Program-made: the position numbers and the translations under genes | Notes under the pieces: model-generated | Database searches by the model: none | What the model saw: only the letters and a program-made list of their open reading frames with translations | What the model was told of the DNA's origin: nothing | Assembly (NCBI GenBank): GCA_963662435.1 | Contig: OY759598.1 | Span: 712,507-776,506, forward strand | Reading direction: 5' to 3' | Source: Dehalococcoidia bacterium | GTDB taxonomy: Bacteria > Chloroflexota > Dehalococcoidia > Lucifugimonadales > VXLM01 | DNA: 64,000 nucleotides | Part shown: piece by piece, positions 1 through 64,000 of the stretch | Layout of the letters: each line of letters begins with the position of its first letter | How positions within the stretch are numbered: the stretch's first letter is position 1

Positions 1-2818
1 GGTCGCGCTTGAGAATCTCTGAATACCAAAACTCATCTGGTGGACCTGCTAAGAACACTTCGCGCCAACGAGCTCGTCCTGCCTCGGAGAGGTCGGACAA
101 TTGTGTTTTCCCCGCCCCGCACACGATAGCTAACGCTGAGTCGCGCGCAACTATCGGGTTCGGAGCATCCAATAGGCGCTCGACGGTCTTAGCGTCCACC
201 TCGCCTCGTACGAGCAGCCACTCAATTATGTCGTGGTGCTCCCCACCCAGTCTTGAAATTCCTTTGGCCTTGAGACCCTCGTCGACGGGGTGCGTGAGAA
301 TGATCTTCAAGGCTGCCCACGAGTACCAATCGTCATCGAGAAGCTCCGCCAACACGCCCTGACAACCCACGATGTCATCATTGATGGAACGTCGAAGGAA
401 CGGCACCAGCAGATCGGGGGAGGCTCGACGTCGGACGAGCGCATCTATCCAGTTGAGCGGCTCGCCACTTGACTCGGCGAAGAGTTGCGCCAGACGTGGC
501 GTTAGGCGTGGGTATGTGATTCCGGCGGTGGTGGCCTCCAGGTCAGATCCATGCAGAACTTCAATCTTCTCATCTATCGGTCGCGACTCTAGATCATGGG
601 CCAACGCAACGACTGCCGCATCGGCGCTCCGCTGCCATTCTTCGTAATCTTCACTTCGCCGATCCTGAGGAAACAGGACTTCGAATTCACGCGGAATCGC
701 AATTTCAAGATCGAACACCACGCCGTAGGAAATGAGCTGTTGCAGCACGCCCGGGCGTTCGGCGAAAATGTTCGCCAATTCCTCAATGACGCGCGGGGCA
801 ACTCCGCGAATCGCGCGCTCCGCAGCCTCAAAAGATGACCCTCCCGGGGCTAGAGTCCTCGGAAAGACCCACGAGTGCAATTCGGCGATTAGCGGCCCTA
901 CGGGGCCGTTCTTTTCCCGTTCAACGATTCCAAGAACCCGATACCAGAGTGGGACTAGCCCCGCCACGATCTCCGGTGGCAACGGAGCCTCCATGATGGT
1001 GAATGTGTTCCCAAGCCCAGGATCCTGATGTGTTTTGCGCCTCTGGGGTCGTATCGCGTGTGCCAGGGCGCGAATTCCGACTCCAACGTCTCCACCCGCT
1101 TGGAGCCAGCCATCAATTGCCTCGATTGCGGCCTTTCTGACTTCGACCGGTCGGTCGGATGCCGCAATGTGATCGCCTATGGCTCGCAATGGGTGGTTTG
1201 GAGAGTTGTGCTCAGGGCGATAGTCGCCGACCGCTGATTCCAATAGCAGAGTAAGCGAGGTGTTGGGGGCAATTTCCGCGCGGTGGGCTTGCCGAATGAT
1301 TTCGGCTCGGAATTGCGGCCAAAGCTCAAGGGCCTCTTGGAGTTCCTTTGTGCCCAAGAGAGCAAAGGCGACGGTTGACTCAGAGTCGCGGTCATCTACG
1401 AGGTCGCGTACATATTTGTGATCGAGTTCTGCGCCGCGGTGAATCGCACCCAACAGTGGGGCTGCGGCTTGCCGAACGTCGTCTAAGTGCTGTAGCGAGG
1501 CACTCAGGTCGAGCGAACCCGCACCCGACAGATAGACGTCCCGCACTAGGGCGTATCGCAAATCCTCTGGCTGGACACGAAGGCGAACAACCTGGTCAGC
1601 GATGTGAGCCTCATCCAGAGTTCCACCAGACGCAAGACCTCGAATCAGCTCGGCTACATTGGGCTGAGCAATTCCAAGCGCATGGCCGACCTGGGTGAGC
1701 GTGGCTCCGTAGTGTCCTGAAAGCGCAAGGAATCCGAGCACATATCTGCTTTCGACACCGATCGACCTCGAATACCAATCAACGATGTCACGACGGAGCA
1801 CATCACCAGATGTAACCTCTCTCAAGCCGCCCGACAGCGACACGTGTGCAAGGGTGACCGCGAGTCCAACGCGGCCGCGTGCCTGATCCACAAGATGTGC
1901 TTGAAGTGCGACCGGCCCCAAAATGCCCATCTCCTTGATGACTTTGAGAATCTGATCGCGTTCAAGTTCCCTGATCTCGAATTGCGCGGCACCGGGAAGC
2001 GATCCTGAAACTTCTCCTACTCTTCCCGGCCAAGTGACGGCCGCTATCGTGAAATCTGTACTCATCTGAGTCCGAAGCTGCCGTAGCCTGATCAGTCGAT
2101 CTCCCTTAAGGTGAGCATCGTCGACCACGATCCTCGACGGCTGCATGTCCAGAACGGCATCTTCAACCTCTTGGATGGCCCAGCCGTCGTCAAATAGTCC
2201 CCAGTCATCATCCATGAGTTGCTGAAGTAGAAACGTTTTGCCTATTCCGGGCTTTCCGATGACAACAACATCGGATTCAATTGTTTTCAACTGCTCAAGC
2301 TCTTGGTCTCTTCCGACGAGGGGAATCTCCGGCGTAGGGCGACGGGTGGCAGGCAACTGAGACAGCGCGCGGGCTTGACCAGGAACTCCGAGAAGCTTTC
2401 GCCGCCAAGCCGCGTTTCTATAGAGCCCCGCAATGAAGTCCGCACGACTATGGACGGCAGCTAGGCGGACACCGAACTGGTGGCGAAGTTGTTGGTCTAG
2501 CTCGAGCCAGCGACGACCCGTGACTGTCCTCGAGGTCGCCAACACGACCACGCGACGATCACCACCAGCATCGATGTGACTCTTCACACTGCGCTCGAGA
2601 TTTCCACGGACGTCTTGCTGGACGGTGGCTACAAGGAAGAATGGGGTACTGTCAGCAAGTTCCCCTATTCCGTCCATCCCCGCGTCGTTACCGCCCTCGA
2701 CCGGGCGCAGCGTCGGGTAGTAATCTCGCAACAGATCGACAGCACATCGCTCGAATGTTGCGCCGTCGAGCGGTTGGGCGATTGCTTCACCAATTGCGCG
2801 ATGCAGCGTGTCAGGCAT
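1..2818 (-). CDS. STAND/AAA-type P-loop NTPase with an N-terminal Mrr-like (restriction-endonuclease fold) domain and a long C-terminal helical region; the C-terminus lies beyond position 1
   Basis: Manual minus-strand translation from ATG 2818-2816 (GGAG 9 nt upstream) stays open to position 1 (>930 codons). It is absent from the ORF track because there is no stop in the window. Motifs: MPDTLHRAIGEAI..VEGGNDAGMDGIG (Mrr-catalytic-like), Walker A VVVIGKPGIGKTFLLQQL, Walker B RIVVDDAH, then about 650 aa of helical sequence. Confidence 0.7.
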   Translation of the reverse strand, partial: MPDTLHRAIGEAIAQPLDGATFERCAVDLLRDYYPTLRPVEGGNDAGMDGIGELADSTPFFLVATVQQDVRGNLERSVKSHIDAGGDRRVVVLATSRTVTGRRWLELDQQLRHQFGVRLAAVHSRADFIAGLYRNAAWRRKLLGVPGQARALSQLPATRRPTPEIPLVGRDQELEQLKTIESDVVVIGKPGIGKTFLLQQLMDDDWGLFDDGWAIQEVEDAVLDMQPSRIVVDDAHLKGDRLIRLRQLRTQMSTDFTIAAVTWPGRVGEVSGSLPGAAQFEIRELERDQILKVIKEMGILGPVALQAHLVDQARGRVGLAVTLAHVSLSGGLREVTSGDVLRRDIVDWYSRSIGVESRYVLGFLALSGHYGATLTQVGHALGIAQPNVAELIRGLASGGTLDEAHIADQVVRLRVQPEDLRYALVRDVYLSGAGSLDLSASLQHLDDVRQAAAPLLGAIHRGAELDHKYVRDLVDDRDSESTVAFALLGTKELQEALELWPQFRAEIIRQAHRAEIAPNTSLTLLLESAVGDYRPEHNSPNHPLRAIGDHIAASDRPVEVRKAAIEAIDGWLQAGGDVGVGIRALAHAIRPQRRKTHQDPGLGNTFTIMEAPLPPEIVAGLVPLWYRVLGIVEREKNGPVGPLIAELHSWVFPRTLAPGGSSFEAAERAIRGVAPRVIEELANIFAERPGVLQQLISYGVVFDLEIAIPREFEVLFPQDRRSEDYEEWQRSADAAVVALAHDLESRPIDEKIEVLHGSDLEATTAGITYPRLTPRLAQLFAESSGEPLNWIDALVRRRASPDLLVPFLRRSINDDIVGCQGVLAELLDDDWYSWAALKIILTHPVDEGLKAKGISRLGGEHHDIIEWLLVRGEVDAKTVERLLDAPNPIVARDSALAIVCGAGKTQLSDLSEAGRARWREVFLAGPPDEFWYSEILKRD

Positions 2819-3364
2819 GCGAACGCACTCCAGAGAATGGACTAGAGACTCAGTCTAGCATCCCCGTGGTTCCCTTGAGTGATCATACGGCTCTAGTTCC
2901 TCATCACGTAGGGAGACGGTACGCATTCTCAGCGATTTGGAGGTCTGACAAAAGCGTTGAATTCCATCGTCTCAGGGATGTGGCTGGGCATCGAGAGTGC
3001 ATAGACAGATCCCTCAGCCAGAGCGCGTTGGAGCGAGAGGGCACAAAAACAAAGTCTGTCAGAGCCCATCTGAACTGGGAGTGTCGATAATGGAAGCAAC
3101 TTTGCTTTGCCAAGAGCACCGCCTCATAGTCGACCAAGAGAAAGCAAAGGCAGGCTTCGAACCGGAGGAGTCATCAACGCCGTGATCTCCTTCATCCCTA
3201 ATGGTCAATGTTACCGGAAGCGGTAGTGGAGTCAGTGATTCCAAGTATCTACTGGGCCAGTTAACTCCAAGCACCCATCATGAAGGGATGTCCGTCAGAA
3301 GGGAAGCGTCTTTCAAGGCATCTACGTTCCCCGCAACATCACTGACTACTGCGGCAGCTTCATG

Positions 3365-3660
3365 GATGTAATCCCTTTCGAGGGATTACATCGAGAGGCC
3401 CACTGTAATGCAATGGGGGCGTACAGGGAATCACGTTTTGAGACAAGTTGTACTTCAGGGCCGATGCGAACCTGAAACAGGGTGAAATCACCCTCCTACA
3501 GGACGTAAGCGGGGAACACCTTTTGTCAGGGGCCGGTTGCGGCCGGCTGGTACATCAGTCGTAGCTGAGAGTGTCCATGTTGTACCACCCGGACAAGGGT
3601 CTGGTGTGTACATGAACCGTAGCTGAGGGTGTACATGTTGTACACAGGGAGACGGGACGG
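3365..3660 (+). repeat. Structured leader, copy D, of the HTH/coiled-coil gene family
   Basis: Perfect 12-bp stem with TTCG loop (GATGTAATCCCT ttcg AGGGATTACATC, 3365-3392). Shares CTACAGGACG..GAACAC(C)TTTTGTCAGGGGCCGGTTGC with the leaders at 24.1, 48.6 and 50.9 kb. Two 38-39-nt direct repeats (3550-3588, 3608-3645) lie just upstream of the ATG. Confidence 0.6.
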
Positions 3661-4509
3661 ATGACGTTGGACGAAACGATCACTCAAGACAGCGGCAACA
3701 CTGAGGAGTTGCACCATGACCGGCTCATGGCGCTCCTTCACGACCTCGTGCGGAATCATGGCGGTCGCAGGGGTGCCGCGAGGGTGCTCGGGGTCGACCG
3801 CCGGACCGTTGCAGCGTGCATGGGCGGTAAGGGTATGGCCTGGCGGATTCGTGAGGCGTTGGAACGGGCGTTTCAGGAGGGAGTGGGTTCTGCTGCGGAG
3901 CGGGAGCGAAGGCGCAACGAGGACCTCGAACGGCGTGTGGAGCAGTTGGAGGGATGGAGGGAGGCTTTGATGGAGGAGACTGGCCATGGTCTCGAATCCG
4001 TCGCGGGCGAGGTGGATGCTCTGCGGGAGGAGTATACTCGGAAGTTTGGCCAAGTGGAGCAACGACTGGCACGGGTGGAGGCGCAGCGGGGGTTCAACAA
4101 CGAAGTGGAGGACCCTGACCAAGCAGGAGCGCCGGCGGTAAGAGCCACTGAACCGCGGCGGTACCCCGACGTCGTGACGAAGGATCCTGCGCCGGATGAT
4201 GAAGAGGTCTTTGGTGCGGCGTGGCCGCTCATCGACGAGTGGCGTGGGCTGCGGGAAGGGCATCCCAACCAGGGCAAGAGTCTCTCGTGGCTGGCGACCG
4301 AGGAGCGCATCCGCGAGCTGGAGGTCGCCATGCTGGAGGATCACGGGCTCACTCTGCCCCCTGAGACGGAGCCGCTGCGAGGCCTCGACCGGAGCTCCCA
4401 GCTGAACTGGCGGAGGGAGACTCTCTGGGAAGTTCGTGCCGCGCGGGCCGGAAGGGAACTGCTGCGTTCGGTGGGAGAGGTCCTCACCCTGGGACTGTGG
4501 CGGAGGTAG
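3661..4509 (+). CDS. HTH plus coiled-coil protein, repeat family member (copy D, 282 aa)
   Basis: ATG start. LMALLHDLVRNHGGRRGAARVLGVDRRTVAACMGGKGMAWRIREALERAF is HTH-like, followed by a coiled coil. C-terminus ..ELEVAMLEDHGLTLPPETEPL..VLTLGLWRR. Paralogs at 51229-52098 and 53060-53295, with more distant ones at 24472, 25185, 48931 and 49643. Confidence 0.7.
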   Translation: MTLDETITQDSGNTEELHHDRLMALLHDLVRNHGGRRGAARVLGVDRRTVAACMGGKGMAWRIREALERAFQEGVGSAAERERRRNEDLERRVEQLEGWREALMEETGHGLESVAGEVDALREEYTRKFGQVEQRLARVEAQRGFNNEVEDPDQAGAPAVRATEPRRYPDVVTKDPAPDDEEVFGAAWPLIDEWRGLREGHPNQGKSLSWLATEERIRELEVAMLEDHGLTLPPETEPLRGLDRSSQLNWRRETLWEVRAARAGRELLRSVGEVLTLGLWRR

Positions 4510-5096
4510 TCTTTCAGGGCGCACGAGCGCTTAGGGTATTCAGAACACTTCGGGCAGGGGTCTGGACATCAGCACTGTTGTTCGTCAACAATGGAAACAG
4601 TTTCAGGCTTTTCCAGCGTTTCCTGCCCTAGAAACCTGGAGGATTCGAGTCCCTGAATCCGGGACCGGTTGCACAGGATCGAGCACTGCGCTCTCCGAAC
4701 AGCCGCCCAAGGGGTCCTGATCGGAAGGATTGAGCATAGCTCTCCCGACGGTCTCCCCGGTGGGACTTTTTGTAAATGGTTGGAGCCGCTTACACGCTTC
4801 AACCCTACGGACACTCAGGTCGGAGTGCTGCCCGCACCCTGACCTGTCCACTCATGTCTGCGGCGCAACCGTCACGCGGTTGGGTCGCAGCTTCGACACG
4901 CGCCGGTCTGCGATAAACGCTTCGCAGGCTGGCCGCTTCACGTCTCGCAGTTTTCCCCACTGACCTTTTGTTCACCCTGGGCCGAGCTGCGTCTTCTTCA
5001 CCCGGTCTCCCGTGTCATCGCGTCGTTGACGGGTCGGGTGCGTGTTTGGAACGGAATCGCGGAGTCAGGCTGATGAGAAAAGGAGGTAACGGCTGT

Positions 5097-5609
5097 ATGG
5101 ACGAAACAGGGACACAGGCATCGGAAGGAGGTACGGACATGGCGGAACGGTACATCGGACCCAGTGCGAGGCGGATCGCAGACCTGCTGCCCCATCGCGT
5201 GAGCTTCGAGCGGGATTGGTTCTGGACCACGACGGCGATCTGCCACGGCGGCAAGTCTGACGCGTTGGCATTTAGGCAGCGACCGGACGGCGAGGGAATT
5301 GACGTTCGGTGCCGCACCGGCTGCTCCCCTGGACTGATCATTACTGAGTTGGAGGTGCTGATCGGTCAGCCCATCTGGGCTGCCTACGAGTCAGTGGGCG
5401 ACGAGGCGGTCAAGGCCCCCGTCACGCGACAGTGGTGGACGAGAAAGCGGTTCGTCGTGGCCGGGGTTGTCGCCCTGGTCGTCGCGGCGCCGCTGTTGCT
5501 CGGCCTGGGGCTGGAGACTACGGTCCTCAACCTCGTCGGGCTGGGCATCGTGGCTTTGCTGCTTCGACGGTTCCTCGTGGGCCGCGCGTTGCGGAAGCTC
5601 CGACGCTGA
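5097..5609 (+). CDS. Small protein with a primase-like Cys/His zinc motif and a C-terminal transmembrane segment
   Basis: AAGGAGG 8 nt upstream of ATG 5097. Motif CHGGKSDALAFRQRPDGEGIDVRCRTGC. Hydrophobic stretch VVAGVVALVVAAPLLLGLGL... Confidence 0.55.
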   Translation: MDETGTQASEGGTDMAERYIGPSARRIADLLPHRVSFERDWFWTTTAICHGGKSDALAFRQRPDGEGIDVRCRTGCSPGLIITELEVLIGQPIWAAYESVGDEAVKAPVTRQWWTRKRFVVAGVVALVVAAPLLLGLGLETTVLNLVGLGIVALLLRRFLVGRALRKLRR

Positions 5610-5650
5610 CGGCACGGGCTCAAGCACTTCGCAACTCACTTCACTCGTAC

Positions 5651-5688
5651 AAGGGTCGTCTCCATCCGGGGGCGGCCCTTCTTCTTTG
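5651..5688 (+). terminator. Rho-independent terminator candidate
   Basis: AAGGGTCG (5651-5658) pairs with CGGCCCTT (5673-5680, one G-U), followed by CTTCTTTG; lies 40 nt after the stop at 5609. Confidence 0.45.
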
Positions 5689-5746
5689 CTCGCACGCGGG
5701 CGCACGGACTCAAGGAAACGAATCACAGGCACTAAGGAGGTGCACG

Positions 5747-6235
5747 ATGACGACGGCGACACTGGTGGCTCACGGACAGACGATGGATACGGCGGTAGTG
5801 CGGCAGAGGCATAGCCTCGAGGAGCTGGTGGACCAGCTCTTCTCAGCGATGGGGTTCGAGGACGAGACGGAAGTGGAGATAGTGGAGAAGGTCGAGACGA
5901 CCCCGACGCGCTCGATCCACGAGGCCCGGCGGCTCAGACAGGCGGGGGACGTCGACGGAGCTCTGGCTGTCCTCGCCGAAGTGGACACGGCGGGAGCGGA
6001 GACGAAGCTGGCGCGGTGGGCCTTCGCCGAGTGGAGGCAGCTGGTGAAGCGGCTGTTCGACGGCCGGGGCCCGATGGTCTACAGCCAGGGCACGGGCCGT
6101 GCTGCAGCGCTGGTGCCCACCGCAGACGACGGGACGCTGGAGGTCGTCGCGGTCCTGGGGATGCGCTGGCGGCCCGGCAAGACCGTGTCAGAGCGCAGCC
6201 TCCGGGGGTTGAGGCCCCTGACCGGGGGTGCGTGA
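5747..6235 (+). CDS. Hypothetical protein (162 aa)
   Basis: AAGGAGG upstream of ATG 5747. Its stop overlaps the primase start (TGATG at 6233-6237). I recognised no motif. Confidence 0.55.
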   Translation: MTTATLVAHGQTMDTAVVRQRHSLEELVDQLFSAMGFEDETEVEIVEKVETTPTRSIHEARRLRQAGDVDGALAVLAEVDTAGAETKLARWAFAEWRQLVKRLFDGRGPMVYSQGTGRAAALVPTADDGTLEVVAVLGMRWRPGKTVSERSLRGLRPLTGGA

Positions 6236-6457
6236 TGGTCGCGGGCAACACGACGGTTGACATCCCCGCTCTGAAGGCGCGGCACCCGCTCGCTGAAGTG
6301 GTGGAGTCTGCCGGAGTGAAACTGCGAGGGAGAGGCAGGGTCCGCCAGGGCTTCTGTCCATTCCACGACGAGGCGGAGGGCAGCTTCACGGTGTACGGAG
6401 ACTCGGAGCGGTTCTACTGCTTCGGTTGTGGTGCCGGAGGCGACGTGCTGGACTTCA
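6235..6457 (+). CDS. DNA primase, exon 1 (CHC2 zinc finger)
   Basis: CPFHDEAEGSFTVYGDSERFYCFGCGAGGDVLDF. Homology ends exactly at the GTGCG that begins at 6458. Confidence 0.8.
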
Positions 6458-6969
6458 GTGCGCCGCGTAACACGGCATAGGATACCCGACTCAATCGGGA
6501 AGAACTCGGAGAAAGTTCTTGGGCCAACCGACCTACCTCAAGGCGAAAGCTAAGGGGGAAAACAGCATGTCGGTAAAGCGGCTACAGTCCCAAAGCGTTG
6601 TAGGACTGGTTCCGCAAGGCCCGCGCGATACGGTGAAAGCTAAACTGCCTCAACCCCAGCCCCCAGACGGTGACTCAGCACACCCGCCGGTAGAACGCTT
6701 GTAACCCGGCGCCACTCATTGCCCTGGTCTGATGAAGTTACCAATGCAACTCCGATGAGTGAACGATGGCCAATGCGGTCATTCAAGGGGACGAACGGGG
6801 CACCTACAGTCGCGCTAGATACGTCCTATGTCGAAGGAACGCGGGATGGCCTACGGGGGGAGACCCCTATGGTCACGGAGTCCTCGTAGTAGTCCGAGCC
6901 GGGGAAAGCCCGGCACATGGCGAAGGAGGACAGGTGTCAACGACGAACAAACACAGAGAGGTATGCAGA

Positions 6970-8742
6970 ATGCAACAAGCCGAAACTGTACTGAACGTCA
7001 TACGCGAACGCGGAGAACGAGGATTGCCGCTGGAGAACATCTATCGGCTGCTTTACAACCGGAACCTTTACCTGCGGGCCTACGGACGTATCTACTCAAA
7101 CCAGGGGGCTACGACCAAGGGAGTCACCGCAGAGACCGTGGACGGTATGTCACTGGCGAAAATCGACCGCATCATCGAAGCCTTGCGCTACGAGCGGTTC
7201 AGGTGGACGCCGGTGCGACGGGTCAACATTCCCAAGCCTAACGGCAAGACCCGCGCCCTGGGCCTACCGACGTGGACGGACAAGCTGCTGCAAGAGGTCA
7301 TTCGGATGATTCTGGAAGCCTACTACGAGCCGCAGTTCTCCGACCGCTCCCACGGCTTTCGGCCCGGTCGGGGGTGCCACACCGCCTTGGGCAACGTGAC
7401 CACCCACTGGACCGGTGTCCGCTGGTTCGTCGAGGGAGACATCAAAGGGTGCTTTGACAACATCGACCACGATGTCCTGTTGTCGGTGCTCGGCGAGAAG
7501 CTCCACGACAACCGATTCCTACGCCTGCTCAAGTACCTACTGAAGGCGGGCTACGTCGAGGATTGGAAGTATGGCCGCACGCTGAGCGGTACACCGCAAG
7601 GCGGCATCGTCAGCCCCATCCTCTCCAACGTTTACCTAGACCGGTTGGACAAGTACGTCGAGAACATGCTCATACCAGCCCACACCGATGGCTCAGACCG
7701 GAGAGACAACCGCGAGTACACACGTTTGCTGAAACAGGCGGCTTACCAGAGGAAACGGGGGAACCACGCCAAGGCACTGCAACTGCGCAAGCAAATGCAA
7801 CAACTGCCGTCACGCGACCCCTACGACCCTAGTTACCGCCGACTGCGGTACGTGCGCTACGCGGACGACTTCGTGCTGGGTTTCATCGGGCCAAAGGCCG
7901 AAGCCGAGCAGATAAAGGAGTCCTTGGAAACATTCCTGCGCGACTCACTCAAGCTGGAGCTATCCAGGGAGAAAACTCTCATAACCCACGCCACCAGCCA
8001 GGCGGCGCGGTTCCTCGGCTACGAACTTGTAAACCAGCAGGCCCACGACCAGTTCGACCAACGGGGTCGGCGCAAGGTCAATGGCCGCATTGGACTACGA
8101 GTTCCCGCCAAAGTCATCGAACAACACTGCCAAGCCTACATGAAAAACGGCAAACCGATTCACCGCAGCATGCTGATCCACGACGAGGACTACTCCATTG
8201 TGGAACAGTATCAGTCGGAGTTCCGGGGAGTCGTCGAGTACTACAAGCTCGCCATGAACGTCTCCCATTTCGGGAGACTGCAATGGATCATGGAGTGGTC
8301 GCTCGCCAAGACCCTTGCGGCCAAACACAAGACCACGTGCCGGAAGGTGTTTCGGAGCTACAAGAGCTCCGTCCCAACCGACCACGGGCCACGTAAATGC
8401 CTCAAGGTCATCAAGGAGCAGGGCAATGGGAAACCCCCAAAGGTGACGCAGTTCGGTGGCATACCCCTGAAGCGGAATCGGCAGGCAGTCCTCGTAGACC
8501 AGCAGCCTCAGCGGTACAGGACTGACCGCAACGAGCTTATCAAACGGCTCCTAGCGGACAAATGCGAGATGTGCGACTCAACGGTGAAGGTAGAAGTTCA
8601 CCACATCCGCGCACTTCGCGACCTGAACGTGAAAGGCCAACGGGAAAAGCCCAAGTGGGTTCAAATCATGGCGGCGCGAAAACGCAAGACCCTCGCGGTC
8701 TGCCGGACGTGTCACATGGACATCCACCACGGGCGAAAGTAA
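6970..8742 (+). CDS. Group II intron reverse transcriptase/maturase with a C-terminal HNH endonuclease
   Basis: Motifs: MQQAETVLNVIRERG..RLLYNRNLYLRAY..TAETVDGMS..IPKPNGKTRALGLPTWTDKLLQE..SHGFRPGRGCHTAL..YVRYADDFVLGF (YADD), then CEMCDS..VHHIRAL..CRTCHMDIHHG (HNH). Confidence 0.9.
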   Translation: MQQAETVLNVIRERGERGLPLENIYRLLYNRNLYLRAYGRIYSNQGATTKGVTAETVDGMSLAKIDRIIEALRYERFRWTPVRRVNIPKPNGKTRALGLPTWTDKLLQEVIRMILEAYYEPQFSDRSHGFRPGRGCHTALGNVTTHWTGVRWFVEGDIKGCFDNIDHDVLLSVLGEKLHDNRFLRLLKYLLKAGYVEDWKYGRTLSGTPQGGIVSPILSNVYLDRLDKYVENMLIPAHTDGSDRRDNREYTRLLKQAAYQRKRGNHAKALQLRKQMQQLPSRDPYDPSYRRLRYVRYADDFVLGFIGPKAEAEQIKESLETFLRDSLKLELSREKTLITHATSQAARFLGYELVNQQAHDQFDQRGRRKVNGRIGLRVPAKVIEQHCQAYMKNGKPIHRSMLIHDEDYSIVEQYQSEFRGVVEYYKLAMNVSHFGRLQWIMEWSLAKTLAAKHKTTCRKVFRSYKSSVPTDHGPRKCLKVIKEQGNGKPPKVTQFGGIPLKRNRQAVLVDQQPQRYRTDRNELIKRLLADKCEMCDSTVKVEVHHIRALRDLNVKGQREKPKWVQIMAARKRKTLAVCRTCHMDIHHGRK

Positions 8743-8856
8743 TCCGCGCAAGCAAAAGTAGGTAGTGTCAGACCCCAAACAATTGAATACGGCCCTTACG
8801 AAGCAATTCCTCAACCTGATAAACTAGCCAGCCATCATGACTGGAGGTTGAGGCCG

Positions 8857-9231
8857 ATGCCCAGAGTGACCGTGCTGACTCTCGTCTCCCTCCTGACCAT
8901 TGCATGTGGTCAGGTCTCTAATCCTTCAGCCCTAGACTTCACGGAACGCACGGCCGAATACGAGGCCCTAGTTGAAGACTTCAACGACCATTGGCGTCTA
9001 GAAAGCAGGATGTGGGCGAGATGGACAACTGCGCACATCGATAGGGATTTCCGCATCCCCGAGACGTGCAAAGAAACTCTGGCGCAGGCGCAAGAGCGAC
9101 ATACGGTATTGAACGACGCCATGCTTTTAGCCAGCCTCGACGGAAACAGGCGTGAAGCCTATGACCTGTTGGGGAAGAAGATCGCCCAGCTAAAGGAACT
9201 TGACGGTGACCTGAAACAAGGCTGCCGCTAG
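8857..9231 (+). CDS. Lipoprotein-like small protein encoded inside intron domain IV, downstream of the RT ORF
   Basis: GGAGG (8840-8844) precedes ATG 8857. Signal/lipobox-like MPRVTVLTLVSLLTIAC-GQ. Local GC is lower than in the flanking intron. Lies between the RT stop (8742) and domain V (9361). Confidence 0.5.
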   Translation: MPRVTVLTLVSLLTIACGQVSNPSALDFTERTAEYEALVEDFNDHWRLESRMWARWTTAHIDRDFRIPETCKETLAQAQERHTVLNDAMLLASLDGNRREAYDLLGKKIAQLKELDGDLKQGCR

Positions 9232-9360
9232 GAACAGTCGACACCGACCTCTTGTGCATCCTCACGCAACCGCATCACTAGAAATGCACTGCGCATCATA
9301 ACACGTGGTGCCCTTAGGGTACCGCGCCTACCTGACGACACTACCCACACCGACACTAGA

Positions 9361-9394
9361 GAGCCGGATGCGGTGAAAGCCGCACGTCCGGTTC
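9361..9394 (+). ncRNA. Group II intron domain V
   Basis: GAGCCGGATGCGGTGAAAGCCGCACGTCCGGTTC matches the canonical 34-nt domain V hairpin (AGC triad, GAAA-type loop, 2-nt bulge). Confidence 0.85.
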
Positions 9395-9457
9395 GGAGGG
9401 GGGCCGACGGAAAAGTGCCCTGAACGCTCAGGGTAACTCGCCGGCGGCCTACCCTAC

Positions 9458-10278
9458 CCCAGCGGGTCGAGGGTCTCACGCTGCCGGAGGCGATCCGGCG
9501 ACTAGAGAGCCAGAGGCCCGTTTCCGTAGCCACTCCGGTCTCGGTGGGTCATCCAGAGGTGGCGCCGCTTCCTCCCAGGGACCCGGCGTTGCTCACAGCT
9601 GCGGCGCGATTCTACGCCGGTCAGCTGCGGCGCAGTCCAACAGCGCAGGCGTACCTTGCCTCGCGGGGCATCGGGCTTGACTCCGCAGCCCGCCTGGGCC
9701 TTGGCTACTCGCCGGGCTTCGGGCTGTGGCAGGCTCTCGAGTCGGCTGGCTTCCCCGGGAAGCGCATCCGGGACTCGGGGTTGTTCATGGAGCGGGGAAC
9801 AGAGCGCTTCGCCGGGATGGTGATCGCTCCCGAGGTCTCCGGTGGGCTTGTCCGCTGGCTCGTGGGCCGGGCCATCGATCCAGACCGGACTCCCCGGTTC
9901 CAGGCGCTGCCCGGTCCCAAGCCGGTGCTTGGGCTTGGTCGTCTCGGCCCCGCGCCACCTCTTGCGGTCGTTGCCGAGGGCGTCTTCGACTGGCTTGCCC
10001 TTGCTTGCTGGGGCATACCCGCGGTCTCTGCCCTTGGTACCCAGGGGGTCGAGCGGATCGCGGGGGTCCTGCGGGGCACGCCCCGCGTCTTCCTTGCCTT
10101 CGACAACGACGCCGCTGGCCTTGAGGCCGCCGGGCGGCTTGCTGGCTTGCTTGGGCGCAGGGCCGCTGCTGTCACACTCCCCGATGGCGTCGGTGACGTG
10201 GCCGAACTTGCTTGCCTTCCCCAGGGCTACTCGCTCTTCCTCCGGCTGCTTGCACGGGCCGCCCGCGCCGCCCGGTAG
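9458..10278 (+). CDS. DNA primase, exon 2 (linker plus TOPRIM domain)
   Basis: In-frame continuation (A)CC CAG.. = T-QRVEGLTLPEAIRRLES, then LLTAAARFYAGQL..YLASRGI. TOPRIM motifs VVAEGVFDWLAL and FLAFDNDAAGLEAA. Confidence 0.8.
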
Positions 10279-10525
10279 GCTCCCGCCACTCCCCCTTCCA
10301 CTTTCCCTTTACTTGGCCTTCCCGGCCCACCCACTCCCTTGCTTAGGGAGTTCGCTCCGCTTCATCCCCATACCACTCTCACCACCCGGAGCTTGCCCCC
10401 GACTCCGATCGGGGGAGGACCCATGCCCATTTCACGACGGGCCTCGCCCGCACACGGCTTCCCTTAGAGGGAACCCGCATCGCTCATTCGCTACAGGAAC
10501 ACCGACACAAGGAAGGAGAATCGAG

Positions 10526-11392
10526 ATGTTCAACAGAAACGGACACAACAACGGAAACGGCGCCCACAACGGCGCTGCGGTCGCCTCGCGCAACGGCAAC
10601 GGGCACAGGCCCGACGCCGCCCCCGCACCGAGTGCGGGGCAGGCTATCCCTGCGGAGCACGAGCTCGTCTGGGACGGGCTGTCGCCCGCCGTCACCCAGG
10701 CGCTCGGGCAGCCCATCGACCCCTCGCTGGTCTCCCACCGCAAGGGGCGCGGCGGCAGGACCTTCGACTACCTCGAAGGTCACGCCGTCATCGACCAGGC
10801 CAACCGCATCTTCGGATTCGGCGGATGGGGGTACGAGCTGGTAGGCGACGTGACGCTGCGCCAGGTCGAGACGGTCGATCCCCAGACCGGCGAGGTGGAG
10901 GTCTCGCTCGGCTACAGCGCCCCGGTCCGGGTCACGGTGGCGGGCGCGCTACCCCGCACGGACACCGGCGTCCACCCCGTGGCCGAGGACACCGTCGACG
11001 GTCACGACACAGCCATCAAGGGGGCAGTCACAGACGGCATGAAACGGGCCTTCAGGAGCTTCGGGGTCCAGTTCGGCAACGGCTTTTACGGCGACCAGAC
11101 GCAGGCGGTGCAGCCGGAGCGCGTGCCGGTGCAGTCCAACGGCAGGTCCGGTCAGGCCCAGCCCGGGAACGGGCCGCAGGCGCAGTCCCGGGACGAGGCG
11201 CAGGCGGACAAGCTACGCAAGCGCCTCATCGAGATCGCCGTCGAGCAGGGTCTCAACGAAGAGCAGGTGGGGACTGCCGTGGTCAACCGGACGGGCAAGA
11301 GCATCGACGACCTGACGGTCGCCGAGCTCGGGCCGCTGGTCGAGGCCGCCGCCGCCAAGCTGCGGCAGATGCAGCAGGCCGAGGCTGCATAG
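10526..11392 (+). CDS. Rad52/Rad22-family single-strand annealing protein
   Basis: GGAAGGAG upstream of ATG 10526. Motifs HRKGRGGRTFDYLEGHAVIDQANRIFGFGGWGYEL and TAIKGAVTDGMKRAFRSFGVQFGN. Confidence 0.7.
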   Translation: MFNRNGHNNGNGAHNGAAVASRNGNGHRPDAAPAPSAGQAIPAEHELVWDGLSPAVTQALGQPIDPSLVSHRKGRGGRTFDYLEGHAVIDQANRIFGFGGWGYELVGDVTLRQVETVDPQTGEVEVSLGYSAPVRVTVAGALPRTDTGVHPVAEDTVDGHDTAIKGAVTDGMKRAFRSFGVQFGNGFYGDQTQAVQPERVPVQSNGRSGQAQPGNGPQAQSRDEAQADKLRKRLIEIAVEQGLNEEQVGTAVVNRTGKSIDDLTVAELGPLVEAAAAKLRQMQQAEAA

Positions 11393-11486
11393 CCCTGCGG
11401 TCAACCGGAAGTTCGGCATCGAGCGGAGTGGTCTCCCGATGGGGTTGCCCCGCTCGCTCATTACAGGACAATCAAGGAGGTCTGAC

Positions 11487-11987
11487 ATGACGACCAACGT
11501 TACCTACACACCCTGGGGTTGGACCATGGACATTACGGAATTGGCCGAGGGCGTCTGGCGGGTCTCGACGCCCTCGCACGGCGGGCTGAAGCTCAGCTTG
11601 GAGCGGTGGGACGAGCTTCCCATCGAGCTGCGGGAGGCCATGTACACGCAGACCTTCGCCGAGGAGGACTGCGAGAAGCCCATCGTCAGGACGCTGCTGG
11701 GGCTGGGCGACGAACACGAGCGGGAGATGGCGCTGAAAGTGGCGGGCTACTTCGACCGCTACGCCCCGGCGCTCCCCCACCTCCGCGAATGCTCCCCGGC
11801 CATTCACTACCACGCCATCTTCTACTGGGGAGACTACGGGTCGGACCCCTTCGAGCGGTTCGACACCCGCGTCGAGGCCGAGTCCTTCCTGGGTGACCCG
11901 GAGATGGAGCGGGCCCACGGGCGGATGGAGGCCATTGAGTGCACCGGGACTCGCCCGGTCTGCGCGGGAAGGGGGGCCAGGCCATGA
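11487..11987 (+). CDS. Hypothetical protein (166 aa)
   Basis: AAGGAGG upstream of ATG 11487. Stop overlaps the next start (ATGA at 11984-11987). Confidence 0.55.
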   Translation: MTTNVTYTPWGWTMDITELAEGVWRVSTPSHGGLKLSLERWDELPIELREAMYTQTFAEEDCEKPIVRTLLGLGDEHEREMALKVAGYFDRYAPALPHLRECSPAIHYHAIFYWGDYGSDPFERFDTRVEAESFLGDPEMERAHGRMEAIECTGTRPVCAGRGARP

Positions 11988-12400
11988 CCGCGACGACGCG
12001 GACCAGGCCCCGCAGCCTGCCCAGCACGACGACCCGGCTGCAGACGGAGATGGGAAACCTTTTCGTCACGGTCTCCGTGGACGAGGACGGCGAGCCCTTC
12101 GAGGTCTTCGGGGCGCTCGGCAAGGGCGGCTCATTCCAGCACGGGGTGACCGAACTTGCGTGCCGTCTCATCTCGCTGCACATGCGCAGGGGCACACCCG
12201 TTGAGGAAATCGTCGACCAAATCCAGGGCATTCAAGAGATGGCGCCGTTCTGGAACCACCTGGGCGACGGCAGAAGCGTGCCCATCCACGGCCTGGGCGA
12301 CGGCATCGCCCACATTCTCAAGGCCCTCCTGAAGGCGAAGCAGGAGAGGGAAGCACAGGCCGAGACCGAGCAGGAAACTGAGGTGAAGGCGGCAGCGTGA
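11984..12400 (+). CDS. TSCPD-like domain protein (similar to the class II ribonucleotide reductase C-terminal domain)
   Basis: GNLFVTVSVDEDGEPFEVFGALGKGGSFQHGVTELACRLISLHMRRGTPVEEIVDQIQGI. The eponymous TSCPD Cys motif is replaced by HGLGDGIAHIL. Confidence 0.55.
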   Translation: MTATTRTRPRSLPSTTTRLQTEMGNLFVTVSVDEDGEPFEVFGALGKGGSFQHGVTELACRLISLHMRRGTPVEEIVDQIQGIQEMAPFWNHLGDGRSVPIHGLGDGIAHILKALLKAKQEREAQAETEQETEVKAAA

Positions 12401-12445
12401 GCGGCCCCTTCTCTCACCTACAGGACAACAAGGAGGTGAACGACG

Positions 12446-13543
12446 ATGGTAACCACGGTTTATGACAGGGCGGGGGTCTTCTCCCGCCCTGCGGCGCAGA
12501 TCAACGAGGACGGCGAACTGGTGGTGCGGGCCTCTTCCGCCTTGGGCTGCCGCCGCGCGCTCTGGTACGCCGCCACCGGCTACGAGCCGACCAACCCCCC
12601 CGGCGACGACTCGCTGACGGCTATGGAGGCTGGCAACGCCCTGGAGCCGGTGGTGGTGCGGGCGATGGAGCGGGCTGGCTGGAAGGTCGACGCCCCCGAC
12701 CCGCAGGACCCGCACCAGGTGGCGGTGGAGGTGGGCCCTAACCTGCTGGTGACCGGGCACCCCGACGGTACGATCCGGATGCCGGTGGAGGAGGGCGACG
12801 CGGCCCCGCCGCAGATGTTCCTCTTCGAGGGGGAACAGGACGGACCCGTCTTCGGCGACGAGATGGTTGTCGAGATCAAGACGCGTGGCCCGGAGGCGTT
12901 CCGCCGCTGGCGGACGCTGGGGGCCGAGCGCAGCCACCCGGCGTCGGTGGCGCAGGCCGCCTTCTACACCCTCGGAGAGTTCGGGGATTTGCGGGACGTG
13001 GTGATAGCCACGATGGACACGGGCAGCCGCATCTGGGACTGGGAGCGGATACCCGCCGACCGGCTGGAGCGGGCCCTGCAGGACGCCTGCGAATGGCTCG
13101 GCGAACTAGGGGCCCACCACGTAGAAAACGGGGCAGACCCCGACGCGCTGCCGGAGCGTGACTTCACGGCCAACTCATGGCAGTGCCGGTCGTGCCCGTT
13201 CCTGGCAGTCTGCCTGCCTGGCGCGGAGGAGGAGTGTGAAGAGACTGAGACCGAAGGAAAAGAGGTGACGGACGAGGAGGCGCAGGACGCGGTGGCGGCC
13301 TACGCCGAGGCCAAGGACGCGGTCAAGGAGCCCGAAAAGGCAAAGAGGACCGCACTCGACACCCTGAAGGCGTGGATGCGCCGCCAGGGCGATTCGAAGG
13401 CGACCATCAACGGTAAGACGGTCAGCCTCGTGCGGACGACACGATACTCGGTGAACCACCGGAAGCTCAACGAGGCGCTCGACCCTGAGACCAGGGCGGA
13501 GATCGTCACCGAGAGCGAGTCGGAGTACGTCCGGGTCAGCTAG
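12446..13543 (+). CDS. PD-(D/E)XK exonuclease, Cas4/RecB-like, with a four-Cys cluster
   Basis: AAGGAGG upstream. Motifs GHPDG....VVEIKTRG, with an N-terminal Cys (LGCRRALWY) plus CRSCPFLAVC. Sits in a recombination module with the annealase and SSB. Confidence 0.65.
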   Translation: MVTTVYDRAGVFSRPAAQINEDGELVVRASSALGCRRALWYAATGYEPTNPPGDDSLTAMEAGNALEPVVVRAMERAGWKVDAPDPQDPHQVAVEVGPNLLVTGHPDGTIRMPVEEGDAAPPQMFLFEGEQDGPVFGDEMVVEIKTRGPEAFRRWRTLGAERSHPASVAQAAFYTLGEFGDLRDVVIATMDTGSRIWDWERIPADRLERALQDACEWLGELGAHHVENGADPDALPERDFTANSWQCRSCPFLAVCLPGAEEECEETETEGKEVTDEEAQDAVAAYAEAKDAVKEPEKAKRTALDTLKAWMRRQGDSKATINGKTVSLVRTTRYSVNHRKLNEALDPETRAEIVTESESEYVRVS

Positions 13544-13662
13544 ACGCTCTCTCACGGGAGCGGAGAACGGGGCCGTCATCCCCTCTAAAGGCGACGGCCC
13601 CGCCTTCAATCAAGAAGGGCGTGCAAGGAACGCGCCGCATCCACCAAGGAGGATACAGAACT

Positions 13663-14031
13663 ATGGCACGCACGATCAACAAGGTAGAACTGTTGGGCAG
13701 GGTCGGGACCGACCCAGAGATGACCTACACGCAGGGCGGCACCGCCGTCACCAAGCTGCGGCTGGCGACCGACCGCTACCGCAGGGACGCGGAGCCCGAG
13801 ACCGACTGGCATAACGTCGTGGTATGGAATGGGACCGCCGAGGCGGTGAACCAGTACGTCGCCAAGGGCCAGCGCATCTATGTGGCCGGACGCCTCGTCC
13901 AGAACAACTGGGAGGGAGACGACGGCCAGCGCCGTCACCGCACTGAGATCCACGCCTCCGAGGTCGTGTTCCTCGACGGCGGGAATGGCAGCGGGAATGT
14001 CGGGCAGGCGGAGGACGCCTCCCCCTTCTAA
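13663..14031 (+). CDS. ssb: Single-stranded DNA-binding protein
   Basis: MARTINKVELLGRVGTDPEMTYTQGGTAVTKLRLAT..WHNVVVWNGTAEAVNQYVAKGQRIYVAGRL..., with an acidic tail ending DASPF. Confidence 0.85.
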   Translation: MARTINKVELLGRVGTDPEMTYTQGGTAVTKLRLATDRYRRDAEPETDWHNVVVWNGTAEAVNQYVAKGQRIYVAGRLVQNNWEGDDGQRRHRTEIHASEVVFLDGGNGSGNVGQAEDASPF

Positions 14032-14152
14032 CCCGCTGGACGGACAACGGAAACCGACGCTCGCCACAACTGGGCGCAAAGACCACGGGGCCGCTCCCAC
14101 TTTACATGAGGCGGCCCTGCTCCTGTTCTAACCGATAACGAAGGAGGCCGAC

Positions 14153-14713
14153 ATGACCCGGAAGAAGAAAGGCGCCAACAACCAGAAAGAAGTCCTTGAG
14201 GGCAACCCTACCCCTGCGCCGGGGCTGGAGGGGCAGGCAATTCTCGATGCCCTGCGCAGCAACCTGAACCTGCTTGGAGAGCTGGCGGTGCGCTACGAGG
14301 TGGCAACCAGGCCAGAGGGCCCGGAGGATCCACCTTCCATCGGCTCCCCCCGCGATGTCCACAGCCTGCTGGGGCCGGAGATGTCCCAGCTGGCCCAGGA
14401 GCAGCTGCGAGTCCTGCTGCTGAACACCAAGAACGAGGTGGTCGGCCAGCGGGTCGTCTACCAGGGAAACATAAGCTCGTCGATGGTTCGCGCGGCGGAG
14501 GTGCTGAGGCCCGCCGTCATAGAGGCGGTCCCCGCGGTCATCATCAGTCACAACCACCCGTCCGGCGACCCCGACCCCAGCCCCAACGACGTGACGATCA
14601 CCCGCAAGCTCAAGCAGGCGGCGGACTTGCTGGACATTGACCTGCTCGACCACATCGTCATCGGCGGGAAACGGCACGTCAGCCTCAAGGACCGGGGGCT
14701 GATGGCCGGATAG
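14153..14713 (+). CDS. radC: RadC-like JAB-domain protein
   Basis: LRVLLLNTKNEVVGQRVVYQGNISSSMVRAAEVLRPAV..AVIISHNHPSGDPDPSPNDVTITRKL..DHIVIG. Confidence 0.8.
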   Translation: MTRKKKGANNQKEVLEGNPTPAPGLEGQAILDALRSNLNLLGELAVRYEVATRPEGPEDPPSIGSPRDVHSLLGPEMSQLAQEQLRVLLLNTKNEVVGQRVVYQGNISSSMVRAAEVLRPAVIEAVPAVIISHNHPSGDPDPSPNDVTITRKLKQAADLLDIDLLDHIVIGGKRHVSLKDRGLMAG

Positions 14714-14766
14714 AGCCAGTCCCACCCCGCAGGTCGAACGAAAACCAAGAGAAGAGAGAAGAAGAA

Positions 14767-15084
14767 ATGACAGACAAAGACATTCGGAACGCGCCCATCA
14801 AGTGGAAGGTCATTGGGGCCGGGTTCGTAATGCAAGGCGGGTTCGTCGCCCTTGTGGACAGGGACCCGGACCCGTTCCCCTGCACCGTCTTCGACGGCAC
14901 GGAGGAGGAGAGGGAGACCCACGAGAGGATGTGCAGGGAGACCTGGGCCACCGTGTGGGAGCTGGAGGGAGACACGCTCGAAGAGGCCAGGCAGTCCCTG
15001 GCGGAGCGCCGCTTTAGCGGGTCCGCATACCACGTGAACGACTGCGAGCTTCTGGACGACCGGCCGCAGGCGGACACGCCCTAG
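14767..15084 (+). CDS. Hypothetical protein (105 aa)
   Basis: ATG start, codon usage like its neighbours, no motif recognised. Confidence 0.45.
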   Translation: MTDKDIRNAPIKWKVIGAGFVMQGGFVALVDRDPDPFPCTVFDGTEEERETHERMCRETWATVWELEGDTLEEARQSLAERRFSGSAYHVNDCELLDDRPQADTP

Positions 15085-15180
15085 CGCAAGAGCATCACAT
15101 CGACCCCTTCCGGGGCTTCACGACGGGGACACCCTCCCCCGCTTGCATCATCCATACCAAGGAATGAAAGGAGACTGCCC

Positions 15181-15831
15181 ATGTTGCAGACTCGCACCAT
15201 TGACCTCGAGGACCCCGTATCGAGTACGGGGCAGGCTCTGTTCACCATCTCGGCGGGCGGCTTCTCGGCCACGGTGGACGCCTTCGCCCGCGACGACAGG
15301 ACGGAAGGCCTCTGGTTCGTCTCGATGGTCGGCTCCCAGACCGCGCTCAAGGCGATCTGGGCCTCGCTGCTGAAGCAGCCGCCCGACACCGCGCACCTGA
15401 TCAGGGGCGCCGACGGGATGGCCCTCAGCGGCGGCTACCAGAGGTGCCAGATCCCGTACGAGACCCTGGGGACGTGGACGACGAAGATATCCCGCCTGCC
15501 CTCGTCCGGGGGATGGCATGCGCTGGTGTACACGAAGCAGGCGGAGTACGGATTCGAGAAGGACTCGTTCCTCCTGCTGGCGCAGTCGGCGGACGAGGCC
15601 CCGGCGCTGCACCACCGCTTCCTCGACAAGCGCAGCCCGCTGCCGCTGCACGGCTCCTGGGCCGACTGGCTCTGGGAACGGGGCATCGAGGAGGAGGAGA
15701 TAGTACCGCTGCAGTCGGTGGGCATATCCGCCTACCGGTGCTCCCCCAAGGCCAAGAAGCTCCGCGAAGACCTGTCCGCCGCGGTGGCGTCGGGCAGGCT
15801 CACGCTGCCCACGGAGGCGTCCGATGGATAG
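15181..15831 (+). CDS. Hypothetical protein (216 aa)
   Basis: GAAAGGAG upstream of ATG 15181. Overlaps the next ORF by 8 nt. Contains the 30-nt hairpin repeat at 15211-15240. Confidence 0.5.
   Translation: MLQTRTIDLEDPVSSTGQALFTISAGGFSATVDAFARDDRTEGLWFVSMVGSQTALKAIWASLLKQPPDTAHLIRGADGMALSGGYQRCQIPYETLGTWTTKISRLPSSGGWHALVYTKQAEYGFEKDSFLLLAQSADEAPALHHRFLDKRSPLPLHGSWADWLWERGIEEEEIVPLQSVGISAYRCSPKAKKLREDLSAAVASGRLTLPTEASDG
15211..15240 (+). repeat. 30-nt hairpin repeat, copy 1
   Basis: GACCCCGTATCGAGTACGGGGCAGGCTCTG with stem CCCCGTA/TACGGGG; 29/30 identical to 15916-15945. Confidence 0.8.
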
Positions 15832-16255
15832 GACGCTGAAGCGGGCAAAGCGCCACAACAAGCGGCGGGGGCAGCGCAACCACGCCGCCTGGCAGCGTTT
15901 TTCCTCCGATGGAGAGACCCCGTATCCAGTACGGGGCAGGCTCTGCCGCTACTGCCCCCACGACATCACTGAGCATCTCATGAGCTCGGGACAGCCGCAC
16001 TTCTTCCGCCCGGCGACGGAGCGGGAGAGGCGCGCCCCCCACCTCATGCTCTACCGGCACACGCTGCCGGAGGGCGGCTCGGTGCTGGTACGGCGGATGA
16101 CCGTCGCCAACCGCGCCGAGCTGATAACCGCCTACTGCACGGCCTGCGCCGAGAGCATGGGCACGAGCCAGGTGCTGTGCTTCCAGCGCAACTTGGCCAT
16201 CGGAGAGGTGGTCGGGCTCAAGACCGACGACACCGACATAGCAATCGCCGCCTGA
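15824..16255 (+). CDS. Hypothetical protein (143 aa)
   Basis: ATG start overlapping the upstream gene. Contains copy 2 of the 30-nt repeat, read in a different frame. Confidence 0.45.
   Translation: MDRTLKRAKRHNKRRGQRNHAAWQRFSSDGETPYPVRGRLCRYCPHDITEHLMSSGQPHFFRPATERERRAPHLMLYRHTLPEGGSVLVRRMTVANRAELITAYCTACAESMGTSQVLCFQRNLAIGEVVGLKTDDTDIAIAA
15916..15945 (+). repeat. 30-nt hairpin repeat, copy 2
   Basis: GACCCCGTATCCAGTACGGGGCAGGCTCTG, 705 nt downstream of copy 1. Confidence 0.8.
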
Positions 16256-16278
16256 AAGCGGCGGAAAGGAGACGGAAC

Positions 16279-16548
16279 ATGCCAACCGAACAGGCGCTGT
16301 TCTTCACGTGCCCGCACTGCGAGGAGCGGTTCGCCCAGGTGGAGGAGCCAGACAGGGACATCCACACCGGGGAGATCTACCACTGCGGGTCGTGCGGCAT
16401 CCAGGTGATCCTCCATGCGGTGACGGTGGAGGACTACGTGCCACCGCCACGGGCGAGGAGGGACTGCCACTTCTGCCGGCCCGAGCCATGCCGGTTTGGG
16501 CCGAACGTCGATGTTACCAACGACACACGGAAAGGAGAGACGACATGA
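16279..16548 (+). CDS. Small zinc-ribbon protein
   Basis: CPHC..x..CGSC pairs (FFTCPHCEERF...IYHCGSCGIQV). Stop overlaps the next start (ATGA at 16545-16548). Confidence 0.5.
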   Translation: MPTEQALFFTCPHCEERFAQVEEPDRDIHTGEIYHCGSCGIQVILHAVTVEDYVPPPRARRDCHFCRPEPCRFGPNVDVTNDTRKGETT

Positions 16549-17582
16549 GACTGGCCGCACAGGCGAAAGGCGGATACTACCCGACCCCGGAGCGGGTGGT
16601 AGACCTGATCGCCGACCTGATACACACCCCCACCGGCAACTACTACCGGGAGAGGGAGACACTGCGCATCCTCGACCCCTGCTGCGGGGCCGGGGACGCG
16701 CTGCAGAAGCTGGCCGAGCGGCTCGACCGGCCCGAACCGGTCTCCATCGAGACCTACGGCGTCGAGTTGCACCGGGACCGGGCGGAAGAAGCGGCGCGCC
16801 GCCTGACCCGCGCGCTGGCCTCCGACCTGTTCGCCACGTCAATAGCGAACGGGGCCTTCGGCCTGCTGCTGCTCAATCCGCCGTATGACTGGGACTCGGA
16901 GGACAAGAGGGTCGAGCACGCCTTCCTGACTCACACCACCCGCTACCTGGCCGAGAGCGGCCTGCTGGTATTCATCGTGCCGAGGCAGCGCCTCTCGTAC
17001 TCGGCCAGGTACCTGTCCACCCACTACGGGCGGATGCGGTGCTGGGCCTTCCCGAGCCCCGAGCGCGAGGTCTTCGACCAGGTCGTGCTCATGGGCTACC
17101 GGAAGGCCGACCCCGTGCCCGACGCGCCTGCGGAGAGCATGGTGATGGAGTGGGCTCTCGGTGAGCCGGAGCCGCTGCGCTCCCACCGCTACACCGAGTA
17201 CACCCCTGTCACCACGCCCAGCGGGGACATCCTGTTCACGACCCGCACCGTGGACCCGGTGGCGGCGGCCGCCGAGGCGAGGCGGTCGGGGCTGTGGGCC
17301 AACACGGAGATAACCGACACCCTCTGGCCCGCGAAGGACGGCCGCACCCGCCCGCTCATGCCGCTGAGGCGGGGCCACACGGCGATGCTGGTGGCGGCGG
17401 GCTTTCTCGACAACCTCGTCCTCGACGGGGACGGGCGGCGCATCCTAGTCAAGGGCAGGACCAGCAAGGAGATGGAACTGGTCGAGGACTCCCCGGAGAA
17501 GGAAGTACACCGCGAGAGGCTCGTGACGACCGTGGTGGCCCTCGATCTGGACGACGGCGAGATCACCGACATCGCGGCGTAG
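16545..17582 (+). CDS. SAM-dependent DNA methyltransferase (N6-adenine/N4-cytosine type, NPPY)
   Basis: ILDPCCGAGDAL (motif I) and LLLLNPPYD (motif IV). Lies next to the helicase, as in many conjugative and phage elements. Confidence 0.7.
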   Translation: MRLAAQAKGGYYPTPERVVDLIADLIHTPTGNYYRERETLRILDPCCGAGDALQKLAERLDRPEPVSIETYGVELHRDRAEEAARRLTRALASDLFATSIANGAFGLLLLNPPYDWDSEDKRVEHAFLTHTTRYLAESGLLVFIVPRQRLSYSARYLSTHYGRMRCWAFPSPEREVFDQVVLMGYRKADPVPDAPAESMVMEWALGEPEPLRSHRYTEYTPVTTPSGDILFTTRTVDPVAAAAEARRSGLWANTEITDTLWPAKDGRTRPLMPLRRGHTAMLVAAGFLDNLVLDGDGRRILVKGRTSKEMELVEDSPEKEVHRERLVTTVVALDLDDGEITDIAA

Positions 17583-17643
17583 ACGGCTCAACCGAAGAGC
17601 CGCGGACATGACACCCACATACAAGGAAAGGAGAACAGAGACG

Positions 17644-17841
17644 ATGCAGACGGTCATGGTCATGGAGACCTGCTGCCGGTGCGGGCAGCCGATAGCCCCC
17701 GGCGAGCCGGCCATGCAGACCGCCTCGGTGGACATCGACGCCCACGGAAGGGCGGTCTCCTCGGCGGTGAAGGCGTACCACCTGAGCGGAGACTGCTACG
17801 AGGAGTACAGGCGGCGGGAACGACTCCCCGACGCCGCATAG
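17644..17841 (+). CDS. Small Cys-rich protein (65 aa)
   Basis: GGAAAGGAG upstream. Motifs METCCRCGQPI and SGDCYEEY. Confidence 0.45.
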   Translation: MQTVMVMETCCRCGQPIAPGEPAMQTASVDIDAHGRAVSSAVKAYHLSGDCYEEYRRRERLPDAA

Positions 17842-18075
17842 ACGCCCCCCGCGGGGCCGCATTCCGAGGACCGCCACGTGCGGCCTCGCCGATTCAATCA
17901 AGCGCCTGAGGACGCTTCCAAGACCCACATTCACAAGCGTCCTCTTCTCTCCCTCGGGGTGAGATGGGCGCAGTGCGTCTCCCGTCAAACCCGCCCTGCG
18001 GCGGCGACCAGGGAGAACATGCACCGGGGTCTCGGCGTCGTCCTCCGGCCACCAGGGAACAGGAGGACGACAGAA

Positions 18076-19775
18076 ATGAACCTCGGAGACTTCATCGACA
18101 AGTTCAAAGATGCGATAGCCCGGAGGGTGGTCGAGTCCTACCCGCCCCTCTACCGCCCCTCGGAGAACGGCGGCACCCTGCCCCGGCTGCTCCGCACGCC
18201 CCTGGGGGCGCAGGCCGACGCCATAAAGGGCGCGGCCCTCTCGCTCCGGGCCAACCGGGGCACGACCGTCGTCGGCGAGATGGGAACGGGAAAAACCTTC
18301 ATCGGTGCGGCGGCGGCGCACATGGCGGGCTTCGAGAGGATCCTGGTCCTCTGCCCGCCGCACCTGACGAGGAAATGGAAGCGGGAGGTGGAGGAGACCG
18401 TCCCGTTCGCACGGGCCGCCATCGTCACCTCGATCACCGGGCTGGAGAAGCTCCGGCATTCCACCGGCTCGGGGCCGTTGTTCGTCGTGATGAGCAGGGA
18501 GCGGGCGAAGCTCTCCTACCGCTGGAAGGCCGCCGTCACCTACCGATGGGCGACGTCGCGGGGCAGGCTCATCAGGGAGGAGGAGACGGGGGAGCCGTTT
18601 CGAGTCCCCTGCTGCCCGGCCTGCACGGCCCAGGTCGTGGACAAGGACGGGGTGCCGCTGACGGACGCCGACCTGAACCGCAGAAAGCGCACCTGCGCCG
18701 CCTGTGGCTCGCCCCTCTGGCAGGCCGACAACTCCGGCCCCAAGCGCTACCCGCTCAGCGACTACGTGAAGCACAGGATGAAGGGCTTCTTCGACCTGCT
18801 GATCGGCGACGAGATCCACGAGTACAAGGGTCGTGGCTCGGCCCAGGGCATCGCCGCCGGGGTCCTCGCCGACGCCTGCGGCAGATCCCTCAGCCTGAGC
18901 GGGACCCTCATGGGAGGGTACGCTTCCACGCTCTTCCATCTGCTCTACCGGTTCTCACCGGAGATCAGGACGGAATTCGGACGTTCCGAGGAGTCCCGCT
19001 GGATCAAGCGGTACGGCTTTGAAGAGCACACCATCGGCAGGCCCGACGACGGCGCTGTGGAGGACGGCAGGCTCAGCCGCCGCCGCAAATTCCGCAAGGT
19101 GGTCAGGGAGAGGCCGGGGCTCGTCCCCAGCGCCCTCTTCCACATCATCCATAACACCGTGTTCCTCAGACTCTCGGACGTGGCCTCGGGCCTGCCCGAC
19201 TACGAGGAGCAGATCCTGCTGTCCTCGATGGACTCCGAGGAGGACGCGACGGGCTACTCCCAGCGCACGGCCTACAACACGGTCTTCGAGGAGCTCCGCA
19301 AGGAGCTGGCGAACGCCCTGAAGTCCGGCTCCAAGCGGCTGTTGGCCACCTACCTGCAGACGCTCCTGGCCTACCCGGAGGGGTGCACGAAGGGCGAGAC
19401 GGTCTTCGACCCCAGGTCGGGCGACGTCATCGTCCAGGTGCCGCCGCTCTCCGAGGAGCGGCTCTACCCCAAGGAGAAGGCGCTCGTCGACCTGGTGGCC
19501 GCCGAGCGGCTGGCCGGGCGCAGGGTGCTGGTCTACGCGACACACACGGGAACGCGGGACATCACCGGGCGGATGGACGACATCCTCACCCGGCACGGTT
19601 TCAGGGTGGCGGTGATGAAGGCCGATGCCGTGGCCCCGGACCGCAGGGAGAGGTGGGTGGCCGATAGGGTCGGCGAGGGCATCGACGTGATGGTCTGCCA
19701 CCCCAGGCTGGTGCAGACCGGCCTCGACCTGATCGACTTTCCGACCCTGGTTTGGTTCGAGACGGAGAACTTTGT
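18076..19775 (+). pseudogene. SNF2/DEAD-like helicase, 3'-truncated by insertion of the serine-recombinase element
   Basis: AGGAGG upstream of ATG 18076. Motifs GEMGTGKTF (motif I) and LIGDEIHEY (motif II), with C-terminal lobe ..VLVYATHTG..VMVCHPRLVQTGLDLIDFPTLVWFETE. Motif VI is missing, and after about 19770 the frame reads Ala/Pro/Arg-rich antisense of the recombinase gene. Confidence 0.7.
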
Positions 19776-21346
19776 CCGGCAATCGACATTACATCCTCGG
19801 TGGGGATGGCTAGGGTCAGATCGACGTTGTTGGTCCGGTCGATGGTGGCCCCGTCCAGGAGGAGCCGCAGCACCTCCCTGCGCTCCTCGTCGCCCAGGTC
19901 TTCCAGCCTGCCGCCAACCCGCTGCGCCCACTCGACGATGTGCTCGCCCAGCGCCCGCTTCTCAGCCTCGGCCATCTCCCTGGCCCGGAAGTCGTCCAGC
20001 TTCAGCCGGAGGGTCTCCAGCCGCTCGGTGATGAACTTGCGCTGGCGGTCGAGCTGCTTCTCCGTGATCTTCCCCGACACGTAGAGCCTGATTGCCCGGT
20101 CCTCCTCCATCTGGACCTTGTGCAGCTCCCGCTCCGCAATGGCGATATCCTCGACCAACTCGCCGTTGTCCGCCCGGGCGTCCATGGCCTCGATCCCGGC
20201 GACAATCACGCCGGGGTTCTGAAGCACCTTCTTGACCTCGCCCCAGACCAGCGCCTCAAGTCGCTCCGCCCTGATGTGGGGGCGCTCCCGGCATTTCACG
20301 CCGTCGTTCTCCGTCCCATAGCACCTGTAGTAGCGGCGGGGGGTGTCCAGCTCGTAAGTAAAGGACTTGCCGTTGCGCCTGGTAGCCTGGCGTCTGTTGG
20401 CCCGGCAGCCCATCAGGTACCCGCACTCGGCGCACCTGACCAGATGCTGGAGGAGATAGAATATCTTGGTGTTGCGGCCCGAATGGGTCAGCCGCCGCTT
20501 CTTGACCTCCTGGGCCAGGTCCCATATCTCCTCGTCCACCACCGGGGGAAAGGGCACCCCGACCCACTCGTCCTCGGGCCGGTTGTACCTCCTCATCCCG
20601 TTCTCGGTGGCGACGTGGCGGCGCTTGCCGAAGAACCAGGTGCCCTTGTAGGCCTCAAGTCCCAGGATGCGAGTGACGGTGCGGTCGTACCATCGCCCGA
20701 CAGCCCTGGGCGTGGGGACGCCCTCTGCGGTCAGCTGCTTGGCGATGGCCGGAGCTCCCATGTCTTCGCGGACGTACATGCGGAAGACGCGGCGGATGAC
20801 CTCGGCCTCAGCCTCCACGATCTCCGCCCTGCGGCCCTCTCCGAGCCTGTACCCGAAGGGGACGTTGTTGACCGGGATGCGCCCCTGCTTTGCCGAGCCG
20901 CGCTTGCCCATCGAGGCCCTCTCCCGGAAGTTGTCCAGCTCGATCTTGCCGATGGCAGCCATCAGGCCGAAGGTCTTCATGTCGATGGCGTCCAGGACGG
21001 CTTCGAGCTCTATCTGGTACGCCTCGACGACCTCCATGAGGACGGCTGCGGGATACATGCCTCTGCTGAGCCGGTCGGACTTCCAGCAGACGATGGTGTC
21101 AAAGCGTCCCCGTCTGGCGTCGGCCAGCATCCTCTGGAACTCCGGGCGGTTCTTCGACCATCCCCTGCCAACCTCCTGGTAGCGCGCCGTGATGGTCAGC
21201 CCCCTGCGCTCGCAGTGGGCCTCCATGTCGGACACCTGCTCGGAGATGGAGGTCTTGTCCTCCGTGTCCTGGCTCTTGTCGGATACGCGGGCGTAGATGG
21301 CAGCCCGTTTCGTTCCCGTCTGTCTATCGGTCGTTCTCGTCGCCAT
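19601..21346 (-). CDS. Large serine recombinase
   Basis: GAGGAGG upstream of ATG 21346-21344. Motifs AAIYARVSDKSQ..SISEQ..FDTIVCWKSDRLSRG (resolvase catalytic domain), a recombinase domain, a zinc ribbon (CAECGYLMGC..YYRCYG) and a coiled coil. The last ~58 codons (19775-19601) are read from antisense helicase DNA across the insertion junction. Confidence 0.85.
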   Translation of the reverse strand: MATRTTDRQTGTKRAAIYARVSDKSQDTEDKTSISEQVSDMEAHCERRGLTITARYQEVGRGWSKNRPEFQRMLADARRGRFDTIVCWKSDRLSRGMYPAAVLMEVVEAYQIELEAVLDAIDMKTFGLMAAIGKIELDNFRERASMGKRGSAKQGRIPVNNVPFGYRLGEGRRAEIVEAEAEVIRRVFRMYVREDMGAPAIAKQLTAEGVPTPRAVGRWYDRTVTRILGLEAYKGTWFFGKRRHVATENGMRRYNRPEDEWVGVPFPPVVDEEIWDLAQEVKKRRLTHSGRNTKIFYLLQHLVRCAECGYLMGCRANRRQATRRNGKSFTYELDTPRRYYRCYGTENDGVKCRERPHIRAERLEALVWGEVKKVLQNPGVIVAGIEAMDARADNGELVEDIAIAERELHKVQMEEDRAIRLYVSGKITEKQLDRQRKFITERLETLRLKLDDFRAREMAEAEKRALGEHIVEWAQRVGGRLEDLGDEERREVLRLLLDGATIDRTNNVDLTLAIPTEDVMSIAGQSSPSRTKPGSESRSGRGRSAPAWGGRPSRRCPRRPYRPPTSPCGPGPRHRPSSPPP

Positions 21347-21379
21347 TTCTGCCTCCTCTCGTGTTCCCTGAAATGAAGA

Positions 21380-21407
21380 AGACCCGCCTCCTGTCGGGAG
21401 CGGGTCT
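21380..21407 (-). terminator. Hairpin between the 73-aa gene and the recombinase gene (terminator or regulatory)
   Basis: AGACCCGC (21380-21387) pairs with GCGGGTCT (21400-21407). Conserved in the remnant copy at 48085-48112. Confidence 0.4.
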
Positions 21408-21559
21408 GCGAGTAGTACAATCAACTCGCATCACCTGCTCAATCCAGGTGGCGCCACGGCCCGGGGTGTTTGCAGCATCGCCGGGCCAACTTCTTTCTGC
21501 CCACCATTTTACCGCGCCGGACAGGGGGCAGTCAAAGCGCGATGGCTCCCTGCAGCGGT

Positions 21560-21781
21560 TTACTTCGAAGCGAGGCGATAGAGGGCGGGGTGACGACTTA
21601 CCCGCAAGAAAAGCTCCGTGTAGCCGCCGGAGTTGCCGACCCGGTGCTTGGGGAGGAACGTTCCTGCCCAATGAATGCCCAAGACGTCATTCACGTCCCG
21701 CGGGCTGAACGGCTCTTCAACGAGTCCGCGGGCAACGGCGTCCCGAATGCGCCGGATCGTCTCTCCTTCGCGTCTATCCAC
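21560..21781 (-). CDS. Hypothetical small protein (73 aa)
   Basis: Start overlaps the DUF1016 gene stop by 8 nt. Sequence ..GIHWAGTFLPKHRVGNSGGYTELFLRV.. Confidence 0.5.
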   Translation of the reverse strand: MDRREGETIRRIRDAVARGLVEEPFSPRDVNDVLGIHWAGTFLPKHRVGNSGGYTELFLRVSRHPALYRLASK

Positions 21782-23012
21782 CGGGCTGCCCCTCGCTGCT
21801 TGTGTCGGGGGTCATTATAGCCTCTGATGCCATCGAGCCGCGCAGCTCCATCGCCTGCCTTGTCCGGTCGAGTTCCGTCGCCAGCAGTTCCTCGTCTGGC
21901 AGGGTGATCCGGTACTCCCCGGCCATAACAGTATTTGGCAAGCCCTCAAGAGCGTACCGGGCGAGGGCCTCGTCCTTCTCGGAGCACAGGATAAGTCCGA
22001 CGGGCGGGTTCTCGCCCTCGCGGACCCAGTGCTCCCGCGCGTAGTTGAGGTAGAAGTGCATCTGGCCGGCGTCAGCGTGGGTGAACGCCCCTATCTTCAG
22101 GTCGATGACCACGAGACATCGCAGGCCCCGGTGATAGAACAGCAGGTCCACCCTGTACCACTGGCCGCCGACTCGGAGCCTCTTCTGCCTTCCGATGAAG
22201 CAGAAGTCGTCTCCCAATTCCATGAGGAAGGTCTCCAGGTGCCGGATGAGCGCGTCTTCGAGATCGCTCTCCGAGTACTCGTCCTTGAGGTCGAGGAACT
22301 CCAGAACGAAGGGGTCCTTGACTTGCTCCTCGGGCCGCACGAGGTCCTTGGGGCGGTGTGTCCGCCCACTCGTCAACATGGTGGCTTTGTTCTTCGAGAG
22401 GGCGGTGCGCTCGTAGAACTGGGAGCCGATCTGCCGGTTCAGTTGGCGGACCGACCATCCTGCCCGCAACGCCTCCGCCTCGTAGAACCGGCGGGCGCTC
22501 TCATCCCTGACTGACAGCAGCCTGACGTAAGCCGACCAGGGCAACGGAAAGGCAGCCAGAAGGTCGTCGAAGCCCACCTCGGTAGAAGTAGATTCAGAAT
22601 CTCCAGACGGCGTCTGGAGAATAGGCAGGTGAGGGTGCTGAGACAATTTGCCAGACAGTGTCTGGAGAATCTTGTCCGGCGGATGGGAGAGGTAGAACAG
22701 GCGCATGTTGTAGATGTTCTGAATGGAGAAGCCCCGGCCGAACTGCCCGGTCAGGTCCTCCGCCAGCCTCTCGATGAGCGCCGATCCGTACTCGGCCCGC
22801 TCTTCACCCGACTGCTCGGACTCGACGATGCGACGTCCTATCAGCCAGTACGCGGCGGTCATGGCGGCGTTCACCGAGCGGGCGGCCGACTCCCTGGCCG
22901 CGTCGATGATCCTCGACACGTCTCCGAAGACGGCCTCGTAAGGGGCGTCCTGGCTCAGAGCCGAACGCCCCGGCGATGGCTGATTACGAATGGAGGACGA
23001 CTCGGACCGCAT
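21774..23012 (-). CDS. DUF1016/YhcG-type PD-(D/E)XK nuclease
   Basis: WSAYVRLLSV..ARRFYEAEALRAGWSVRQLNRQI..FVLEFLDLKDEYSESDLEDALI..LGDDFCFIGRQKRLRVGGQWYRVDLLFYHRGLRCLVVIDLKIG. Confidence 0.8.
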   Translation of the reverse strand: MRSESSSIRNQPSPGRSALSQDAPYEAVFGDVSRIIDAARESAARSVNAAMTAAYWLIGRRIVESEQSGEERAEYGSALIERLAEDLTGQFGRGFSIQNIYNMRLFYLSHPPDKILQTLSGKLSQHPHLPILQTPSGDSESTSTEVGFDDLLAAFPLPWSAYVRLLSVRDESARRFYEAEALRAGWSVRQLNRQIGSQFYERTALSKNKATMLTSGRTHRPKDLVRPEEQVKDPFVLEFLDLKDEYSESDLEDALIRHLETFLMELGDDFCFIGRQKRLRVGGQWYRVDLLFYHRGLRCLVVIDLKIGAFTHADAGQMHFYLNYAREHWVREGENPPVGLILCSEKDEALARYALEGLPNTVMAGEYRITLPDEELLATELDRTRQAMELRGSMASEAIMTPDTSSEGQPGG

Positions 23013-23239
23013 CAGGATTCCGCCTCCAGGTGGTCGCTCACGTGCCGGTCGTCCGGGGACGAGTCCTTCTCGTCCTCCGCCTGCCCGTCACCGGCTGAGG
23101 ACCCGAGCAGCAACGTAAAGAGGCGACGCAGCCTATCCTCCGCATCGGGTGCGGGCCTGGAGATGACCCTGATCTCTCCAAACTCGGAGAAGTCCTCCTG
23201 AGGCTTCATTTGCCCGTTCTGTCTGCTCTTGTCCTTCAT
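23012..23239 (-). CDS. Small conserved protein (75 aa), first gene of the leftward recombinase operon
   Basis: MKDKSRQNGQ..DFSEFGEIRVISRPAPDAEDRLRRLFTLLLG. Paralogs at 50563-50811 and (decayed) 48229-48543. Confidence 0.55.
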   Translation of the reverse strand: MKDKSRQNGQMKPQEDFSEFGEIRVISRPAPDAEDRLRRLFTLLLGSSAGDGQAEDEKDSSPDDRHVSDHLEAES

Positions 23240-23445
23240 ATCTCTCTATGCCACCGGTCTCGCAGCGGTTCGCACGCAGGCCGTGCGCTCACGCCTTCGG
23301 CCCCATCGGAGGCTCCCGCCTCCTCTCCGATGGGGTCGTCCGTCTTCCATTGAGTCTGAGGAGTTGGGAGGCGAAATATCATGGTCCGTGAGGGGGGCAC
23401 GGGGCCGTGCCCCCCTCACGGGGACTCGACTCTGTGAATGGCCGG

Positions 23446-23614
23446 ATGTGACGTCGTACCCGTGTACAAGGATTAGCGTCAGTTCCCAAAAGGGAAGTCG
23501 AGGGCTGTTTTGAACCTGAAATAGGTGAGGAAAAGGGAAGTCGGGGCCGTTGTTGCGAGCACTTTGAGGTAAGGGCTGGTTCACCGGCTGGGTGCGAGAA
23601 TTCCCTTTTGGGAA
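23446..23614. repeat. Non-coding module U1, with a palindrome pair TTCCCAAAAGGGAA / TTCCCTTTTGGGAA
   Basis: Palindromes at 23483-23496 and 23601-23614 (118 bp apart) flank the conserved core GCGAGCACTTTGAGGTAAGGGCTGGTTCACCGGCTGG. Confidence 0.75.
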
Positions 23615-23724
23615 GTGGCCCAAGACCGGGCGCTCAGGGCCGGTGGCAGCTAGATCGGAGCCGCGTGGGAGGAGCTGTCTTCCATGGGACCGTGTGAGGC
23701 GGTCAGGGGCATCTTCGAAGGCCA

Positions 23725-23893
23725 ATGTGATGTCATACCCGTGTACAGGGATTTGCGTCGATTGACTAAAGTCAATTGGGGGGCAAGTTCCTACCTGAAT
23801 CAAACGGCTATGGGGGAGGTCGGAGCGGTTTCTGCGAGCACTTCGAGGTAAGTGCTGGTTCACTGGCTGGAGACGAGGATTGACAAAAGTCAA
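23725..23893. repeat. Non-coding module U2, with a palindrome pair TTGACTAAAGTCAA / TTGACAAAAGTCAA
   Basis: Every landmark is offset 279 bp from U1. Palindromes at 23762-23775 and 23880-23893 (118 bp apart). The core is the same, but the palindrome half-sites are swapped (TTCCC to TTGAC). Confidence 0.75.
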
Positions 23894-24130
23894 TCGGACA
23901 TCTGTGCCACATCGGAGCGAGCGATTGAACGTGGGGGGTGGAAACCGGCGTAGACAACCCCCTACCGGACAGTCCTCGACGGGACTTGGGACCAGGGGCA
24001 TGAGCGTTCCGGCCTGCTGTCTGGCTCCGCTGGGGGATCGTCGGACGGTCGATGGGACTCCCACGGCTTCGCCTCCTCGTCGATGGGGTCGTGTTGTCTG
24101 CCATCGAGTCTGGAGGGTCGGGAAGCCGAG

Positions 24131-24471
24131 CGTTATCCCTCGGAAGGGACTACACGGGCGTAGTGACTTTGAGGGGACTACACCGGTGTAGTCCCCTGCA
24201 GGGGATTACGACCGACGGTCTGATCTGATGTCATGGTTCGACGAGGCGGCCCAGCTTGGCCCAGCGTTTGTGCATCGAATGGCTGTCAAGGGGCTGTACA
24301 GGGAAATGGAACTTCGGGTAGAAGCGGACTTATTGGGCCATTTAGCTTCGGTAAGTTGCAGGTTGCACGGTGTAGAGGCCCCAAAAGCGAACACTTTATG
24401 TCAGGGGCTGGTTGCAGGGCAAAGCGCCTCAAGTGTGCAAGGCTGGGCCGCCCCCTATTGGAGGTGTTGAG
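24131..24471 (+). repeat. Structured leader, copy A
   Basis: Hairpin ATCCCT cgga AGGGA; ACTAC..GTAGT; a perfect 24-bp palindrome GGGGACTACACCGGTGTAGTCCCC (24172-24195) overlapping CCCCTGCAGGGG (24192-24203); GGGATTAC; GCTGTACAGGGAAATGG; AAGTTGCAGGTTGCA; GAACACTTTATGTCAGGGGCTGGTTGC. Confidence 0.65.
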
Positions 24472-24981
24472 ATGACGGGAGAGGCGACGGAGAGCTACGG
24501 CAGTGCAGAGGCTGAACCCCGGGATGAGCAGTCCGACCTCAAGTGGGCGGTGGAGTGGCTGGTGAAGGAGAAGGGGCAGCGCCGCGCGGCGAAGGTCCTG
24601 GGGGTGAACAGGAAGACCGTGGCCCTGGCTCTGCGCAGGGAGCGGCTGACGAGCAGGATGAATCACGCAGTCCAGAGGTATCTCTACGGTCCGCGTGGCT
24701 CTGAGGGGCGTCAGGAGATGCCGCTGGACGAAATTGAGTCGCGGATCAGCTCTCTGGCGGAGTCGGTGGACGAGATCGATGACCTGATCGAGGCACTGGC
24801 CCTGCGGGTGGAGGCATTGGAGGAGGAGTGGGCGCAGGGACGGGCGGAAAGCGGCGACGAGGCCGATGCCGATGGCGGCGATATGTCGAGGACCGGTGAA
24901 AAAGAAAAAGAGGATGAACTCGAAGAGTTGCCGGAGCCTGAGCAGGCCGGACGGCGGTTTGGTCGGTTGTGGCGGCGCTAG
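24472..24981 (+). CDS. HTH plus coiled-coil/acidic protein (169 aa), family member
   Basis: GGAGG upstream of ATG 24472. LKWAVEWLVKEKGQRRAAKVLGVNRKTVALALRRERL, then a coiled coil and an acidic tract; ends GRLWRR. Confidence 0.65.
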   Translation: MTGEATESYGSAEAEPRDEQSDLKWAVEWLVKEKGQRRAAKVLGVNRKTVALALRRERLTSRMNHAVQRYLYGPRGSEGRQEMPLDEIESRISSLAESVDEIDDLIEALALRVEALEEEWAQGRAESGDEADADGGDMSRTGEKEKEDELEELPEPEQAGRRFGRLWRR

Positions 24982-25184
24982 GTCGGACGCCGTAGGCGAA
25001 TCCCCAAGAGCATCTCTCTGTAGCAGGGCGGCCGGGTTCCATCCCAGGGTTGACGCAGATGTGGCGGACAACTGGTTGTGTAGGAAAAGCCCCTACAGGA
25101 GTCGCCGGCATGGCCACGGTAGGTCTCCCACCTGTGCAGGAAGCGTGGAATCTACCAACAGATTGCACAGGGAGGTGGAAGCAA

Positions 25185-25925
25185 ATGAAACGGAATGGAT
25201 CAGACATCGAAGGCAGCATAGCCTTTGAAAGCACACACGAACGGCAGCTCATGACGCTGCTGCAAGAGATGGTGCGGGAGAAGGGCCGTGGTGGCGCGGC
25301 GCGGGTGCTGGAGATCGACCCCCGCACGGTGGCCGCGTGCATGAAGAAGGGGAGGCTGTCCTGGCGGGTGAGGGAGGCGTTGGAGAGGGCAATTCAGTAT
25401 GGGGCGGGCTCCGCCGCCGCCGAACAGCGGGAGCGCAACGACCAGCTGGAGGACCGAATCAACAGATTGGAGGAGAAACTTCAAACCGGCATCGAAGAGC
25501 TGGCAGGGGAACTCAGGAGACGTCAGAGGATACATGCCCGGGACCTTCATCTGGTCCAAGCGCGAGTGGCGATCCTGACGCAAAGCCTTCTGGGTTCGGG
25601 GACGGAAACTCCCACAGGCGATGAGAGTGGAGTTTCCCCGCCGACGAGACGTGGTCCACTCTGGTTGCTCAAGGGGCCCGGCCCGGTCGACATGACAGAC
25701 CTGGTCTTCAAGTGGCGGCAGGCGCTGGCCGAGTACCTGGCCGCCGAGGAGCGGCTGTGCGAGGGCATGGATAAGAACATGAAGGCGATCCTTCGTGATG
25801 ACAAGAAGGCTGAAGGTCCCGTCGAGCCTCGCGCCCCCAGAGCGGCTCTGCGGTCGACCCTGCGGTCGAAACGGAATCGCACCCGATCCGGGACGGCCGA
25901 GAGCGCTCAGACCGGGATAGGATAA
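25185..25925 (+). CDS. HTH plus coiled-coil protein (246 aa), family member
   Basis: GGAGGTGG upstream of ATG 25185. LMTLLQEMVREKGRGGAARVLEIDPRTVAACMKKGRLSWRVREALERAIQYG, then a coiled coil. Confidence 0.65.
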   Translation: MKRNGSDIEGSIAFESTHERQLMTLLQEMVREKGRGGAARVLEIDPRTVAACMKKGRLSWRVREALERAIQYGAGSAAAEQRERNDQLEDRINRLEEKLQTGIEELAGELRRRQRIHARDLHLVQARVAILTQSLLGSGTETPTGDESGVSPPTRRGPLWLLKGPGPVDMTDLVFKWRQALAEYLAAEERLCEGMDKNMKAILRDDKKAEGPVEPRAPRAALRSTLRSKRNRTRSGTAESAQTGIG

Positions 25926-26094
25926 TCACGAAGTCGCGGGCAGGGACGGCTCAATGGCTGTCATCAACGGCTGAGCCGGGCGTCCGGTTCACCCCCACTG
26001 GGTCTCGTCCCGTCAAGTATCCGTGTTAAATGTCAAGTTCTAGTTCTGCCTTGAAACGGACTGATCAGGCGGTAAGTAGCACCCAGGGCCTTCC

Positions 26095-26560
26095 TTAGCG
26101 GGCAACGGCGTTGAGCTGCAGGAGCGGCTTGCGCATGACCGCCACCACGGAGACGTTGCCCTGCTTGCCGCGCTGACGCAGGCGCTGATAGAAGCAGCGC
26201 ATCTCGTTGTCGTGGCGGATCACCGCCCACGCACATACGTACAGGGATCGGCGCACCAGGCCGCGGCCGCCCCTGATGCCGCGTCTGCCTCGCTTCTGTC
26301 CACTGTCCCTCGACCAGGGAGCCAGCCCCACCAGGGAGGTGAGGGCCTTGCCGGCCCACTGTCCGAGTTCGGGCAGATGCGCGACCAGGACCGCCGCCGT
26401 CACCGGACCTATTCCAGGTACGGTGCGGTATAGAGCGGCCCGCCGCCCCGTTGGAGCGCTCCTTTGCAATGCCGCCTGATATGCCTTGTCCAAACCAGCG
26501 ATTTCCTTCTCGAGCCATGAGATGTGGCACTTGGTGGGCTAGAGGGGACTGTACTGCGAA
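26095..26560 (-). pseudogene. IS110-family transposase, C-terminal fragment only
   Basis: ..ISWLEKEIAGLDKAYQAAL..LYRTVPGIGPVTAAVLVAHLPELGQ..LVGLAPWSRDSGQKRGRRGIRGGRGLVRRSLYVCAWAVIRHD..FYQRLRQRGK. The N-terminal DEDD domain is absent and stops occur upstream. Confidence 0.75.
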
Positions 26561-26657
26561 CCTTTCGCCGGGAGGTTTGTATTTGACAGCAGGGAAATCG
26601 ACTAGGTGACACCAGCAGCGAACGTTGGGAGCCTGCACCCAGAGAGGCTACGACGAG

Positions 26658-28550
26658 CTAGGGTTTTGGCATGCGGTAGCCGACCCGGGGCTCGGTGAAG
26701 ATGTATTGGGGATCGTTGGCGTCGTCTCCGAGCTTATGACGCAGCCTAGCAACGACGACGCGCACGAAGTGTCCCTCATCTCTTGTGTAGTCCGCTCCCC
26801 AGACTCTTTGCAGTATCTGCTCATGGGTCAGCACACGCCCGGCGTTGGTGGACAACTCGAAGAGCACTTTGTATTCGGTCGCGGTTAGTTGCACGGGACT
26901 GTTCCCAACCGTCACATGGCGATTCGAATAGTCGATTGTCAGGTCTCCGGCCCGGTAGGGTTCTCGTTCTTCATCCACCGCGCTGCCCGTCCCCTTTCGC
27001 AGGGCCGTTTCGATTCTCGCTAACAACTCCGTCGGGGAGAAGGGCTTGGTGATGTAGTCGGATGCTCCCATTTTGAGCGCGCGCTCTACGCTCTCTTCCC
27101 CACCGCTGCCGGACAGGAAGATCACAGGGACCTCGGATATCTCGCGGAGACTCTTCAGAAGATCGAACCCGCTGGTGCCGGGCAGCTTCACGTCGAGCAG
27201 CACGAGGTGAGGCCGCTCCATCTCGACGAGGTGGAGCATCTCATTGGGGTTGCCGGTGGCAATGGGGAGATACCCGGCGTCTGTGAGGGTGTTCCGAATG
27301 TACCGCAGTATCTGGGGATCGTCGTCTATCGAGAGGACTCGGGTCTGCTCGCCCGCGCTCGTCATCCTGATTCCGGGGGTGGACGAATCTGGCAACTCCT
27401 CTTCCGCATCGGGAGCGATGGGAATCGTGAAGGTGAACCGCGCTCCGGTCCCTTCGCCTCGACTCTCGACCCAGATGCGGCCTCCGTGCGCCTCGACGAT
27501 TCCCTTGCAGATGGCGAGGCCCAAGCCGTGTCCCTCAACGTTCTCTTGGACTTCCTTGAGACCGACCCTTGAGAACTTCCTGAAGAGCCGGGGCAGTTGG
27601 TCTGCCGTCACTCCCTCCCCTTCGTCCATCACGGAGACGGCCAGGTAGGGGTCCTGCAGCGACGCGGTCACCCTGATGGGCGAGGTCGCGGGAGAATACT
27701 TCGACGCGTTGGAGAGAAGGTTGTTCAAGACCTGCGTCACTCGCTGCGAATCCGCCCAGATCGGTGGAAGATCGGGCGGCAGATCGACCTGAACGGTTTG
27801 TCGCGACCCGCCCTGCAGGAACGAGTCCACCGTCTCTTCGACCAGGTCAATCACGTCCGTCGGCTTGAGGTCCACCTCCAGCGCTCCGGCCTCTATCCTG
27901 GTCACGTCCAGAAGGTTGCTCACGAGATCGCTCAGCAGATCGGCCTGCTGGTCGATGGTGTGGAAGAAGGAGCGAGTTTCCGTGGGGCTGAAGGGCCTTG
28001 TGGTGCTCAGCACGGTTGCGGCGGAGCCCTTGATGGTAGTCAGCGGTCCTCGAAGCTCGTGGCTCACCATGGCGAGGAAATCATTGCGCATGCGCTCCAT
28101 CTCCTCCAGGGGCGTCATGTCCTGCATCACGGCGACGGCGGAAACGATGCTCCCGTCATCCGAGTGGATCGGCGTCGCATTGACGAGGATGGTCAGCGTC
28201 CGCCCGTCCGGGCGATTCAGCAGGATCTCTTCCGCCCGCACGACCTCTCCGCGACCGAGGGCCCTCGCCAGCGGACGTTCCTCGTCTTCATACTGCTTGC
28301 CGTCCGTCCGCCGGTAGATCGCCAGCTCGTGATAGCGCACGAGCGTGGAACCCGGTTCCGGGGACATGCCGAGGATGCGCTCGGCCTCCTTGTTGACCGA
28401 TGCGAAGGTCCTCGTCGCGGCGTCGACAACCATGACACCCACGGGCGACGACTCCACCAGCGCCGCCAGTCGACGCCTCTCCGCCTCCGCGCTGAGGAGG
28501 CGCTTCCGCAGATCTTTGATCTCCCGTCTGAGCTCGTCGGCTTCCTGCAA
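26658..28550 (-). CDS. Cytoplasmic PAS histidine kinase fused to a complete OmpR-type response regulator (REC plus winged helix)
   Basis: PAS; H-box MVSHELRGPL; HATPase motifs NLLSNASKY, DEGEGV, GHGLGLAICKGIVEAHGG; REC motifs RVLSIDDD..LVLLDVKLPG..ITKPF; Trans_reg_C motifs LTATEYKVLFEL..EPRVGYRM. No TM segment. The only in-frame start is TTG 28550, because an upstream ATG is followed by TAA (see finding). Confidence 0.8.
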   Translation of the reverse strand: MQEADELRREIKDLRKRLLSAEAERRRLAALVESSPVGVMVVDAATRTFASVNKEAERILGMSPEPGSTLVRYHELAIYRRTDGKQYEDEERPLARALGRGEVVRAEEILLNRPDGRTLTILVNATPIHSDDGSIVSAVAVMQDMTPLEEMERMRNDFLAMVSHELRGPLTTIKGSAATVLSTTRPFSPTETRSFFHTIDQQADLLSDLVSNLLDVTRIEAGALEVDLKPTDVIDLVEETVDSFLQGGSRQTVQVDLPPDLPPIWADSQRVTQVLNNLLSNASKYSPATSPIRVTASLQDPYLAVSVMDEGEGVTADQLPRLFRKFSRVGLKEVQENVEGHGLGLAICKGIVEAHGGRIWVESRGEGTGARFTFTIPIAPDAEEELPDSSTPGIRMTSAGEQTRVLSIDDDPQILRYIRNTLTDAGYLPIATGNPNEMLHLVEMERPHLVLLDVKLPGTSGFDLLKSLREISEVPVIFLSGSGGEESVERALKMGASDYITKPFSPTELLARIETALRKGTGSAVDEEREPYRAGDLTIDYSNRHVTVGNSPVQLTATEYKVLFELSTNAGRVLTHEQILQRVWGADYTRDEGHFVRVVVARLRHKLGDDANDPQYIFTEPRVGYRMPKP

Positions 28551-28980
28551 AGTTACGCCATACCGTTCGTTTCGTTATGCGCCTCTACCGGGACACGACG
28601 GTCGGGATTGTACCACGAACCTTTACATCACAATCATGTGAGGAAGTCCTCAAATTCGATCTCCAGCGCCTGCATCGTGGAAATTTATACAAAACTTTGC
28701 AGTTTTTTGATAGAAACGGGGCAAATTTTTGCGTCCATGTTACATCGACCCCTTATCGTTAAGAGATATCACCCGATGAGAGGAGGCAAGAGATGGAGAG
28801 ACTGCACATACCGCGATGCGCCTGTCGAGGCCCCTGCGGGACGGCGACAGGGGGAGGCCCTCATTCCCGTCCGGCAGGGGCGCATCGACCGACGGAGGTG
28901 AAGACATCAAAAGGAGACGAGATTGAACATCCGAGACCCCCCGAGGGGTAACACGAAGAAAGAAGAAAGAGGAGAAGAAA

Positions 28981-29574
28981 ATGAAGATGCACAAGACCAT
29001 ACTGACGCTGCTGGCGGTGACGCTGGCAATCATCGGAACGACGGCGACGGTGGTACAGGCGGAGGGGCCGGCGGACAGCACTAGCTTCACTAACGTAATG
29101 GACGCCGAGACGACGACGCTGTACAACGAACTCTCCTCGCCTGCGCAAGGCTTGATGGAGCAGATTTGGGAACAGATTGAGGCGACGGCTCCCCAGGAAG
29201 CCTTTGGGCCTCAGGTAGCTCACTACGTTGCTGCGCTGCGTCAGGATCAGGAGGATATAGAGAACGCAGACCCCGCCGTCACTGCGGACTCAAACGGTAA
29301 CTGCACATCTGTAACAATGCACTCAAGTTTAACGAGCGGGTACTCGTCTGCAGTGACTGGATCGTTCGTGTCGTGCGCCGCTCTCAGCGCTAGCATTACG
29401 ATACAAGCGATTCCCGGCGCTGCGGACAGTGACGTGTGTAACAACTGCACACTGGCATTTGCGTATATCGCTGAGCCGCAAGACTACAATTTCTGGTCTG
29501 GACAGAGTGTGCATGAGTGGCAGTATCCCACCGATCTAGAAGTGCTATATCCAGACTGTTGGTGCGGCTACTAG
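28981..29574 (+). CDS. Secreted Cys-rich protein (197 aa)
   Basis: AGGAG upstream. Signal peptide MKMHKTILTLLAVTLAIIGTTATVVQA-EG. Eight Cys in the C-terminal half, ending CWCGY. Confidence 0.6.
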   Translation: MKMHKTILTLLAVTLAIIGTTATVVQAEGPADSTSFTNVMDAETTTLYNELSSPAQGLMEQIWEQIEATAPQEAFGPQVAHYVAALRQDQEDIENADPAVTADSNGNCTSVTMHSSLTSGYSSAVTGSFVSCAALSASITIQAIPGAADSDVCNNCTLAFAYIAEPQDYNFWSGQSVHEWQYPTDLEVLYPDCWCGY

Positions 29575-29667
29575 TAGCGTTCTCCGGCGTCGCACTGTGG
29601 CGACGCCGGAGAATGACTCCTGATACGACTTAAGATTCAGCCATAAGGTGACGTAGGAGATCAAGCC

Positions 29668-30750
29668 ATGACACGACACAAGGTCTTGGAGTTTGTGAGA
29701 ACAATAGTCTGGGGCAGCGTTACTTGTGGTTGCCTGCTATTGGTTGCGATTGGGTGCACAATCAACGGACCGGAGCCAGAGCCGACTAAGTCGGCTTCAG
29801 GAGAGCCAAAGTTGCCCCAAAGTACGCCTGGCATGATGACCGTAATCCCCGGAGAGTTGGAGTCGCTGCTTTCCGGAGACGTTTTGACCAAGTACAGAAA
29901 CCTGCCCGAGGAGTATCGCGAGGCTTTGCGAGCGTATCTCGCATTCGGTGTGTCGCGGGAGTTGGTTCCAACATTGGTGGAGCAGAAGATGGCCCAATGG
30001 CCGCCTTCACCCCCACCCTTGGAGGAATTGCTTGGAAGCGACAGAATTCAGGCCATAGAAAAGATCATTGAGACGGAGATTCGCGAGCCGGTTTCTAAAA
30101 CGTTGCCCTATGCGTCGTTTCTCCTCAACTACTACATCTACGTGCTCAACACTCAAGATACCGTTGCCGGCCAGCGCCAAGCTCTCACAGCACTAGCAGA
30201 CTCGCGATACGGTACGACGAATCGGGCGAAACGCGAGGCCGAGGCATTGGCAGACCACCAGTCCGGCGCGAACCAGACTGAAGTCGAGGCATTAGCAGAC
30301 CCACAACATGGAGCCACGAATCAGGCGGATCAGGTTCCAATGCCGAAACCAGAGTTGGGAAGTATCATCGCCCCCATCGCTCTGTCGCGGCTCAAAGAAT
30401 TGGGACCAAACTTCCGAAGCGTGGTCGAGTCCAAAGACGGCAAATGGCTTCCGCAAGACCCCAGCAGCATAGCCTTCTACCTTCTACACTCCGAAATCGG
30501 ATTGCTGAAGGCTGCCCCCGGCTTGGAGTTGCCTCCCATAGAACCGAGCCTAACCCAGGAGCAGTTGTCCGAGTTCAGGGCAATTTCTCCAACTGTCCAA
30601 GAGCGAGTGGAACAGTCCTATCACGCAACGGTATTCGCAAATATGATCGGTTCGTCCCTGTATGCGACTTCGCCAGCACTGTCATTACCGTCAACGGAGT
30701 CTCTTTCTGACATCGCGTCCAGTGTGTTGAGCGCAGGGAAGAAATTTTAA
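29668..30750 (+). CDS. Lipoprotein with degenerate ~30-35-aa helical repeats
   Basis: AGGAG upstream. Lipobox LLVAIGC. Repeats of the type LSGDVLTKYRNLPEEYREALRAYL and LTQEQLSEFRAISPTVQERVEQSY. Confidence 0.6.
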   Translation: MTRHKVLEFVRTIVWGSVTCGCLLLVAIGCTINGPEPEPTKSASGEPKLPQSTPGMMTVIPGELESLLSGDVLTKYRNLPEEYREALRAYLAFGVSRELVPTLVEQKMAQWPPSPPPLEELLGSDRIQAIEKIIETEIREPVSKTLPYASFLLNYYIYVLNTQDTVAGQRQALTALADSRYGTTNRAKREAEALADHQSGANQTEVEALADPQHGATNQADQVPMPKPELGSIIAPIALSRLKELGPNFRSVVESKDGKWLPQDPSSIAFYLLHSEIGLLKAAPGLELPPIEPSLTQEQLSEFRAISPTVQERVEQSYHATVFANMIGSSLYATSPALSLPSTESLSDIASSVLSAGKKF

Positions 30751-30822
30751 AAATGTAACTGATATGCACTTATGAGCGCTCGGAACCGCCGGAGTCCCAG
30801 GGAGGCCTGGAAGGGTCTCCAA

Positions 30823-30842
30823 AATCACACGATCGTGTGATT
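30823..30842. promoter_or_regulatory. Perfect 20-bp palindrome AATCACACGATCGTGTGATT (operator candidate)
   Basis: Exact inverted repeat 80 nt upstream of the lipoprotein ATG at 30922. An identical copy lies at 36398-36417. Confidence 0.6.
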
Positions 30843-30921
30843 ACAGGCACCGGGAAGTCCGCGTAGCCTGGGATTACAGGGAAGCAGGTTACGATGCACA
30901 CAGAGCAAGGAGGTGACGGAA

Positions 30922-31737
30922 ATGCAACGGATAACGAACATACGGATTTTCTTCATCGTCGCAGTGGTCGTGGTTGCTATGGCGTGTGGAACGTCCTCTC
31001 CTTCAGCGCAGCCCTCCTCTGTGACCAACGCGGTCCCAGCCGAGACGCGAGCCACTCCCGAACCGACTCCTTCGTCTACCCGGACTTCTACTCCCACACC
31101 AATTACGACGGAGATACCGGCGACTCCCGAGCCGTCCGCCTCAATACCGACCCCTGACAGCACCCAACCCGAAACCACGTCAAGCCCCGCGGCCTCCAGC
31201 CATGTGGTCGCTAGTTCCTTAGATGAACTCGTTGACTTTTCGACCCATGTGGTGACGGGCCGCTACACCAACCGGAAGACTGAGATTCACATCCCCAACA
31301 CCGGGCCGGACGGCCAACCGGACAATAGTATCGTCGGAGTCGGGGCCGTCTACACCATAGAGGTCGAAAGCTACCTGAAGGGAGACGGCGGGCGCGAGAT
31401 TCAAGTCGTTCAGATTGAACAGTTTCGGACTCAAAGCCCCGGAGAGGCGGCGAGAGTCTCTGATTTGGAGAACGCAGGCTTCCCGTTTGAACGAGATGGA
31501 CGGTATCTGCTGTTTCTGATGCCGCAGAGACAGGTCGGTAGTATGCCTGATCTCTTCTTGGGGGTAGCACAGCCATACAGGTTCAACCTAACCGCAGGCG
31601 AGGCGAAGGTGGATGGTCCCTTAGGCGATTTGTTCAGAGGTTTGCATGAAGGCACGGAGGCTATATTCCCCGACACCTCCGAGCAATCGCTGGTGGATCA
31701 GGTTCAGGCCATTGTTGCACAAACCCCCGGTCAGTAG
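30922..31737 (+). CDS. Lipoprotein with the conserved 5' cassette and a Pro/Thr linker (271 aa)
   Basis: AAGGAGG then ATG 30922. MQRITNIRIFFIVAVVVVAMAC-GTSSP. The C-terminal domain resembles the 33713-34333 product. Confidence 0.65.
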   Translation: MQRITNIRIFFIVAVVVVAMACGTSSPSAQPSSVTNAVPAETRATPEPTPSSTRTSTPTPITTEIPATPEPSASIPTPDSTQPETTSSPAASSHVVASSLDELVDFSTHVVTGRYTNRKTEIHIPNTGPDGQPDNSIVGVGAVYTIEVESYLKGDGGREIQVVQIEQFRTQSPGEAARVSDLENAGFPFERDGRYLLFLMPQRQVGSMPDLFLGVAQPYRFNLTAGEAKVDGPLGDLFRGLHEGTEAIFPDTSEQSLVDQVQAIVAQTPGQ

Positions 31738-31746
31738 AGGCGAACC

Positions 31747-32408
31747 ATGCAGCATCCTCAAGATGTGTTGCTCTCCCTGCTAATTGCTTCATGGCTTTTG
31801 GTCTCTGGGATCATGTTTGCTTGCAGCGGCGATCCATCCGATCCATGGACGCCGCTGCCGGCCGCGACTGTGGAACCGCTTCCGACGATACCCGCTCTGC
31901 CCGCGCGGACCCCGCGCGTGACTCCTACAGCACCGGTCGCCACACCCACGCCTCCTTCCATCGCACCCGCTCGCTCCCTGCCGCTTCCCAGCCTCCACGC
32001 TCGGCATGAGGGCCTGTATTACCCGGGGGACAGAACGGGAATCTGCTGGCCGATAACGTCGGAGCCGGGCGCTAAGTGTCATCTCATGACCGGTCTGTAC
32101 GCGGGGTGGGAGGGGTTCGACGAGGTTCCCGCGATTCGGCTGCGGGGCGACGAGGAGTTCCGCGTCATCCTGTCGAGCAGCAACACCCCGAAGGATTTGT
32201 TGAAGGTGACGGTCTCAGTGTGTTGGAGGAATCCCCGCGTCTACAGCGCGGGGATTTGCTGTTCGGGGACGACATCCCTTCGCGCGACTTCATAGATTAT
32301 GTATCGCTAGACCTGCCGCCCGGCATCTACTACATGCTGATCCACGCGATCTGGAAAGAAGACCGGGGACACATCTCCTACGGCTTCAAGGTCGAGATGG
32401 TCGAATAG
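31747..32408 (+). pseudogene. Lipoprotein gene with a frameshift near a GTGTGT tract
   Basis: Lipobox GIMFAC. Frame a reads ..EFRVILSSSNTPKDLLKVTVS up to about 32217. The protein-like sequence then continues in the -1 frame (LEESPRLQRGDLLFGDDIPSRDFIDYVSLDLPPGIYYMLIHAIWKEDRGHISYGFKVEMVE, stop 32408). Confidence 0.55.
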
Positions 32409-32538
32409 CCTCGGGCCGTCACGTGAAAACCAGACCTAGGTTCATAGTCTGTAATAGGAAATCGGACATGAACAGGCAACGGCGGCTCCGGGCGCGAGAG
32501 GGCTCGGAACCGCCGGAGTCCTCAGGGAGGTGGCGGAA

Positions 32539-32667
32539 ATGAAGCGGATAATGGACATACGGATTATCTTCGTCGTTATCGTGCTCGTGGTCGCTATGGC
32601 CTGTGGATCGTCCTCTCCTGCGGTGCAGCCCTCGCCGGTGACTAACGCGGTCTCGGCAGAAAACTAG
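32539..32667 (+). pseudogene. Remnant of the lipoprotein 5' cassette (signal peptide only, 42 codons)
   Basis: MKRIMDIRIIFVVIVLVVAMACGSSSPAVQPSPVTNAVSAEN-stop. Homology to the 34935 and 36497 genes ends at about 32686, where the inverted kinase remnant begins. Confidence 0.6.
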
Positions 32668-32687
32668 ACAACCCCCGAAACCCTGCC

Positions 32688-32785
32688 GCCAGTCGACGCT
32701 TCTCCGCCTCCGCGCTGAGGAGGCGCTTCCGCAGCGATTCGATCTCCCGTCTGAGCTCCTCGGCTTCCTGCAAAGTTACTGCCAT
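32688..32785 (-). pseudogene. Remnant of the first ~30 codons of the kinase/regulator fusion gene
   Basis: MAVTLQEAEELRREIESLRKRLLSAEAEKRRLAA compared with MQEADELRREIKDLRKRLLSAEAERRRLAA at 28550. The upstream 300 bp is also duplicated. Confidence 0.7.
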
Positions 32786-33088
32786 ACCGTCCGTTTCGTG
32801 GTGCCCCTCTACCCGGATACGACGGTCGGGATTGTACCACGAACCTTGAACGTCACAATCACATGATGGAGTCCCAAACTTCGATCTCCAGCGCCTGCAT
32901 CGTGGAAATTTATACAAAACTCTGCGGTTTTTTGATGGAAACGGGGCAAGTTTTTACGTCCATTTGATATCAGGCCTGTATCGTGAGGTGCATAACCCGA
33001 TGAGAGGAGGCGAGACGGTGAAGACGAAGGAGATTGAGGATTGAACATCCGAGGCCCCTCTGGGGGTACACAAGAAGGAGAAAGAACA

Positions 33089-33664
33089 ATGAAGTCCACA
33101 AGAGAATCGACTTTGGGAAGGGGATTCGTGGCCGCTATTGTTTCTGCGGCGTTGACTCTCGTAGTCCTGTGGGCCACAACTGGACCGGTCAACGCTTATT
33201 CGCTCCTTGGATGCGAATACGACAATGACTCAATTAGCCCAATCTCCTACCGGTTCTTCTCGGTCAATAGTGCCTATGTAACTGCATTCAGGAATGCAGA
33301 CATTGCTTGGGGCCAAACGTCCGCACCAGGGTACTTTGAAGAACACCCTTGGTCCCTTGATCCTGAGATCAACGTCGTTGACGGTGAGTACTCGGGTTCT
33401 TGGTGGGCTCAGGTAGTCTACACATGCGATAGCGACGGCACATACGATGGAAACGAGGTCGAAGCTCAATTCGACACCGGTGACATGGCGAGCCTTAGCG
33501 CCAATGAGAAGAAACTGGTTGCAGAACATGAGCTCGGTCACGCCTATGGGCTGGGCCACGTCTACAGTGGTTGCCACGTGATGAGACAGGGCACCTACAA
33601 GTTCACCTGTAGTGGCGCGCTTCCGTCCAGCGACGACGTTGCAGGAGTCGATGCAATCTACTAG
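33089..33664 (+). CDS. Small secreted metzincin-type zinc metalloprotease
   Basis: AAGGAGA upstream of ATG 33089. Signal peptide ..ALTLVVLWATTGPVNA. Motif HELGHAYGLGH (HExxHxxGxxH). Confidence 0.75.
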   Translation: MKSTRESTLGRGFVAAIVSAALTLVVLWATTGPVNAYSLLGCEYDNDSISPISYRFFSVNSAYVTAFRNADIAWGQTSAPGYFEEHPWSLDPEINVVDGEYSGSWWAQVVYTCDSDGTYDGNEVEAQFDTGDMASLSANEKKLVAEHELGHAYGLGHVYSGCHVMRQGTYKFTCSGALPSSDDVAGVDAIY

Positions 33665-33712
33665 GAAGAGGAATTCTGAATCTAAGCACGGTTCTCAGCA
33701 AGGAGAGTTGTC

Positions 33713-34333
33713 ATGCAGACATTGATTGCAAATCGTAAGGGGATGGGAGTCACGACCGCATTTGCGGTGTTAGCCTCCGTGCTGGTTGCGACAACGTGGT
33801 TCCTACTACAAGGAGGCGAGAAGGATAGACCTTCTTTTGGCGCCACCCCAGATATGCAAGTGTACTCCTCGATAGGAGAGTTGTCGAAGGCTTCCGACCT
33901 AGTGGTCTTGGGTACAATACGAGGAGTCGAGGCTCGCGAGACTGACTATGGAACGAGCGACCCCAACGAAAAGATTGACCGGATAGGCATTCCAACAGTG
34001 TTCTATGAGGTTGCAGTGACGGAAACTCTGCGTGGTGAGGCAAGTGGCAACATCATTGTAGGCGCGCCAGACGTAGACGAGATTTCGATTAAGGAGGCAA
34101 CAGCTCTACGAAGCGGTCAGCAGGTCCTGCTTTTTCTTAAGAGACAGACGACTGAAGACGCACCTGGCATCACAGCTTATACCGACTTTTACGTGACGGT
34201 GAGCCTGGACAACGGTGTTTTCAATCGTCTGAGTGACGATTCGGTCGAGCCGCGCATGTCTCAAGCCTTTGAAGCAGCAATCTTCAGTCTGGACGAGGTT
34301 AGGGAGCAGGCGCGACGAACATTTGTTCCGTGA
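33713..34333 (+). CDS. Secreted protein (206 aa), related to the C-terminal domain of the 30922-31737 lipoprotein
   Basis: AAGGAGAG upstream, with an N-terminal hydrophobic segment. Shared pattern: ..ELSKASDLVVLGTI..VFYEVAVTETLRGE..QQVLLFL.. here, versus ..ELVDFSTHVVTGRY..VYTIEVESYLKGD..RYLLFL.. in the lipoprotein. Confidence 0.55.
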   Translation: MQTLIANRKGMGVTTAFAVLASVLVATTWFLLQGGEKDRPSFGATPDMQVYSSIGELSKASDLVVLGTIRGVEARETDYGTSDPNEKIDRIGIPTVFYEVAVTETLRGEASGNIIVGAPDVDEISIKEATALRSGQQVLLFLKRQTTEDAPGITAYTDFYVTVSLDNGVFNRLSDDSVEPRMSQAFEAAIFSLDEVREQARRTFVP

Positions 34334-34382
34334 GGTGGTTGAGTTCGCGCGGCGAAGCGCAGCCGACCAAAGGAGCAACCTT

Positions 34383-34793
34383 ATGACTAACGGTTCCGGT
34401 TCAAGAGGATTCTTGTCCGGCCGTGTGGGACCCGTAATTATCGCCGTTGTGGTGACCGGGGTGGTGGTTTTCGTGGCTTGTTTCATGGTTTGGCACAACC
34501 TCGGTGGGGGTGCTTGGCGCAGCGAAGTGAGAGTAATGGAAGCGTACTTACTTGACCCGGACAGGCCGGACAGACTCACACTCGATGTCGCCTCCTGCAA
34601 CGGGGCCCCGCGCGTGTCGTTTCGAAAGACGGACGTCGACGTGCAAGTTAAGGTGATTGCCTTCTCCACTCCCTTCCATGGTGGCGGTGATTGCGATGAC
34701 GACGTTGATGTCTACCTTCAAGAGCCACTGGGAGACCGGGTCGTCGTTGACATGCACACCGGGCAAGTAGTGAGCGTGAGGACAGACAGGTGA
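34383..34793 (+). CDS. Membrane-anchored small protein (136 aa)
   Basis: AAGGAGC upstream of ATG 34383. TM segment VGPVIIAVVVTGVVVFVACFMVW. Confidence 0.5.
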   Translation: MTNGSGSRGFLSGRVGPVIIAVVVTGVVVFVACFMVWHNLGGGAWRSEVRVMEAYLLDPDRPDRLTLDVASCNGAPRVSFRKTDVDVQVKVIAFSTPFHGGGDCDDDVDVYLQEPLGDRVVVDMHTGQVVSVRTDR

Positions 34794-34934
34794 ATGCCTC
34801 GAATATCTGGGATACCCAAAGACCCATATGATAGGCGGAGAAGGAGAAACCACCAGTGTCCCAGGTAAGGACCGCGTAACTTGGGATTACAAGGAAGCGG
34901 GCGATGGTACAAACACCACAGGGAGGTGACGGAA

Positions 34935-36362
34935 ATGCAACGAATAACGAACATACGGTTTGTCTTCATCGTTGTCGTGCTCGTGGTCGTGGCGGCCTGT
35001 GGGACGTCCTCTCCTCCGGTGCAACCCTCGCCGGTGACTAACGCGGTCTCGGCAGAGGCGCAACCAACCCCCGAACCGCCCGCAGAGCCTGAGTTCGAAG
35101 GGACTCTTGAGGGCGACGACCTCGCCAAGTTCCAGGACCTGCCCTCGGAGTTCCAAGACGCCCTGCGGCAGGAGTTCGAGGATGCGGGCGAGGCTAAAGC
35201 GCTCGGTTATCTACGCGGCCTCCCTGACGAGACACCTACGATCTCGGAGATGTTGGATCCTGCGGCTCTTGGCTGGTTCGGCGTGCTACAGCCGTATGAG
35301 CAGCGCTTCCTTCTGCTGGAGGGGTATCCCGAGGTCTACCGAAGGAACGTGCAAGCGAGCCGAGAATTCAAGGGGGTCAAGTTCTCGTACAAGCACATGG
35401 TGGGAACCGTGTTCGACAATCGCGGGGTCAAGCTGCCGCCCATCGAAGAGGCGCTTTCGGCGGACGCGCAGGCGAAGCTCGACTCCATGGACGCGCTCCT
35501 GTCGCGGGCATTCAGGCTTGCGTGGGCCGAAGCAAAGCCCCGCCTGACGGAGGTGGACGATTCGATCAAGCGCGTGGAGGGCGGTCTGCTGACGGCGCCC
35601 AGGGAGATGCCGTCCCTGGCGGAACTGGGCCTTTCCGATGCGAGCATCGCGCAATTCCGCGCGCTTCCAGCCGAGATGCGAGACTGGCTTTGGAAGCAGG
35701 TGGCGCACGAACTGGTCACAAGGGGAAGCCTGAGCACCTACTCTGTCATGCGGGATGAGTACATCCAGGTACTGTCCGAACCCGGTGCCCTGGCGACCTT
35801 CAACCAAGGGATCATGCCGGTGCCAGAATACTCGCACGTGGGAACGACGTTCGCGTGCCTGGGAGGGCCTACCACGTGGCCGGATTCGGTGGCGGCGAGG
35901 ATGCCTGAGAGCTTTGGCGACCGGCCTGCTGTCTACCTTCCGCCATTCGAGGACGCGTTTTCTTCCGAGGCATTGGGCCAGCTGAACGAGCTGGACTCGA
36001 AGCTCCGGGCGGCCTTCGAAGACCGATGGAAGTGGTCCGGACCCTTCTCGCCCCAAAAGGCCTACTGCGAGATATCCAAGCTCGAACGCGGCATCCTCTA
36101 CATCCCCACGACGACCGCGCCCACCGCCGAATCCCTGCTGTCGCGGGAAGGGACAGCCCGCTACGCGACACTCTCCGATGAGTCCCGACAGCAGCTCGAG
36201 CGCGACATTGCGGATTCCATCATTATCGGGTGGGTCCTCGACCCTCGCGGGGGAGGACCCGTGATGTCCTTCAATACCCCTCACGATGAATTCCTGGACG
36301 CGCTTGGGGCCGAGTTAGAGGATCGGATCAAGATATGGGCTGGTAACCCCGCAGATTCGTAG
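34935..36362 (+). CDS. Lipoprotein with the conserved 5' cassette and degenerate helical repeats (475 aa)
   Basis: GGGAGG then ATG 34935. MQRITNIRFVFIVVVLVVVAAC-GTSSPPVQPSPVTNA. Repeats include LAKFQDLPSEFQDALRQEF, IAQFRALPAEMRDWLWKQV and ARYATLSDESRQQLERDI. Confidence 0.65.
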   Translation: MQRITNIRFVFIVVVLVVVAACGTSSPPVQPSPVTNAVSAEAQPTPEPPAEPEFEGTLEGDDLAKFQDLPSEFQDALRQEFEDAGEAKALGYLRGLPDETPTISEMLDPAALGWFGVLQPYEQRFLLLEGYPEVYRRNVQASREFKGVKFSYKHMVGTVFDNRGVKLPPIEEALSADAQAKLDSMDALLSRAFRLAWAEAKPRLTEVDDSIKRVEGGLLTAPREMPSLAELGLSDASIAQFRALPAEMRDWLWKQVAHELVTRGSLSTYSVMRDEYIQVLSEPGALATFNQGIMPVPEYSHVGTTFACLGGPTTWPDSVAARMPESFGDRPAVYLPPFEDAFSSEALGQLNELDSKLRAAFEDRWKWSGPFSPQKAYCEISKLERGILYIPTTTAPTAESLLSREGTARYATLSDESRQQLERDIADSIIIGWVLDPRGGGPVMSFNTPHDEFLDALGAELEDRIKIWAGNPADS

Positions 36363-36397
36363 TGGTTGCGACGTGAAGCGGCACGGAAGGCCGGGAG

Positions 36398-36417
36398 AAT
36401 CACACGATCGTGTGATT
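36398..36417. promoter_or_regulatory. Perfect 20-bp palindrome AATCACACGATCGTGTGATT, copy 2
   Basis: Identical to 30823-30842, at the same distance (80 nt) from ATG 36497. Confidence 0.6.
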
Positions 36418-36496
36418 ACAGGCAACGGGAAGGCCGCGTAACCTGGGGTTACAGGGAAGCAGGCGATGGTACAGGCAGCGCAAGGAGGTGACGGAA

Positions 36497-37724
36497 ATGC
36501 AACGAATAACGAACATACGGTTTGTCTTCATCGTTGCCGTGCTCGTGGTCGCTATGGCCTGTGGGACGTCCTCTCCTCCGATACAGCCCTCGCCGGTGAC
36601 CAACGCGACCCAAGCGAACACGCGGGTATCGCCCGACCCCACACCTACGCCAATCCCCACTGAGATTCCAGCGACTCCCGAGCCCGAGTTCAAGGCGACG
36701 CTGGAAGGAGAAGCGTTGGCGCAGTATGAATGGCTGTCGGAGGAACATATTCTGGACATGGAGGGAATGGCGAGGTTCTTGGGGACGAATATGGTGACGG
36801 AGTGGCTGGCCGTCCTATCGGGGCCGGCGTCGGACCGCTTCGCGTCGGGATTGGAGGGAGACGACCGCGAACGGTATGACAGCCTCTCGCGGTTGGAACG
36901 ATATACCTTCGAGCTCATTGCGCTCATAGAACAGGATCTGGCGATGGAGTGGCTCTCGGTCGGGCCCGGCCGGCTAGACCAGGAAGGTGAGCGGGTTGGA
37001 CAGGACCATAGAGGGGCAAGGACTCCGGCAAAGGCGTTTGCGGCTGACATTGCGCAGACCGACTCAGGGCTTCCAGGAGTGCCGATAATCGAGACAGAAG
37101 CCCTCGTCCAATACGCGCGGCTGGACTCCGAGGGACGCGCGGCATTCGAGTTCCTCGTGAAGGTGGTGGGCCTGGAGGCGGCAGAAGAGCAGTTGCTCCC
37201 CCTCAGGGAATGGAACGACTCGTACTTCCACCCGCCCCCGATCTTCGCGGCGGCCCTGCCGACCCTAGAGAGCGGCCTTTCTCCCGACGAGGCGGCGAAG
37301 CTCGGGGCGCTCGACCAGCGCATCCGAGATCCGTTCGTGGAGAACTGGGAGGAAGGACTGCGTATAAGTGCCCCGGACCCTTCCGAGGCACTGGCCTTCA
37401 CGGACCCGAAGGGGTACGTCGCCGAACAGACGGAGAAACACGCTAAGAGGCTCAAGCAAAGACTGATGGCGATCCCTGCCGAGCTTCCACACATCAAGGA
37501 CCTGGTCTCTGCCGAGGGTGTGGCGGAGTACGACCGGCTACCCCAACCTTAGGGAGCAGTTCTGGAAAGAGGTTGGAGTCGTCTACTCAAGTGGAATGAC
37601 GGTAGGGAGTGAAGGCTTCCCTGCCATGACCGACGGCGAGATCAAGGACCTGTTCGGCCCCATCCTCTCGTCCTTCATGCGGCGTCAGGAAATGAACCCC
37701 GAGTACCAAAGCAAGGCACCGTGA
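36497..37724 (+). pseudogene. Lipoprotein with the conserved 5' cassette; frame broken at a CCCC tract (about 37537-37540)
   Basis: MQRITNIRFVFIVAVLVVAMAC-GTSSPPIQPSPVTNA. The ORF stops at ..VAEYDRLPQP-stop (37552), but removing one C gives ..EYDRLPNLREQFWKEVGVVYSSG.., continuing the family repeat motif to 37724. Confidence 0.55.
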
Positions 37725-37851
37725 ACGTTTTTGGAACAAGGAAGCCACCGCCCTACTGATTCGCGAAGGTTTCATTTGTTCTTGCCGACAATTCTGCGCA
37801 AGTGCGCGGACGTCAGGGCGTACTCTATAACCCAACGGAGCCGGCCCAGAC

Positions 37852-38064
37852 ATGAAAGGAATCACAATGGCTAGAGAATGGGGCGATCAAGACGAGGTAA
37901 TAATTGTCGGCATCGACATAGACTTTCTGAATCTTGTCTATCTCGTGTTCAAGATAGGGTTCGCCATTACCCTAGTTTGGCTTGTGTTAGTCATACCGAT
38001 AACATTAGTCATCTCAATCTTTAGCCTCTTCACTGCGAATACTGGGGTTAGGTTCGGCTGGTAA
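37852..38064 (+). CDS. Small membrane protein (70 aa)
   Basis: Two hydrophobic segments (LVFKIGFAITLVWLVLVIPITLVISIFSLF). Low GC. Confidence 0.4.
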   Translation: MKGITMAREWGDQDEVIIVGIDIDFLNLVYLVFKIGFAITLVWLVLVIPITLVISIFSLFTANTGVRFGW

Positions 38065-38107
38065 CGCCGATAAGCTCAGCGCAGCACGGCAGACAATCAC
38101 CAGCACT

Positions 38108-38740
38108 ATGCCGCTTGAATTCGGCGAGGCGAAGACGCCAGACGAGTTCCGAAGCCGGTGGGACGATGAAGAGCCGTTCTACGGCGGCGCTGCAATCGAC
38201 CGGAGCGATTGGTGAAGTCCCAAGTATGACTACTGCACGACCGGGTATGGCGTGACGACCTTCAGCGGTACGGAGGACCTTCTTACGGCGCTTCACTGCT
38301 GCTACGGGAATAACTATTACATGCCGGACGGAGATCGGCATGTCGGTACCGTATCGGACCCGGTAGTCTGTACACTCGATGCCGCCAATCTAATCGGGCA
38401 GGACTACAGCCCGCGCGTCTACGCCGGGACGTGGAACAGCTCTCATTCTCTGGGCGTCGCCGGGTTGGTAATCCTGGCTGACGGCTAGTACGTCTACATG
38501 TCGGGCTCTCACTCCGGCGAACACCTGACACGGCTGGACTCTACTTTCCGATACAATGCCGGATGCATCCCCTAGGCAATGGGACCGGGTTTCTGGACGA
38601 CTGACCAGCAGGGCGATGGCTCGGCTGGGGACGGCGAAAGTGGAGACTCAGTGTTACGCTATGTTTCCGGCTCAGCCGTCAGGGGCGCCGGGATGATGGG
38701 GGGCGGAGATACGGTGAACCCCAGTGCGCCATGAGAGGGA
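38108..38740 (+). pseudogene. Decayed S1 (streptogrisin/alpha-lytic-like) serine protease
   Basis: FYGGAAIDRSDW-stop-SPKYDYCTTGYGVT..LLTALHCC (His-box-like), later ..GDGESGDSVLRYVSGSAVRGAGMMGGG (GDSGG-like) in another frame. In-frame stops and frame changes are present. Confidence 0.4.
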
Positions 38741-38863
38741 CGGGTCGCTCCCTGTAGGAGTTGCGCGTCTCGTGCCTTCCACCTGCGTCTACATACGGTA
38801 GTGAGTGGATTGGGCGTCACTCTACAGACCGAGTAGATAAACGCTACGCCACCTCGTGACGAC

Positions 38864-38898
38864 GACCCCCGGTGGGACTTTCTCGCCGGGGGTCTTTT
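38864..38898. terminator. Rho-independent terminator between convergent genes
   Basis: GACCCCCGG (38864-38872) pairs with CCGGGGGTC (38886-38894), followed by TTTT. Confidence 0.6.
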
Positions 38899-38899
38899 G

Positions 38900-39109
38900 T
38901 CAGCTGGTACCCAAGCACCACAAGCAGAGGCAATTGATAAATACGTGACGTATCAAGGCCACGTAGAGGGCCCCGAGGGCTGCAAGTACCGCCAGGGCGT
39001 AGCTGACGGCTCGAACGGCTGTGTCTTCAGTCGTGCGGTAGGTCCGCCAACAGAACGCGGCGATTCCCACGAAGATCAGAACAGCCGCAAGGTTCAGTAT
39101 TTCAGTCAT
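38900..39109 (-). CDS. Small membrane protein (69 aa)
   Basis: Two TM segments; C-terminal CLCLWCLG. Confidence 0.4.
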   Translation of the reverse strand: MTEILNLAAVLIFVGIAAFCWRTYRTTEDTAVRAVSYALAVLAALGALYVALIRHVFINCLCLWCLGTS

Positions 39110-39322
39110 GGCTCCACCCTCATGATGATCACGGGATCAAGGCGTCATGATACTGGCTTTTGCACTCGGTGTTAGCCGGTGGAGTTTGCACTTTTCCCCC
39201 GATATGGAGCCGTACATTCATTCTCCGTGCACATAGTTGCAAAAGGGGCTTTTATACAATCCTACACAAAATCCGCCGAAATGGGGCTTGCTTCCCATGA
39301 CTCTGAATTGACCAGAGCGTAG

Positions 39323-39676
39323 TTAGAATGCGCGGACGTCCTCGACCGTTAGTGGTGGCAACGCCCGCCAGTCGTACTCGTAAGCAGCCCGCTGGTCAGC
39401 CTCCCATCCCGCCGCCGATGGTTCATATCCGTCACTAGGTTCGCCGTACTCCTTCGTCACGACCAAGGATGTCAGCCCGGGCAAGGCGTTCCTCCTACAA
39501 AAGTGGAATATAGGGTCAAGGTGTGTACGTCCTATGCTCCTGGGACTGGCCGCTCCGGTCTTGCGATAGAGTTCCGTGTACGTGATCGTTCGTCGCCTCG
39601 TGGCACAGTCCACAAGCTCGGCAAACACCCTTTTGATTTCTTCAAAGGTCTTTTCATCAACATAACGGCGTGGCAT
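39323..39676 (-). CDS. Hypothetical protein (117 aa)
   Basis: AAGGATGG upstream. Preceded by a 51-codon ORF (39880-39725, MKRNKNLVGRPPRSMPPTIDASPEEIAQTVL..). I cannot assign a family. Confidence 0.45.
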   Translation of the reverse strand: MPRRYVDEKTFEEIKRVFAELVDCATRRRTITYTELYRKTGAASPRSIGRTHLDPIFHFCRRNALPGLTSLVVTKEYGEPSDGYEPSAAGWEADQRAAYEYDWRALPPLTVEDVRAF

Positions 39677-41049
39677 GTCACCATCCTTTTCGGCACTGGG
39701 AACGCACGGTTGAGTGGCGGCGCACCTAGAGAGTTAGTCGGAGTCCTTTCGCTGAAGATACCGCCACTTCGCAGGCGGTTTGACCTTCAACACCGTCTGG
39801 GCGATCTCCTCCGGCGAGGCGTCGATCGTCGGGGGCATCGAGCGCGGTGGGCGTCCGACGAGGTTCTTATTTCGCTTCATGCCAAGTCTCCCTTGCCGGC
39901 ATTATAACAGCCTGAAGTTACTTCTCTTCGAACTCCTCTATTCGCGGGTCGGGGGGAACAAAGTACCACCCGATCAGCACGAAAGGTCCGCACAGCGGGG
40001 CTTACGCCAACCCTATGAAGAACCACTTCCATGGGCTTTGGTAGCGGCCCTTGGCTCTACTTGCCAACACCCCTCCCACGATGGCCCACCCAGAATATCC
40101 ATAGAACGATGAATCTCATGAAACCGGGATCGTCCAGCATGACATCGCCTCCATGTTGCCTTCTTGTGGTGAGTCCAGCGCGGGGAGCATAGCAAATGCT
40201 AAGGGGTTTTGTGTCGCGTTCTACACAAGAGTGTATTACAGGCTCGGCGGACTCACCACGTCCATGTCTTTCGGAGTGTACCGAGGAGTGTCCTTTGCCT
40301 CCTTGAGGACGCTCCATGTGTCGGAACTTGTGATGAGTCCCTACACTCTTCGCCTAAGGTAGGCTCCTATGAACACTGTCTTGGTTGCTGCGCGGCCACG
40401 TCGAGGTGTCTAAGCGGTCAGATGACTGGAAACCTGCCAATCATGCTGGGGATTGCACCTGTATAGCTTGCTCACAAAGACAGCTCTCGGAGTGGAAACT
40501 ATTAAAGGAACCACCGCTAGAACGAACTACTCGCTTGAAACGACCGAAAAGACGGCGTCGGTGGAGGTGGAGGAGTCGGGCGCGATGGCGGAGTCGCCCC
40601 AGTTGTAGGCCCGGTCTGACCTGGCCGTGGGGCCGGACCACTCCATCTCGCTGTTAGGGCCGGCCCTGGCCTCGGCCTGAAGCTTCGAGAGGAACCACGT
40701 GACACCGTCTGCGTGCTTCGTCTGCCTCGCCCACGTCTCGGTGCGGTGTCCCACGTGACGCCTGCGGCCCTGTCTGTCGGTGGTGAGGGCGGTGCTCCAG
40801 ATGCCCTGCGTCGTCGGGAGCTGGGCGCGGTCACGGTGGGTGATGGTGGCGTCGAAGCGGCCCCTGCGGTAGATATCCACGCAGGACCGGAGCCCGTCGA
40901 TGTCGGGGGAGAGTGAGGCGGCCCTTGCCCCCGCCGTCCATCCTGTGAATGAGCGGCGTCAACCACTCCCTAGAAGGTATACTGGACCCTCCGCTCATAC
41001 TTCGACGGGCCTCAGCATGAGCGTCCCCTACTGCAGTTCCGGTCAAGAA

Positions 41050-41610
41050 TTATGTTCTTGGCTGGGCCGATTTGCTTGCGCATCGCCGACGCGCATGGGA
41101 TAGCGTTGCTAACATCCATACGAGACATATACCTAGTATCGCCATCGCAATTCGGTACGTCCAATCCCAAACAGTTGATGTCACGGGCGAACCTTCAGCC
41201 AAGGAGAACATGGCAAGAATCACTACTGCCACCAGCAAGACCAACATGAAAACGCCGATGGCTACATAGAAGCTACCCCTGTGCCAACTGCACAAATTCT
41301 TAGGCTCAATCGGCTCGTAACTTGAAGACCCGGCTGGTGCGACATTCGTCAAAGGCCTCAATAGTCTATTCAAGAGCGTATCTAGAACGTAGCCTGCAAT
41401 CTGGACAACCTTGTCGATTCTTCTAATCAACCACGCAAATAGCACCAATGTACCGACTACCTCAAGTACGGCAAGCCTATCTTCCGACGATTGCCCAGAC
41501 ATCCCAAGTGCCATCACCAAGAATAAGACCACGGCGAATACTTCCAAGGCGTGCACCATGAACATCAGGGGACTAAGTCCGTCTGTTACGTCTCGCTCTT
41601 TGTTTGCCAT
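41050..41610 (-). CDS. Four-TM membrane protein in a low-GC insert
   Basis: AGGAAGGA upstream of ATG 41610. Sequence MANKERDV..MFMVHALEVFAVVLFLVMALGM.., with four hydrophobic segments. GC is visibly lower than in the flanks. Confidence 0.5.
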   Translation of the reverse strand: MANKERDVTDGLSPLMFMVHALEVFAVVLFLVMALGMSGQSSEDRLAVLEVVGTLVLFAWLIRRIDKVVQIAGYVLDTLLNRLLRPLTNVAPAGSSSYEPIEPKNLCSWHRGSFYVAIGVFMLVLLVAVVILAMFSLAEGSPVTSTVWDWTYRIAMAILGICLVWMLATLSHARRRCASKSAQPRT

Positions 41611-41639
41611 ATGACCATCCTTCCTATTCTGTGAAAGTT

Positions 41640-42060
41640 GGTTCCAAACAATACCCGCCATCTCCAATTTCGTCCCACCGCGTCCATCCTGCGGATGAGA
41701 ATCGTCAGCCACTCCCTGGACATGGGTTAGGCCCTCACGAAGTCCGAGGGCGTGTCGAATCCGAGAACCTCAGTGGCCTTGCGGATTCCATGAGCCGTCA
41801 GGTGGTACTTGTGGCTCGACGGCAGGTGGGCCGTCCCGTGGCTCACCCTCCCGACGATGCCCTGTCCAAGCAGGTTGCTCAGGGCAAGGTGGACGGTCGT
41901 GTGCGGCTCGCCGAGGATGAGCGCCAACTCCGTCGAATCGACGAAGGGCGTCCGGCTGAAGGCGTCCGGCTGAGGGCGTCGAGCAACAGTCCATCGGAGG
42001 GGGAATTATATACTTGCCTCCCACATGATGCTGTGATTGCATATGGCATTAAAGTCATTA
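41640..42060 (-). pseudogene. Winged-helix (MarR-like) gene disrupted by a 14-nt tandem duplication and a stop codon
   Basis: GGCGTCCGGCTGAA/GGCGTCCGGCTGAG at 41947-41974 is a 14-nt tandem duplication. Removing one copy gives ..GLLLDALSRTPFVDSTELALILGEPHTTVHLALSNLLGQGIVGRV..YHLTAHGIRKATEVLG. There is a stop at 41727-41729, after which homology continues (PMSREWLTILIRRMDAVG). Confidence 0.5.
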
Positions 42061-42070
42061 GGAGGTCTCT

Positions 42071-42355
42071 ATGAGGACTTTGGTATTGCTGGCTATAGGT
42101 ATGATGTTGCTCTTGGCTTGTGGGGAACAGAGTGAGCAAGCCGCTATTCCTGAGCCGTCAGTTCACGCAGCTGCGAAAGATGTAGCGGTACTTGAATGCA
42201 CTTGGCACTATTCAGTCGGGGTGTCAGTGGTTATCATCAGGAACGGTAAGGATGAAGTCGTAGGGGGATTTGCGGTTGAGGACTCAATTTGTGCAGGCCT
42301 AGATTCTATCGGGCACAGAGAAATCGTGAGGTTATCCGAAGTTGAGCCACGTTGA
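42071..42355 (+). CDS. Small lipoprotein (94 aa)
   Basis: AGGAGG upstream. Lipobox MMLLLAC-GEQ. Low GC. Confidence 0.5.
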   Translation: MRTLVLLAIGMMLLLACGEQSEQAAIPEPSVHAAAKDVAVLECTWHYSVGVSVVIIRNGKDEVVGGFAVEDSICAGLDSIGHREIVRLSEVEPR

Positions 42356-42483
42356 CCATCGCAACCCGCATACTTTCTTGCCTTTAAAGTTGAGGCTTTA
42401 GCATTCCAAGTACAAATGATGTGATGTCTTCTATGGTGAGGCGATAGTATACGCCTCCAATTTCGTCTCTGAATGGTAATTGA

Positions 42484-43964
42484 TTAGCGGATGGCGGGGG
42501 AGGTTTGGAGTGATGGGGAGTGAAGCGGAGCGCCGCTGAAGATAGCGCAGAGCCGATCCACCACGGATTGGTCGTCGCCATTGCGCTCCAACGTCCTGAT
42601 TACGCTGGTGAAAGCCGAGAACACATCGGCCCCCTTCTCGTTCTTCGAGCAGTGTGACACCTTCCGCGCGATCACCGCCCCACGAAACTCTCGCTCAGCC
42701 CGGTTGTTGGTCGGCTCAATGCTCGGATCGTCCAGGAAGGGAAGCGCAGCAGGCTGCCCCGGTCATCGTGCCAGCACAACTCGTTCTGCAGCCGGTAGTT
42801 GTCCGCATCCGCAATCGGACGGTCGCGGAGATGATAGCTCATCTGGCGCTTCAACCGCTCGGCCTGCACACCAAAGTCGACAGCCTCACCTCGATGATAT
42901 GCCTCCCGCAACTCCATCGCCTCTCGCAGAAGGCCGCTCAAACGCTTGCCGAAGCTGCGGCCTCTCCCCGTCTTGCTCTTGACCACCTCGCTGATCGAGC
43001 GTAGCACGTGCGCCAGGCACTTCTGCTGTCTCACCTCGGACAGCGCCTGAGCATCGTAACTGCGACCCCGGTCGGTCACCATCACCCCTGTGTAGTCCGC
43101 AGGAACCATCTCGCGCACCTCTTCGTTCCGGTGACGAGCGCGAACCTGATACACCGTCGCCTCTTCTGTCTCGAACGCCATCAGAAACGCCGGCTCGCCT
43201 CCAACTCGCCAGCCCGTGTCGTCGGTGTGGACGACCGGACTCGCTCGCACCGATGTCCGCAGCGTACGGTAGGCGTCACCCACCGCATCGGCACTAAGGC
43301 GCAGCGCGTCCTGGCTGATCGCCCTCTGACTCACTCTCACCCCGGCCAGCGCCCTGAGAACGGCAGGAACCTTCCGTACCGGAACGCCCACCCCATAGTG
43401 GAGCACGTGGGCCGCCGCCATCAGCCGCTTCCCCACTCGGTGGGCGCTGGCCCCGTACTGGTCCTGCGCTATGTCGGGATGCCGCCCTCGCACAGCGTTG
43501 CCGCACGACCGGCACCGGCATACCTGCACACGATACGCCGTTATCTGGGGACGTGGAACCGGCAGAAGGTCGGTCACGTAGGCAAGCCGCACTCCCTCAT
43601 GTTCGAGGACGCCTCCACATCCGGGGCAGGTGTCCCAGGACACTGGCACGTCTACAACCGGCTCGGTGATCTCTTCGGCAGACGGCGGCTTGCGGTAGCT
43701 GAACATCCCCATACCCGGCTTGCGGCCAGGACGCTTGGGCTTGCTGCTGCGCTTGCCCTTGGAGAACGGCGCCGCCTGTCGCTTTCCCGCTCGCTTGGCC
43801 TCGGCGAGTTCCTTATGCAACTCTTCGTTGGCTGCCGTCAACCGCGCGTTCTGCTCTTGAAGCCGCGTCACCAACGCGATAAGCTGATCCCGTTCAGACG
43901 GGGACAAGCTTGTGGAACTGCACACATAGCCAAAGTCTAAACCAGCACCCAGCGCTCCCCGCAA
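42484..43964 (-). mobile_element. IS66-family transposase gene with a frameshift near 42760 (probably inactive)
   Basis: Leucine-zipper N-terminus; CPGCGG..CRCRSCG zinc motif; DDE region ..VVHTDDTGWRV..VMVTDRGRSY..QKCLAHVLR. The expected ..LLRF(L)DDPSIEPTNNRAEREFRGAVIARKVSHCSKNEKGA.. requires a 1-nt frame change to join ORFs 42672-43964 and 42484-42675. Confidence 0.75.
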
Positions 43965-44209
43965 CCCCTCTACGGGCCACTAAACGGCTAATCAAGTACG
44001 GTCAAACTAACGGCTAAACCGTTAGAAGGGAGACCACACATCCTGACGAGGTGTCACCGAAGGGTGATCGAGTTATTTCAATGCTCGTCCAGAATTCTCG
44101 GCGGCTATGATGAGCAAAGTTGTACAATTAGGCACCTGCTCATTATGGTCGGCCCATGCTCGTCGCAACAGCGACGAGCACAAAGTATTCCACGACGTAG
44201 GTGAATACA

Positions 44210-45016
44210 ATGTCAAACACTCCTCGCTTTAGTGAGCGAACCTTGCTTGAAGCAGTTGATTTGTTCGCACCGTCTTTGGCGGGTAAGAATATTGATCGTC
44301 TAATATTGCGTCTGCTACCTGAACGGTCATCCGCACGTGGGCGCGCACTCAAGGACTACCAAAGTAAGCAAGGTAAGGTAAACGAATTAACGCAGTTCGC
44401 TCAGGAAAATCGCAACCACCAAACCGTCTTAGGTTCAAATCTATGGGACGAGATAGTGGAAGAAGCGGCGTCTTTGCCGAAACTACGTCACAGTAATGCC
44501 TTCATCTATGCGTTAGCGAGAGATGGATTCACGTTAGAGGACGACGGCACCCTCCGCCGAGCCCTCCCCGGCATAGCTGATCTGCCGAGAGCGGATGACG
44601 AAGTTCATGTGCTCTTGGAAGAATTGAGCATGAACACAGCGAAGGGACATCTCGACCAGGCCATCGAAAACCATTCTCAAGGAAACTGGGCGGCAGCGAA
44701 TGGGCAATTGAGAACGTTCATGGAAGAGTTGTTCAATGAGATTTCCAGACGTGTAAGTCCAACGCAAATTACTGATAACTATACCAGTGAGAACCTGAGG
44801 CAACTGTTAGCCAAGACGGACCCGCCTTTCCTACAAGAATCGCTGGGCGAATGGGGGCAGGACGGGAAGAATTTCATCAACGGGGTATTCAAACTACTCC
44901 ACACTGAAGGATCCCATCCAGGACTCTCCGACGATGATGATTCTACATTTCGGCTGCATCTGGTTTTGATAGTCGCTCGACATTACCTGCGACGTGCTCA
45001 ACAACGGACGGATTAG
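44210..45016 (+). CDS. Hypothetical protein (268 aa) in a low-GC island
   Basis: Open frame with AT-rich codon usage unlike its neighbours. Sequence ..KLLHTEGSHPGLSDDDDSTFRLHLVLIVARHYLRR. No family recognised. Confidence 0.5.
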   Translation: MSNTPRFSERTLLEAVDLFAPSLAGKNIDRLILRLLPERSSARGRALKDYQSKQGKVNELTQFAQENRNHQTVLGSNLWDEIVEEAASLPKLRHSNAFIYALARDGFTLEDDGTLRRALPGIADLPRADDEVHVLLEELSMNTAKGHLDQAIENHSQGNWAAANGQLRTFMEELFNEISRRVSPTQITDNYTSENLRQLLAKTDPPFLQESLGEWGQDGKNFINGVFKLLHTEGSHPGLSDDDDSTFRLHLVLIVARHYLRRAQQRTD

Positions 45017-45077
45017 GTGGGTAAGACGGCATGACGGATGCGCAGGGGCATCCCCTCGCAGCCACCTCTCGGTAGTT

Positions 45078-45341
45078 CATACGGCTATGAGGGCCTCGTG
45101 GCTGATACAGCGCATGTCTCTCTCGTCGACGATCAAGTCGCTCGGTATCTCCTTGCCTGTGTCTTCGTAGAGCTCGAGGAGGGCTGCCAGTGCGTCCTCG
45201 ACGTTTGCCATGGTTTCGGGGACGGTATCGCCTTCGGACGAGTCCGGGCAGCTGTGGAGCGGTGGCAGTATAGCCTCCCTCCGGCAGCTGTTCGAGGTGA
45301 ACAGTCAAGCGTATCAACCTGTCAGTCGTTGTTGCGTTCAT
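45078..45341 (-). pseudogene. hicB: HicB-like antitoxin with a 1-nt frameshift
   Basis: MNATTTDRLIRLTVHLEQLPEGGYTATAPQLPGLV, then after skipping one C at about 45236 ..EGDTVPETMANVEDALAALLELYEDTGKEIPSDLIV.. to stop 45078. This is a typical HicB N-terminal domain pattern. Confidence 0.55.
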
Positions 45342-45521
45342 GGGTCACTCCTTCCTTCTCCGTTGGCGGGTGTGATGGTACCAAGTCGGCGTGGTGGTGT
45401 CATAGGTTGGGTGCTGGATTCCCTAGACTCACAAACGAAGTGCAACACCTTGTTAGGGAACCTCTGAACAAGTCTACGTTCTGCGGCATAGTATCATGGG
45501 GGTCATCACGACTGCCTAGGA

Positions 45522-45929
45522 TTGGACTCTGAGACGGGAGTGGAACATAGCGTGTCCACAACACCGGCGAACGTGCATGACGTGACTGAAACGCCACGTT
45601 TGTTACACGGTGGGGAGACACAAGTGTGGGGTGATGCGGGGTATCAGGGGGTGGATAAGAGGCCTGAGAATCGAGACTTGGAGGTGGAGTGCCAGGTGGC
45701 GATGAGGCCTGGTCAACGTCGAAAACTGGAGGTTGGGAGTGATGAGGCGGCATGGGAGAAGCGCAAGGCATCGGTAAGGGCGAAGGTGGAGCATCCGTTC
45801 CTGTACGTCAAGAGGCGCATTGGCTACACGAAGGTCCGCTACCGAGGGCTGGCCAAGAACACGCAACGGCTGGCATTACTGCTGGGGTTCTCCAACCTGA
45901 TGAGAGCCGAGCGGTACTTGGCAGTGTGA
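45522..45929 (+). pseudogene. IS5-family DDE transposase, C-terminal fragment
   Basis: ..VSTTPANVHDVTE..VWGDAGYQGV..KASVRAKVEHPFLYVKRRIGYTKVRYRGLAKNTQRLALLLGFSNL. The N-terminal two-thirds is missing. Confidence 0.75.
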
Positions 45930-46185
45930 GTGACCTTGCTGTATACGTGCGCCCAAATCAGGGCTGACAGGGACGAAGATGTCCCGCCAGGGGCAAAAAC
46001 AGGACGAATTAACACCCACCTAGGCTCCACCTGAAGGCTCAACATCTCCGAAAACGCCCACAATCAACTCAACCCATCTCCACAGCGAATTGTTCAGAGG
46101 TTCCGTAATATGACAAAGTAGTACTAGGGAGCTAAAATGAGTCTGCAAGAGATCACATACCTTCAATGACTTTCTCGGGGGAAGC

Positions 46186-46437
46186 ATGAATAACCGGAAA
46201 GAACGCGGTAGAGTTCTCATAATGTACCTGGAAGACCTCGTACTTGACGTCTTACGAGAAGCGAAACGAAATGGAGAGATCATGGGTCCCACTGAGACTT
46301 GTAGACGGGCAGGAATATATCTACCAAAAGCTGAACAGGGCCAACGTGATTGGGTTGGTGCTGGCATCATGAACTCTCTGGAAGCTAGAGGCCAAGTGAG
46401 GCGTTCGGGCCGAGGCAGCTGGGAAATAGTCGGATGA
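46186..46437 (+). CDS. Small winged-helix-like protein (83 aa)
   Basis: Sequence ..DLVLDVLREAKRNGEIMGPTETCRRAGIY..GIMNSLEARGQVRRSGRGSWEIV. Confidence 0.45.
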   Translation: MNNRKERGRVLIMYLEDLVLDVLREAKRNGEIMGPTETCRRAGIYLPKAEQGQRDWVGAGIMNSLEARGQVRRSGRGSWEIVG

Positions 46438-46540
46438 TGGTGGGCAGAAGAGCTCCGGGATGCTTGAATGCCATGAGAGGCCGAACGAAACCCTTCTGCA
46501 AGACAGTTCCCACCTGCCGACAATCAGTGGAGTATGCGAA

Positions 46541-46918
46541 ATGAACACAAGACTGACCAAACTCATCGCCTGCGCACCCTGGCGGGAGGAGGTCACCTAC
46601 CGAGACAGCTGGCCACATGAGTACGTCCTCAGCGAGAAGGACGGGCAACGGGAACTGCTGAACGAGATCTACGCCCGCCTCCAGGATGGTGAGGGCGTAG
46701 ACTGCCGCTTCTTCCGAGTGAGCAACAAGTACCTCTTCATAGGTGACTTCAAATACTGGTTCAACAGCCAGTGGGACGGTTTCGATCCCGATGACGGCGA
46801 GAATGTCATCAACCGCGCCCGTCTGTATAGAGACCGCCGGGACTTTGTGATTCAGTCAGGGGACTCGGGTAAGCCCGAGGACTACCCCGCCAACCCGGCC
46901 CATCAAAAGCCAGGGTGA
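46541..46918 (+). CDS. Hypothetical protein (125 aa)
   Basis: APWREEVTYRDSWPHEYVLSEKDG..YLFIGDFKYWF..INRARLY. Stop overlaps the next start (GTGA at 46915-46918). Confidence 0.5.
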   Translation: MNTRLTKLIACAPWREEVTYRDSWPHEYVLSEKDGQRELLNEIYARLQDGEGVDCRFFRVSNKYLFIGDFKYWFNSQWDGFDPDDGENVINRARLYRDRRDFVIQSGDSGKPEDYPANPAHQKPG

Positions 46919-47958
46919 CCTCTATGCCCGACAACGATACACTGCTCGCCTACTTGGTTTCCAGCTTCCCCGGGAACACAGAGGACATTGCGACAGAAGC
47001 ACTCCGTCACATTTTCGATCACTCGGACGCCTGTGGGGTGGCGTTGAACGACGTCATACAGTCTGGTGTCCGAGGTGTAAACGCGGTCACAGCCGTAAAA
47101 TCTCAGGTGCTTCAAGCGGATGGCACGCGTCCGGACTTGGTGGGGTTTGACGAAACCGGCACGGAACGAGTGCTCATCGAGGTGAAGTTTTGGGCTGAAC
47201 TCACACCCAATCAGCCCAACGGATACATTAACCGGCTCCCGGATGATGGCCCGGCGCTCGTGATGTTCCTTGCGCCGGAGGACAGAATCCAGTCGCTTTG
47301 GCCCCAGTTGCAGGGACGTATGAACCAAGAGTTCAGCCCTTTGGTGGAGACGGAATCGGAGCGCAGGTGCGTACGCGTGGGGGACACGCAAAAGCACTTA
47401 ATGATCGTAAGCTGGGGAGGTCTCCTTGATAGCATGACTGCTAGGTCCAGGGACTATGCCGAGGCCGGTGTCGAAACTGAGATTCGCCAGCTGCGTAGCC
47501 TGGCCAAGTACGCCGATGACGGAGCGTTGAAGCCAATCCGCCGAGGAGAGGAATTCGGCGCGGATTCCGAAATGCGCCTACGTTTGTACAAGCGTCTCAT
47601 TGATGCCTCTACCGAAATAGGGATTGAGCAGGAGTGGGCCAGCCGTAAGGGCTTGCGAGCAACCCCTCGCGGGTACGGCTACGGCAGGTATGTCAATCTT
47701 CGCGGAGCGGTTGTCTGGTTCGGCATCAATGTCGAACAGTTTGAAAGAACTGGTGAAACTCCTTTGTGGGTTGATTGCTTTGAATATCTACGAGAGAAGC
47801 CCTCCGAGTTACGAGATGCACTGGGCATGCAGGACTCTCATTGGGCACCGGTCGCCTTGAAGAGAGACGTTGAGTATCCGGAAATACTGGACGGCGTTGT
47901 AGACAGTTTGAAACAAATCGCCGATGTTCTCCACCAAGTTGGTCCCCAATCAACCTAA
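46915..47958 (+). CDS. PD-(D/E)XK-fold nuclease-like protein (347 aa)
   Basis: GTRPDLVGFDETGTERVLIEVKFWAEL (a D..E-x-K arrangement). Translationally coupled to the upstream gene. Confidence 0.5.
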   Translation: MTSMPDNDTLLAYLVSSFPGNTEDIATEALRHIFDHSDACGVALNDVIQSGVRGVNAVTAVKSQVLQADGTRPDLVGFDETGTERVLIEVKFWAELTPNQPNGYINRLPDDGPALVMFLAPEDRIQSLWPQLQGRMNQEFSPLVETESERRCVRVGDTQKHLMIVSWGGLLDSMTARSRDYAEAGVETEIRQLRSLAKYADDGALKPIRRGEEFGADSEMRLRLYKRLIDASTEIGIEQEWASRKGLRATPRGYGYGRYVNLRGAVVWFGINVEQFERTGETPLWVDCFEYLREKPSELRDALGMQDSHWAPVALKRDVEYPEILDGVVDSLKQIADVLHQVGPQST

Positions 47959-47988
47959 TCCCAATTCCACCGTCTGGTTCTGCTGCGG

Positions 47989-48051
47989 TACGCGGGCGTA
48001 GATTGCCGCCCGCTTCGTTGCCGTATTTCTGTCGCTAGTCCTCGTTGCCAT
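47989..48051 (-). pseudogene. Serine recombinase remnant (first 21 codons, stops just before the catalytic Ser)
   Basis: MATRTSDRNTATKRAAIYARV compared with MATRTTDRQTGTKRAAIYARVS at 21346. The upstream 180 bp (48052-48230) is also homologous to 21347-21520, including the hairpin at 48085-48112. Confidence 0.75.
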
Positions 48052-48228
48052 GTCTGCCTCCTCTTGTGTTCTCTGAAATCAAGAAGACCCGCCTCCTGTC
48101 GGGAGCGGGTCTGTGAGTACTACAATCCATTCGCATCACCTGTTCGCCCAGGTGGGCCACGGTCCGGGGTGTTAGCAGCACCGCCGGGCCAACTTCTGCC
48201 CAGAATCATACCGTCTTTGCGTGGCGCG

Positions 48229-48543
48229 TCAAAGTGCGTCGCGATGATGTGGATTGCACGCGGATGTCTCCTCCGCATCACCACAGTTGATACGGACATC
48301 CACAGTGGAGTCGCCGTCGGTCGATGCTGTCCTCTCCCTGGCATCGTGTCCCAGCAGTAGGGTGAAGAGACGCCGCAGCCGGTCCTGCGCATCGGGCACG
48401 GGGTTGCAACTGACCGACGCCACTCGCAGCTCTGCGGAGGCCCTCCGGCGATTCTCCGGTTTCGTTCGGCTCGTTGCGTCTCTCAAGATTGCTGCTCTCG
48501 TCGCGCTCATGTGCGCCTGATCTGGATGGCGACGGTGGCGCAT
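48229..48543 (-). pseudogene. Decayed paralog of the 75-aa small protein
   Basis: ..NPVPDAQDRLRRLFTLLLGHDARE.. matches the PAPDAEDRLRRLFTLLLG core. The N-terminus has diverged. Confidence 0.4.
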
Positions 48544-48590
48544 GTCGTACCCATGTGCTGATGCCAGTGTGAGAGGTGGGAGAGCGGAGC

Positions 48591-48930
48591 ATAATCCCTC
48601 GGAAGGGACTACACGGGCGTAGTGACTTTGAGGGGACTACACCGGTGTAGTCACCTGCAGGGGATTACGACCGACGGTCTGATCTGATGTCATGGTTCGA
48701 CGAGGCGGCCCAGCTTGGCCCAGCGTTTGTGCATCGAATGGCTGTCAAGGGGCTGTACAGGGAAATGGAACTTCGGGTAGAAGCGGACTTCCTGGACCAT
48801 TTAGCTTCGGTAAGTTGCAGGTTGCACGGTGTGGAGGCCCCGAAAGCGAACACTTTTTGTCAGGGGCTGGTTGCAGGGCAAAGGGCCTCAAGTGTGCAAG
48901 GCTGGGCCGCCCCCAATTGGAGGTGTTGAG
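48591..48930 (+). repeat. Structured leader, copy B (near-identical to copy A)
   Basis: Same hairpin series. The palindrome is GGGGACTACACCGGTGTAGTCACC at 48632-48655 (one arm mutated). Confidence 0.65.
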
Positions 48931-49440
48931 ATGACGGGAGAAGCGACGGAGAGCAACGGCAGTGCGGAGGCTGAACTCCGGGACGAGCAGTCCGACCTCA
49001 AGTGGGCGGTGGAGTGGCTGGTGAAGGAGAAGGGACAGCGCCGCGCTGCGAAGGCCCTGGGGGTGAACAGGAAGACCGTAGCCCTGGCGCTGCGCAGAGA
49101 GCGGCTGACGGGCAGGATGAATGACGCGGTCCAGAGATATCTCTACGGTGCGCATGGCTCTGAGGGTCGTCAGGAGATGCCGCTGGACGAAATGGAGACG
49201 CGGGTCAGCTCTCTGGCGGAGTCGGTGGACGAGATCGATGACCTGATTGAGGCACTGACCCTGCGGGTGGAGGCATTGGAGGAGGAGTGGGCGCAGGGAC
49301 GGGAGGAAAGTGGCGACGATGCCGATGCCGATGGCGGCGATATGTCGAGGACCGATGAAAAAGAAAAAGAGGATGAACTCGAAGAGTTGCCGGAGCCTGA
49401 GCAGGCCGGACGGCGGTTTGGTCGGTTGTGGTGGCGCTAG
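48931..49440 (+). CDS. HTH plus coiled-coil/acidic protein, copy B
   Basis: High identity by eye to 24472-24981; ends GRLWWR. Confidence 0.6.
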   Translation: MTGEATESNGSAEAELRDEQSDLKWAVEWLVKEKGQRRAAKALGVNRKTVALALRRERLTGRMNDAVQRYLYGAHGSEGRQEMPLDEMETRVSSLAESVDEIDDLIEALTLRVEALEEEWAQGREESGDDADADGGDMSRTDEKEKEDELEELPEPEQAGRRFGRLWWR

Positions 49441-49642
49441 GCCGGACGCCCTCGGCGAGTCCCCAAGGGTATCTCTCTGCGGCAGGGCGGCCGGGTTCCA
49501 TCCCAGGGTTGACGCAGGTGTGACGGACAGCCGATTGTGTTGGAAAGCCCCTACAGGAGTCGACGGCATGACCACGGTAGGTCTCCCACCTGCGCAGGAA
49601 GCGTGGAATCTACCAACAGATCGCACAGGGAGGTGGAAGCGA

Positions 49643-50386
49643 ATGAAACGGAAGAGGTCAGACATTGAAGGCAGCATAGCTGTTGAAAACACACACGAAC
49701 GGCAGCTCATGACGCTGCTGCAAGAGATGGTGCAGGAGAAGGGCCGTGGTGGCGCGGCGCGGGTGCTGGAGATCGACCCCCGCACGGTGGCCGCGTGCAT
49801 GAAGAAAGGGAGGCTGTCCTGGCGGGTGAGGGAGACGTTGGAGAGGGCAATTCAGTATGGGGCGGGCTCTGCCGCCGCCGAACAGCGGGAGCGCAACGAC
49901 CAGCTGGAGGACCGAATCAACAGATTGGAGGAGAAACTTCAAACCGGCATCGAAGAACTGGGGGCAGACCTCAGGGGACGTCAGAGGAAACTTGCCCGGG
50001 ACCTTCATCTGGTCGAAGCGCGAGTGGCGATCCTGACGCAAGGCCTTGAGAGTTCGGGGACGGGAACTCCCACAGACGATGAGAGTGGAGTTCCCCCGCC
50101 GACGAGACGTGGTCCACTCTGGTTGCTCAAGGGGCCCGGCCCGGTCGACATGACAGACCTGGTCTTCAAGTGGCGGCAGGCGCTGGCCGAGTACCTGGCC
50201 GCCGAGGAGCGGCTGTGCGAGGGCATGGACAAGAGCATGATGGCGATCCTTCGTGACGACAAGAGGGCTGAAGCTCCCGTCGAGCCTCGCGCCCCCAGAG
50301 CGGCTCTGCGGTCGACCCTACGGTCGAAGCGGAAGGGTGGTGTTCGTTCATGGACTGCCGAGAGCGCTCAGACGGGGAAGGGGTAA
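49643..50386 (+). CDS. HTH plus coiled-coil protein, copy B (247 aa)
   Basis: GGAGGTGG upstream of ATG 49643. High identity by eye to 25185-25925. Confidence 0.6.
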   Translation: MKRKRSDIEGSIAVENTHERQLMTLLQEMVQEKGRGGAARVLEIDPRTVAACMKKGRLSWRVRETLERAIQYGAGSAAAEQRERNDQLEDRINRLEEKLQTGIEELGADLRGRQRKLARDLHLVEARVAILTQGLESSGTGTPTDDESGVPPPTRRGPLWLLKGPGPVDMTDLVFKWRQALAEYLAAEERLCEGMDKSMMAILRDDKRAEAPVEPRAPRAALRSTLRSKRKGGVRSWTAESAQTGKG

Positions 50387-50399
50387 CCGCGAAGTTGAC

Positions 50400-50588
50400 G
50401 ATGCACCGCCGGATGAGCCAGTACGCGGCAGTCATGGCGGCGTTCACAGACCGGGCAGCTGACTCTCTGGCCGCGTCGATGATCTTCGACACGTCTCCGT
50501 AGACGGCTTGGTACGGGGCGTCTTGACTGAGAACTAAACGCCTCAGCGATGGCTGGTTACGGTTAGAAGGCGTCTCGGACCGCATCAA
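50400..50588 (-). pseudogene. DUF1016/YhcG remnant (first ~62 codons)
   Basis: MRSETPSNRNQPS..LSQDAPYQAVYGDVSKIIDAARESAARSVNAAMTAAYWLIRR compared with the 23012 start. Homology stops about 15 nt from the stop of the convergent gene. Confidence 0.7.
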
Positions 50589-50811
50589 GCTTCCGCCTCC
50601 GGGTGGCCGTCGACCCGACGGTCGTCCTGGGGGACTCCTTCTCCGACTCGACCTGGTGCTCCCTGGCTGAGTGTCCCAGCAGGATCGTGAAGAGGCGGCG
50701 CAGTCTGTCCTCCGCGTCGGGGGCGGGTTTGGAGATGACCCTGACCTTCCCGAACTCGGAGAAGTCCTTTTCGGGCGTCCGTTGCCCGTTCTGCCTGCTT
50801 TTATCGTTCAT
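50563..50811 (-). CDS. Small conserved protein, copy C
   Basis: MNDKSRQNGQRTPEKDFSEFGKVRVISKPAPDAEDRLRRLFTILLG. Confidence 0.5.
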   Translation of the reverse strand: MNDKSRQNGQRTPEKDFSEFGKVRVISKPAPDAEDRLRRLFTILLGHSAREHQVESEKESPRTTVGSTATRRRKLDAVRDAF

Positions 50812-50900
50812 CGCTTTCTTCGACGGACTCGCGTGAGCCCGCATCGGGCCGTCATCGTAGGTGTGTCTGCCGTCGAGTGTGGAGGGTCGGGAAGCCGAGT

Positions 50901-51228
50901 GTTATCCCCTGGAAGGGACTACTTGGGCGTAGTGGCTTTGGGGGGACTACAGCGATGAAGTCTCTTCCGAGGGATTACAGAGTGTCCAGCCGCCGTGATG
51001 TCATGGGGCTGTACAGAGAAACGAGTCTGGTTGCAAGTTGCAGGTCGGGTGGGTTTCAAAGCTGGAACAGGGGGGAGTCGCCCCTTACAGGACGTGAATC
51101 GCGAACACTTTGTGTTAGGGGCCGGTTGCCACGGAATACGCATTGCTCACGTTTGAAATCTGCAAGCTGCAAGCGCTCGAAATCGAGGAAAAGCAGCAAA
51201 GGTCTGCAAGTTGCAGGAGGAGGCGCCG
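50901..51228 (+). repeat. Structured leader, copy C
   Basis: ATCCCC tgga AGGGA hairpin; GGGATTACA; GCTGTACAGAGAAACG; three TGCAAG(T/C)TGCA(G/A)G motifs (about 51033, 51155, 51200); CTTACAGGACGTGAATCGCGAACACTTTGTGTTAGGGGCCGGTTGC. Confidence 0.6.
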
Positions 51229-52098
51229 ATGGAATCTAGCAAGACCGTAGTGACTGAAGGCGGAGGCGCCGAGGAGGAGTACGTCCTCCGGCTCAGGGCA
51301 CTGCTTCACGACCTGGTGCGAAAGAAGGGACGTTTCAAGGCAGCCAATGAGCTGGGGCTTGACCCCAGGACGGTCGGGGCGTGCATGGACGGCGAAGGGA
51401 TGTCGTGGCGGGTCCGAGAGGCGCTGGAGCGGGGACTCCAGGAGGGCGCGGGCTCTCCTGCCGCCCGCCAGCGGAAGCCCAACGATTACTTGGAGCTTCG
51501 CGTGGAGGAGCTGGAGAAGGAGCTTCGCGACGGCCTCAAGGCCGCCAAGGGCGAGATCGAGAAGCTGCGGGAGGACCAGGACCGCAGGTGGGAGTCGTTG
51601 GAGCGGCGGCTCGCACGCGGAGAGGCCAAGCAGGAGAACCCCCAGGAGGCTCCCAGTCCTGCTGACACTCCCAGCGCAACAGGACCGACGCTAGAGGAGG
51701 CCCCGACTGTCACCAAGCCGTCGGCGAAGGACAGGTTCCCGAAGCGGCTGTACCCCGAACTGGTGACGAAGGAGCCTGCTCACGACGACGAGGAGGTCTA
51801 CGGCGAGGCGTGGCCCCTCATCGAGGAGTGGCGCAGGCTGCGGGAGGGCCATGCCAGCGACGGCAAGGGCCTGTCGTGGCTTCGCACCGAAGAGCGCGTC
51901 CGGGAACTGGAGGTTGCCATGCTGGAACGACACGGGCTGACTTTGCCGCCGGAGACGGAGCCGCTGGGTGGCCTCGACCGGAGTTCCCAGCTGAACTGGC
52001 GGAAGGAGACCCTCAACGAAGTTCGGGTGACACGGGCCAGACGGGAGTTACTGTGTTCGGTGCGGCAGGTCCTGACCCTGGGACTGTGGAGGAAGTAG
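51229..52098 (+). CDS. HTH plus coiled-coil protein, copy C (289 aa; ortholog-like to 3661-4509)
   Basis: GGAGGAGG upstream of ATG 51229. LRALLHDLVRKKGRFKAANELGLDPRTVGACMDGEGMSWRVREALERGLQEG ... ELEVAMLERHGLTLPPETEPLGGLDRSSQLNWRKETL..VLTLGLWRK. Confidence 0.65.
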   Translation: MESSKTVVTEGGGAEEEYVLRLRALLHDLVRKKGRFKAANELGLDPRTVGACMDGEGMSWRVREALERGLQEGAGSPAARQRKPNDYLELRVEELEKELRDGLKAAKGEIEKLREDQDRRWESLERRLARGEAKQENPQEAPSPADTPSATGPTLEEAPTVTKPSAKDRFPKRLYPELVTKEPAHDDEEVYGEAWPLIEEWRRLREGHASDGKGLSWLRTEERVRELEVAMLERHGLTLPPETEPLGGLDRSSQLNWRKETLNEVRVTRARRELLCSVRQVLTLGLWRK

Positions 52099-53059
52099 GC
52101 GCTTCGGGTTTCGTCGAACTGTTCAGAAAACTTAGGGCCGAGGTTTGGGCAGTCGTACGGTTGTTCGGTAAGGATAGAGTCAGGCGCAGGCTTTTCCAGC
52201 GGTTCCCGTCCAAGATACCTGAGGGGACCCATTCCAGGCCCGAGAACGGTCGCGTAAGATCGACGCTGTTTTCCGAGCGGTCGGCCCAACTGGGATAAGT
52301 GCCTCCCCGCTGCGTGACGTGGCCGATGGATTGAGCCCTGTTCTCCCGAACCACCATTGAAAGTCGGGACATTTTCGCAGCGGTTGTAGAGCCTATCCCG
52401 CATTGGCCTCTCGAACGCCCCCGCATATAGTGCGGGGCAGGTTCTGGTCAGGGTGCGCCCTTCCCGCCGGTGGATTACTCACGTCTGAGCGGTTTCTCCC
52501 AGGACCTCTTGACCAACATCGTCCCGCATTCAACCCAGTATCGAGTCCTGCCATCGCCTCTGATAAGAAACCGCCGATGACTCTTCCGGTTCCTCTCCTC
52601 GATTGCCGCGCAATCTCCCTATCTCTTTATGGCTGTCGTAGACTCGCAACGCCGAAGCTTCCGCAACTGGCCGGATAAGGACAGCAGTGGGGTTTGAAAG
52701 GCGTACCTTAAGTAGCGCCGAATAGGGCCTTCTCCAAGGCGAGCCTTATTCGACTTCATTACCGCGTATAGAGAATCGGACTTATTTCGGGGACGATCAA
52801 AATGACCGTAAGCGCGGTGGTACAGGCGTGCAAGCGCCCTCCCTACAGGACAATCACTGGCGCATTTACTTTAGTCTCCGTTCCAGGCCCATGATCCACG
52901 GCCAGCTACGAAACGTTCCAAATGGAACACCACATTTTCGAGGTCGCGGACATGGGGGCAGAGTCTATCCACGCGTGTGCAGGGGAACCGACGAAGCGCA
53001 CGCTTCCTTCCCGGCGGCTCGACTCGTAGCGGAGTCTGATGCTCGTGGCGTCGAGATCG

Positions 53060-53295
53060 GAGGCGGTGTCGAGCGAGCCGTGGCGAAGGAGCGTAGGTGG
53101 GAGCTTGAGACTGCCATGATCGGGGAGTTTGGACTCACGCTGCCGCCGCAGACTGAGCCGCTGAACGAGTCGAGGCGAGCCGATCCTCTCCAAAAGCTGC
53201 GTAGCTTGCTCAGAAAGGCGCACATGCGCCGTGTGAGGGCCAAATGGATTCGCATTTTGAGACGCTTGATGACACTTGGCTTGTGGTGGAAGTAG
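53060..53295 (+). pseudogene. C-terminal remnant of the same family
   Basis: ..ERRWELETAMIGEFGLTLPPQTEPLNESRR..LMTLGLWWK. No matching N-terminal part lies upstream. Confidence 0.55.
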
Positions 53296-53383
53296 CACTG
53301 TTTCGAAGGCAAGCCGTCTATTTTCTTCTAAGAAGTTGTAGGCAACCTCGTGTAGAATAGTGCTTCACAAGAGGAGAGCGGTA

Positions 53384-56300
53384 ATGGCCGGACTGAAGGT
53401 TCTACGTGAGACCTGCGTTCCCAGGGACGAAGTGTTATCCGGGGAATTACGTGACGAGATGTTTGCTGCGAACCTATCCGAGGTTGTGCGCGGCGATGCC
53501 CATGAGACCTATCAAGATCCCGACAAGTTCTTTGCAAACACGTACCTTACCGAGCGTGTCAGGTCCTTCTTGAACGAGGTCGTAGGGCGGCTTTCCGGGA
53601 AGGACAGTACCGCCGCCGCATTCTTTAGGCTCGACACGCCCTTTGGCGGCGGCAAGACGCACACCCTCATCAGCCTCTATCACCTGCTGGCATCGAAGAG
53701 GTCCCCAGATTACCTACGCGCGATGGGAGTGGATCCTGCAGATGTGCCCGATACGGTCAAAGTCGTGACGGTCGTGGGTGGCGACCTGAACCCTGCTGAC
53801 GGTGTAAGGAAAGGGGACTCGGTCGTACATCACATATGGGGCGAGATCGCCTATCAGTTGGGTGGAGAGGAAGGCTACGAGCTTGTACGGAATGCCGACC
53901 GGCAGGTCATCGCCCCGGGACCGCAGTTCCTCGACGCTCTGGCGGACGATTCCCCCATCCTGTTCATGATCGATGAGCCGGCAGAGTACATGCGCAGAAT
54001 GGGGAGCTCCGCAGGCCAGCTTCCCGCGTTTCTGAAAACCCTGTCGGAATGGGCGACGGCCGCAAATCGTCCAAGGGCACTTGTTCTGACGCTGGCCTGG
54101 GGTCATGAGACTCAGCATGGCCAGATGGACGCCTTCAACAAAGAGACGTCGGAATTGGTCGAGAAGCTTGATGAAACGTTCAGGGAAATCCAGTCCGTCG
54201 TAAGCCGTCCGGCCCGTGTGGTGACGCCCTCCCAAAGACAGGACATAGAGCCCATCTTGCGCCGCCGGCTGTTCGAGTCCGTTGATATGAACGCCGCCAC
54301 TCCGACGGCCGACGCCTACTTCTCCGCTCTCCGCGACGCGGCAGGGCGAGACACGCCACTCCCGGCGGACGTTGTGCAGGCTTCGTACCGCAAGCAGATC
54401 GAGGATGCGTATCCGTTCCACCCGTCTTTCATCGAAGTCATGGATGGCAAGCTGGCTACCATTCCGAACTTCCAGCGGACGCGGGGCGCGCTCAGACTGG
54501 TGTCGCGCGTCATCCGACGGATTTGGGAACAGAAGCAAAACGATGCGGCTCTCATCCATCCGTTTAGCGTCGATCTGTCCGATCCCGAGACGGTGGAGGA
54601 ATTGGTCGGCAGGCTCGACCGTTCGGCATACTCCGCAGTAGTCAGCTACGACGTAGCCTCCACTGCCGGGGCCGCGCACGCGCAAGAGATCGACAGAGAC
54701 AGTTTTGCGGGGCATCCGCCATACGCCCAGCGCGTGGCCGTCACCCTACTGCTGCACAGTCTTCCCGACCCTCCCGCCAGGGGCGCCAACCTCAACGAGC
54801 TTTTGGCATCGGTTCTGACTCCGAGTTCCGACTCCGCTCACCTCAGAAAGGCCCTCGAATATCTGTCTAATGAGGCGTGGCATCTCGACTACGAAGGTAC
54901 ACGCTACACCTTTAGGACGGAGCCTTCCCTCAATAAGATTGTTCTTGACGAGACCCTGGCCGTTAGCAGGCACGACGCACGGACTGAGTTGGGTCGGCGG
55001 ATTCGGCAAATTTGGAGGACTGCCGGTCTTGAAGTGCGATACTTCCCCGATGCCACCGAGGACTTGGACGACACCACGAATGGCAAGCTGGTGCTGATGC
55101 ACTGGGACACCGCAGACGTTACGTCTGCCAAGAACGCCACTCCGCCCAAGGTCCAGGAGCTTGCCAACTACAAGGGCGTCCAGCAAGACTTCAGGCGCTA
55201 CAGGAACACACTCTTCTTCCTTGTTGCCGACTCCGACCGAACTGAGGGAATGTTTCAGGCGGCACGTCGCTGGCTGGCGCTCGAGCATCTGGTGCAAAAC
55301 AGGAATCGGATGGACGAGATGAAGTTGAGCACAGAGCACAGAGATCGGTTGAGGAATTGGCATAAGGAAGGTGAACTCAGCGTCAGGGTCGCCATCACAC
55401 GCGCATACCGGCATCTGTTCTATCCCCAAGGTATGGAGCAGAGCAGGACGGCATTCGGACACCATGCCTTAATGATAGATGACCAGGGACACGGAAGGAT
55501 AAATCACACCGAGACCATCCTGAAGGTGCTGGAAGAAGACTTGGAGAAGGTCAAGACCGCTTCGGCCGGGTTGCGCTCGCCGGTCATGGTGAAGCAGGAG
55601 ACGTTTGGGGCCAGCGAGGGCGGTCTGGCGCTCGATATGCTTATGGAGCGGTACGCCGAGCGCCCCAGGCTGCCACTCATCATCGCGCCTACCTATTTTC
55701 AGGAAATCGTGCGTGCGGGCGTCGTGAACAAAACGTGGCTCTACTACGACGCCGTCAAGGACATTGCATACGATACGCTCGAACCGGTCACGGACATCGT
55801 ACTCGATGGTCAGCACATGCTCATGCTTGGTGATGAGGCCGTAAAGCGTGGCGTGCAGGTGTGGGCCCCAACTGCTCAGGGCAAAGGCGAGACCGAACAG
55901 GAGGGTGGCGGCAAGGTTTCGGATGTGGGCACCCCGGGGGAGGGTGTGTCCACATCGCCAGTAAAACTCACAGGCGAAGGCGAGCCCCGAAAGGCTCTTG
56001 CCGACGCGATAGCTAAGGCCAAGGACCAGGGTTGGAAGTCCTTCATTTCGATAGCCCTCGAATGGCAAGGAGAAGACGGAGACACCCACTCGTCCATGAG
56101 TCACCTGCGAACCCTGATGGGACAGACACCTGGCGGCGAGGCGGGCGTAAGTTGCAAGTTGACCTGCGAGTTCGGAGACGGGGGAGTGTTGGATACGAGC
56201 TACACCGGCTCATACGAGCGGTACCGATCCGTGGCCAATACACTTGAGGCCCAGGCATCTCAGGCGAAGAAGGCGTTCGTCAGCATGTCACTGACTCTCG

Positions 56301-56419
56301 GTTTCACGGGCGGTTTGGAAGTCGATGGACAGGAAATCTCCGATCTGCGTGAAGCTCTGGAGCTTGTCTCGCTTGGGCACACCGTCGTCACTGCCAAGCG
56401 GTATGATGGAGACGCCTAA
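53384..56419 (+). CDS. DUF499-type P-loop ATPase (1011 aa)
   Basis: GAGGAG upstream of ATG 53384. LRETCVPRDEVLSGELRDEMFAANLSEVVRGDAHETYQDPDKFFANTYLTERV..FRLDTPFGGGKTHTLISLYHL and ..FMIDEPAEY. This N-terminal pattern is characteristic of DUF499. Confidence 0.75.
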   Translation: MAGLKVLRETCVPRDEVLSGELRDEMFAANLSEVVRGDAHETYQDPDKFFANTYLTERVRSFLNEVVGRLSGKDSTAAAFFRLDTPFGGGKTHTLISLYHLLASKRSPDYLRAMGVDPADVPDTVKVVTVVGGDLNPADGVRKGDSVVHHIWGEIAYQLGGEEGYELVRNADRQVIAPGPQFLDALADDSPILFMIDEPAEYMRRMGSSAGQLPAFLKTLSEWATAANRPRALVLTLAWGHETQHGQMDAFNKETSELVEKLDETFREIQSVVSRPARVVTPSQRQDIEPILRRRLFESVDMNAATPTADAYFSALRDAAGRDTPLPADVVQASYRKQIEDAYPFHPSFIEVMDGKLATIPNFQRTRGALRLVSRVIRRIWEQKQNDAALIHPFSVDLSDPETVEELVGRLDRSAYSAVVSYDVASTAGAAHAQEIDRDSFAGHPPYAQRVAVTLLLHSLPDPPARGANLNELLASVLTPSSDSAHLRKALEYLSNEAWHLDYEGTRYTFRTEPSLNKIVLDETLAVSRHDARTELGRRIRQIWRTAGLEVRYFPDATEDLDDTTNGKLVLMHWDTADVTSAKNATPPKVQELANYKGVQQDFRRYRNTLFFLVADSDRTEGMFQAARRWLALEHLVQNRNRMDEMKLSTEHRDRLRNWHKEGELSVRVAITRAYRHLFYPQGMEQSRTAFGHHALMIDDQGHGRINHTETILKVLEEDLEKVKTASAGLRSPVMVKQETFGASEGGLALDMLMERYAERPRLPLIIAPTYFQEIVRAGVVNKTWLYYDAVKDIAYDTLEPVTDIVLDGQHMLMLGDEAVKRGVQVWAPTAQGKGETEQEGGGKVSDVGTPGEGVSTSPVKLTGEGEPRKALADAIAKAKDQGWKSFISIALEWQGEDGDTHSSMSHLRTLMGQTPGGEAGVSCKLTCEFGDGGVLDTSYTGSYERYRSVANTLEAQASQAKKAFVSMSLTLGFTGGLEVDGQEISDLREALELVSLGHTVVTAKRYDGDA

Positions 56420-56889
56420 TGCTTGCGCGAACAGGACGGAGGCCGAAACGATACTCCAAGCCGTTCATCGTGACACTCGACACTTCAGTTCCCCGTATTG
56501 TGGTAAGCCACCAGTCGGCCGATATGAATGGCGCTGGCCAGCACACGGTCACACAGCGAATCGTCACGCTCCAAGGAAGGCGTGCATCGCAGCATATGCC
56601 GATGACTCTGGATATGCTGAGCCGGGCAGGAGCGGACGTCGGGAGAGTTGATGACCGTCACGGTGGCAGGTTGCGCCTGTCCGAGGAGCGCGGCGCGCGG
56701 TTTGCTCTGACGCTGGCGTCCGTCGCGCCCGTGCAGAAGCCGAGCAGGGCCGCGCTCATACGAGCGGGCGTCTCCGAGATGTGCGATGAGGAGGTGTACT
56801 ACTGGTACGCCAAGATGGCGGGAGCATTCGAGCCTTCCGGAGGGAATGACGCGCTCAAGGCGCTGCGAATGCTCTTGGCCGGAGAGTGA
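56419..56889 (+). CDS. Small accessory protein (156 aa)
   Basis: Start overlaps the DUF499 stop (TAATG) and its stop overlaps the next start (GTGA). No motif recognised. Its position matches the small accessory gene often found between DUF499 and DUF1156 genes (from memory, unverified). Confidence 0.5.
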   Translation: MLARTGRRPKRYSKPFIVTLDTSVPRIVVSHQSADMNGAGQHTVTQRIVTLQGRRASQHMPMTLDMLSRAGADVGRVDDRHGGRLRLSEERGARFALTLASVAPVQKPSRAALIRAGVSEMCDEEVYYWYAKMAGAFEPSGGNDALKALRMLLAGE

Positions 56890-58097
56890 ACCGCGCCAAC
56901 TTCCCGATGCCTAGAAGAACTCCAACCATACCCGTTGCTCCCGAAGTCCTAGCTTGGGCGAGGGAGTCGGTCGGCCTATCACAGGAGGAGTTGGGCCGGA
57001 AGATTGGGTCAGCAGAAGTAAACGTACTCGAGTGGGAGCGAACCGACTCCACGACACTTGTCACTCCGACACAGCTGGAAAAAATTGCAGACGCCGTCAA
57101 ACGCCCGACAGCCGCGCTCCTCCTGAATGAGCCTCCCAAGAACCCGCGACCGCCGAAGGACTTTCGACGACCGCACAGGCGACGCAAGAGCCACTCTCCC
57201 GACCTGAGCAGGGCGATACGTCGCGCTCGCCGCCTTCAGCGCGTCGCCGCAGAAGTATTTCACGAATTGGAGGAACACGCGCAGCCCGATCTTCCTGCGA
57301 CATTCTCACTCGCCGACGACACGGAATGGTCGGCGCGTCAAGTTCGCCACACTCTCGAAGTTCCACACGACATCCATACCGAATGGAACGACGCACGCGT
57401 CGCCCTTAGAGCTTGGCGCTCAATCATAGAGTCGCGAAATATCCTGGTCTTTAGCGCGGACTTTCCCCGCGAAGAGGCGCAGGGATTCAGCCTTTCGGAT
57501 GAAGAACCCAACGTCATCACCCTAAGTGCCAAAGACCCGCCTACCACGCGCTGCTTCACCTTGTGGCACGAATTCGGACATCTGCTGCTGCGAAACACGG
57601 CGCTTTGTGTCATGGATGAGTCTGAGACTGATGGGTTAGACGATGATCGTCGGACGGAGGACTGGTGCCACCGCTTCGCCGAGGCCATGCTCGTCGACAG
57701 GGATTTGCTCCAATCGCGCCCTCAGACATCAGCCGTAGCGAGTCGTCTACCCGGGTACCAAGTGGACCTGCGCAGCCTCGCGTCGAATTTCAAAGTCAGC
57801 CAACACGTCGCCCTTTTCAGGATGTGGCATCTAGGGTTGATTCCCGAGAGCATGTTCCGGGAGGAGTATGTGCGTGTTCAGGCAGAGCAGGAGGGAGCCG
57901 CGCGTGAGAGCAAGAAGAAGAGAGGCGGTCCACCCGACCCGGCGAATATCGCCGTCCGCGACAGCGGACAGCGGCTCGCAAGGGCTTTGCTCCAAGCATT
58001 CGACAGAGGCAGCCTCACCCATGCGGAGCTTGCGGACTACTTCGGCGCCCGCCTGAAGCACATAGAGAATATCCGTCGGGAAGCCCATCGACAATAA
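56886..58097 (+). CDS. XRE-type HTH fused to an ImmA/IrrE-family zinc metallopeptidase
   Basis: LAWARESVGLSQEELGRKIGSAEVNVLEWE (HTH), and later CFTLWHEFGHLLL (HExxH). Confidence 0.75.
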   Translation: MNRANFPMPRRTPTIPVAPEVLAWARESVGLSQEELGRKIGSAEVNVLEWERTDSTTLVTPTQLEKIADAVKRPTAALLLNEPPKNPRPPKDFRRPHRRRKSHSPDLSRAIRRARRLQRVAAEVFHELEEHAQPDLPATFSLADDTEWSARQVRHTLEVPHDIHTEWNDARVALRAWRSIIESRNILVFSADFPREEAQGFSLSDEEPNVITLSAKDPPTTRCFTLWHEFGHLLLRNTALCVMDESETDGLDDDRRTEDWCHRFAEAMLVDRDLLQSRPQTSAVASRLPGYQVDLRSLASNFKVSQHVALFRMWHLGLIPESMFREEYVRVQAEQEGAARESKKKRGGPPDPANIAVRDSGQRLARALLQAFDRGSLTHAELADYFGARLKHIENIRREAHRQ

Positions 58098-58107
58098 GAG
58101 AAGACGT

Positions 58108-58719
58108 ATGAATTCGACCGAAAGGATATATTGCCTCGATACAAGCGCTCTGCTTTTCATGGCGGACACCTATTCGACTGACGTGTTCCCCGAAGTCTGG
58201 GAGCAGTTGACGGAGTTAGCCCATGGCGAAGTGGTGATGGCTCCCAGAGAGGTTCATCGGGAGCTCCTAAGGAAAGAAGACAATGGAGCTTTGACGTGGG
58301 CCAAAGCGAACCGGGAGCTGTTCCGCCCACTGGATGCCGGTCAGAGTAGCGTCGTCGGCGCAATCGTAAGCTCGCCCCGATTTCAGGGTCTCATCGACCT
58401 CGATGCCGAACTGCCCGACGCCGACCCATTTGTCGTAGCGCTCGCTGCTACTCACCGGAATGAACTCTTGGCCTCCGCTCTTCCCGCTGTTGTCGGTGTG
58501 AACCCTGCCCGTGTTCGCGTAAGTCTAGAAGAGGTGTGCGAAGAGGAAAGCTACCCGGTCCGATTCCTCACTCCCTACGAAATGCTTCGGGAGAACGATA
58601 TCGACGTTCCGGAACCCGGTGGGAGGGGCCTAGCGGACTTGTACGGCATATGGAAGGGGCCGAGCTTTACCGAGGAGGAGATCGTGGCAGTCAAACTCGG
58701 AGCGTGGCGCGATCGATGA
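58108..58719 (+). CDS. DUF4411-type PIN-like protein with a ~45-aa C-terminal extension
   Basis: IYCLDTSALLFMAD..VWEQL..GEVVMAPREVHREL..WAKANRELF..DADPFVVALA. The tail ..GGRGLADLYGIWKGPSFTEEEIVAVKLGAWRDR is extra relative to what I recall of the family length. Confidence 0.6.
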   Translation: MNSTERIYCLDTSALLFMADTYSTDVFPEVWEQLTELAHGEVVMAPREVHRELLRKEDNGALTWAKANRELFRPLDAGQSSVVGAIVSSPRFQGLIDLDAELPDADPFVVALAATHRNELLASALPAVVGVNPARVRVSLEEVCEEESYPVRFLTPYEMLRENDIDVPEPGGRGLADLYGIWKGPSFTEEEIVAVKLGAWRDR

Positions 58720-59117
58720 CAACGTACGTCTTGGATACTCAGGCCTTTGTGTGGTACCTGTCTGGCGACTCGAGATTATCCTCCACAGCACTTAACATCA
58801 TTCGCGACCCTGGCGATGGCAACCAGTTGGCGATCCCGACAATCTGCCTCGTCGAGGCGTGGGACCTAGACAGAAAGGGAAAACAGGGAGCCGCCCTCTG
58901 GGGCCACATAACGCAAGGACTCAGAGTCAAAAAAATCCTCATAAGAGATCTCGATTTAAGCGTCATCAATCTGATGCCCAACCTGTGGACCGATACCCAC
59001 GACATGATAGTCATAGCCACCGCCCTCGACCTGCAAGCCCGATATGGTGCAGCTACTATCATATCGAAAGACTGCAAGATGAGATGCGACCAATCCCTGG
59101 TACCCTGCATCTGGTAA
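58716..59117 (+). CDS. PIN-domain (VapC-like) ribonuclease toxin
   Basis: ATGA overlap with the upstream gene. MTTYVLDTQAFVWYL..CLVEAWDL..DTHDMIVIATAL..IISKDCKM supplies the D/E/D/D acidic residues. Confidence 0.7.
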   Translation: MTTYVLDTQAFVWYLSGDSRLSSTALNIIRDPGDGNQLAIPTICLVEAWDLDRKGKQGAALWGHITQGLRVKKILIRDLDLSVINLMPNLWTDTHDMIVIATALDLQARYGAATIISKDCKMRCDQSLVPCIW

Positions 59118-59136
59118 ACCTCAATAAAGGACACCC

Positions 59137-62028
59137 ATGAAAACCAAGCGACTCATCGAAGAGTGGCTGCCCATCAAGGAGATCGGCGTCGAGTCGCGGC
59201 GCGAGAACTCCACTGGCCAGCATCCACCTCCAAACCGGCTCCATGTCTGGTGGGCGCGGCGGCCCCTCACCGCCTCCCGCGCCGCCGTCCTCGCTTCCAT
59301 CCTTCCCGCGTGGGGCGATGGCGATGGTTTCCTCAGCGAGCACTTCGAGTCAGAGAGCGAATACCACCGCTGGTTCCTGCGGATGCTGGGGATTCTCGGC
59401 GACCCGGTGGCGGCGGAGGATGCAAGAAACCGAGCGCGTGAGCGTAATGTGCGCTTGGAGCGAAATCCTTTCGACTATCCTCGCGCATTTTCCTCCCAGC
59501 TTGAAGCCAGTGACACGAAAATACTGCAAAATATCTGCAAAGACACGCCAACTGTGCTCGACCCGATGGCAGGTGGAGGAACCATCCCATTCGAGTCTCT
59601 GAGGCTAGGACTCACGACTTTAGCGGGGGAACTTAACCCCGTTGCCTGTACCGTCTTGAAAGCTACATTAGACTATCCGCTCAATTTCGGCACATCCCTA
59701 ATTGAAGATATCGTGAAGTGGGGCACACGACTAGAGGAATACTGCTATGAGTCCCTACTGAAATTCTTTCCGGCGCAGCAAGGCGAGCGGATACTTGATT
59801 ATACTTGGGCCCGCACCGTCCCGTGTCCGACGACGGGGAAGCCCGTGCCGCTGTCGCCCAACTGGTGGCTGCGGAAGCAGACGGCGGACTCGGTCGCCGT
59901 GAACATACTGCCCTGCGAGCCTGATTGGAACGAGTGCCGCTTCGAGATCGTGCGCGGCAGGCAGGCCGACCTCGAAAGTTTGTACGCCCCGGGCCAGGGC
60001 ACCATCGCGCGCGGCAACGCAGTCTCACCGTGGAGCGGTGATCCCGTGCCCGGCGACTACATCAAGAAGGTGGCTCAGCGGGATGGCATGGGGGCGCAAC
60101 TCTTCGCTCTCTGCGTCGACCGTGGCCAGGGACGAGACTTCCGGCTCCCCACGCAGGACGACATCGCCGCCGTCGCACGCGCCAAGAGTGCCCTCACCGA
60201 ACGCTGGGATGACTGGCTCGCCTCAGGTCTGATTCCGACGGAATCTATTCCCGTCGGCAACAAGACGGCCGAGCCGCTCCGCTACGGTATGTACCGGTGG
60301 GACCAGCTCTTCGCGCCCCGCCAGCTCTTCGCCATGCTCACCTATCTCGAACCTCTCTGCGAGTTCGCCCCAGAGATGGAGCGTGAGCTCGGTGCCGAGC
60401 GTGCCGCTGCTGTACGTACATATCTGGGCCTCGCCCTGGACAAAATACCCAATCGCAACAGCACGTTCTGCACATGGATACCGCAACGGGAAGTCATTGG
60501 ACAAGTGTTTCAAAGGCATGACTTTTCCATTAAGTGGTCGTTCGCTGAGATGAACATGGCGTTGAAGGACAAGGGGGCATTTCCATGGGCGCTGACCCAA
60601 GTAGTGGACTCCTACAGGGGGCTATGCCGCCTTGTGGAGCCGTCGCGTCCGATGTTCGACGTACAGCCCGGAAACGGTCGGAGTGGACCGGTCGAGGTGA
60701 CGCGGGCGGGCGCCGCAAACCTTTCCCACCTACCCGACGCCTCCGTAGACGCCGTGGTCGTCGACCCGCCCTACGGCAACAACGTCATGTACGCCGAGCT
60801 TTCCGACTTCTTCTACGTCTGGCTGAAGCGCAGCGTCGGCGATCTGTACCCCGGCTGGTTCGACTCCGAGCTTGTGGACAAGGACGCCGAGGCGGTGGCG
60901 AACCCCGCGCGGTTCGAGAACGCTCGCGGCGGGCGGGCCAAGGAGCTTGCCACACGCGACTACCTGATGAAAATGCGTCGCGTCTTCCGCGAGATGCGGA
61001 GGGTCGTCAAGCCGGAAGGCGCTATGACCGTCATGTTCACGCACCGAGAGACGGAGATGTGGAACGCGCTCGGACTTGCCCTGCTCGAAACGGGTTGGGA
61101 GATCGGCTCCTCGTGGCCCGTCCATACCGAGTCGGAGCACAGTCTCCACATAGCGCGAAAGAACGCCGCGCGCAGCACGATCTTCCTCTTCTGCCGCCCG
61201 CGCGAACTGAGTAATGAGGTCTCGTTTTGGAACCAGGACCTTCGGGACGAAGTTCGGCGCACTGCATCGGAGAGGGCGCGTGATTTCCAGCAGGCAGGCA
61301 TCGAGGGCGTTGACCTCTACCTCTCAACCTTCGGCCCCGTGCTAGGCGTTCTGTCGCGCAATTGGCCGATCATCAGCGAGGAGGTGGACAGGGAGACGGG
61401 CGAGGCGGTGCGACTCGAGCCGGAAGCGGCGCTGAGCATCGCGCGGCGCGAGGTGTTCGCGCTCCAGCGCGAGGGCCTCCTGGACGGGCGGGCAGCCAAT
61501 TGGGACCTCGCCACGGACTGGTATCTGCTGGCATGGAAGAGCTTCGGCGCGCGCGAATTCAGCTACGACGAGGCCCGCAAGATGGCGATGGCGCACGGCG
61601 CGGACGCCGACGAGATTCGCAATCGCCACAAGCTCCTATCTCGCAAGGGCGACTCCGTGACGTTGCTCCGTCCCGACCAGAGAGAGGGCCGCGAACACGT
61701 CAACCCCGACGCCGTCACTTTCTCGCGGACGATCGACGCTCTCCACACCGCCATGTGGCTGTACGACCTTGAGGGCGAGCGCAGTTGCCGGCAGTTCCTC
61801 CAAGGCGCGGGCCTGATCGTGGACGCCGACTTCCAAACCCTCGTGCGTGCTGCCATAAACGCTGTCCCACGAACCCGCACTTACACCCGCGGGGAGGTAA
61901 CCGGCTTCAGAGTCCCCGAGGCCCAGACCCTCGAAAACATGCGAGTGAGCCTCTTCCCCGGCATCGAGGTCGATGAGAAGTTGGACACCGATGTCGGTGC
62001 AGAGCAAGCGACGATGGACGTCGGGTAG
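59137..62028 (+). CDS. DUF1156-type DNA methyltransferase (963 aa)
   Basis: MKTKRLIEEWLPIKEIGVESRRE..NRLHVWWARRPLTASRAAVLASIL (DUF1156 signature), VLDPMAGGGTIPFES (SAM motif) and VVVDPPYGNNVMYAELSDFFYVWL (DPPY). Confidence 0.8.
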   Translation: MKTKRLIEEWLPIKEIGVESRRENSTGQHPPPNRLHVWWARRPLTASRAAVLASILPAWGDGDGFLSEHFESESEYHRWFLRMLGILGDPVAAEDARNRARERNVRLERNPFDYPRAFSSQLEASDTKILQNICKDTPTVLDPMAGGGTIPFESLRLGLTTLAGELNPVACTVLKATLDYPLNFGTSLIEDIVKWGTRLEEYCYESLLKFFPAQQGERILDYTWARTVPCPTTGKPVPLSPNWWLRKQTADSVAVNILPCEPDWNECRFEIVRGRQADLESLYAPGQGTIARGNAVSPWSGDPVPGDYIKKVAQRDGMGAQLFALCVDRGQGRDFRLPTQDDIAAVARAKSALTERWDDWLASGLIPTESIPVGNKTAEPLRYGMYRWDQLFAPRQLFAMLTYLEPLCEFAPEMERELGAERAAAVRTYLGLALDKIPNRNSTFCTWIPQREVIGQVFQRHDFSIKWSFAEMNMALKDKGAFPWALTQVVDSYRGLCRLVEPSRPMFDVQPGNGRSGPVEVTRAGAANLSHLPDASVDAVVVDPPYGNNVMYAELSDFFYVWLKRSVGDLYPGWFDSELVDKDAEAVANPARFENARGGRAKELATRDYLMKMRRVFREMRRVVKPEGAMTVMFTHRETEMWNALGLALLETGWEIGSSWPVHTESEHSLHIARKNAARSTIFLFCRPRELSNEVSFWNQDLRDEVRRTASERARDFQQAGIEGVDLYLSTFGPVLGVLSRNWPIISEEVDRETGEAVRLEPEAALSIARREVFALQREGLLDGRAANWDLATDWYLLAWKSFGAREFSYDEARKMAMAHGADADEIRNRHKLLSRKGDSVTLLRPDQREGREHVNPDAVTFSRTIDALHTAMWLYDLEGERSCRQFLQGAGLIVDADFQTLVRAAINAVPRTRTYTRGEVTGFRVPEAQTLENMRVSLFPGIEVDEKLDTDVGAEQATMDVG

Positions 62029-62038
62029 GAGGGATGCT

Positions 62039-63613
62039 ATGAGCGAATCACCCGATCAAAAGAACCTCGAACTCAGCGTCACCAACCTCGGCCCCATAGC
62101 CAAAGCGGAGATCGACCTGCGCCCGATGACCGTCTTCGTAGGCCCCAGCAACACGGGCAAATCGTACCTGGCGATCCTAATCTACGCGCTGCATCGGGCG
62201 TTCGGGGGCGGTGCCATTGCTCCAAGTTTCATACGGAGGTACAGAAGATCCCCTATCTTCGGAATCGGTCGCCGCGCCCGGAATCATCAGCCGATATCAT
62301 CAGTAGAAACTGACGCCCTGACCAAGTGGCTTGATGGGATGTTGCACAAGGTAGATGCAGAGGACTACCCGGAGGCCTTTTCCGCTACCCTACCGGAGTC
62401 CGTCGCCGGGCCGGTCCGCCGTCAACTGGAAGATACCGGCGATTCCGGTGTGCTCTTGGACGCTGAGATCACACGGTGCTTCGGCGTCGAAGATACTTCG
62501 GCTCTGGTCCGCAACCAAGTCAAGAGCGGCGGAAGAGTGGTCGTGAGACGGCCGGTTGCCAGCCCGTCTACAGCCCCAGCATCGATCGCGTATGAATTCA
62601 CTATCAAGGGAAAACGCCGTGATCTTGCAGCATTGATGCCCATCGACGCTCCTTTGCGGTTTGTCGCAGATAAGCGGCAGTACATGGAAGCCATTGATGC
62701 ACTAACTTGGCTCGACAGTGAACCGAGGAGCGATGAGGAGCACGATATCAAACTAGACGTGGCGAATAACCTTATAGAAGAGCTTACCGATGCGGTCGGC
62801 TCACAAATTGTCGCTCCGTTGAGTCATCCGGCCCACTATCTGCCCGCCGACCGCACGGGGGTAATGCACTCACACCGAACAGTGGTGGGCTCAATTATCG
62901 GGCAGGCATCCCGCGCGGGATTGCAGCACGATAGCCCTCTTCCTCAACTGTCCGGCGTCCTGGCGGACTTCCTCAGTCAACTTATTGGTTTAGATGACAA
63001 GCCGGAAGGAAATCTCGATAGGAGACTCGCCCACGGCATCGAGAGAGACATGCTTCAAGGTAAAGTTCGCATGGAGAGGTCTATCGTAGGGTACCCGGAG
63101 TTCTTCTACCGGCCAACTGGCTGGACACACGATCTGCGTTTGATGAACTCCTCATCAATGGTATCCGAACTCGCGCCCGTCGTTCTGTACCTGCGGCACG
63201 TCGTTCGACCGGGCGAGACACTGACCATCGAGGAGCCGGAGTCTAGCCTGCACCCCGCGATGCAGGTGGAGTTCATCCGGCATCTTGCGGCGGCGGTGCG
63301 CGCTGGAGTCCGCGTCATGATAACCACGCACAGCGAATGGGTGTTGGATGCGCTTGCCAACCTCGTGCTCATGTCCGACCTTCCGAAGTCGCGTCGGAAG
63401 GGATTCCCGGGAGGGGACTTTGCACTACATGCCAGTGATGTGGGCGTGTGGCTCTTCGAGTCGAAGGAACGCCCCAAGGGTACTGTGGTGAGGGAGATTC
63501 CCTTTAGCGCAGATTATGGAAGCTACGCTTCCGACTTCAACGAGGTCGCCAAGGGGACTTACAATCACTGGGCTAGAGTAGCAAACCTTATCGAAGAAGA
63601 TGGCGAGAGATGA
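62039..63613 (+). CDS. ABC/AAA_21-type ATPase (524 aa)
   Basis: GGAGGG upstream of ATG 62039. LELSVTNLGPIAKAEIDLRPMTVFVGPSNTGKSYL (Walker A) and ..LTIEEPESSLHPAMQ (Walker B/D-loop), ITTHSEWVLDAL (H-loop). Confidence 0.7.
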   Translation: MSESPDQKNLELSVTNLGPIAKAEIDLRPMTVFVGPSNTGKSYLAILIYALHRAFGGGAIAPSFIRRYRRSPIFGIGRRARNHQPISSVETDALTKWLDGMLHKVDAEDYPEAFSATLPESVAGPVRRQLEDTGDSGVLLDAEITRCFGVEDTSALVRNQVKSGGRVVVRRPVASPSTAPASIAYEFTIKGKRRDLAALMPIDAPLRFVADKRQYMEAIDALTWLDSEPRSDEEHDIKLDVANNLIEELTDAVGSQIVAPLSHPAHYLPADRTGVMHSHRTVVGSIIGQASRAGLQHDSPLPQLSGVLADFLSQLIGLDDKPEGNLDRRLAHGIERDMLQGKVRMERSIVGYPEFFYRPTGWTHDLRLMNSSSMVSELAPVVLYLRHVVRPGETLTIEEPESSLHPAMQVEFIRHLAAAVRAGVRVMITTHSEWVLDALANLVLMSDLPKSRRKGFPGGDFALHASDVGVWLFESKERPKGTVVREIPFSADYGSYASDFNEVAKGTYNHWARVANLIEEDGER

Positions 63614-64000
63614 CCGTAGTAGAAGCGGTTCGGAAGAAGGTGGACCCTCGCCTGCTGGCATCTCGCTGTAAAGAAGGAGACTGCTCGGTACGTATAGACC
63701 GAACGTCTGGGAAATTTGCTTTGGTTCATGTTGATGTGCCTGGGGATCCACCCTGGTCATTGGCTACAAAGGATAAGAAACGTTGTGACTACTTGTTCGT
63801 GGGAGGCGCAGATAAACGCGGGAACCCATGGGTAGTCCCATTGGAACTGACGACCTATGATGAGAAGCCCTCAAGCACGATTGCAGGTCAACTTCAGGCG
63901 GGCGCCGGAATCGCCGAATGCCTCATTCCCAAGAACTCAACCGTTCGGTTCTGTCCAATTCTCGCTTCTTTGAATCTTAGCAGGTATACCAGGCTTCAAT
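63610..64000 (+). CDS. Unknown partner protein of the ABC-type ATPase (5' part only; runs off the window)
   Basis: ATGA overlap at 63610-63613. Manual translation MTVVEAVRKKVDPRLLASRCKEGDCSVRIDRTSGKFALVHVDVPG..KKRCDYLFVGGADKRGNPWVVPLELTTYDEKPSS.. stays open to 64000. Not in the ORF track because there is no stop in the window. Confidence 0.5.
   Translation, partial: MTVVEAVRKKVDPRLLASRCKEGDCSVRIDRTSGKFALVHVDVPGDPPWSLATKDKKRCDYLFVGGADKRGNPWVVPLELTTYDEKPSSTIAGQLQAGAGIAECLIPKNSTVRFCPILASLNLSRYTRLQ

Follow-up and report, generated by a model that had tools for sequence, protein, structure and literature searches.

The window analysed here is a 64,000-nt stretch of the Dehalococcoidia bacterium assembly GCA_963662435.1 (contig OY759598.1, positions 712,507-776,506, forward strand), and it contains an array of lipoprotein genes flanked by a gene for a hybrid kinase/regulator. 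A first-pass annotation of this DNA had described four copies of a 5' cassette, and four are indeed present, with start codons at 30922, 32539, 34935 and 36497 for copies 1 to 4. They belong to two repeat families with 76-89% DNA identity, D1 (30823-31086, 34836-35099 and 36398-36661) and D2 (30903-31062, 32520-32679, 34916-35075 and 36478-36637). The encoded N-termini are MQRITNIRIFFIVAVVVVAMACGTSSPSAQPSSVTNA (copy 1), MKRIMDIRIIFVVIVLVVAMACGSSSPAVQPSPVTNA (copy 2), MQRITNIRFVFIVVVLVVVAACGTSSPPVQPSPVTNA (copy 3) and MQRITNIRFVFIVAVLVVAMACGTSSPPIQPSPVTNA (copy 4). Three further claims of the annotation were recovered as well: an identical, perfect 20-bp palindrome stands at the same distance from the ATG (99 nt) before copies 1 and 4, the only copies in the window to have it; copy 2 is truncated, ending in a stop after 42 codons; and the mature domains are unrelated or distantly related, by the BLASTP comparison given below. 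Two of the four copies are pseudogenes, copy 2 being a remnant and copy 4 frameshifted, and copy 3 is without an operator. The whole genome has nine cassette copies in three clusters. A Shine-Dalgarno sequence (SD) and an ATG are present in every full copy, and a complete promoter in five of the nine. Coordinates are collected in Table 1.

Table 1. Features of the lipoprotein array and its flank (window coordinates).
Feature	Position	Strand	Description
Hybrid kinase/regulator gene	26658..28550	-	PAS-HisKA-HATPase-REC-OmpR-type (Pfam); flanks lipoprotein array
Operator palindrome, copy 1	30823..30842	.	Perfect inverted repeat, AATCACACGATCGTGTGATT
Predicted core promoter, copy 1	30840..30869	+	-35-like ATTACA 30840-30845, 18-nt spacer, -10-like TAGCCT 30864-30869
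Lipoprotein gene A1, 271 aa	30922..31737	+	Signal peptide 30922-30987, lipobox Cys22; then linker, Pro/Thr-rich tether, 271-type mature domain
Cassette copy 2 remnant	32498..32667	+	Upstream piece 32498-32521, SD, 42-codon ORF 32539-32667 (alignment, D11)
Duplicated hybrid kinase 5' end and divergent intergenic region	32685..33068	.	Copy of 28462-28950, 87% identity
Partial cassette 3 upstream region	34868..34934	+	-10-like TAACTT 34877-34882; leader and SD retained
Lipoprotein gene A3, 475 aa	34935..36362	+	All-alpha repeat mature domain
Operator palindrome, copy 4	36398..36417	.	Perfect copy of AATCACACGATCGTGTGATT
Predicted core promoter, copy 4	36415..36444	+	ATTACA 36415-36420, TAACCT 36439-36444; geometry as at other sites
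Lipoprotein gene A4, 400-aa type, frameshifted	36497..37724	+	ORF 36497-37552, remainder in other frame to 37724

In copy 2, a deletion of about 105 nt between the microhomologies AGGGAGG and AAGGAGG has removed palindrome, promoter and leader; a related contig, L175, carries the undeleted form of this cassette, palindrome included. The duplicated segment of the hybrid kinase region, detected through repeat families D3, D4, D5, D8 and D12, adjoins the truncated cassette and lies upstream of an M10-like peptidase gene (33089-33664; Pfam Peptidase_M10). Homology of cassette 3 to the other copies begins at about -68, without palindrome or -35, and the frameshift in A4 is a 2-nt deletion relative to an intact 400-aa paralog at genome position 3126468. 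The lipoprotein arrays are chromosomal and bounded by conserved MoxR/DUF58 and GT2/SIMPL genes; among the open reading frames and Pfam matches within 28.5-38 kb, no recombinase gene was found.

The coding part of the cassette is predicted to encode a type II (lipoprotein) signal peptide and, after it, a disordered tether. All nine copies begin with a basic n-region of the form M(K/Q)(R/G)IxxIR, followed by 12-14 hydrophobic residues and a lipobox, A-M-A-C or V-A-A-C, whose Cys (C22) never varies, either among the copies or in 20 aligned homologs. With Ala at -3 and Met at -2, the lipobox agrees only with the permissive PROSITE-type pattern and departs from the canonical L-[AS]-[GA]-C. The genome encodes both Lgt and LspA (signal peptidase II), each scoring above its cut-off (PF01790, 165 bits; PF01252, 121 bits), and we infer lipidation and surface exposure of the products. 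No Pfam family matches any mature domain. In BLASTP comparisons that left out the first 45 residues, proteins of the 475-aa type and the 400-aa type are 27-29% identical over about 110 aa, and the 271-aa type has no match; mature domains of one family are 92-94% identical. Paralogs of A3, 91-92% identical, occur in both other clusters. An AlphaFold2 model of A3 (pLDDT 82.7, residues 1-47 disordered) has no fold match in the PDB.

Upstream, the -35-like ATTACA overlaps the right arm of the palindrome, and a -10-like TAnnnT follows the 20-mer by 21-22 nt at 53 of 55 unique sites. A conserved TAC also follows the palindrome, and the spacer sequences vary between gene groups. These -35 and -10 assignments are predictions from consensus and conserved spacing only, and a consensus promoter scan did not call the promoters, which are too weak for it. 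The fixed spacing between palindrome and -10 could come partly from common descent of the promoters rather than from functional constraint. Over the leader Rfam gave no match, and its one match in 28000-38500 was a chance-level CcsR1 hit at 32474-32545 of the minus strand (19.9 bits, E 0.4; gathering score 65.3). RNAalifold, applied to the transcribed part of 16 leaders, returned an energy of 0.0 and no consensus fold. A structured, riboswitch-like 5' leader was rejected on these two results.

Across the genus the palindrome recurs as a promoter element: 12 of the 16 genomes have it, at 2-9 sites each (0 for a reversed-pattern control). Outside the genus, 147 genomes representing 87 genera of the same order have none; shuffles of the window gave 0.32 matches to its 16-nt core even with three mismatches allowed. 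The present genome has seven, two of which precede non-cassette genes. An IS5-like transposase gene is some 330 nt away from one of the genomic palindromes. Sites always point toward a gene, and the form kept before genes throughout the genus is the same 18-20-mer. The genes behind it recur across species in fixed orientation and at characteristic distances: 73 nt for a 203-aa DUF697 and SHOCT protein, 98-100 nt for the lipoproteins, and 85-120 nt for a 75-78-aa single-pass membrane protein. Among lipoprotein copies, homology extends across species to about 20 nt upstream of the palindrome; sites before unrelated genes agree only in the palindrome, the AAAA and TAC that flank it, and the distance to the -10. 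Since it is envelope-protein genes that recur behind the palindrome in different species, we take it to be the operator of a small regulon, and we infer both protein binding to it and the transcription start.

Class-II activators supply a model for such a site: FNR and CRP bind at -41.5, and the lux and tra boxes of LuxR and TraR are 18-20-bp dyads near -42.5. The element described here is likewise an 18-20-bp perfect dyad over a weak -35, at a fixed distance from the -10, with a predicted centre at about -43.5. Its central GATC presumably resembles the centres of the lux and tra boxes, which we treat as a lead only. A CRP/FNR-type site was considered and rejected, since the sequence matches neither TGTGA-N6-TCACA nor TTGAT-N4-ATCAA; it reads TCACA-CGATCG-TGTGA, with the half-sites of the CRP consensus in opposite, everted order. 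As between a class-II-type activator and a repressor occluding the -35, the geometry fits the activator slightly better.

The cassettes are mosaic. From -19 to +30, all ten informative sites pair A3 with A4 and C1 with C2, that is, by cluster, and from +43 to +137 all seven pair A3 with C1 and A4 with C2, crosswise; no informative cassette site groups the copies by mature-domain family. In these alignments, breakpoints within the cassette show recombination there. Contig L175 is A1-like through the -10/start region and A3-like thereafter, and its layout is that of the window minus the 4-kb block separating cassettes 1 and 3, exactly the arrangement that a crossover joining copies 1 and 3 would give. 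The boundary of cassette 3 homology coincides with the crossover zone in the comparison with L175. A third arrangement of the same locus is found in L182. Related assemblies have the same mature domains in different gene orders, and in other assemblies the A1-type mature domain is joined to at least five different N-termini besides its own, one of them a chimera; the A1 domain itself is 85-88% identical to proteins with different N-termini.

From what is directly established, namely the repeats, the conservation, orientation and spacing of the operator, the breakpoints inside the mosaic cassettes, and the differing layouts of the locus in relatives, we consider it quite probable that an operator-bearing weak promoter, signal peptide and tether together form a modular lipoprotein head, that these genes are co-regulated, and that heads and bodies are exchanged by recombination. 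The repeated unit would serve secreted lipoproteins in one genus of uncultured Dehalococcoidia-like Chloroflexota. Its first part would be a weak sigma-70-type promoter (ATTACA as -35-like and TAnnnT as -10-like element) with the 20-bp dyad-symmetric operator, centred near -43.5, overlapping the -35; its second, a 5' UTR of about 45 nt that is unstructured and carries a strong Shine-Dalgarno sequence; its third, the type II signal peptide, M-K/Q-R/G-I-x-x-I-R, a hydrophobic core and A-M-A-C or V-A-A-C, leading into a disordered, Ser/Pro/Thr-rich tether. A dimeric DNA-binding protein on the operator would co-regulate the lipoproteins and a few small membrane proteins as one regulon. As long direct repeats, the heads would have allowed gene conversion and homologous recombination to swap heads and bodies time and again, to insert or delete gene blocks and to leave remnants, so that the lipoprotein arrays became hypervariable next to a hybrid kinase gene that is conserved. 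Common regulation and recombination between cassettes had both been proposed in the first-pass annotation, and at the level of sequence comparison both stand, the former on an oriented, conserved dyad at a fixed -10 distance, which precedes a recurrent gene set in 12 of 16 genomes and is missing from the 147 genomes of other genera, the latter on the internal breakpoints, the crossover layout of L175 and the at least five alternative N-termini.

The flanking PAS-kinase-receiver-OmpR hybrid protein might itself bind the palindrome and control the array. A copy or paralog of its gene lies beside all three clusters of this genome, and orthologs flank palindrome-bearing arrays in at least seven genomes as well as in L175 and L182; those with at least 84% identity, in G001, G007, G009, G010, G011, G012, L175 and L182, are a few kb from palindrome-bearing lipoprotein genes. 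A symmetric dimer could, moreover, present two DNA-binding domains to a dyad. However, the phylogenetic profile rejects this candidate, as four genomes with perfect palindromes (G002, G005, G014 and G015) have no ortholog above 64% identity. No such gene lies close to the 203-aa and 76-aa regulon genes, direct repeats are the usual targets of OmpR-family domains, and the protein is one of an 11-paralog family in this genome. We regard this assignment as unlikely; the analysis turned up no second candidate.

Long direct repeats with internal recombination breakpoints, three arrangements of one locus in three related assemblies, and frequent remnants and frameshifts would also be expected of programmed antigenic or phase variation, with cassettes recombining at high frequency in the population and switching the mature domain behind an operator-bearing head. 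However, we found no silent promoterless cassettes, invertase, inverted repeats or promoter slippage tracts; the repeats are direct, no full copy is without an SD and an ATG, most copies also have a promoter of their own, and the array has neither a recombinase gene nor inverted repeats. The exchanges are old, because the copies differ by 10-25%, and the compared genomes are just 88-94% identical, a between-species or between-strain comparison rather than one within a clone. Programmed switching is decidedly improbable.

Heritable control could be added to head/body shuffling by another route. The operator centre is an invariant GATC, and a D12-class adenine methyltransferase is kept in 15 of the 16 genomes of the genus, from which one could imagine methylation-sensitive binding and heritable ON/OFF switching of individual lipoprotein genes, of the pap/agn43 kind in E. 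coli. We think this very improbable; if true, methylation switching and recombinational shuffling would make a two-tier surface-diversity system in an uncultured Chloroflexota lineage. That the palindrome instead serves recombination or a mobile element, as the end of a mobile promoter cassette, or forms a terminator or other RNA hairpin, seems extremely improbable: it does lie at or near several homology boundaries, such as the D1 start at 30823, and one site has the IS5-like transposase gene nearby, but lipoprotein homology runs past it across species, sites before unrelated genes share so little else, no T-run or terminator call follows it, it lies upstream of the predicted start, and the Rfam match and consensus fold are both absent.

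The proposed modular head with exchanged bodies has known counterparts. In the Mycoplasma vsp, vlp and vsa loci, lipoprotein genes in tandem vary in their mature regions and keep highly conserved signal peptides and 5' untranslated regions; these loci switch by site-specific inversion or promoter homopolymer slippage, whereas the array here has no invertase, inverted repeats or promoter tracts. In Staphylococcus aureus, the lpl genes form tandem clusters on a variable genomic island and encode paralogous lipoproteins whose N-terminal parts are conserved. Lpl proteins have a conserved core domain, DUF576, whereas the mature families here are several and unrelated or distant, and the common part here includes promoter and operator. 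In the erp (ospE/F-related, 'upstream homology box') lipoprotein genes of Borrelia burgdorferi, promoter/operator DNA, leader and N-terminal residues are conserved, the mature parts differ, and all copies are co-regulated via a common operator (PMC9112904); recombination among copies is reported in a study cited there (reference 107 in PMC9112904). The likeness lies in the common promoter/operator, leader and N-terminus and the divergent mature parts. It does not extend to membership in the Erp family (OspE/F/Elp homology, cp32 location): the phylum differs, there is no sequence relationship, and Pfam is silent on the mature domains here. The erp genes are on cp32 prophage plasmids, whereas the present arrays are chromosomal and beside a kinase gene, and the erp operator is about 145 bp and bound by BpaB, BpuR and EbfC, in contrast to a single 20-bp dyad overlapping the -35.

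The arrangement resembles that of Lyme-disease spirochete lipoprotein families but is found in another phylum, and its conceptual surprise is limited, because the principle is already known from Borrelia and Mycoplasma. For uncultured Dehalococcoidia-like Chloroflexota, to our knowledge, almost nothing is known of how genes are regulated or of the biology of the cell surface. The genus-specific and sharply delimited operator, together with its small and conserved envelope-protein regulon, is a ready handle for finding the regulator, and promoter, signal peptide and tether together are a natural example of an exchangeable module. The hypervariable lipoprotein array, its new all-alpha repeat fold and the conserved sensor gene suggest a cell surface under diversifying pressure, whether from phage, host or grazers.

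The unit identified by a repeat finder spans about 160-260 nt and occurs four times in the window, as repeat families D1 and D2 (see the table). These families and four start codons confirm the four cassette copies listed in the first-pass annotation, and the encoded N-termini of all four agree with the consensus given there. A full cassette, or head, comprises a predicted promoter, palindromic operator, leader, signal peptide and linker, and the body is the mature domain that follows. The bodies had been called unrelated or only distantly related: after the first 45 residues are cut off, the 475-aa (gene A3) and 400-aa (gene A4) types share 27-29% identity over only about 110 aa, and the 271-aa type (gene A1) has no match to the other types. 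The identical perfect palindrome does stand at equal distance from the ATG in two copies. Copy 2, rightly described as truncated, retains only 42 codons, and its palindrome, promoter and leader are gone, about 105 nt having been deleted between AGGGAGG and AAGGAGG; the 24 nt 5' of this deletion still match upstream sequence of copy 1. In copy 3, homology to the unit starts only at about -68. Compared with an intact paralog, A4 has lost 2 nt next to a CCCC run, which disrupts the gene.

Features of the lipoprotein array and its surroundings (window positions unless marked genome)
Feature	Position	Remark
Group II intron reverse transcriptase	6766-8742	
1.8-kb segment, two copies	24120-25934; 48578-50395	93.7% identity
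PAS-HisKA-HATPase-REC-OmpR hybrid kinase	26658-28550 (-)	flanks array
Kinase 5' end and divergent intergenic region	28462-28950	
Gene	28981-29574	
G+C-rich hairpin GCGTTCTCCGGCGTCGC...GCGACGCCGGAGAATG	29577-29613	
Palindrome AATCACACGATCGTGTGATT	30823; 36398	both perfect, 99 nt 5' of ATG
Repeat family D1	30823-31086; 34836-35099; 36398-36661	
Repeat family D2	30903-31062; 32520-32679; 34916-35075; 36478-36637	
Cassette ATGs	30922; 32539; 34935; 36497	copies 1-4
Lipoprotein gene MQHPQDVLL...FACSGDPSDP	31747-32408	frames 31747-32295 and 32076-32408, split near GTGTGT at 32218
CcsR1 match	32474-32545 (-)	
Residual match 5' of copy 2 deletion	32498-32521	matches 30774-30797
Duplicated kinase piece	32685-33068	87% identity to 28462-28950
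M10-like metallopeptidase gene	33089-33664	
Gene	33713-34333	
A4, 400-aa-type gene	36497-37724	CCCC run near 37537-37545; intact paralog at genome 3126468
Recurring stretches (within 40572-41966)	40572-40843; 41675-41966	
IS66-family transposase	42672-43964	
DUF499/DUF1156 methylase-ATPase module	53360-62028	
Second cassette cluster	genome 1438.6-1440.4 kb	
Third cassette cluster	genome 3123.5-3126.5 kb	other strand
Palindromes before non-cassette genes	genome 1226480; 3278190	76-aa single-pass membrane protein; 203-aa DUF697+SHOCT protein

The source genome is a single contig of 4.15 Mb with 59.8% G+C, of which the window is bases 712507-776506; the best named relatives of an RpoB fragment are Dehalococcoidia and Chloroflexota metagenome bins, at no more than 66% identity. 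The cassette occurs nine times in this genome, in three clusters that all adjoin a PAS-HisKA-HATPase-REC-OmpR hybrid gene. The third cluster encodes paralogs of both longer types, C1 (400 aa) and C2 (475 aa), in an order swapped with respect to the window. The mature parts are 94% identical between A3 and C2 and 92% identical between A4 and C1, and no informative cassette site groups these pairs by mature family. Between -19 and +30, 10/10 informative sites group by cluster (A3 with A4, C1 with C2), and between +43 and +137, 7/7 group crosswise (A3 with C1, A4 with C2). The palindrome-less head, which has the type 1 linker, therefore sits on the 475-aa body in the window, whereas in the third cluster it sits on the 400-aa body. 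For the palindrome-bearing head the pairing is the reverse: 400-aa body in the window, 475-aa body in the third cluster.

Relatives present further arrangements. L175, a metagenome contig that matches the third cluster's flanks at 93-94% identity, carries in order the kinase, a 214-aa gene, a 358-aa gene, a palindrome with a 477-aa gene, a palindrome with a truncated 42-aa cassette and kinase remnant, and a palindrome with a 383-aa gene. In the head of the 477-aa gene, the palindrome and the predicted -35/-10 boxes resemble those of A1, and everything from the leader on resembles A3; the switch lies inside the shared CCGCGTAACCTGGGATTACAGG. This is exactly the window arrangement without the 4.0-kb block separating cassettes 1 and 3. 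An exchange between cassettes 1 and 3 would delete 4.0 kb, with its predicted junction in CCGCGTAAC(C/T)TGGGATTACA. In L182, a locus from a third assembly, the order differs again; it contains five palindromes, and TAACCT stands at +22 after every one of them. The A1-type mature domain (85-88% identity) is found behind at least five other N-termini, among them the signal peptide of the 31747 gene (on P0045, a protein from another assembly), a Cys-less signal peptide, and a chimera whose N-terminal segment is of the 400 type. The recombination between cassettes that had been proposed thus stands as evolutionary exchange, on the breakpoints inside the cassette and the alternative arrangements in relatives. 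Since the arrangements compared come from genomes or paralogs 88-94% identical, what the sequence differences prove is evolutionary shuffling, as distinct from within-clone switching. No silent cassettes, recombinase or inverted repeats were found within the array. The duplicated kinase piece lies directly 5' of the M10-like metallopeptidase gene; its junction with the truncated cassette is old, because the same junction is present in L175.

The palindrome has a distribution of its own. The 20-mer occurs in this genome six times in perfect form and once with one mismatch, and two of these seven sites precede genes unrelated to the cassette; within the inferred regulon, these two genes are conserved most widely. 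Allowing at most one mismatch, we found ATCACACGATCGTGTGAT in 12/16 genomes of the genus, at 2-9 sites per genome; the reversed pattern, used as a control, had no occurrence in the same 16 genomes. A 13th genome has a two-mismatch palindrome before a cassette lipoprotein, and the most divergent genome of the genus keeps the promoter-proximal half alone, before the ortholog of the 203-aa protein. The palindrome was absent from all 147 genomes (87 genera) in other genera of the order, and a literature search for the string matched only an unrelated primer. In the 24-bp site with flanks, GAAAAATCACACGATCGTGTGATTACAG, the central GATC is nearly invariant and the distal flanking base variable, and orientation is uniform in 57/57 fetched sites: TAC(A)G faces the gene and AAAA lies at the opposite end. 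A recurrent set of genes follows the palindrome in different species. It comprises the 203-aa protein (palindrome 73 nt upstream), the 75-78-aa membrane protein (85-120 nt), the cassette lipoproteins (98-100 nt, increasing to about 207-211 nt where the leader is longer), another type of lipoprotein (73-76 or 200-203 nt), a 196-aa protein and a membrane protein of 60 aa with two helices. A conserved, oriented element at fixed spacing before recurrent genes in 12/16 genomes bears out, at the comparative level, the suggestion of common regulation; the palindrome is a predicted operator, at the promoter, of a regulon.

A TAnnnT hexamer starts 21-22 nt 3' of the 20-mer in 53/55 unique sites, and the sequence between the two differs among gene groups; before the 203-aa gene the hexamer is a perfect TATAAT in some species. 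The last three palindrome bases and the conserved TAC flank form a predicted -35-like ATTACA with an 18-nt spacer, which places the dyad centre near -43.5. This position would be the geometry of class-II activator sites, the reading to which we lean slightly; a repressor occluding the -35 fits the sequence equally and is nearly as probable. A CRP-type site was rejected because the half-sites are everted. A consensus scan for promoters and terminators did not call the palindrome, and it missed the predicted cassette promoters, whose match to consensus is too weak for such a scanner.

The hybrid kinase was considered as the palindrome-binding protein. Orthologs of at least 84% identity adjoin palindrome-bearing arrays in six genomes, as does a 70% ortholog in a seventh; synteny thus favors it, but the phylogenetic profile fails, since in four genomes whose palindromes are perfect no ortholog exceeds 64%, which argues against this candidate. 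The soluble, single-polypeptide PAS-kinase-receiver-OmpR architecture is expanded: this genome has 11 paralogs, and a relative has up to 16. Of the 16 genomes of the genus, 15 encode a D12-class methyltransferase. GATC occurs genome-wide at 0.82 of its expected frequency, a value that is uninformative about methylation.

The transcribed leader is predicted to be about 45 nt long, and its conserved part is the Shine-Dalgarno sequence AAGGAGGTGA. RNAalifold found no conserved fold in 16 leaders (0.0), and Rfam had no match to the leader or to its longer-leader relatives. The sole Rfam match in 28000-38500, CcsR1 (E 0.4; 19.9 bits against a gathering score of 65.3), overlaps the copy 2 remnant and is at chance level. 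In many relatives (loci L156, L158, L159, L164, L172, L157, L163, L168, L173, L182), some 110 extra nt separate the cassette promoter from the Shine-Dalgarno sequence, so that the distance from palindrome to ATG is 200-211 nt; this insert, which Rfam does not match, is conserved in two groups of lipoproteins. The predicted signal peptides end in A-M-A-C or V-A-A-C, with the Cys invariant in 20 aligned homologs, and genes for both signal peptidase II and Lgt are present in the genome. AlphaFold2 models the 475-aa protein (pLDDT 82.7, pTM 0.73) with residues 1-47 disordered and the remainder as an all-alpha repeat. A PDB fold search with this model gave no match at E <0.9, and no homolog carries a Pfam domain or a name. 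Relatives of the 475-aa protein were found by genome sequence search and protein homology search; a related-locus search with it found none, and no contig on record encodes the exact window protein.

The window contains many mobile and defence genes. It includes a group II intron reverse transcriptase, an IS66-family transposase and a DUF499/DUF1156 module, and its lipoprotein cluster therefore lies in a mobile/defence island. Two stretches within 40572-41966 recur at no fewer than seven places in the genome (72-84% identity) and are probably insertion sequence ends or a small mobile element. The hairpin directly 3' of the 28981-29574 gene is terminator-like without a T-run. Motif-level similarity between the A1 C-terminal domain and the 33713-34333 product is unproven, because BLASTP gave a non-significant E of 0.72.

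Borrelia erp genes have common promoter/operator DNA, a conserved leader and N-terminal residues, and differing mature parts; their operator gives them joint regulation (PMC9112904). By analogy, the erp family is the closest known counterpart of the cassette system, similar in its way of working and not a fellow family member: the two have no sequence relationship, and the system described here is chromosomal and has one 20-bp dyad, overlapping the predicted -35. The cassette finding is real, and comparison among genomes supports the first-pass reading of it.

What the first reader, a model, noticed from the sequence alone, without database searches (positions are those of the whole stretch)
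53384..64000. Eight-gene translationally coupled operon: DUF499 ATPase and DUF1156 methyltransferase interleaved with ImmA/IrrE-DUF4411, PIN and ABC-ATPase modules, with no helicase in view
All eight genes are on the same strand. Junctions are overlaps or very short gaps: TAATG at 56417-56421, GTGA at 56886-56889, a 10-nt gap, ATGA at 58716-58719, a 19-nt gap, a 10-nt gap, and ATGA at 63610-63613. From memory, DUF499-type ATPases and DUF1156-type methyltransferases co-occur in defence islands. They are usually found with a small accessory protein and a DEAD/DEAH helicase (helicase-methylase-ATPase type systems). Here the ATPase, the small protein and the methylase are present, but no helicase is visible. 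Instead, three toxin/sensor-type genes sit between the ATPase and the methylase, and an ABC-type ATPase plus an unknown protein follow it. Tight coupling suggests one functional unit rather than neighbouring independent systems. As far as I know, a methylation-linked defence core with built-in abortive-infection effectors has not been characterised.
Basis: partly seen in the sequence, partly recalled or inferred. Interest (0 to 1): 0.8.

Follow-up and report, generated by a model that had tools for sequence, protein, structure and literature searches.

The report
Hma defence operon with embedded cassettes
This is a restriction-modification-like "Hma" (DUF499 ATPase / DUF1156 methylase / helicase) anti-phage operon with two smaller defence modules inserted between its genes, an arrangement already described in the literature; its "missing" helicase almost certainly lies just past the end of the window.

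Summary
There are eight co-oriented, almost gap-free genes (56 non-coding nt in 10.6 kb), and every domain call is confirmed by HMMs.

- Four close relatives (methylase 78-88% identical) have the same gene order. Each continues after a 126-160-aa homologue of gene 8 into a 1080-1090-aa PLD(HKD)+SNF2 helicase. So "no helicase" is a window-edge artefact.
- The core is four genes: DUF499, DUF7680, DUF1156 methylase and helicase. It occurs bare in other relatives (72% and 53% identity).
- A 66% relative carries HEC-01 (AAA_21+DUF4276) where the window has M78-DUF4411-PIN.
- The M78-DUF4411-PIN triad and the ABC-ATPase/small-protein pair both occur outside Hma loci.

The locus is therefore an Hma (also called "BREX-related" or BR) system with two embedded, autonomous cassettes. 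Embedding of this kind is already published: Payne et al. 2024 found it in 62.7% of Hma systems, with 96.7% of embedded genes co-oriented (pooled with BREX, DISARM and type I RM), and Liu et al. 2024 found it in 66.5%.

Modest residual novelty:
- The small subunit is DUF7680, not the DUF3780 that defines the published Type-2 BR subtype.
- The M78-DUF4411-PIN triad is not in PADLOC.
- The ABC-ATPase/gene 8 pair matches only the PD-T4-4_A and PDC-M47A ATPase models.

The parts
53353..53376 (+). Putative promoter -10 box (TAGAAT, 53353-53358) and Shine-Dalgarno sequence (AGGAG, 53372-53376) just upstream of gene 1. This is the left edge of the conserved module.
   Evidence: TAGAAT/TAGAGT and the purine-rich box are conserved in all six aligned relatives, although the upstream flanks are otherwise unrelated. 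DNA homology to relatives begins at 53321-53352. Promoter function is inferred; the generic sigma-70 scan did not call it.
53384..56419 (+). Gene 1: HmaC, a DUF499 AAA+ (ORC/STAND-like) ATPase of 1011 aa. Core component.
   Evidence: Pfam DUF499 3e-36. PADLOC HmaC 1.7e-100 over residues 4-787. NCBIfam DUF499_antiphage 1e-65, below the equivalog cut-off. Walker A GGGKT and Walker B IDEP are present.
56419..56889 (+). Gene 2: DUF7680 small protein of 156 aa. Conserved fourth core component; function unknown.
   Evidence: Pfam DUF7680 1.9e-24. It sits directly after DUF499 in all close relatives and in bare cores. 10 of 10 small proteins sampled from distant loci are DUF7680. AF2 model has pLDDT 83.5, with 4 strands and 6 helices. 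No PDB fold match, best E = 0.1.
56886..58097 (+). Gene 3: HTH_3 + Peptidase_M78 (ImmA/IrrE, DUF955) protein, likely starting at ATG 56907. Antitoxin/sensor of embedded cassette 1.
   Evidence: Pfam Peptidase_M78 2.8e-14 and HTH_3 5.4e-5. PADLOC RmrA (RosmerTA antitoxin) 4.8e-17. HEFGH zinc motif present. PHROG 2439 transcriptional regulator 3.8e-41.
58108..58719 (+). Gene 4: DUF4411 PIN-like nuclease of 203 aa. Toxin/effector of cassette 1.
   Evidence: Pfam DUF4411 2.8e-18. The DUF4411.1 family is described as the toxin downstream of HTH-DUF955 fusions (PMC5499597).
58716..59117 (+). Gene 5: PIN (VapC-like) nuclease of 133 aa, overlapping gene 4 by 4 nt. Third member of cassette 1.
   Evidence: Pfam PIN 7.3e-5. 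The acidic tetrad D7/E47/D96/D119 is invariant in six homologues. The same M78-DUF4411-PIN triad with the same 4-nt overlap occurs outside Hma in L088 and L089. P0202 (295 aa) carries both DUF4411 and PIN, consistent with a fusion.
59137..62028 (+). Gene 6: HmaB, a DUF1156 N6-adenine-type DNA methyltransferase of 963 aa. Core component.
   Evidence: Pfam DUF1156 2e-20 and N6_N4_Mtase 3.8e-7. PADLOC HmaB 1.2e-85. DPPY (543-546) and the DPMAGGG motif are invariant in 40 homologues.
62039..63613 (+). Gene 7: ABC-type ATPase (AAA_15/AAA_21) of 524 aa. Sensor ATPase of embedded cassette 2.
   Evidence: Pfam AAA_15 1.6e-17 and AAA_21 7.8e-10. PADLOC PD-T4-4_A 3.7e-31 and PDC-M47A 7.1e-27. Walker A GPSNTGKS and EEPESSLHP are present. 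The middle segment 62197-62816 is not alignable at DNA level with L001 and L084.
63610..64000 (+). Gene 8 (truncated; full length about 160 aa in relatives): small partner of the ABC ATPase. Possibly a PD-(D/E)xK-like nuclease.
   Evidence: 82% identical to the 160-aa proteins of L082 and L084 that precede the helicase. Conserved C59-D60 ... E79-L-(K/T) ... QLQAGA. A homologue lies within 300 nt downstream of the ATPase in 28 metagenome loci. No Pfam, PADLOC or PHROG hit, apart from a weak PDC-M47B hit (3e-4) for the L001 homologue. The nuclease assignment is motif-based inference only.

Best explanation
**Identity.** The region holds the first eight genes of a nine-gene operon. The operon is an Hma system (also called a DUF499-centred BREX-related, BR, system) carrying two embedded defence cassettes.

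**Core (four genes).**
- Gene 1: DUF499/HmaC AAA+ ATPase.
- Gene 2: a DUF7680 small protein.
- Gene 6: DUF1156/HmaB N6-adenine methylase.
- A PLD(HKD)-SNF2 helicase-nuclease (HmaA type), which lies just beyond position 64000.

Inferred mode of action of the core, by analogy with published Hma/BR and BREX work:
- The methylase marks host DNA.
- The ATPase, probably together with DUF7680, recognises unmarked incoming DNA.
- The helicase-nuclease translocates on that DNA and cuts it.

**Slot A (between DUF7680 and the methylase).** This holds a self-contained three-gene toxin-antitoxin-like module:
- Gene 3: an HTH-M78 (ImmA/IrrE-type) repressor/protease.
- Gene 4: the PIN-like nuclease DUF4411.
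- Gene 5: a PIN nuclease.

It most likely acts as an abortive-infection module of the RosmerTA type.

**Slot B (between the methylase and the helicase).** This holds a self-contained two-gene module:
- Gene 7: an ABC-ATPase sensor.
- Gene 8: a small protein, possibly a PD-(D/E)xK-like effector.

**Expression.** The cassettes were acquired by insertion into permissive sites of the operon. All genes are probably co-transcribed from a promoter immediately upstream of gene 1.

**Shown:** domain identities, synteny, modularity, and independent occurrence of both cassettes.

**Inferred:** every biochemical activity, the co-transcription, and the presence of the helicase in this particular genome.
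For: - HMM identities are given.
- L001, L082, L083 and L084 (methylase 78-88% identical) share the exact order DUF499-DUF7680-M78-DUF4411-PIN-MTase-ABC-small protein. Each then has a 1080-1090-aa PLDc_2+SNF2 helicase whose start overlaps the small gene; in L083 it is called as two genes. That helicase hits PADLOC PLD_Helicase at 5e-72 and HmaA at 1e-65, and NCBIfam phospholipD_antiphage at 1e-112.
- Bare cores occur in L085 (72%) and in Sphaerobacter thermophilus L087 (53%).
- L086 (66%) has HEC-01A/B (8.7e-146 and 5.3e-68) in slot A, and homologues of genes 7 and 8 in slot B.
- Across the 87 loci held at that point (80 from genomes, 7 from relatives' contigs), the order DUF499-small protein-MTase-helicase is general. 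The helicase lies downstream in 80 of 87. Slot B is expanded (>=400 nt) in 28 of 80, and slot A (>=2 kb) in 31 of 73.
- The embedded ORFs are dominated by ABC ATPases, ASCH, GmrSD, DUF4276 and IS200.
- The triad occurs without Hma in L089, and in L088 beside a decayed DUF7680 pseudogene.
- The gene 7/8 pair recurs in 28 metagenome loci. Of the 8 with >=5 kb on both flanks, 6 have no Hma gene. In L109 the pair is embedded in a different Hma lineage.
- Literature: Hma embedding is reported in 62.7% and 66.5% of systems, with 96.7% of embedded genes co-oriented in pooled Hma/BREX/DISARM/type I RM data. HmaA alone defends against T4.
Against: - The helicase itself is not in the window, and the source contig could not be retrieved.
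- The small subunit is DUF7680, not the DUF3780 that defines the published Type-2 BR subtype. No sequence relation between the two was detected.
- No experimental data exist for this clade.
- HmaB methylation could not be shown to protect phage T4 in the only experimental Hma study, so the RM-like model is itself unproven.
- The nine-gene arrangement is conserved across 78-88% identity and is tightly packed. This is compatible with some functional coupling between core and cassettes, which sequence data cannot exclude.
- No PADLOC RmrT or PD-T4-4_B model matches genes 4, 5 or 8.
Confidence: 0.87

Rival explanations
1. A single integrated, helicase-less, methylation-linked defence system in which the ImmA/DUF4411/PIN and ABC-ATPase genes are the built-in abortive-infection effectors that replace the helicase.
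For: - The eight genes are packed tightly on one strand.
- The same arrangement is conserved in four relatives.
Against: - Those same relatives all carry the PLD-SNF2 helicase immediately after gene 8.
- Bare cores and a swapped cassette exist.
- Both cassettes occur without Hma.
Confidence: 0.03
2. The cassettes are embedded but functionally coupled to the core. They act as back-up abortive-infection modules held in check by the Hma core, or triggered by phage anti-Hma factors, as PrrC is by EcoprrI/Stp. Embedding would then be selected for function and not only for co-transfer.
For: - The full nine-gene order is retained across 78-88% methylase identity, with 4-nt overlaps and gaps of 10-19 nt.
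- The same ABC pair sits in slot B in the 66% relative and in a different Hma lineage, L109.
- The idea is raised in the literature for embedded ABC-ATPase systems and for 'backup effectors'.
Against: - Both cassettes persist without any Hma gene (L089; 6 of 8 well-flanked pair loci).
- In L088 the triad outlived a decayed Hma locus.
- Slot contents are highly variable.
- There is no direct evidence of interaction.
Confidence: 0.18
3. The triad is mainly an addiction (plasmid-stabilising toxin-antitoxin) module that keeps the mobile island in the genome, rather than an anti-phage effector.
For: - HTH-DUF955 + PIN-like is a predicted TA architecture.
- The Hma module sits in mobile contexts: integrases, TraG/TrwB and IS elements in relatives, and a serine recombinase, IS66 and a group II intron in the window.
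Against: - RosmerTA, which has the same antitoxin architecture, gives phage defence.
- Most genes embedded in Hma that were tested are defensive: 7 of 9.
- The two roles are not mutually exclusive.
Confidence: 0.12

Closest known systems
Hma system (HmaA helicase, HmaB methylase, HmaC ATPase; PADLOC, Payne et al. 2021) with 'Hma-embedded' defence genes (Payne et al. 2024, bioRxiv 10.1101/2024.01.29.577857; Liu et al. 2024, PMC11232893)
   Same: - The DUF499 ATPase and DUF1156 methylase match the HmaC and HmaB models strongly.
- The relatives' helicase matches HmaA.
- Co-oriented defence cassettes sit between the hma genes.
- ABC-ATPase two-gene cassettes are the commonest embedded type.
- One relative carries the named cassette HEC-01.
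   Different: - The gene order here is C-(small protein)-B-A, with a conserved extra DUF7680 gene.
- The helicase carries an N-terminal PLD/HKD nuclease, not the C-terminal PD-(D/E)xK nuclease of the Halomonas HmaA that was tested.
- The M78-DUF4411-PIN triad is not among the embedded systems named in those papers' main texts.
Type-2 DUF499-centred BREX-related (BR) system (NAR 2026, PMC12839542)
   Same: - The tripartite core: DUF499 ATPase, DUF1156 N6-methylase and Swi2/Snf2 helicase with an N-terminal HKD endonuclease.
- One small standalone alpha+beta protein lies inside the locus.
- 'Backup' nucleases are embedded in the core locus.
   Different: - The small protein is Pfam DUF7680, not DUF3780.
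- No DUF3780 hit was seen in this locus or among the small proteins checked in the related loci.
- The predicted fold (4 strands plus 6 helices) resembles the published description of DUF3780 (4-stranded sheet plus 5 helices), but homology was not demonstrated.
RosmerTA (Millman et al. 2022) and the HTH-DUF955-PIN-like three-component TA systems (Matelska et al. 2017, PMC5499597)
   Same: - An HTH + Zn-peptidase (M78/ImmA) antitoxin-like gene is followed by a toxin gene.
- DUF4411.1 downstream of an HTH-DUF955 fusion is exactly the published arrangement.
   Different: - There are two nuclease genes (DUF4411 plus a canonical PIN, coupled by a 4-nt overlap) instead of one toxin.
- No PADLOC RmrT model matches either.
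- This module has not been tested experimentally.
PD-T4-4 (Vassallo et al. 2022), the PADLOC candidate PDC-M47, and the HEC-01/02/03 ABC-ATPase two-gene systems
   Same: An ABC (AAA_15/AAA_21) ATPase is followed by a small effector gene. The best PADLOC hits are PD-T4-4_A (3.7e-31) and PDC-M47A (7.1e-27).
   Different: - The partner protein matches no PD-T4-4_B model, and matches PDC-M47B only weakly (3e-4, in one homologue).
- The ATPase hits cover mainly the C-terminal half.
PrrC embedded in the EcoprrI type I restriction-modification system
   Same: An abortive-infection nuclease module is nested, co-oriented, inside a restriction-modification operon.
   Different: - No homology.
- No evidence here that the core silences the embedded module.

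Membership tests
Hma (PADLOC) | HmaC: DUF499 AAA+ ATPase | tested here: met
   PADLOC HmaC 1.7e-100 (335.7 bits, residues 4-787); Pfam DUF499 3e-36
Hma (PADLOC) | HmaB: DUF1156-type DNA methyltransferase | tested here: met
   PADLOC HmaB 1.2e-85; Pfam DUF1156 2e-20; DPPY motif invariant
Hma (PADLOC) | HmaA: SNF2 helicase(-nuclease) in the same locus | not testable with these tools
   The window ends inside gene 8 and the source contig could not be retrieved. The feature is met in all four close relatives. The L082 helicase hits HmaA at 1.1e-65 and PLD_Helicase at 5.1e-72. A helicase lies downstream of the methylase in 80 of 87 loci.
Type-2 BR system (PMC12839542) | N-terminal HKD endonuclease fused to a Swi2/Snf2 helicase | tested here: met
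   Met in relatives only. PLDc_2 + SNF2-rel_dom + Helicase_C. The HAKLGILHD...GSINES motif is present in L001.
Type-2 BR system (PMC12839542) | Standalone DUF3780 protein in the core locus (98% of taxa) | tested here: not met
   The small protein is DUF7680. 10 of 10 sampled homologous positions are DUF7680 with no DUF3780 hit at E<=0.1. DUF7680 was found 18 times among slot ORFs, while DUF3780 is not among the 25 most frequent families listed. No NCBIfam hit.
RosmerTA | RmrA antitoxin with HTH + Zn-peptidase (M78) | tested here: met
   PADLOC RmrA models, best 4.8e-17 over residues 18-338; Pfam HTH_3 + Peptidase_M78; HEFGH motif
RosmerTA | Adjacent RmrT toxin family member | tested here: not met
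   Genes 4 and 5 have no PADLOC hit at E<=0.01. They are DUF4411 and PIN instead.
HTH-DUF955-PIN-like three-component TA (Matelska 2017) | DUF4411.1 gene directly downstream of a fused HTH-DUF955 gene | tested here: met
   Genes 3 and 4 are 10 nt apart.
VapBC type II TA | PIN toxin with conserved acidic residues, preceded by a small VapB antitoxin | tested here: not met
   The PIN tetrad D7/E47/D96/D119 is conserved. But the upstream gene is DUF4411, overlapping by 4 nt, and no VapB-like gene is present.
PD-T4-4 | PD-T4-4_A ABC ATPase plus PD-T4-4_B partner | tested here: inconclusive
   A: 3.7e-31, best stretch residues 354-502 only. B: no hit for gene 8 or for the full-length homologues.
PDC-M47 (PADLOC candidate) | PDC-M47A ATPase plus PDC-M47B partner | tested here: inconclusive
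   A: 7.1e-27. B: only the L001 homologue hits, at 3e-4.

The most novel reading that the evidence does not exclude
Two readings remain open.

1. The DUF499-DUF7680-DUF1156-HKD/SNF2 arrangement is a distinct, not yet named four-gene Hma/BR subtype. Its small subunit would be unrelated in sequence to DUF3780.
2. In this clade the two embedded modules (a two-nuclease M78-DUF4411-PIN triad and an ABC-ATPase/small-nuclease pair) are functionally wired to the core as back-up abortive-infection arms. They would fire when a phage blocks Hma restriction, as PrrC does with EcoprrI.
Probability: 0.18. Interest if true: 0.6.

Novelty: new member of a known kind. Interest (0 to 1): 0.27.

Why it matters
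- **A clean natural example of defence-system embedding.** Relatives at graded distances show the same core in three states: empty, loaded with a different named cassette (HEC-01), and loaded with the window's cassettes. This defines two insertion slots, after DUF7680 and after the methylase.
- **Two untested candidate defence modules.** Both also occur on their own and could be cloned directly. One is the M78-DUF4411-PIN triad, which is not in PADLOC. The other is the ABC-ATPase plus about-160-aa partner, whose ATPase matches the PD-T4-4_A and PDC-M47A models while the partner does not convincingly match either B model.
- **DUF7680 as a core subunit.** It is the conserved small subunit of a large Hma clade spanning many phyla, and it appears in no paper in the searched library.
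- **A practical point for the scan.** 'Missing component' calls at a window edge need the flanking sequence before they are scored as novel.

Tried and rejected
- **Retrieving the source contig failed.** Exact look-ups of the window's methylase and ABC ATPase, and of the 100%-identical P0001, found no record. The cluster look-up gave no accessions.
- **Helicase upstream.** I looked for one at this locus. None is adjacent. The ResIII helicase at 17878-20031 belongs to a different gene pair.
- **DUF7680 function.** Foldseek against the PDB gave nothing significant: best E = 0.1, TM <= 0.24. There were no PADLOC, NCBIfam or PHROG hits.
- **Gene 8 fold.**
  - The single-sequence AF2 model of the truncated protein was unusable (pLDDT 36.9).
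  - The profile search against PDB sequences gave only noise.
  - The PD-(D/E)xK assignment therefore rests on a motif alone.
- **PDB sequence searches** with the DUF499 ATPase and the ABC ATPase gave no hit.
- **Plasmid tblastn** for genes 4, 5 and 7 gave only distant matches or none.
- **The generic promoter/terminator scan** found no more sites than in shuffled sequence and no + strand terminator between genes. This is uninformative for a Chloroflexota-like genome.
- **MADS membership rejected.** Only marginal hits were found: mad2 at 1.8e-4 and MAD3 at 9e-4.

Full report
**1. Observation**

The interval 53384-64000 holds eight ORFs, all on the + strand. The quoted junction strings are exactly as written: TAATG at 56417, GTGA at 56886, ATGA at 58716 and ATGA at 63610. 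The 10-, 19- and 10-nt gaps are also correct. Only 56 nt of the 10.6 kb is non-coding.

One correction concerns gene 3.
- Alignments to relatives start at residue 7-8 of gene 3.
- The genes called in relatives begin about 19 nt after the DUF7680 stop.
- Gene 3 therefore probably starts at ATG 56907, not at GTG 56886.

**2. Identities**

| Gene | Assignment | Key scores |
|---|---|---|
| g1 | DUF499 / HmaC | Pfam 3e-36; PADLOC 1.7e-100 |
| g2 | DUF7680 | Pfam 1.9e-24 |
| g3 | HTH_3 + Peptidase_M78 | PADLOC RmrA 4.8e-17 (RosmerTA antitoxin model) |
| g4 | DUF4411 | Pfam 2.8e-18 |
| g5 | PIN | Pfam 7.3e-5 |
| g6 | DUF1156 + N6_N4_Mtase / HmaB | PADLOC 1.2e-85 |
| g7 | AAA_15 / AAA_21 | PD-T4-4_A 3.7e-31; PDC-M47A 7.1e-27 |
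| g8 | no hit | - |

NCBIfam gives sub-threshold matches to DUF499_antiphage and DUF1156_antiphage. The expected motifs are all present:
- Walker A/B in g1 and g7.
- HEFGH in g3.
- DPPY in g6.

**3. The helicase**

Exact look-ups of the window's own proteins failed, but close relatives were retrieved.
- L001 (methylase 88% identical), L082 and L083 (81%) and L084 (78%) have the identical order: DUF499-DUF7680-M78-DUF4411-PIN-MTase-ABC.
- This is followed by a 126-160-aa homologue of g8 (82% identical in L082 and L084).
- Next comes a 1080-1090-aa PLDc_2 + SNF2 + Helicase_C protein whose start overlaps the small gene. In L083 it is called as two genes.
- That helicase matches PADLOC PLD_Helicase (5e-72), HmaA (1e-65) and NCBIfam phospholipD_antiphage (1e-112).
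- Across the 87 loci held at that point, a helicase homologue lies downstream of the methylase in 80.

The window simply stops 390 nt into g8, about 90 nt before the expected helicase start.

**4. Core versus cargo**

- L085 (72%) and Sphaerobacter thermophilus L087 (53%) have only DUF499-DUF7680-MTase-helicase.
- L086 (66%) has an AAA_21 + DUF4276 pair between DUF7680 and the methylase. This pair matches HEC-01A/B, the 'Hma-embedded candidate 01', at 8.7e-146 and 5.3e-68. L086 also has g7/g8 homologues between the methylase and the helicase.
- Among the 87 loci held at that point (80 from genomes, 7 from relatives' contigs), the DUF499-to-methylase interval is >=2 kb in 31 of 73. The methylase-to-helicase interval is >=400 nt in 28 of 80.
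- The ORFs in these intervals are mostly ABC ATPases (Septu PtuA, HEC-01A and similar), ASCH, GmrSD_N, DUF4276, PIN and IS200.
- The small protein after DUF499 is DUF7680 in 10 of 10 bare loci sampled from many phyla.

So there is a four-gene core with two insertion slots.

**5. Autonomy of the cassettes**

The M78-DUF4411-PIN triad:
- It occurs with the same 4-nt DUF4411/PIN overlap in L089, among metabolic genes and a phage portal gene, with no Hma remnant.
- It also occurs in L088, where a frame-shifted, stop-containing DUF7680 remnant lies just upstream. There the triad has outlived a decayed Hma locus.
- P0202 (295 aa) carries both DUF4411 and PIN, consistent with a fusion.
- The PIN acidic tetrad is invariant.

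The g7/g8 pair:
- A g8 homologue lies within 300 nt downstream of the ATPase in 28 metagenome loci.
- Of the 8 pairs with >=5 kb on both sides, 6 have no Hma gene.
- In L109 the pair sits between the helicase and the methylase of a different Hma lineage.

**6. Module boundary and mobility**

- DNA similarity to all relatives starts only 30-60 nt upstream of g1, and the upstream flanks are unrelated.
- A TAGAAT box and an AGGAG sequence are conserved in that short leader. I read these as the module's own promoter and ribosome-binding site; this is inference.
- Relatives sit next to integrases, TraG/TrwB genes, IS elements and other defence genes.
- The window itself carries a serine recombinase, an IS66 transposase and a group II intron.

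**7. Comparison with what is known**

- Payne et al. 2021 defined Hma.
- Payne et al. 2024 showed that 62.7% of 1,485 Hma systems contain embedded genes. Across Hma, BREX, DISARM and type I RM pooled, 96.7% of embedded genes are co-oriented with the flanking system. ABC-ATPase two-gene cassettes are the commonest type, and 7 of 9 tested cassettes defend on their own.
- Liu et al. 2024 reported insertions in 66.5% of hma loci and showed that HmaA alone protects against T4.
- The 2026 NAR survey renamed these BR systems. It defined Type-2 by an HKD-Snf2 helicase plus a standalone DUF3780, and it noted embedded back-up nucleases.
- HTH-DUF955 + DUF4411 is a published predicted TA architecture. 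RosmerTA is its experimentally validated analogue.

**8. What is left that is new**

- DUF7680 replaces DUF3780, with no detectable sequence relation.
- Its AF2 model (pLDDT 83.5) has four strands and six helices and no PDB neighbour. This resembles the published verbal description of DUF3780.
- 'DUF7680' occurs in no paper of the searched library.
- The two-nuclease triad has no PADLOC model. The g7/g8 pair is covered only through its ATPase, by PD-T4-4_A and PDC-M47A.

These are incremental points.

**9. Mechanism (inferred)**

- The methylase marks self DNA.
- DUF499, possibly with DUF7680, recognises unmarked DNA.
- The HKD-SNF2 protein restricts it.
- The M78 protein represses and neutralises the DUF4411 and PIN nucleases until it is triggered.
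- The ABC ATPase senses infection and licenses g8. A PD-(D/E)xK-like D...E-x-K/T motif in g8 is the only support for a nuclease role, because structure prediction of the truncated protein failed.
- Functional coupling between core and cassettes cannot be excluded, but nothing found here requires it.

**10. Verdict**

The locus is an ordinary, though neatly layered, member of a known kind.

Noticed in passing
window 16308-17582 and 17878-20031 (+); L082 1-483 and 1088-3481: A DUF6094-type methyltransferase and a ResIII helicase in the window are about 84% identical to the gene pair that lies directly upstream of the Hma module in L082 and L083. In the window the pair is 33 kb away from the Hma module. 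This suggests a shared mobile-element backbone that has been expanded here by insertions.
   Followed up: partly
window 19601-21424 (-), 21774-23012 (-), 42672-43964 (-): A large serine recombinase (Resolvase + Recombinase + Zn_ribbon_recom), a YhcG/DUF1016 PDDEXK nuclease and an IS66-family transposase lie between that pair and the Hma module. This is consistent with a mosaic genomic island.
   Followed up: no
window 6766-8742 (+): A group II intron-type ORF (RVT_1 + intron maturase + HNH).
   Followed up: no
window 9842-11392 (+): A 516-aa protein with a Rad52/Rad22 single-strand annealing domain, in a high-GC stretch. The 10-20 kb region has GC 0.66-0.68, against 0.55-0.60 for 28-48 kb.
   Followed up: no
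L088 6505-6781: A decayed DUF7680 pseudogene (two reading frames, in-frame stop, 33-40% identical to g2 residues 30-154) lies immediately upstream of an intact M78-DUF4411-PIN triad. No other Hma gene is nearby. The cassette has survived the loss of its host system.
   Followed up: yes
P0202 (295 aa, ENA metagenome): One protein carries both DUF4411 and PIN domains. This looks like a fusion of the two adjacent nuclease genes and hints that they act together.
   Followed up: no
window 59401-59806 and 62197-62816: Two segments lose DNA-level alignment with otherwise 76-85% identical relatives. One is in the methylase (about residues 89-224) and one is in the ABC ATPase (about residues 53-260, between Walker A and the signature region). 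They may be hypervariable specificity or sensor regions exchanged by recombination.
   Followed up: partly
L109 3642-15437 (also L119): The same ABC-ATPase/small-protein pair is embedded between the helicase and the methylase of a distantly related Hma locus (methylase 25% identical) with the opposite gene order (A-[pair]-B-C). The same cassette family has been captured independently.
   Followed up: partly
L002-L081 slot ORFs: Seven ASCH-domain proteins were found among the ORFs lying between core Hma genes in distant loci. ASCH/PUA domains are described as modified-base readers fused to DUF3780 in BR systems.
   Followed up: no
L086 18359-22925; L085 1-5123 and 17133-17781: Relatives' Hma modules sit in defence islands. 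L086 lies beside a Pkinase/TPR pair and a BubE-ThiF-Multi_ubiq (bacterial ubiquitin-like) cluster. L085 lies beside a helicase + SMC-like AAA_23 pair and a HepT/MNT toxin-antitoxin.
   Followed up: no
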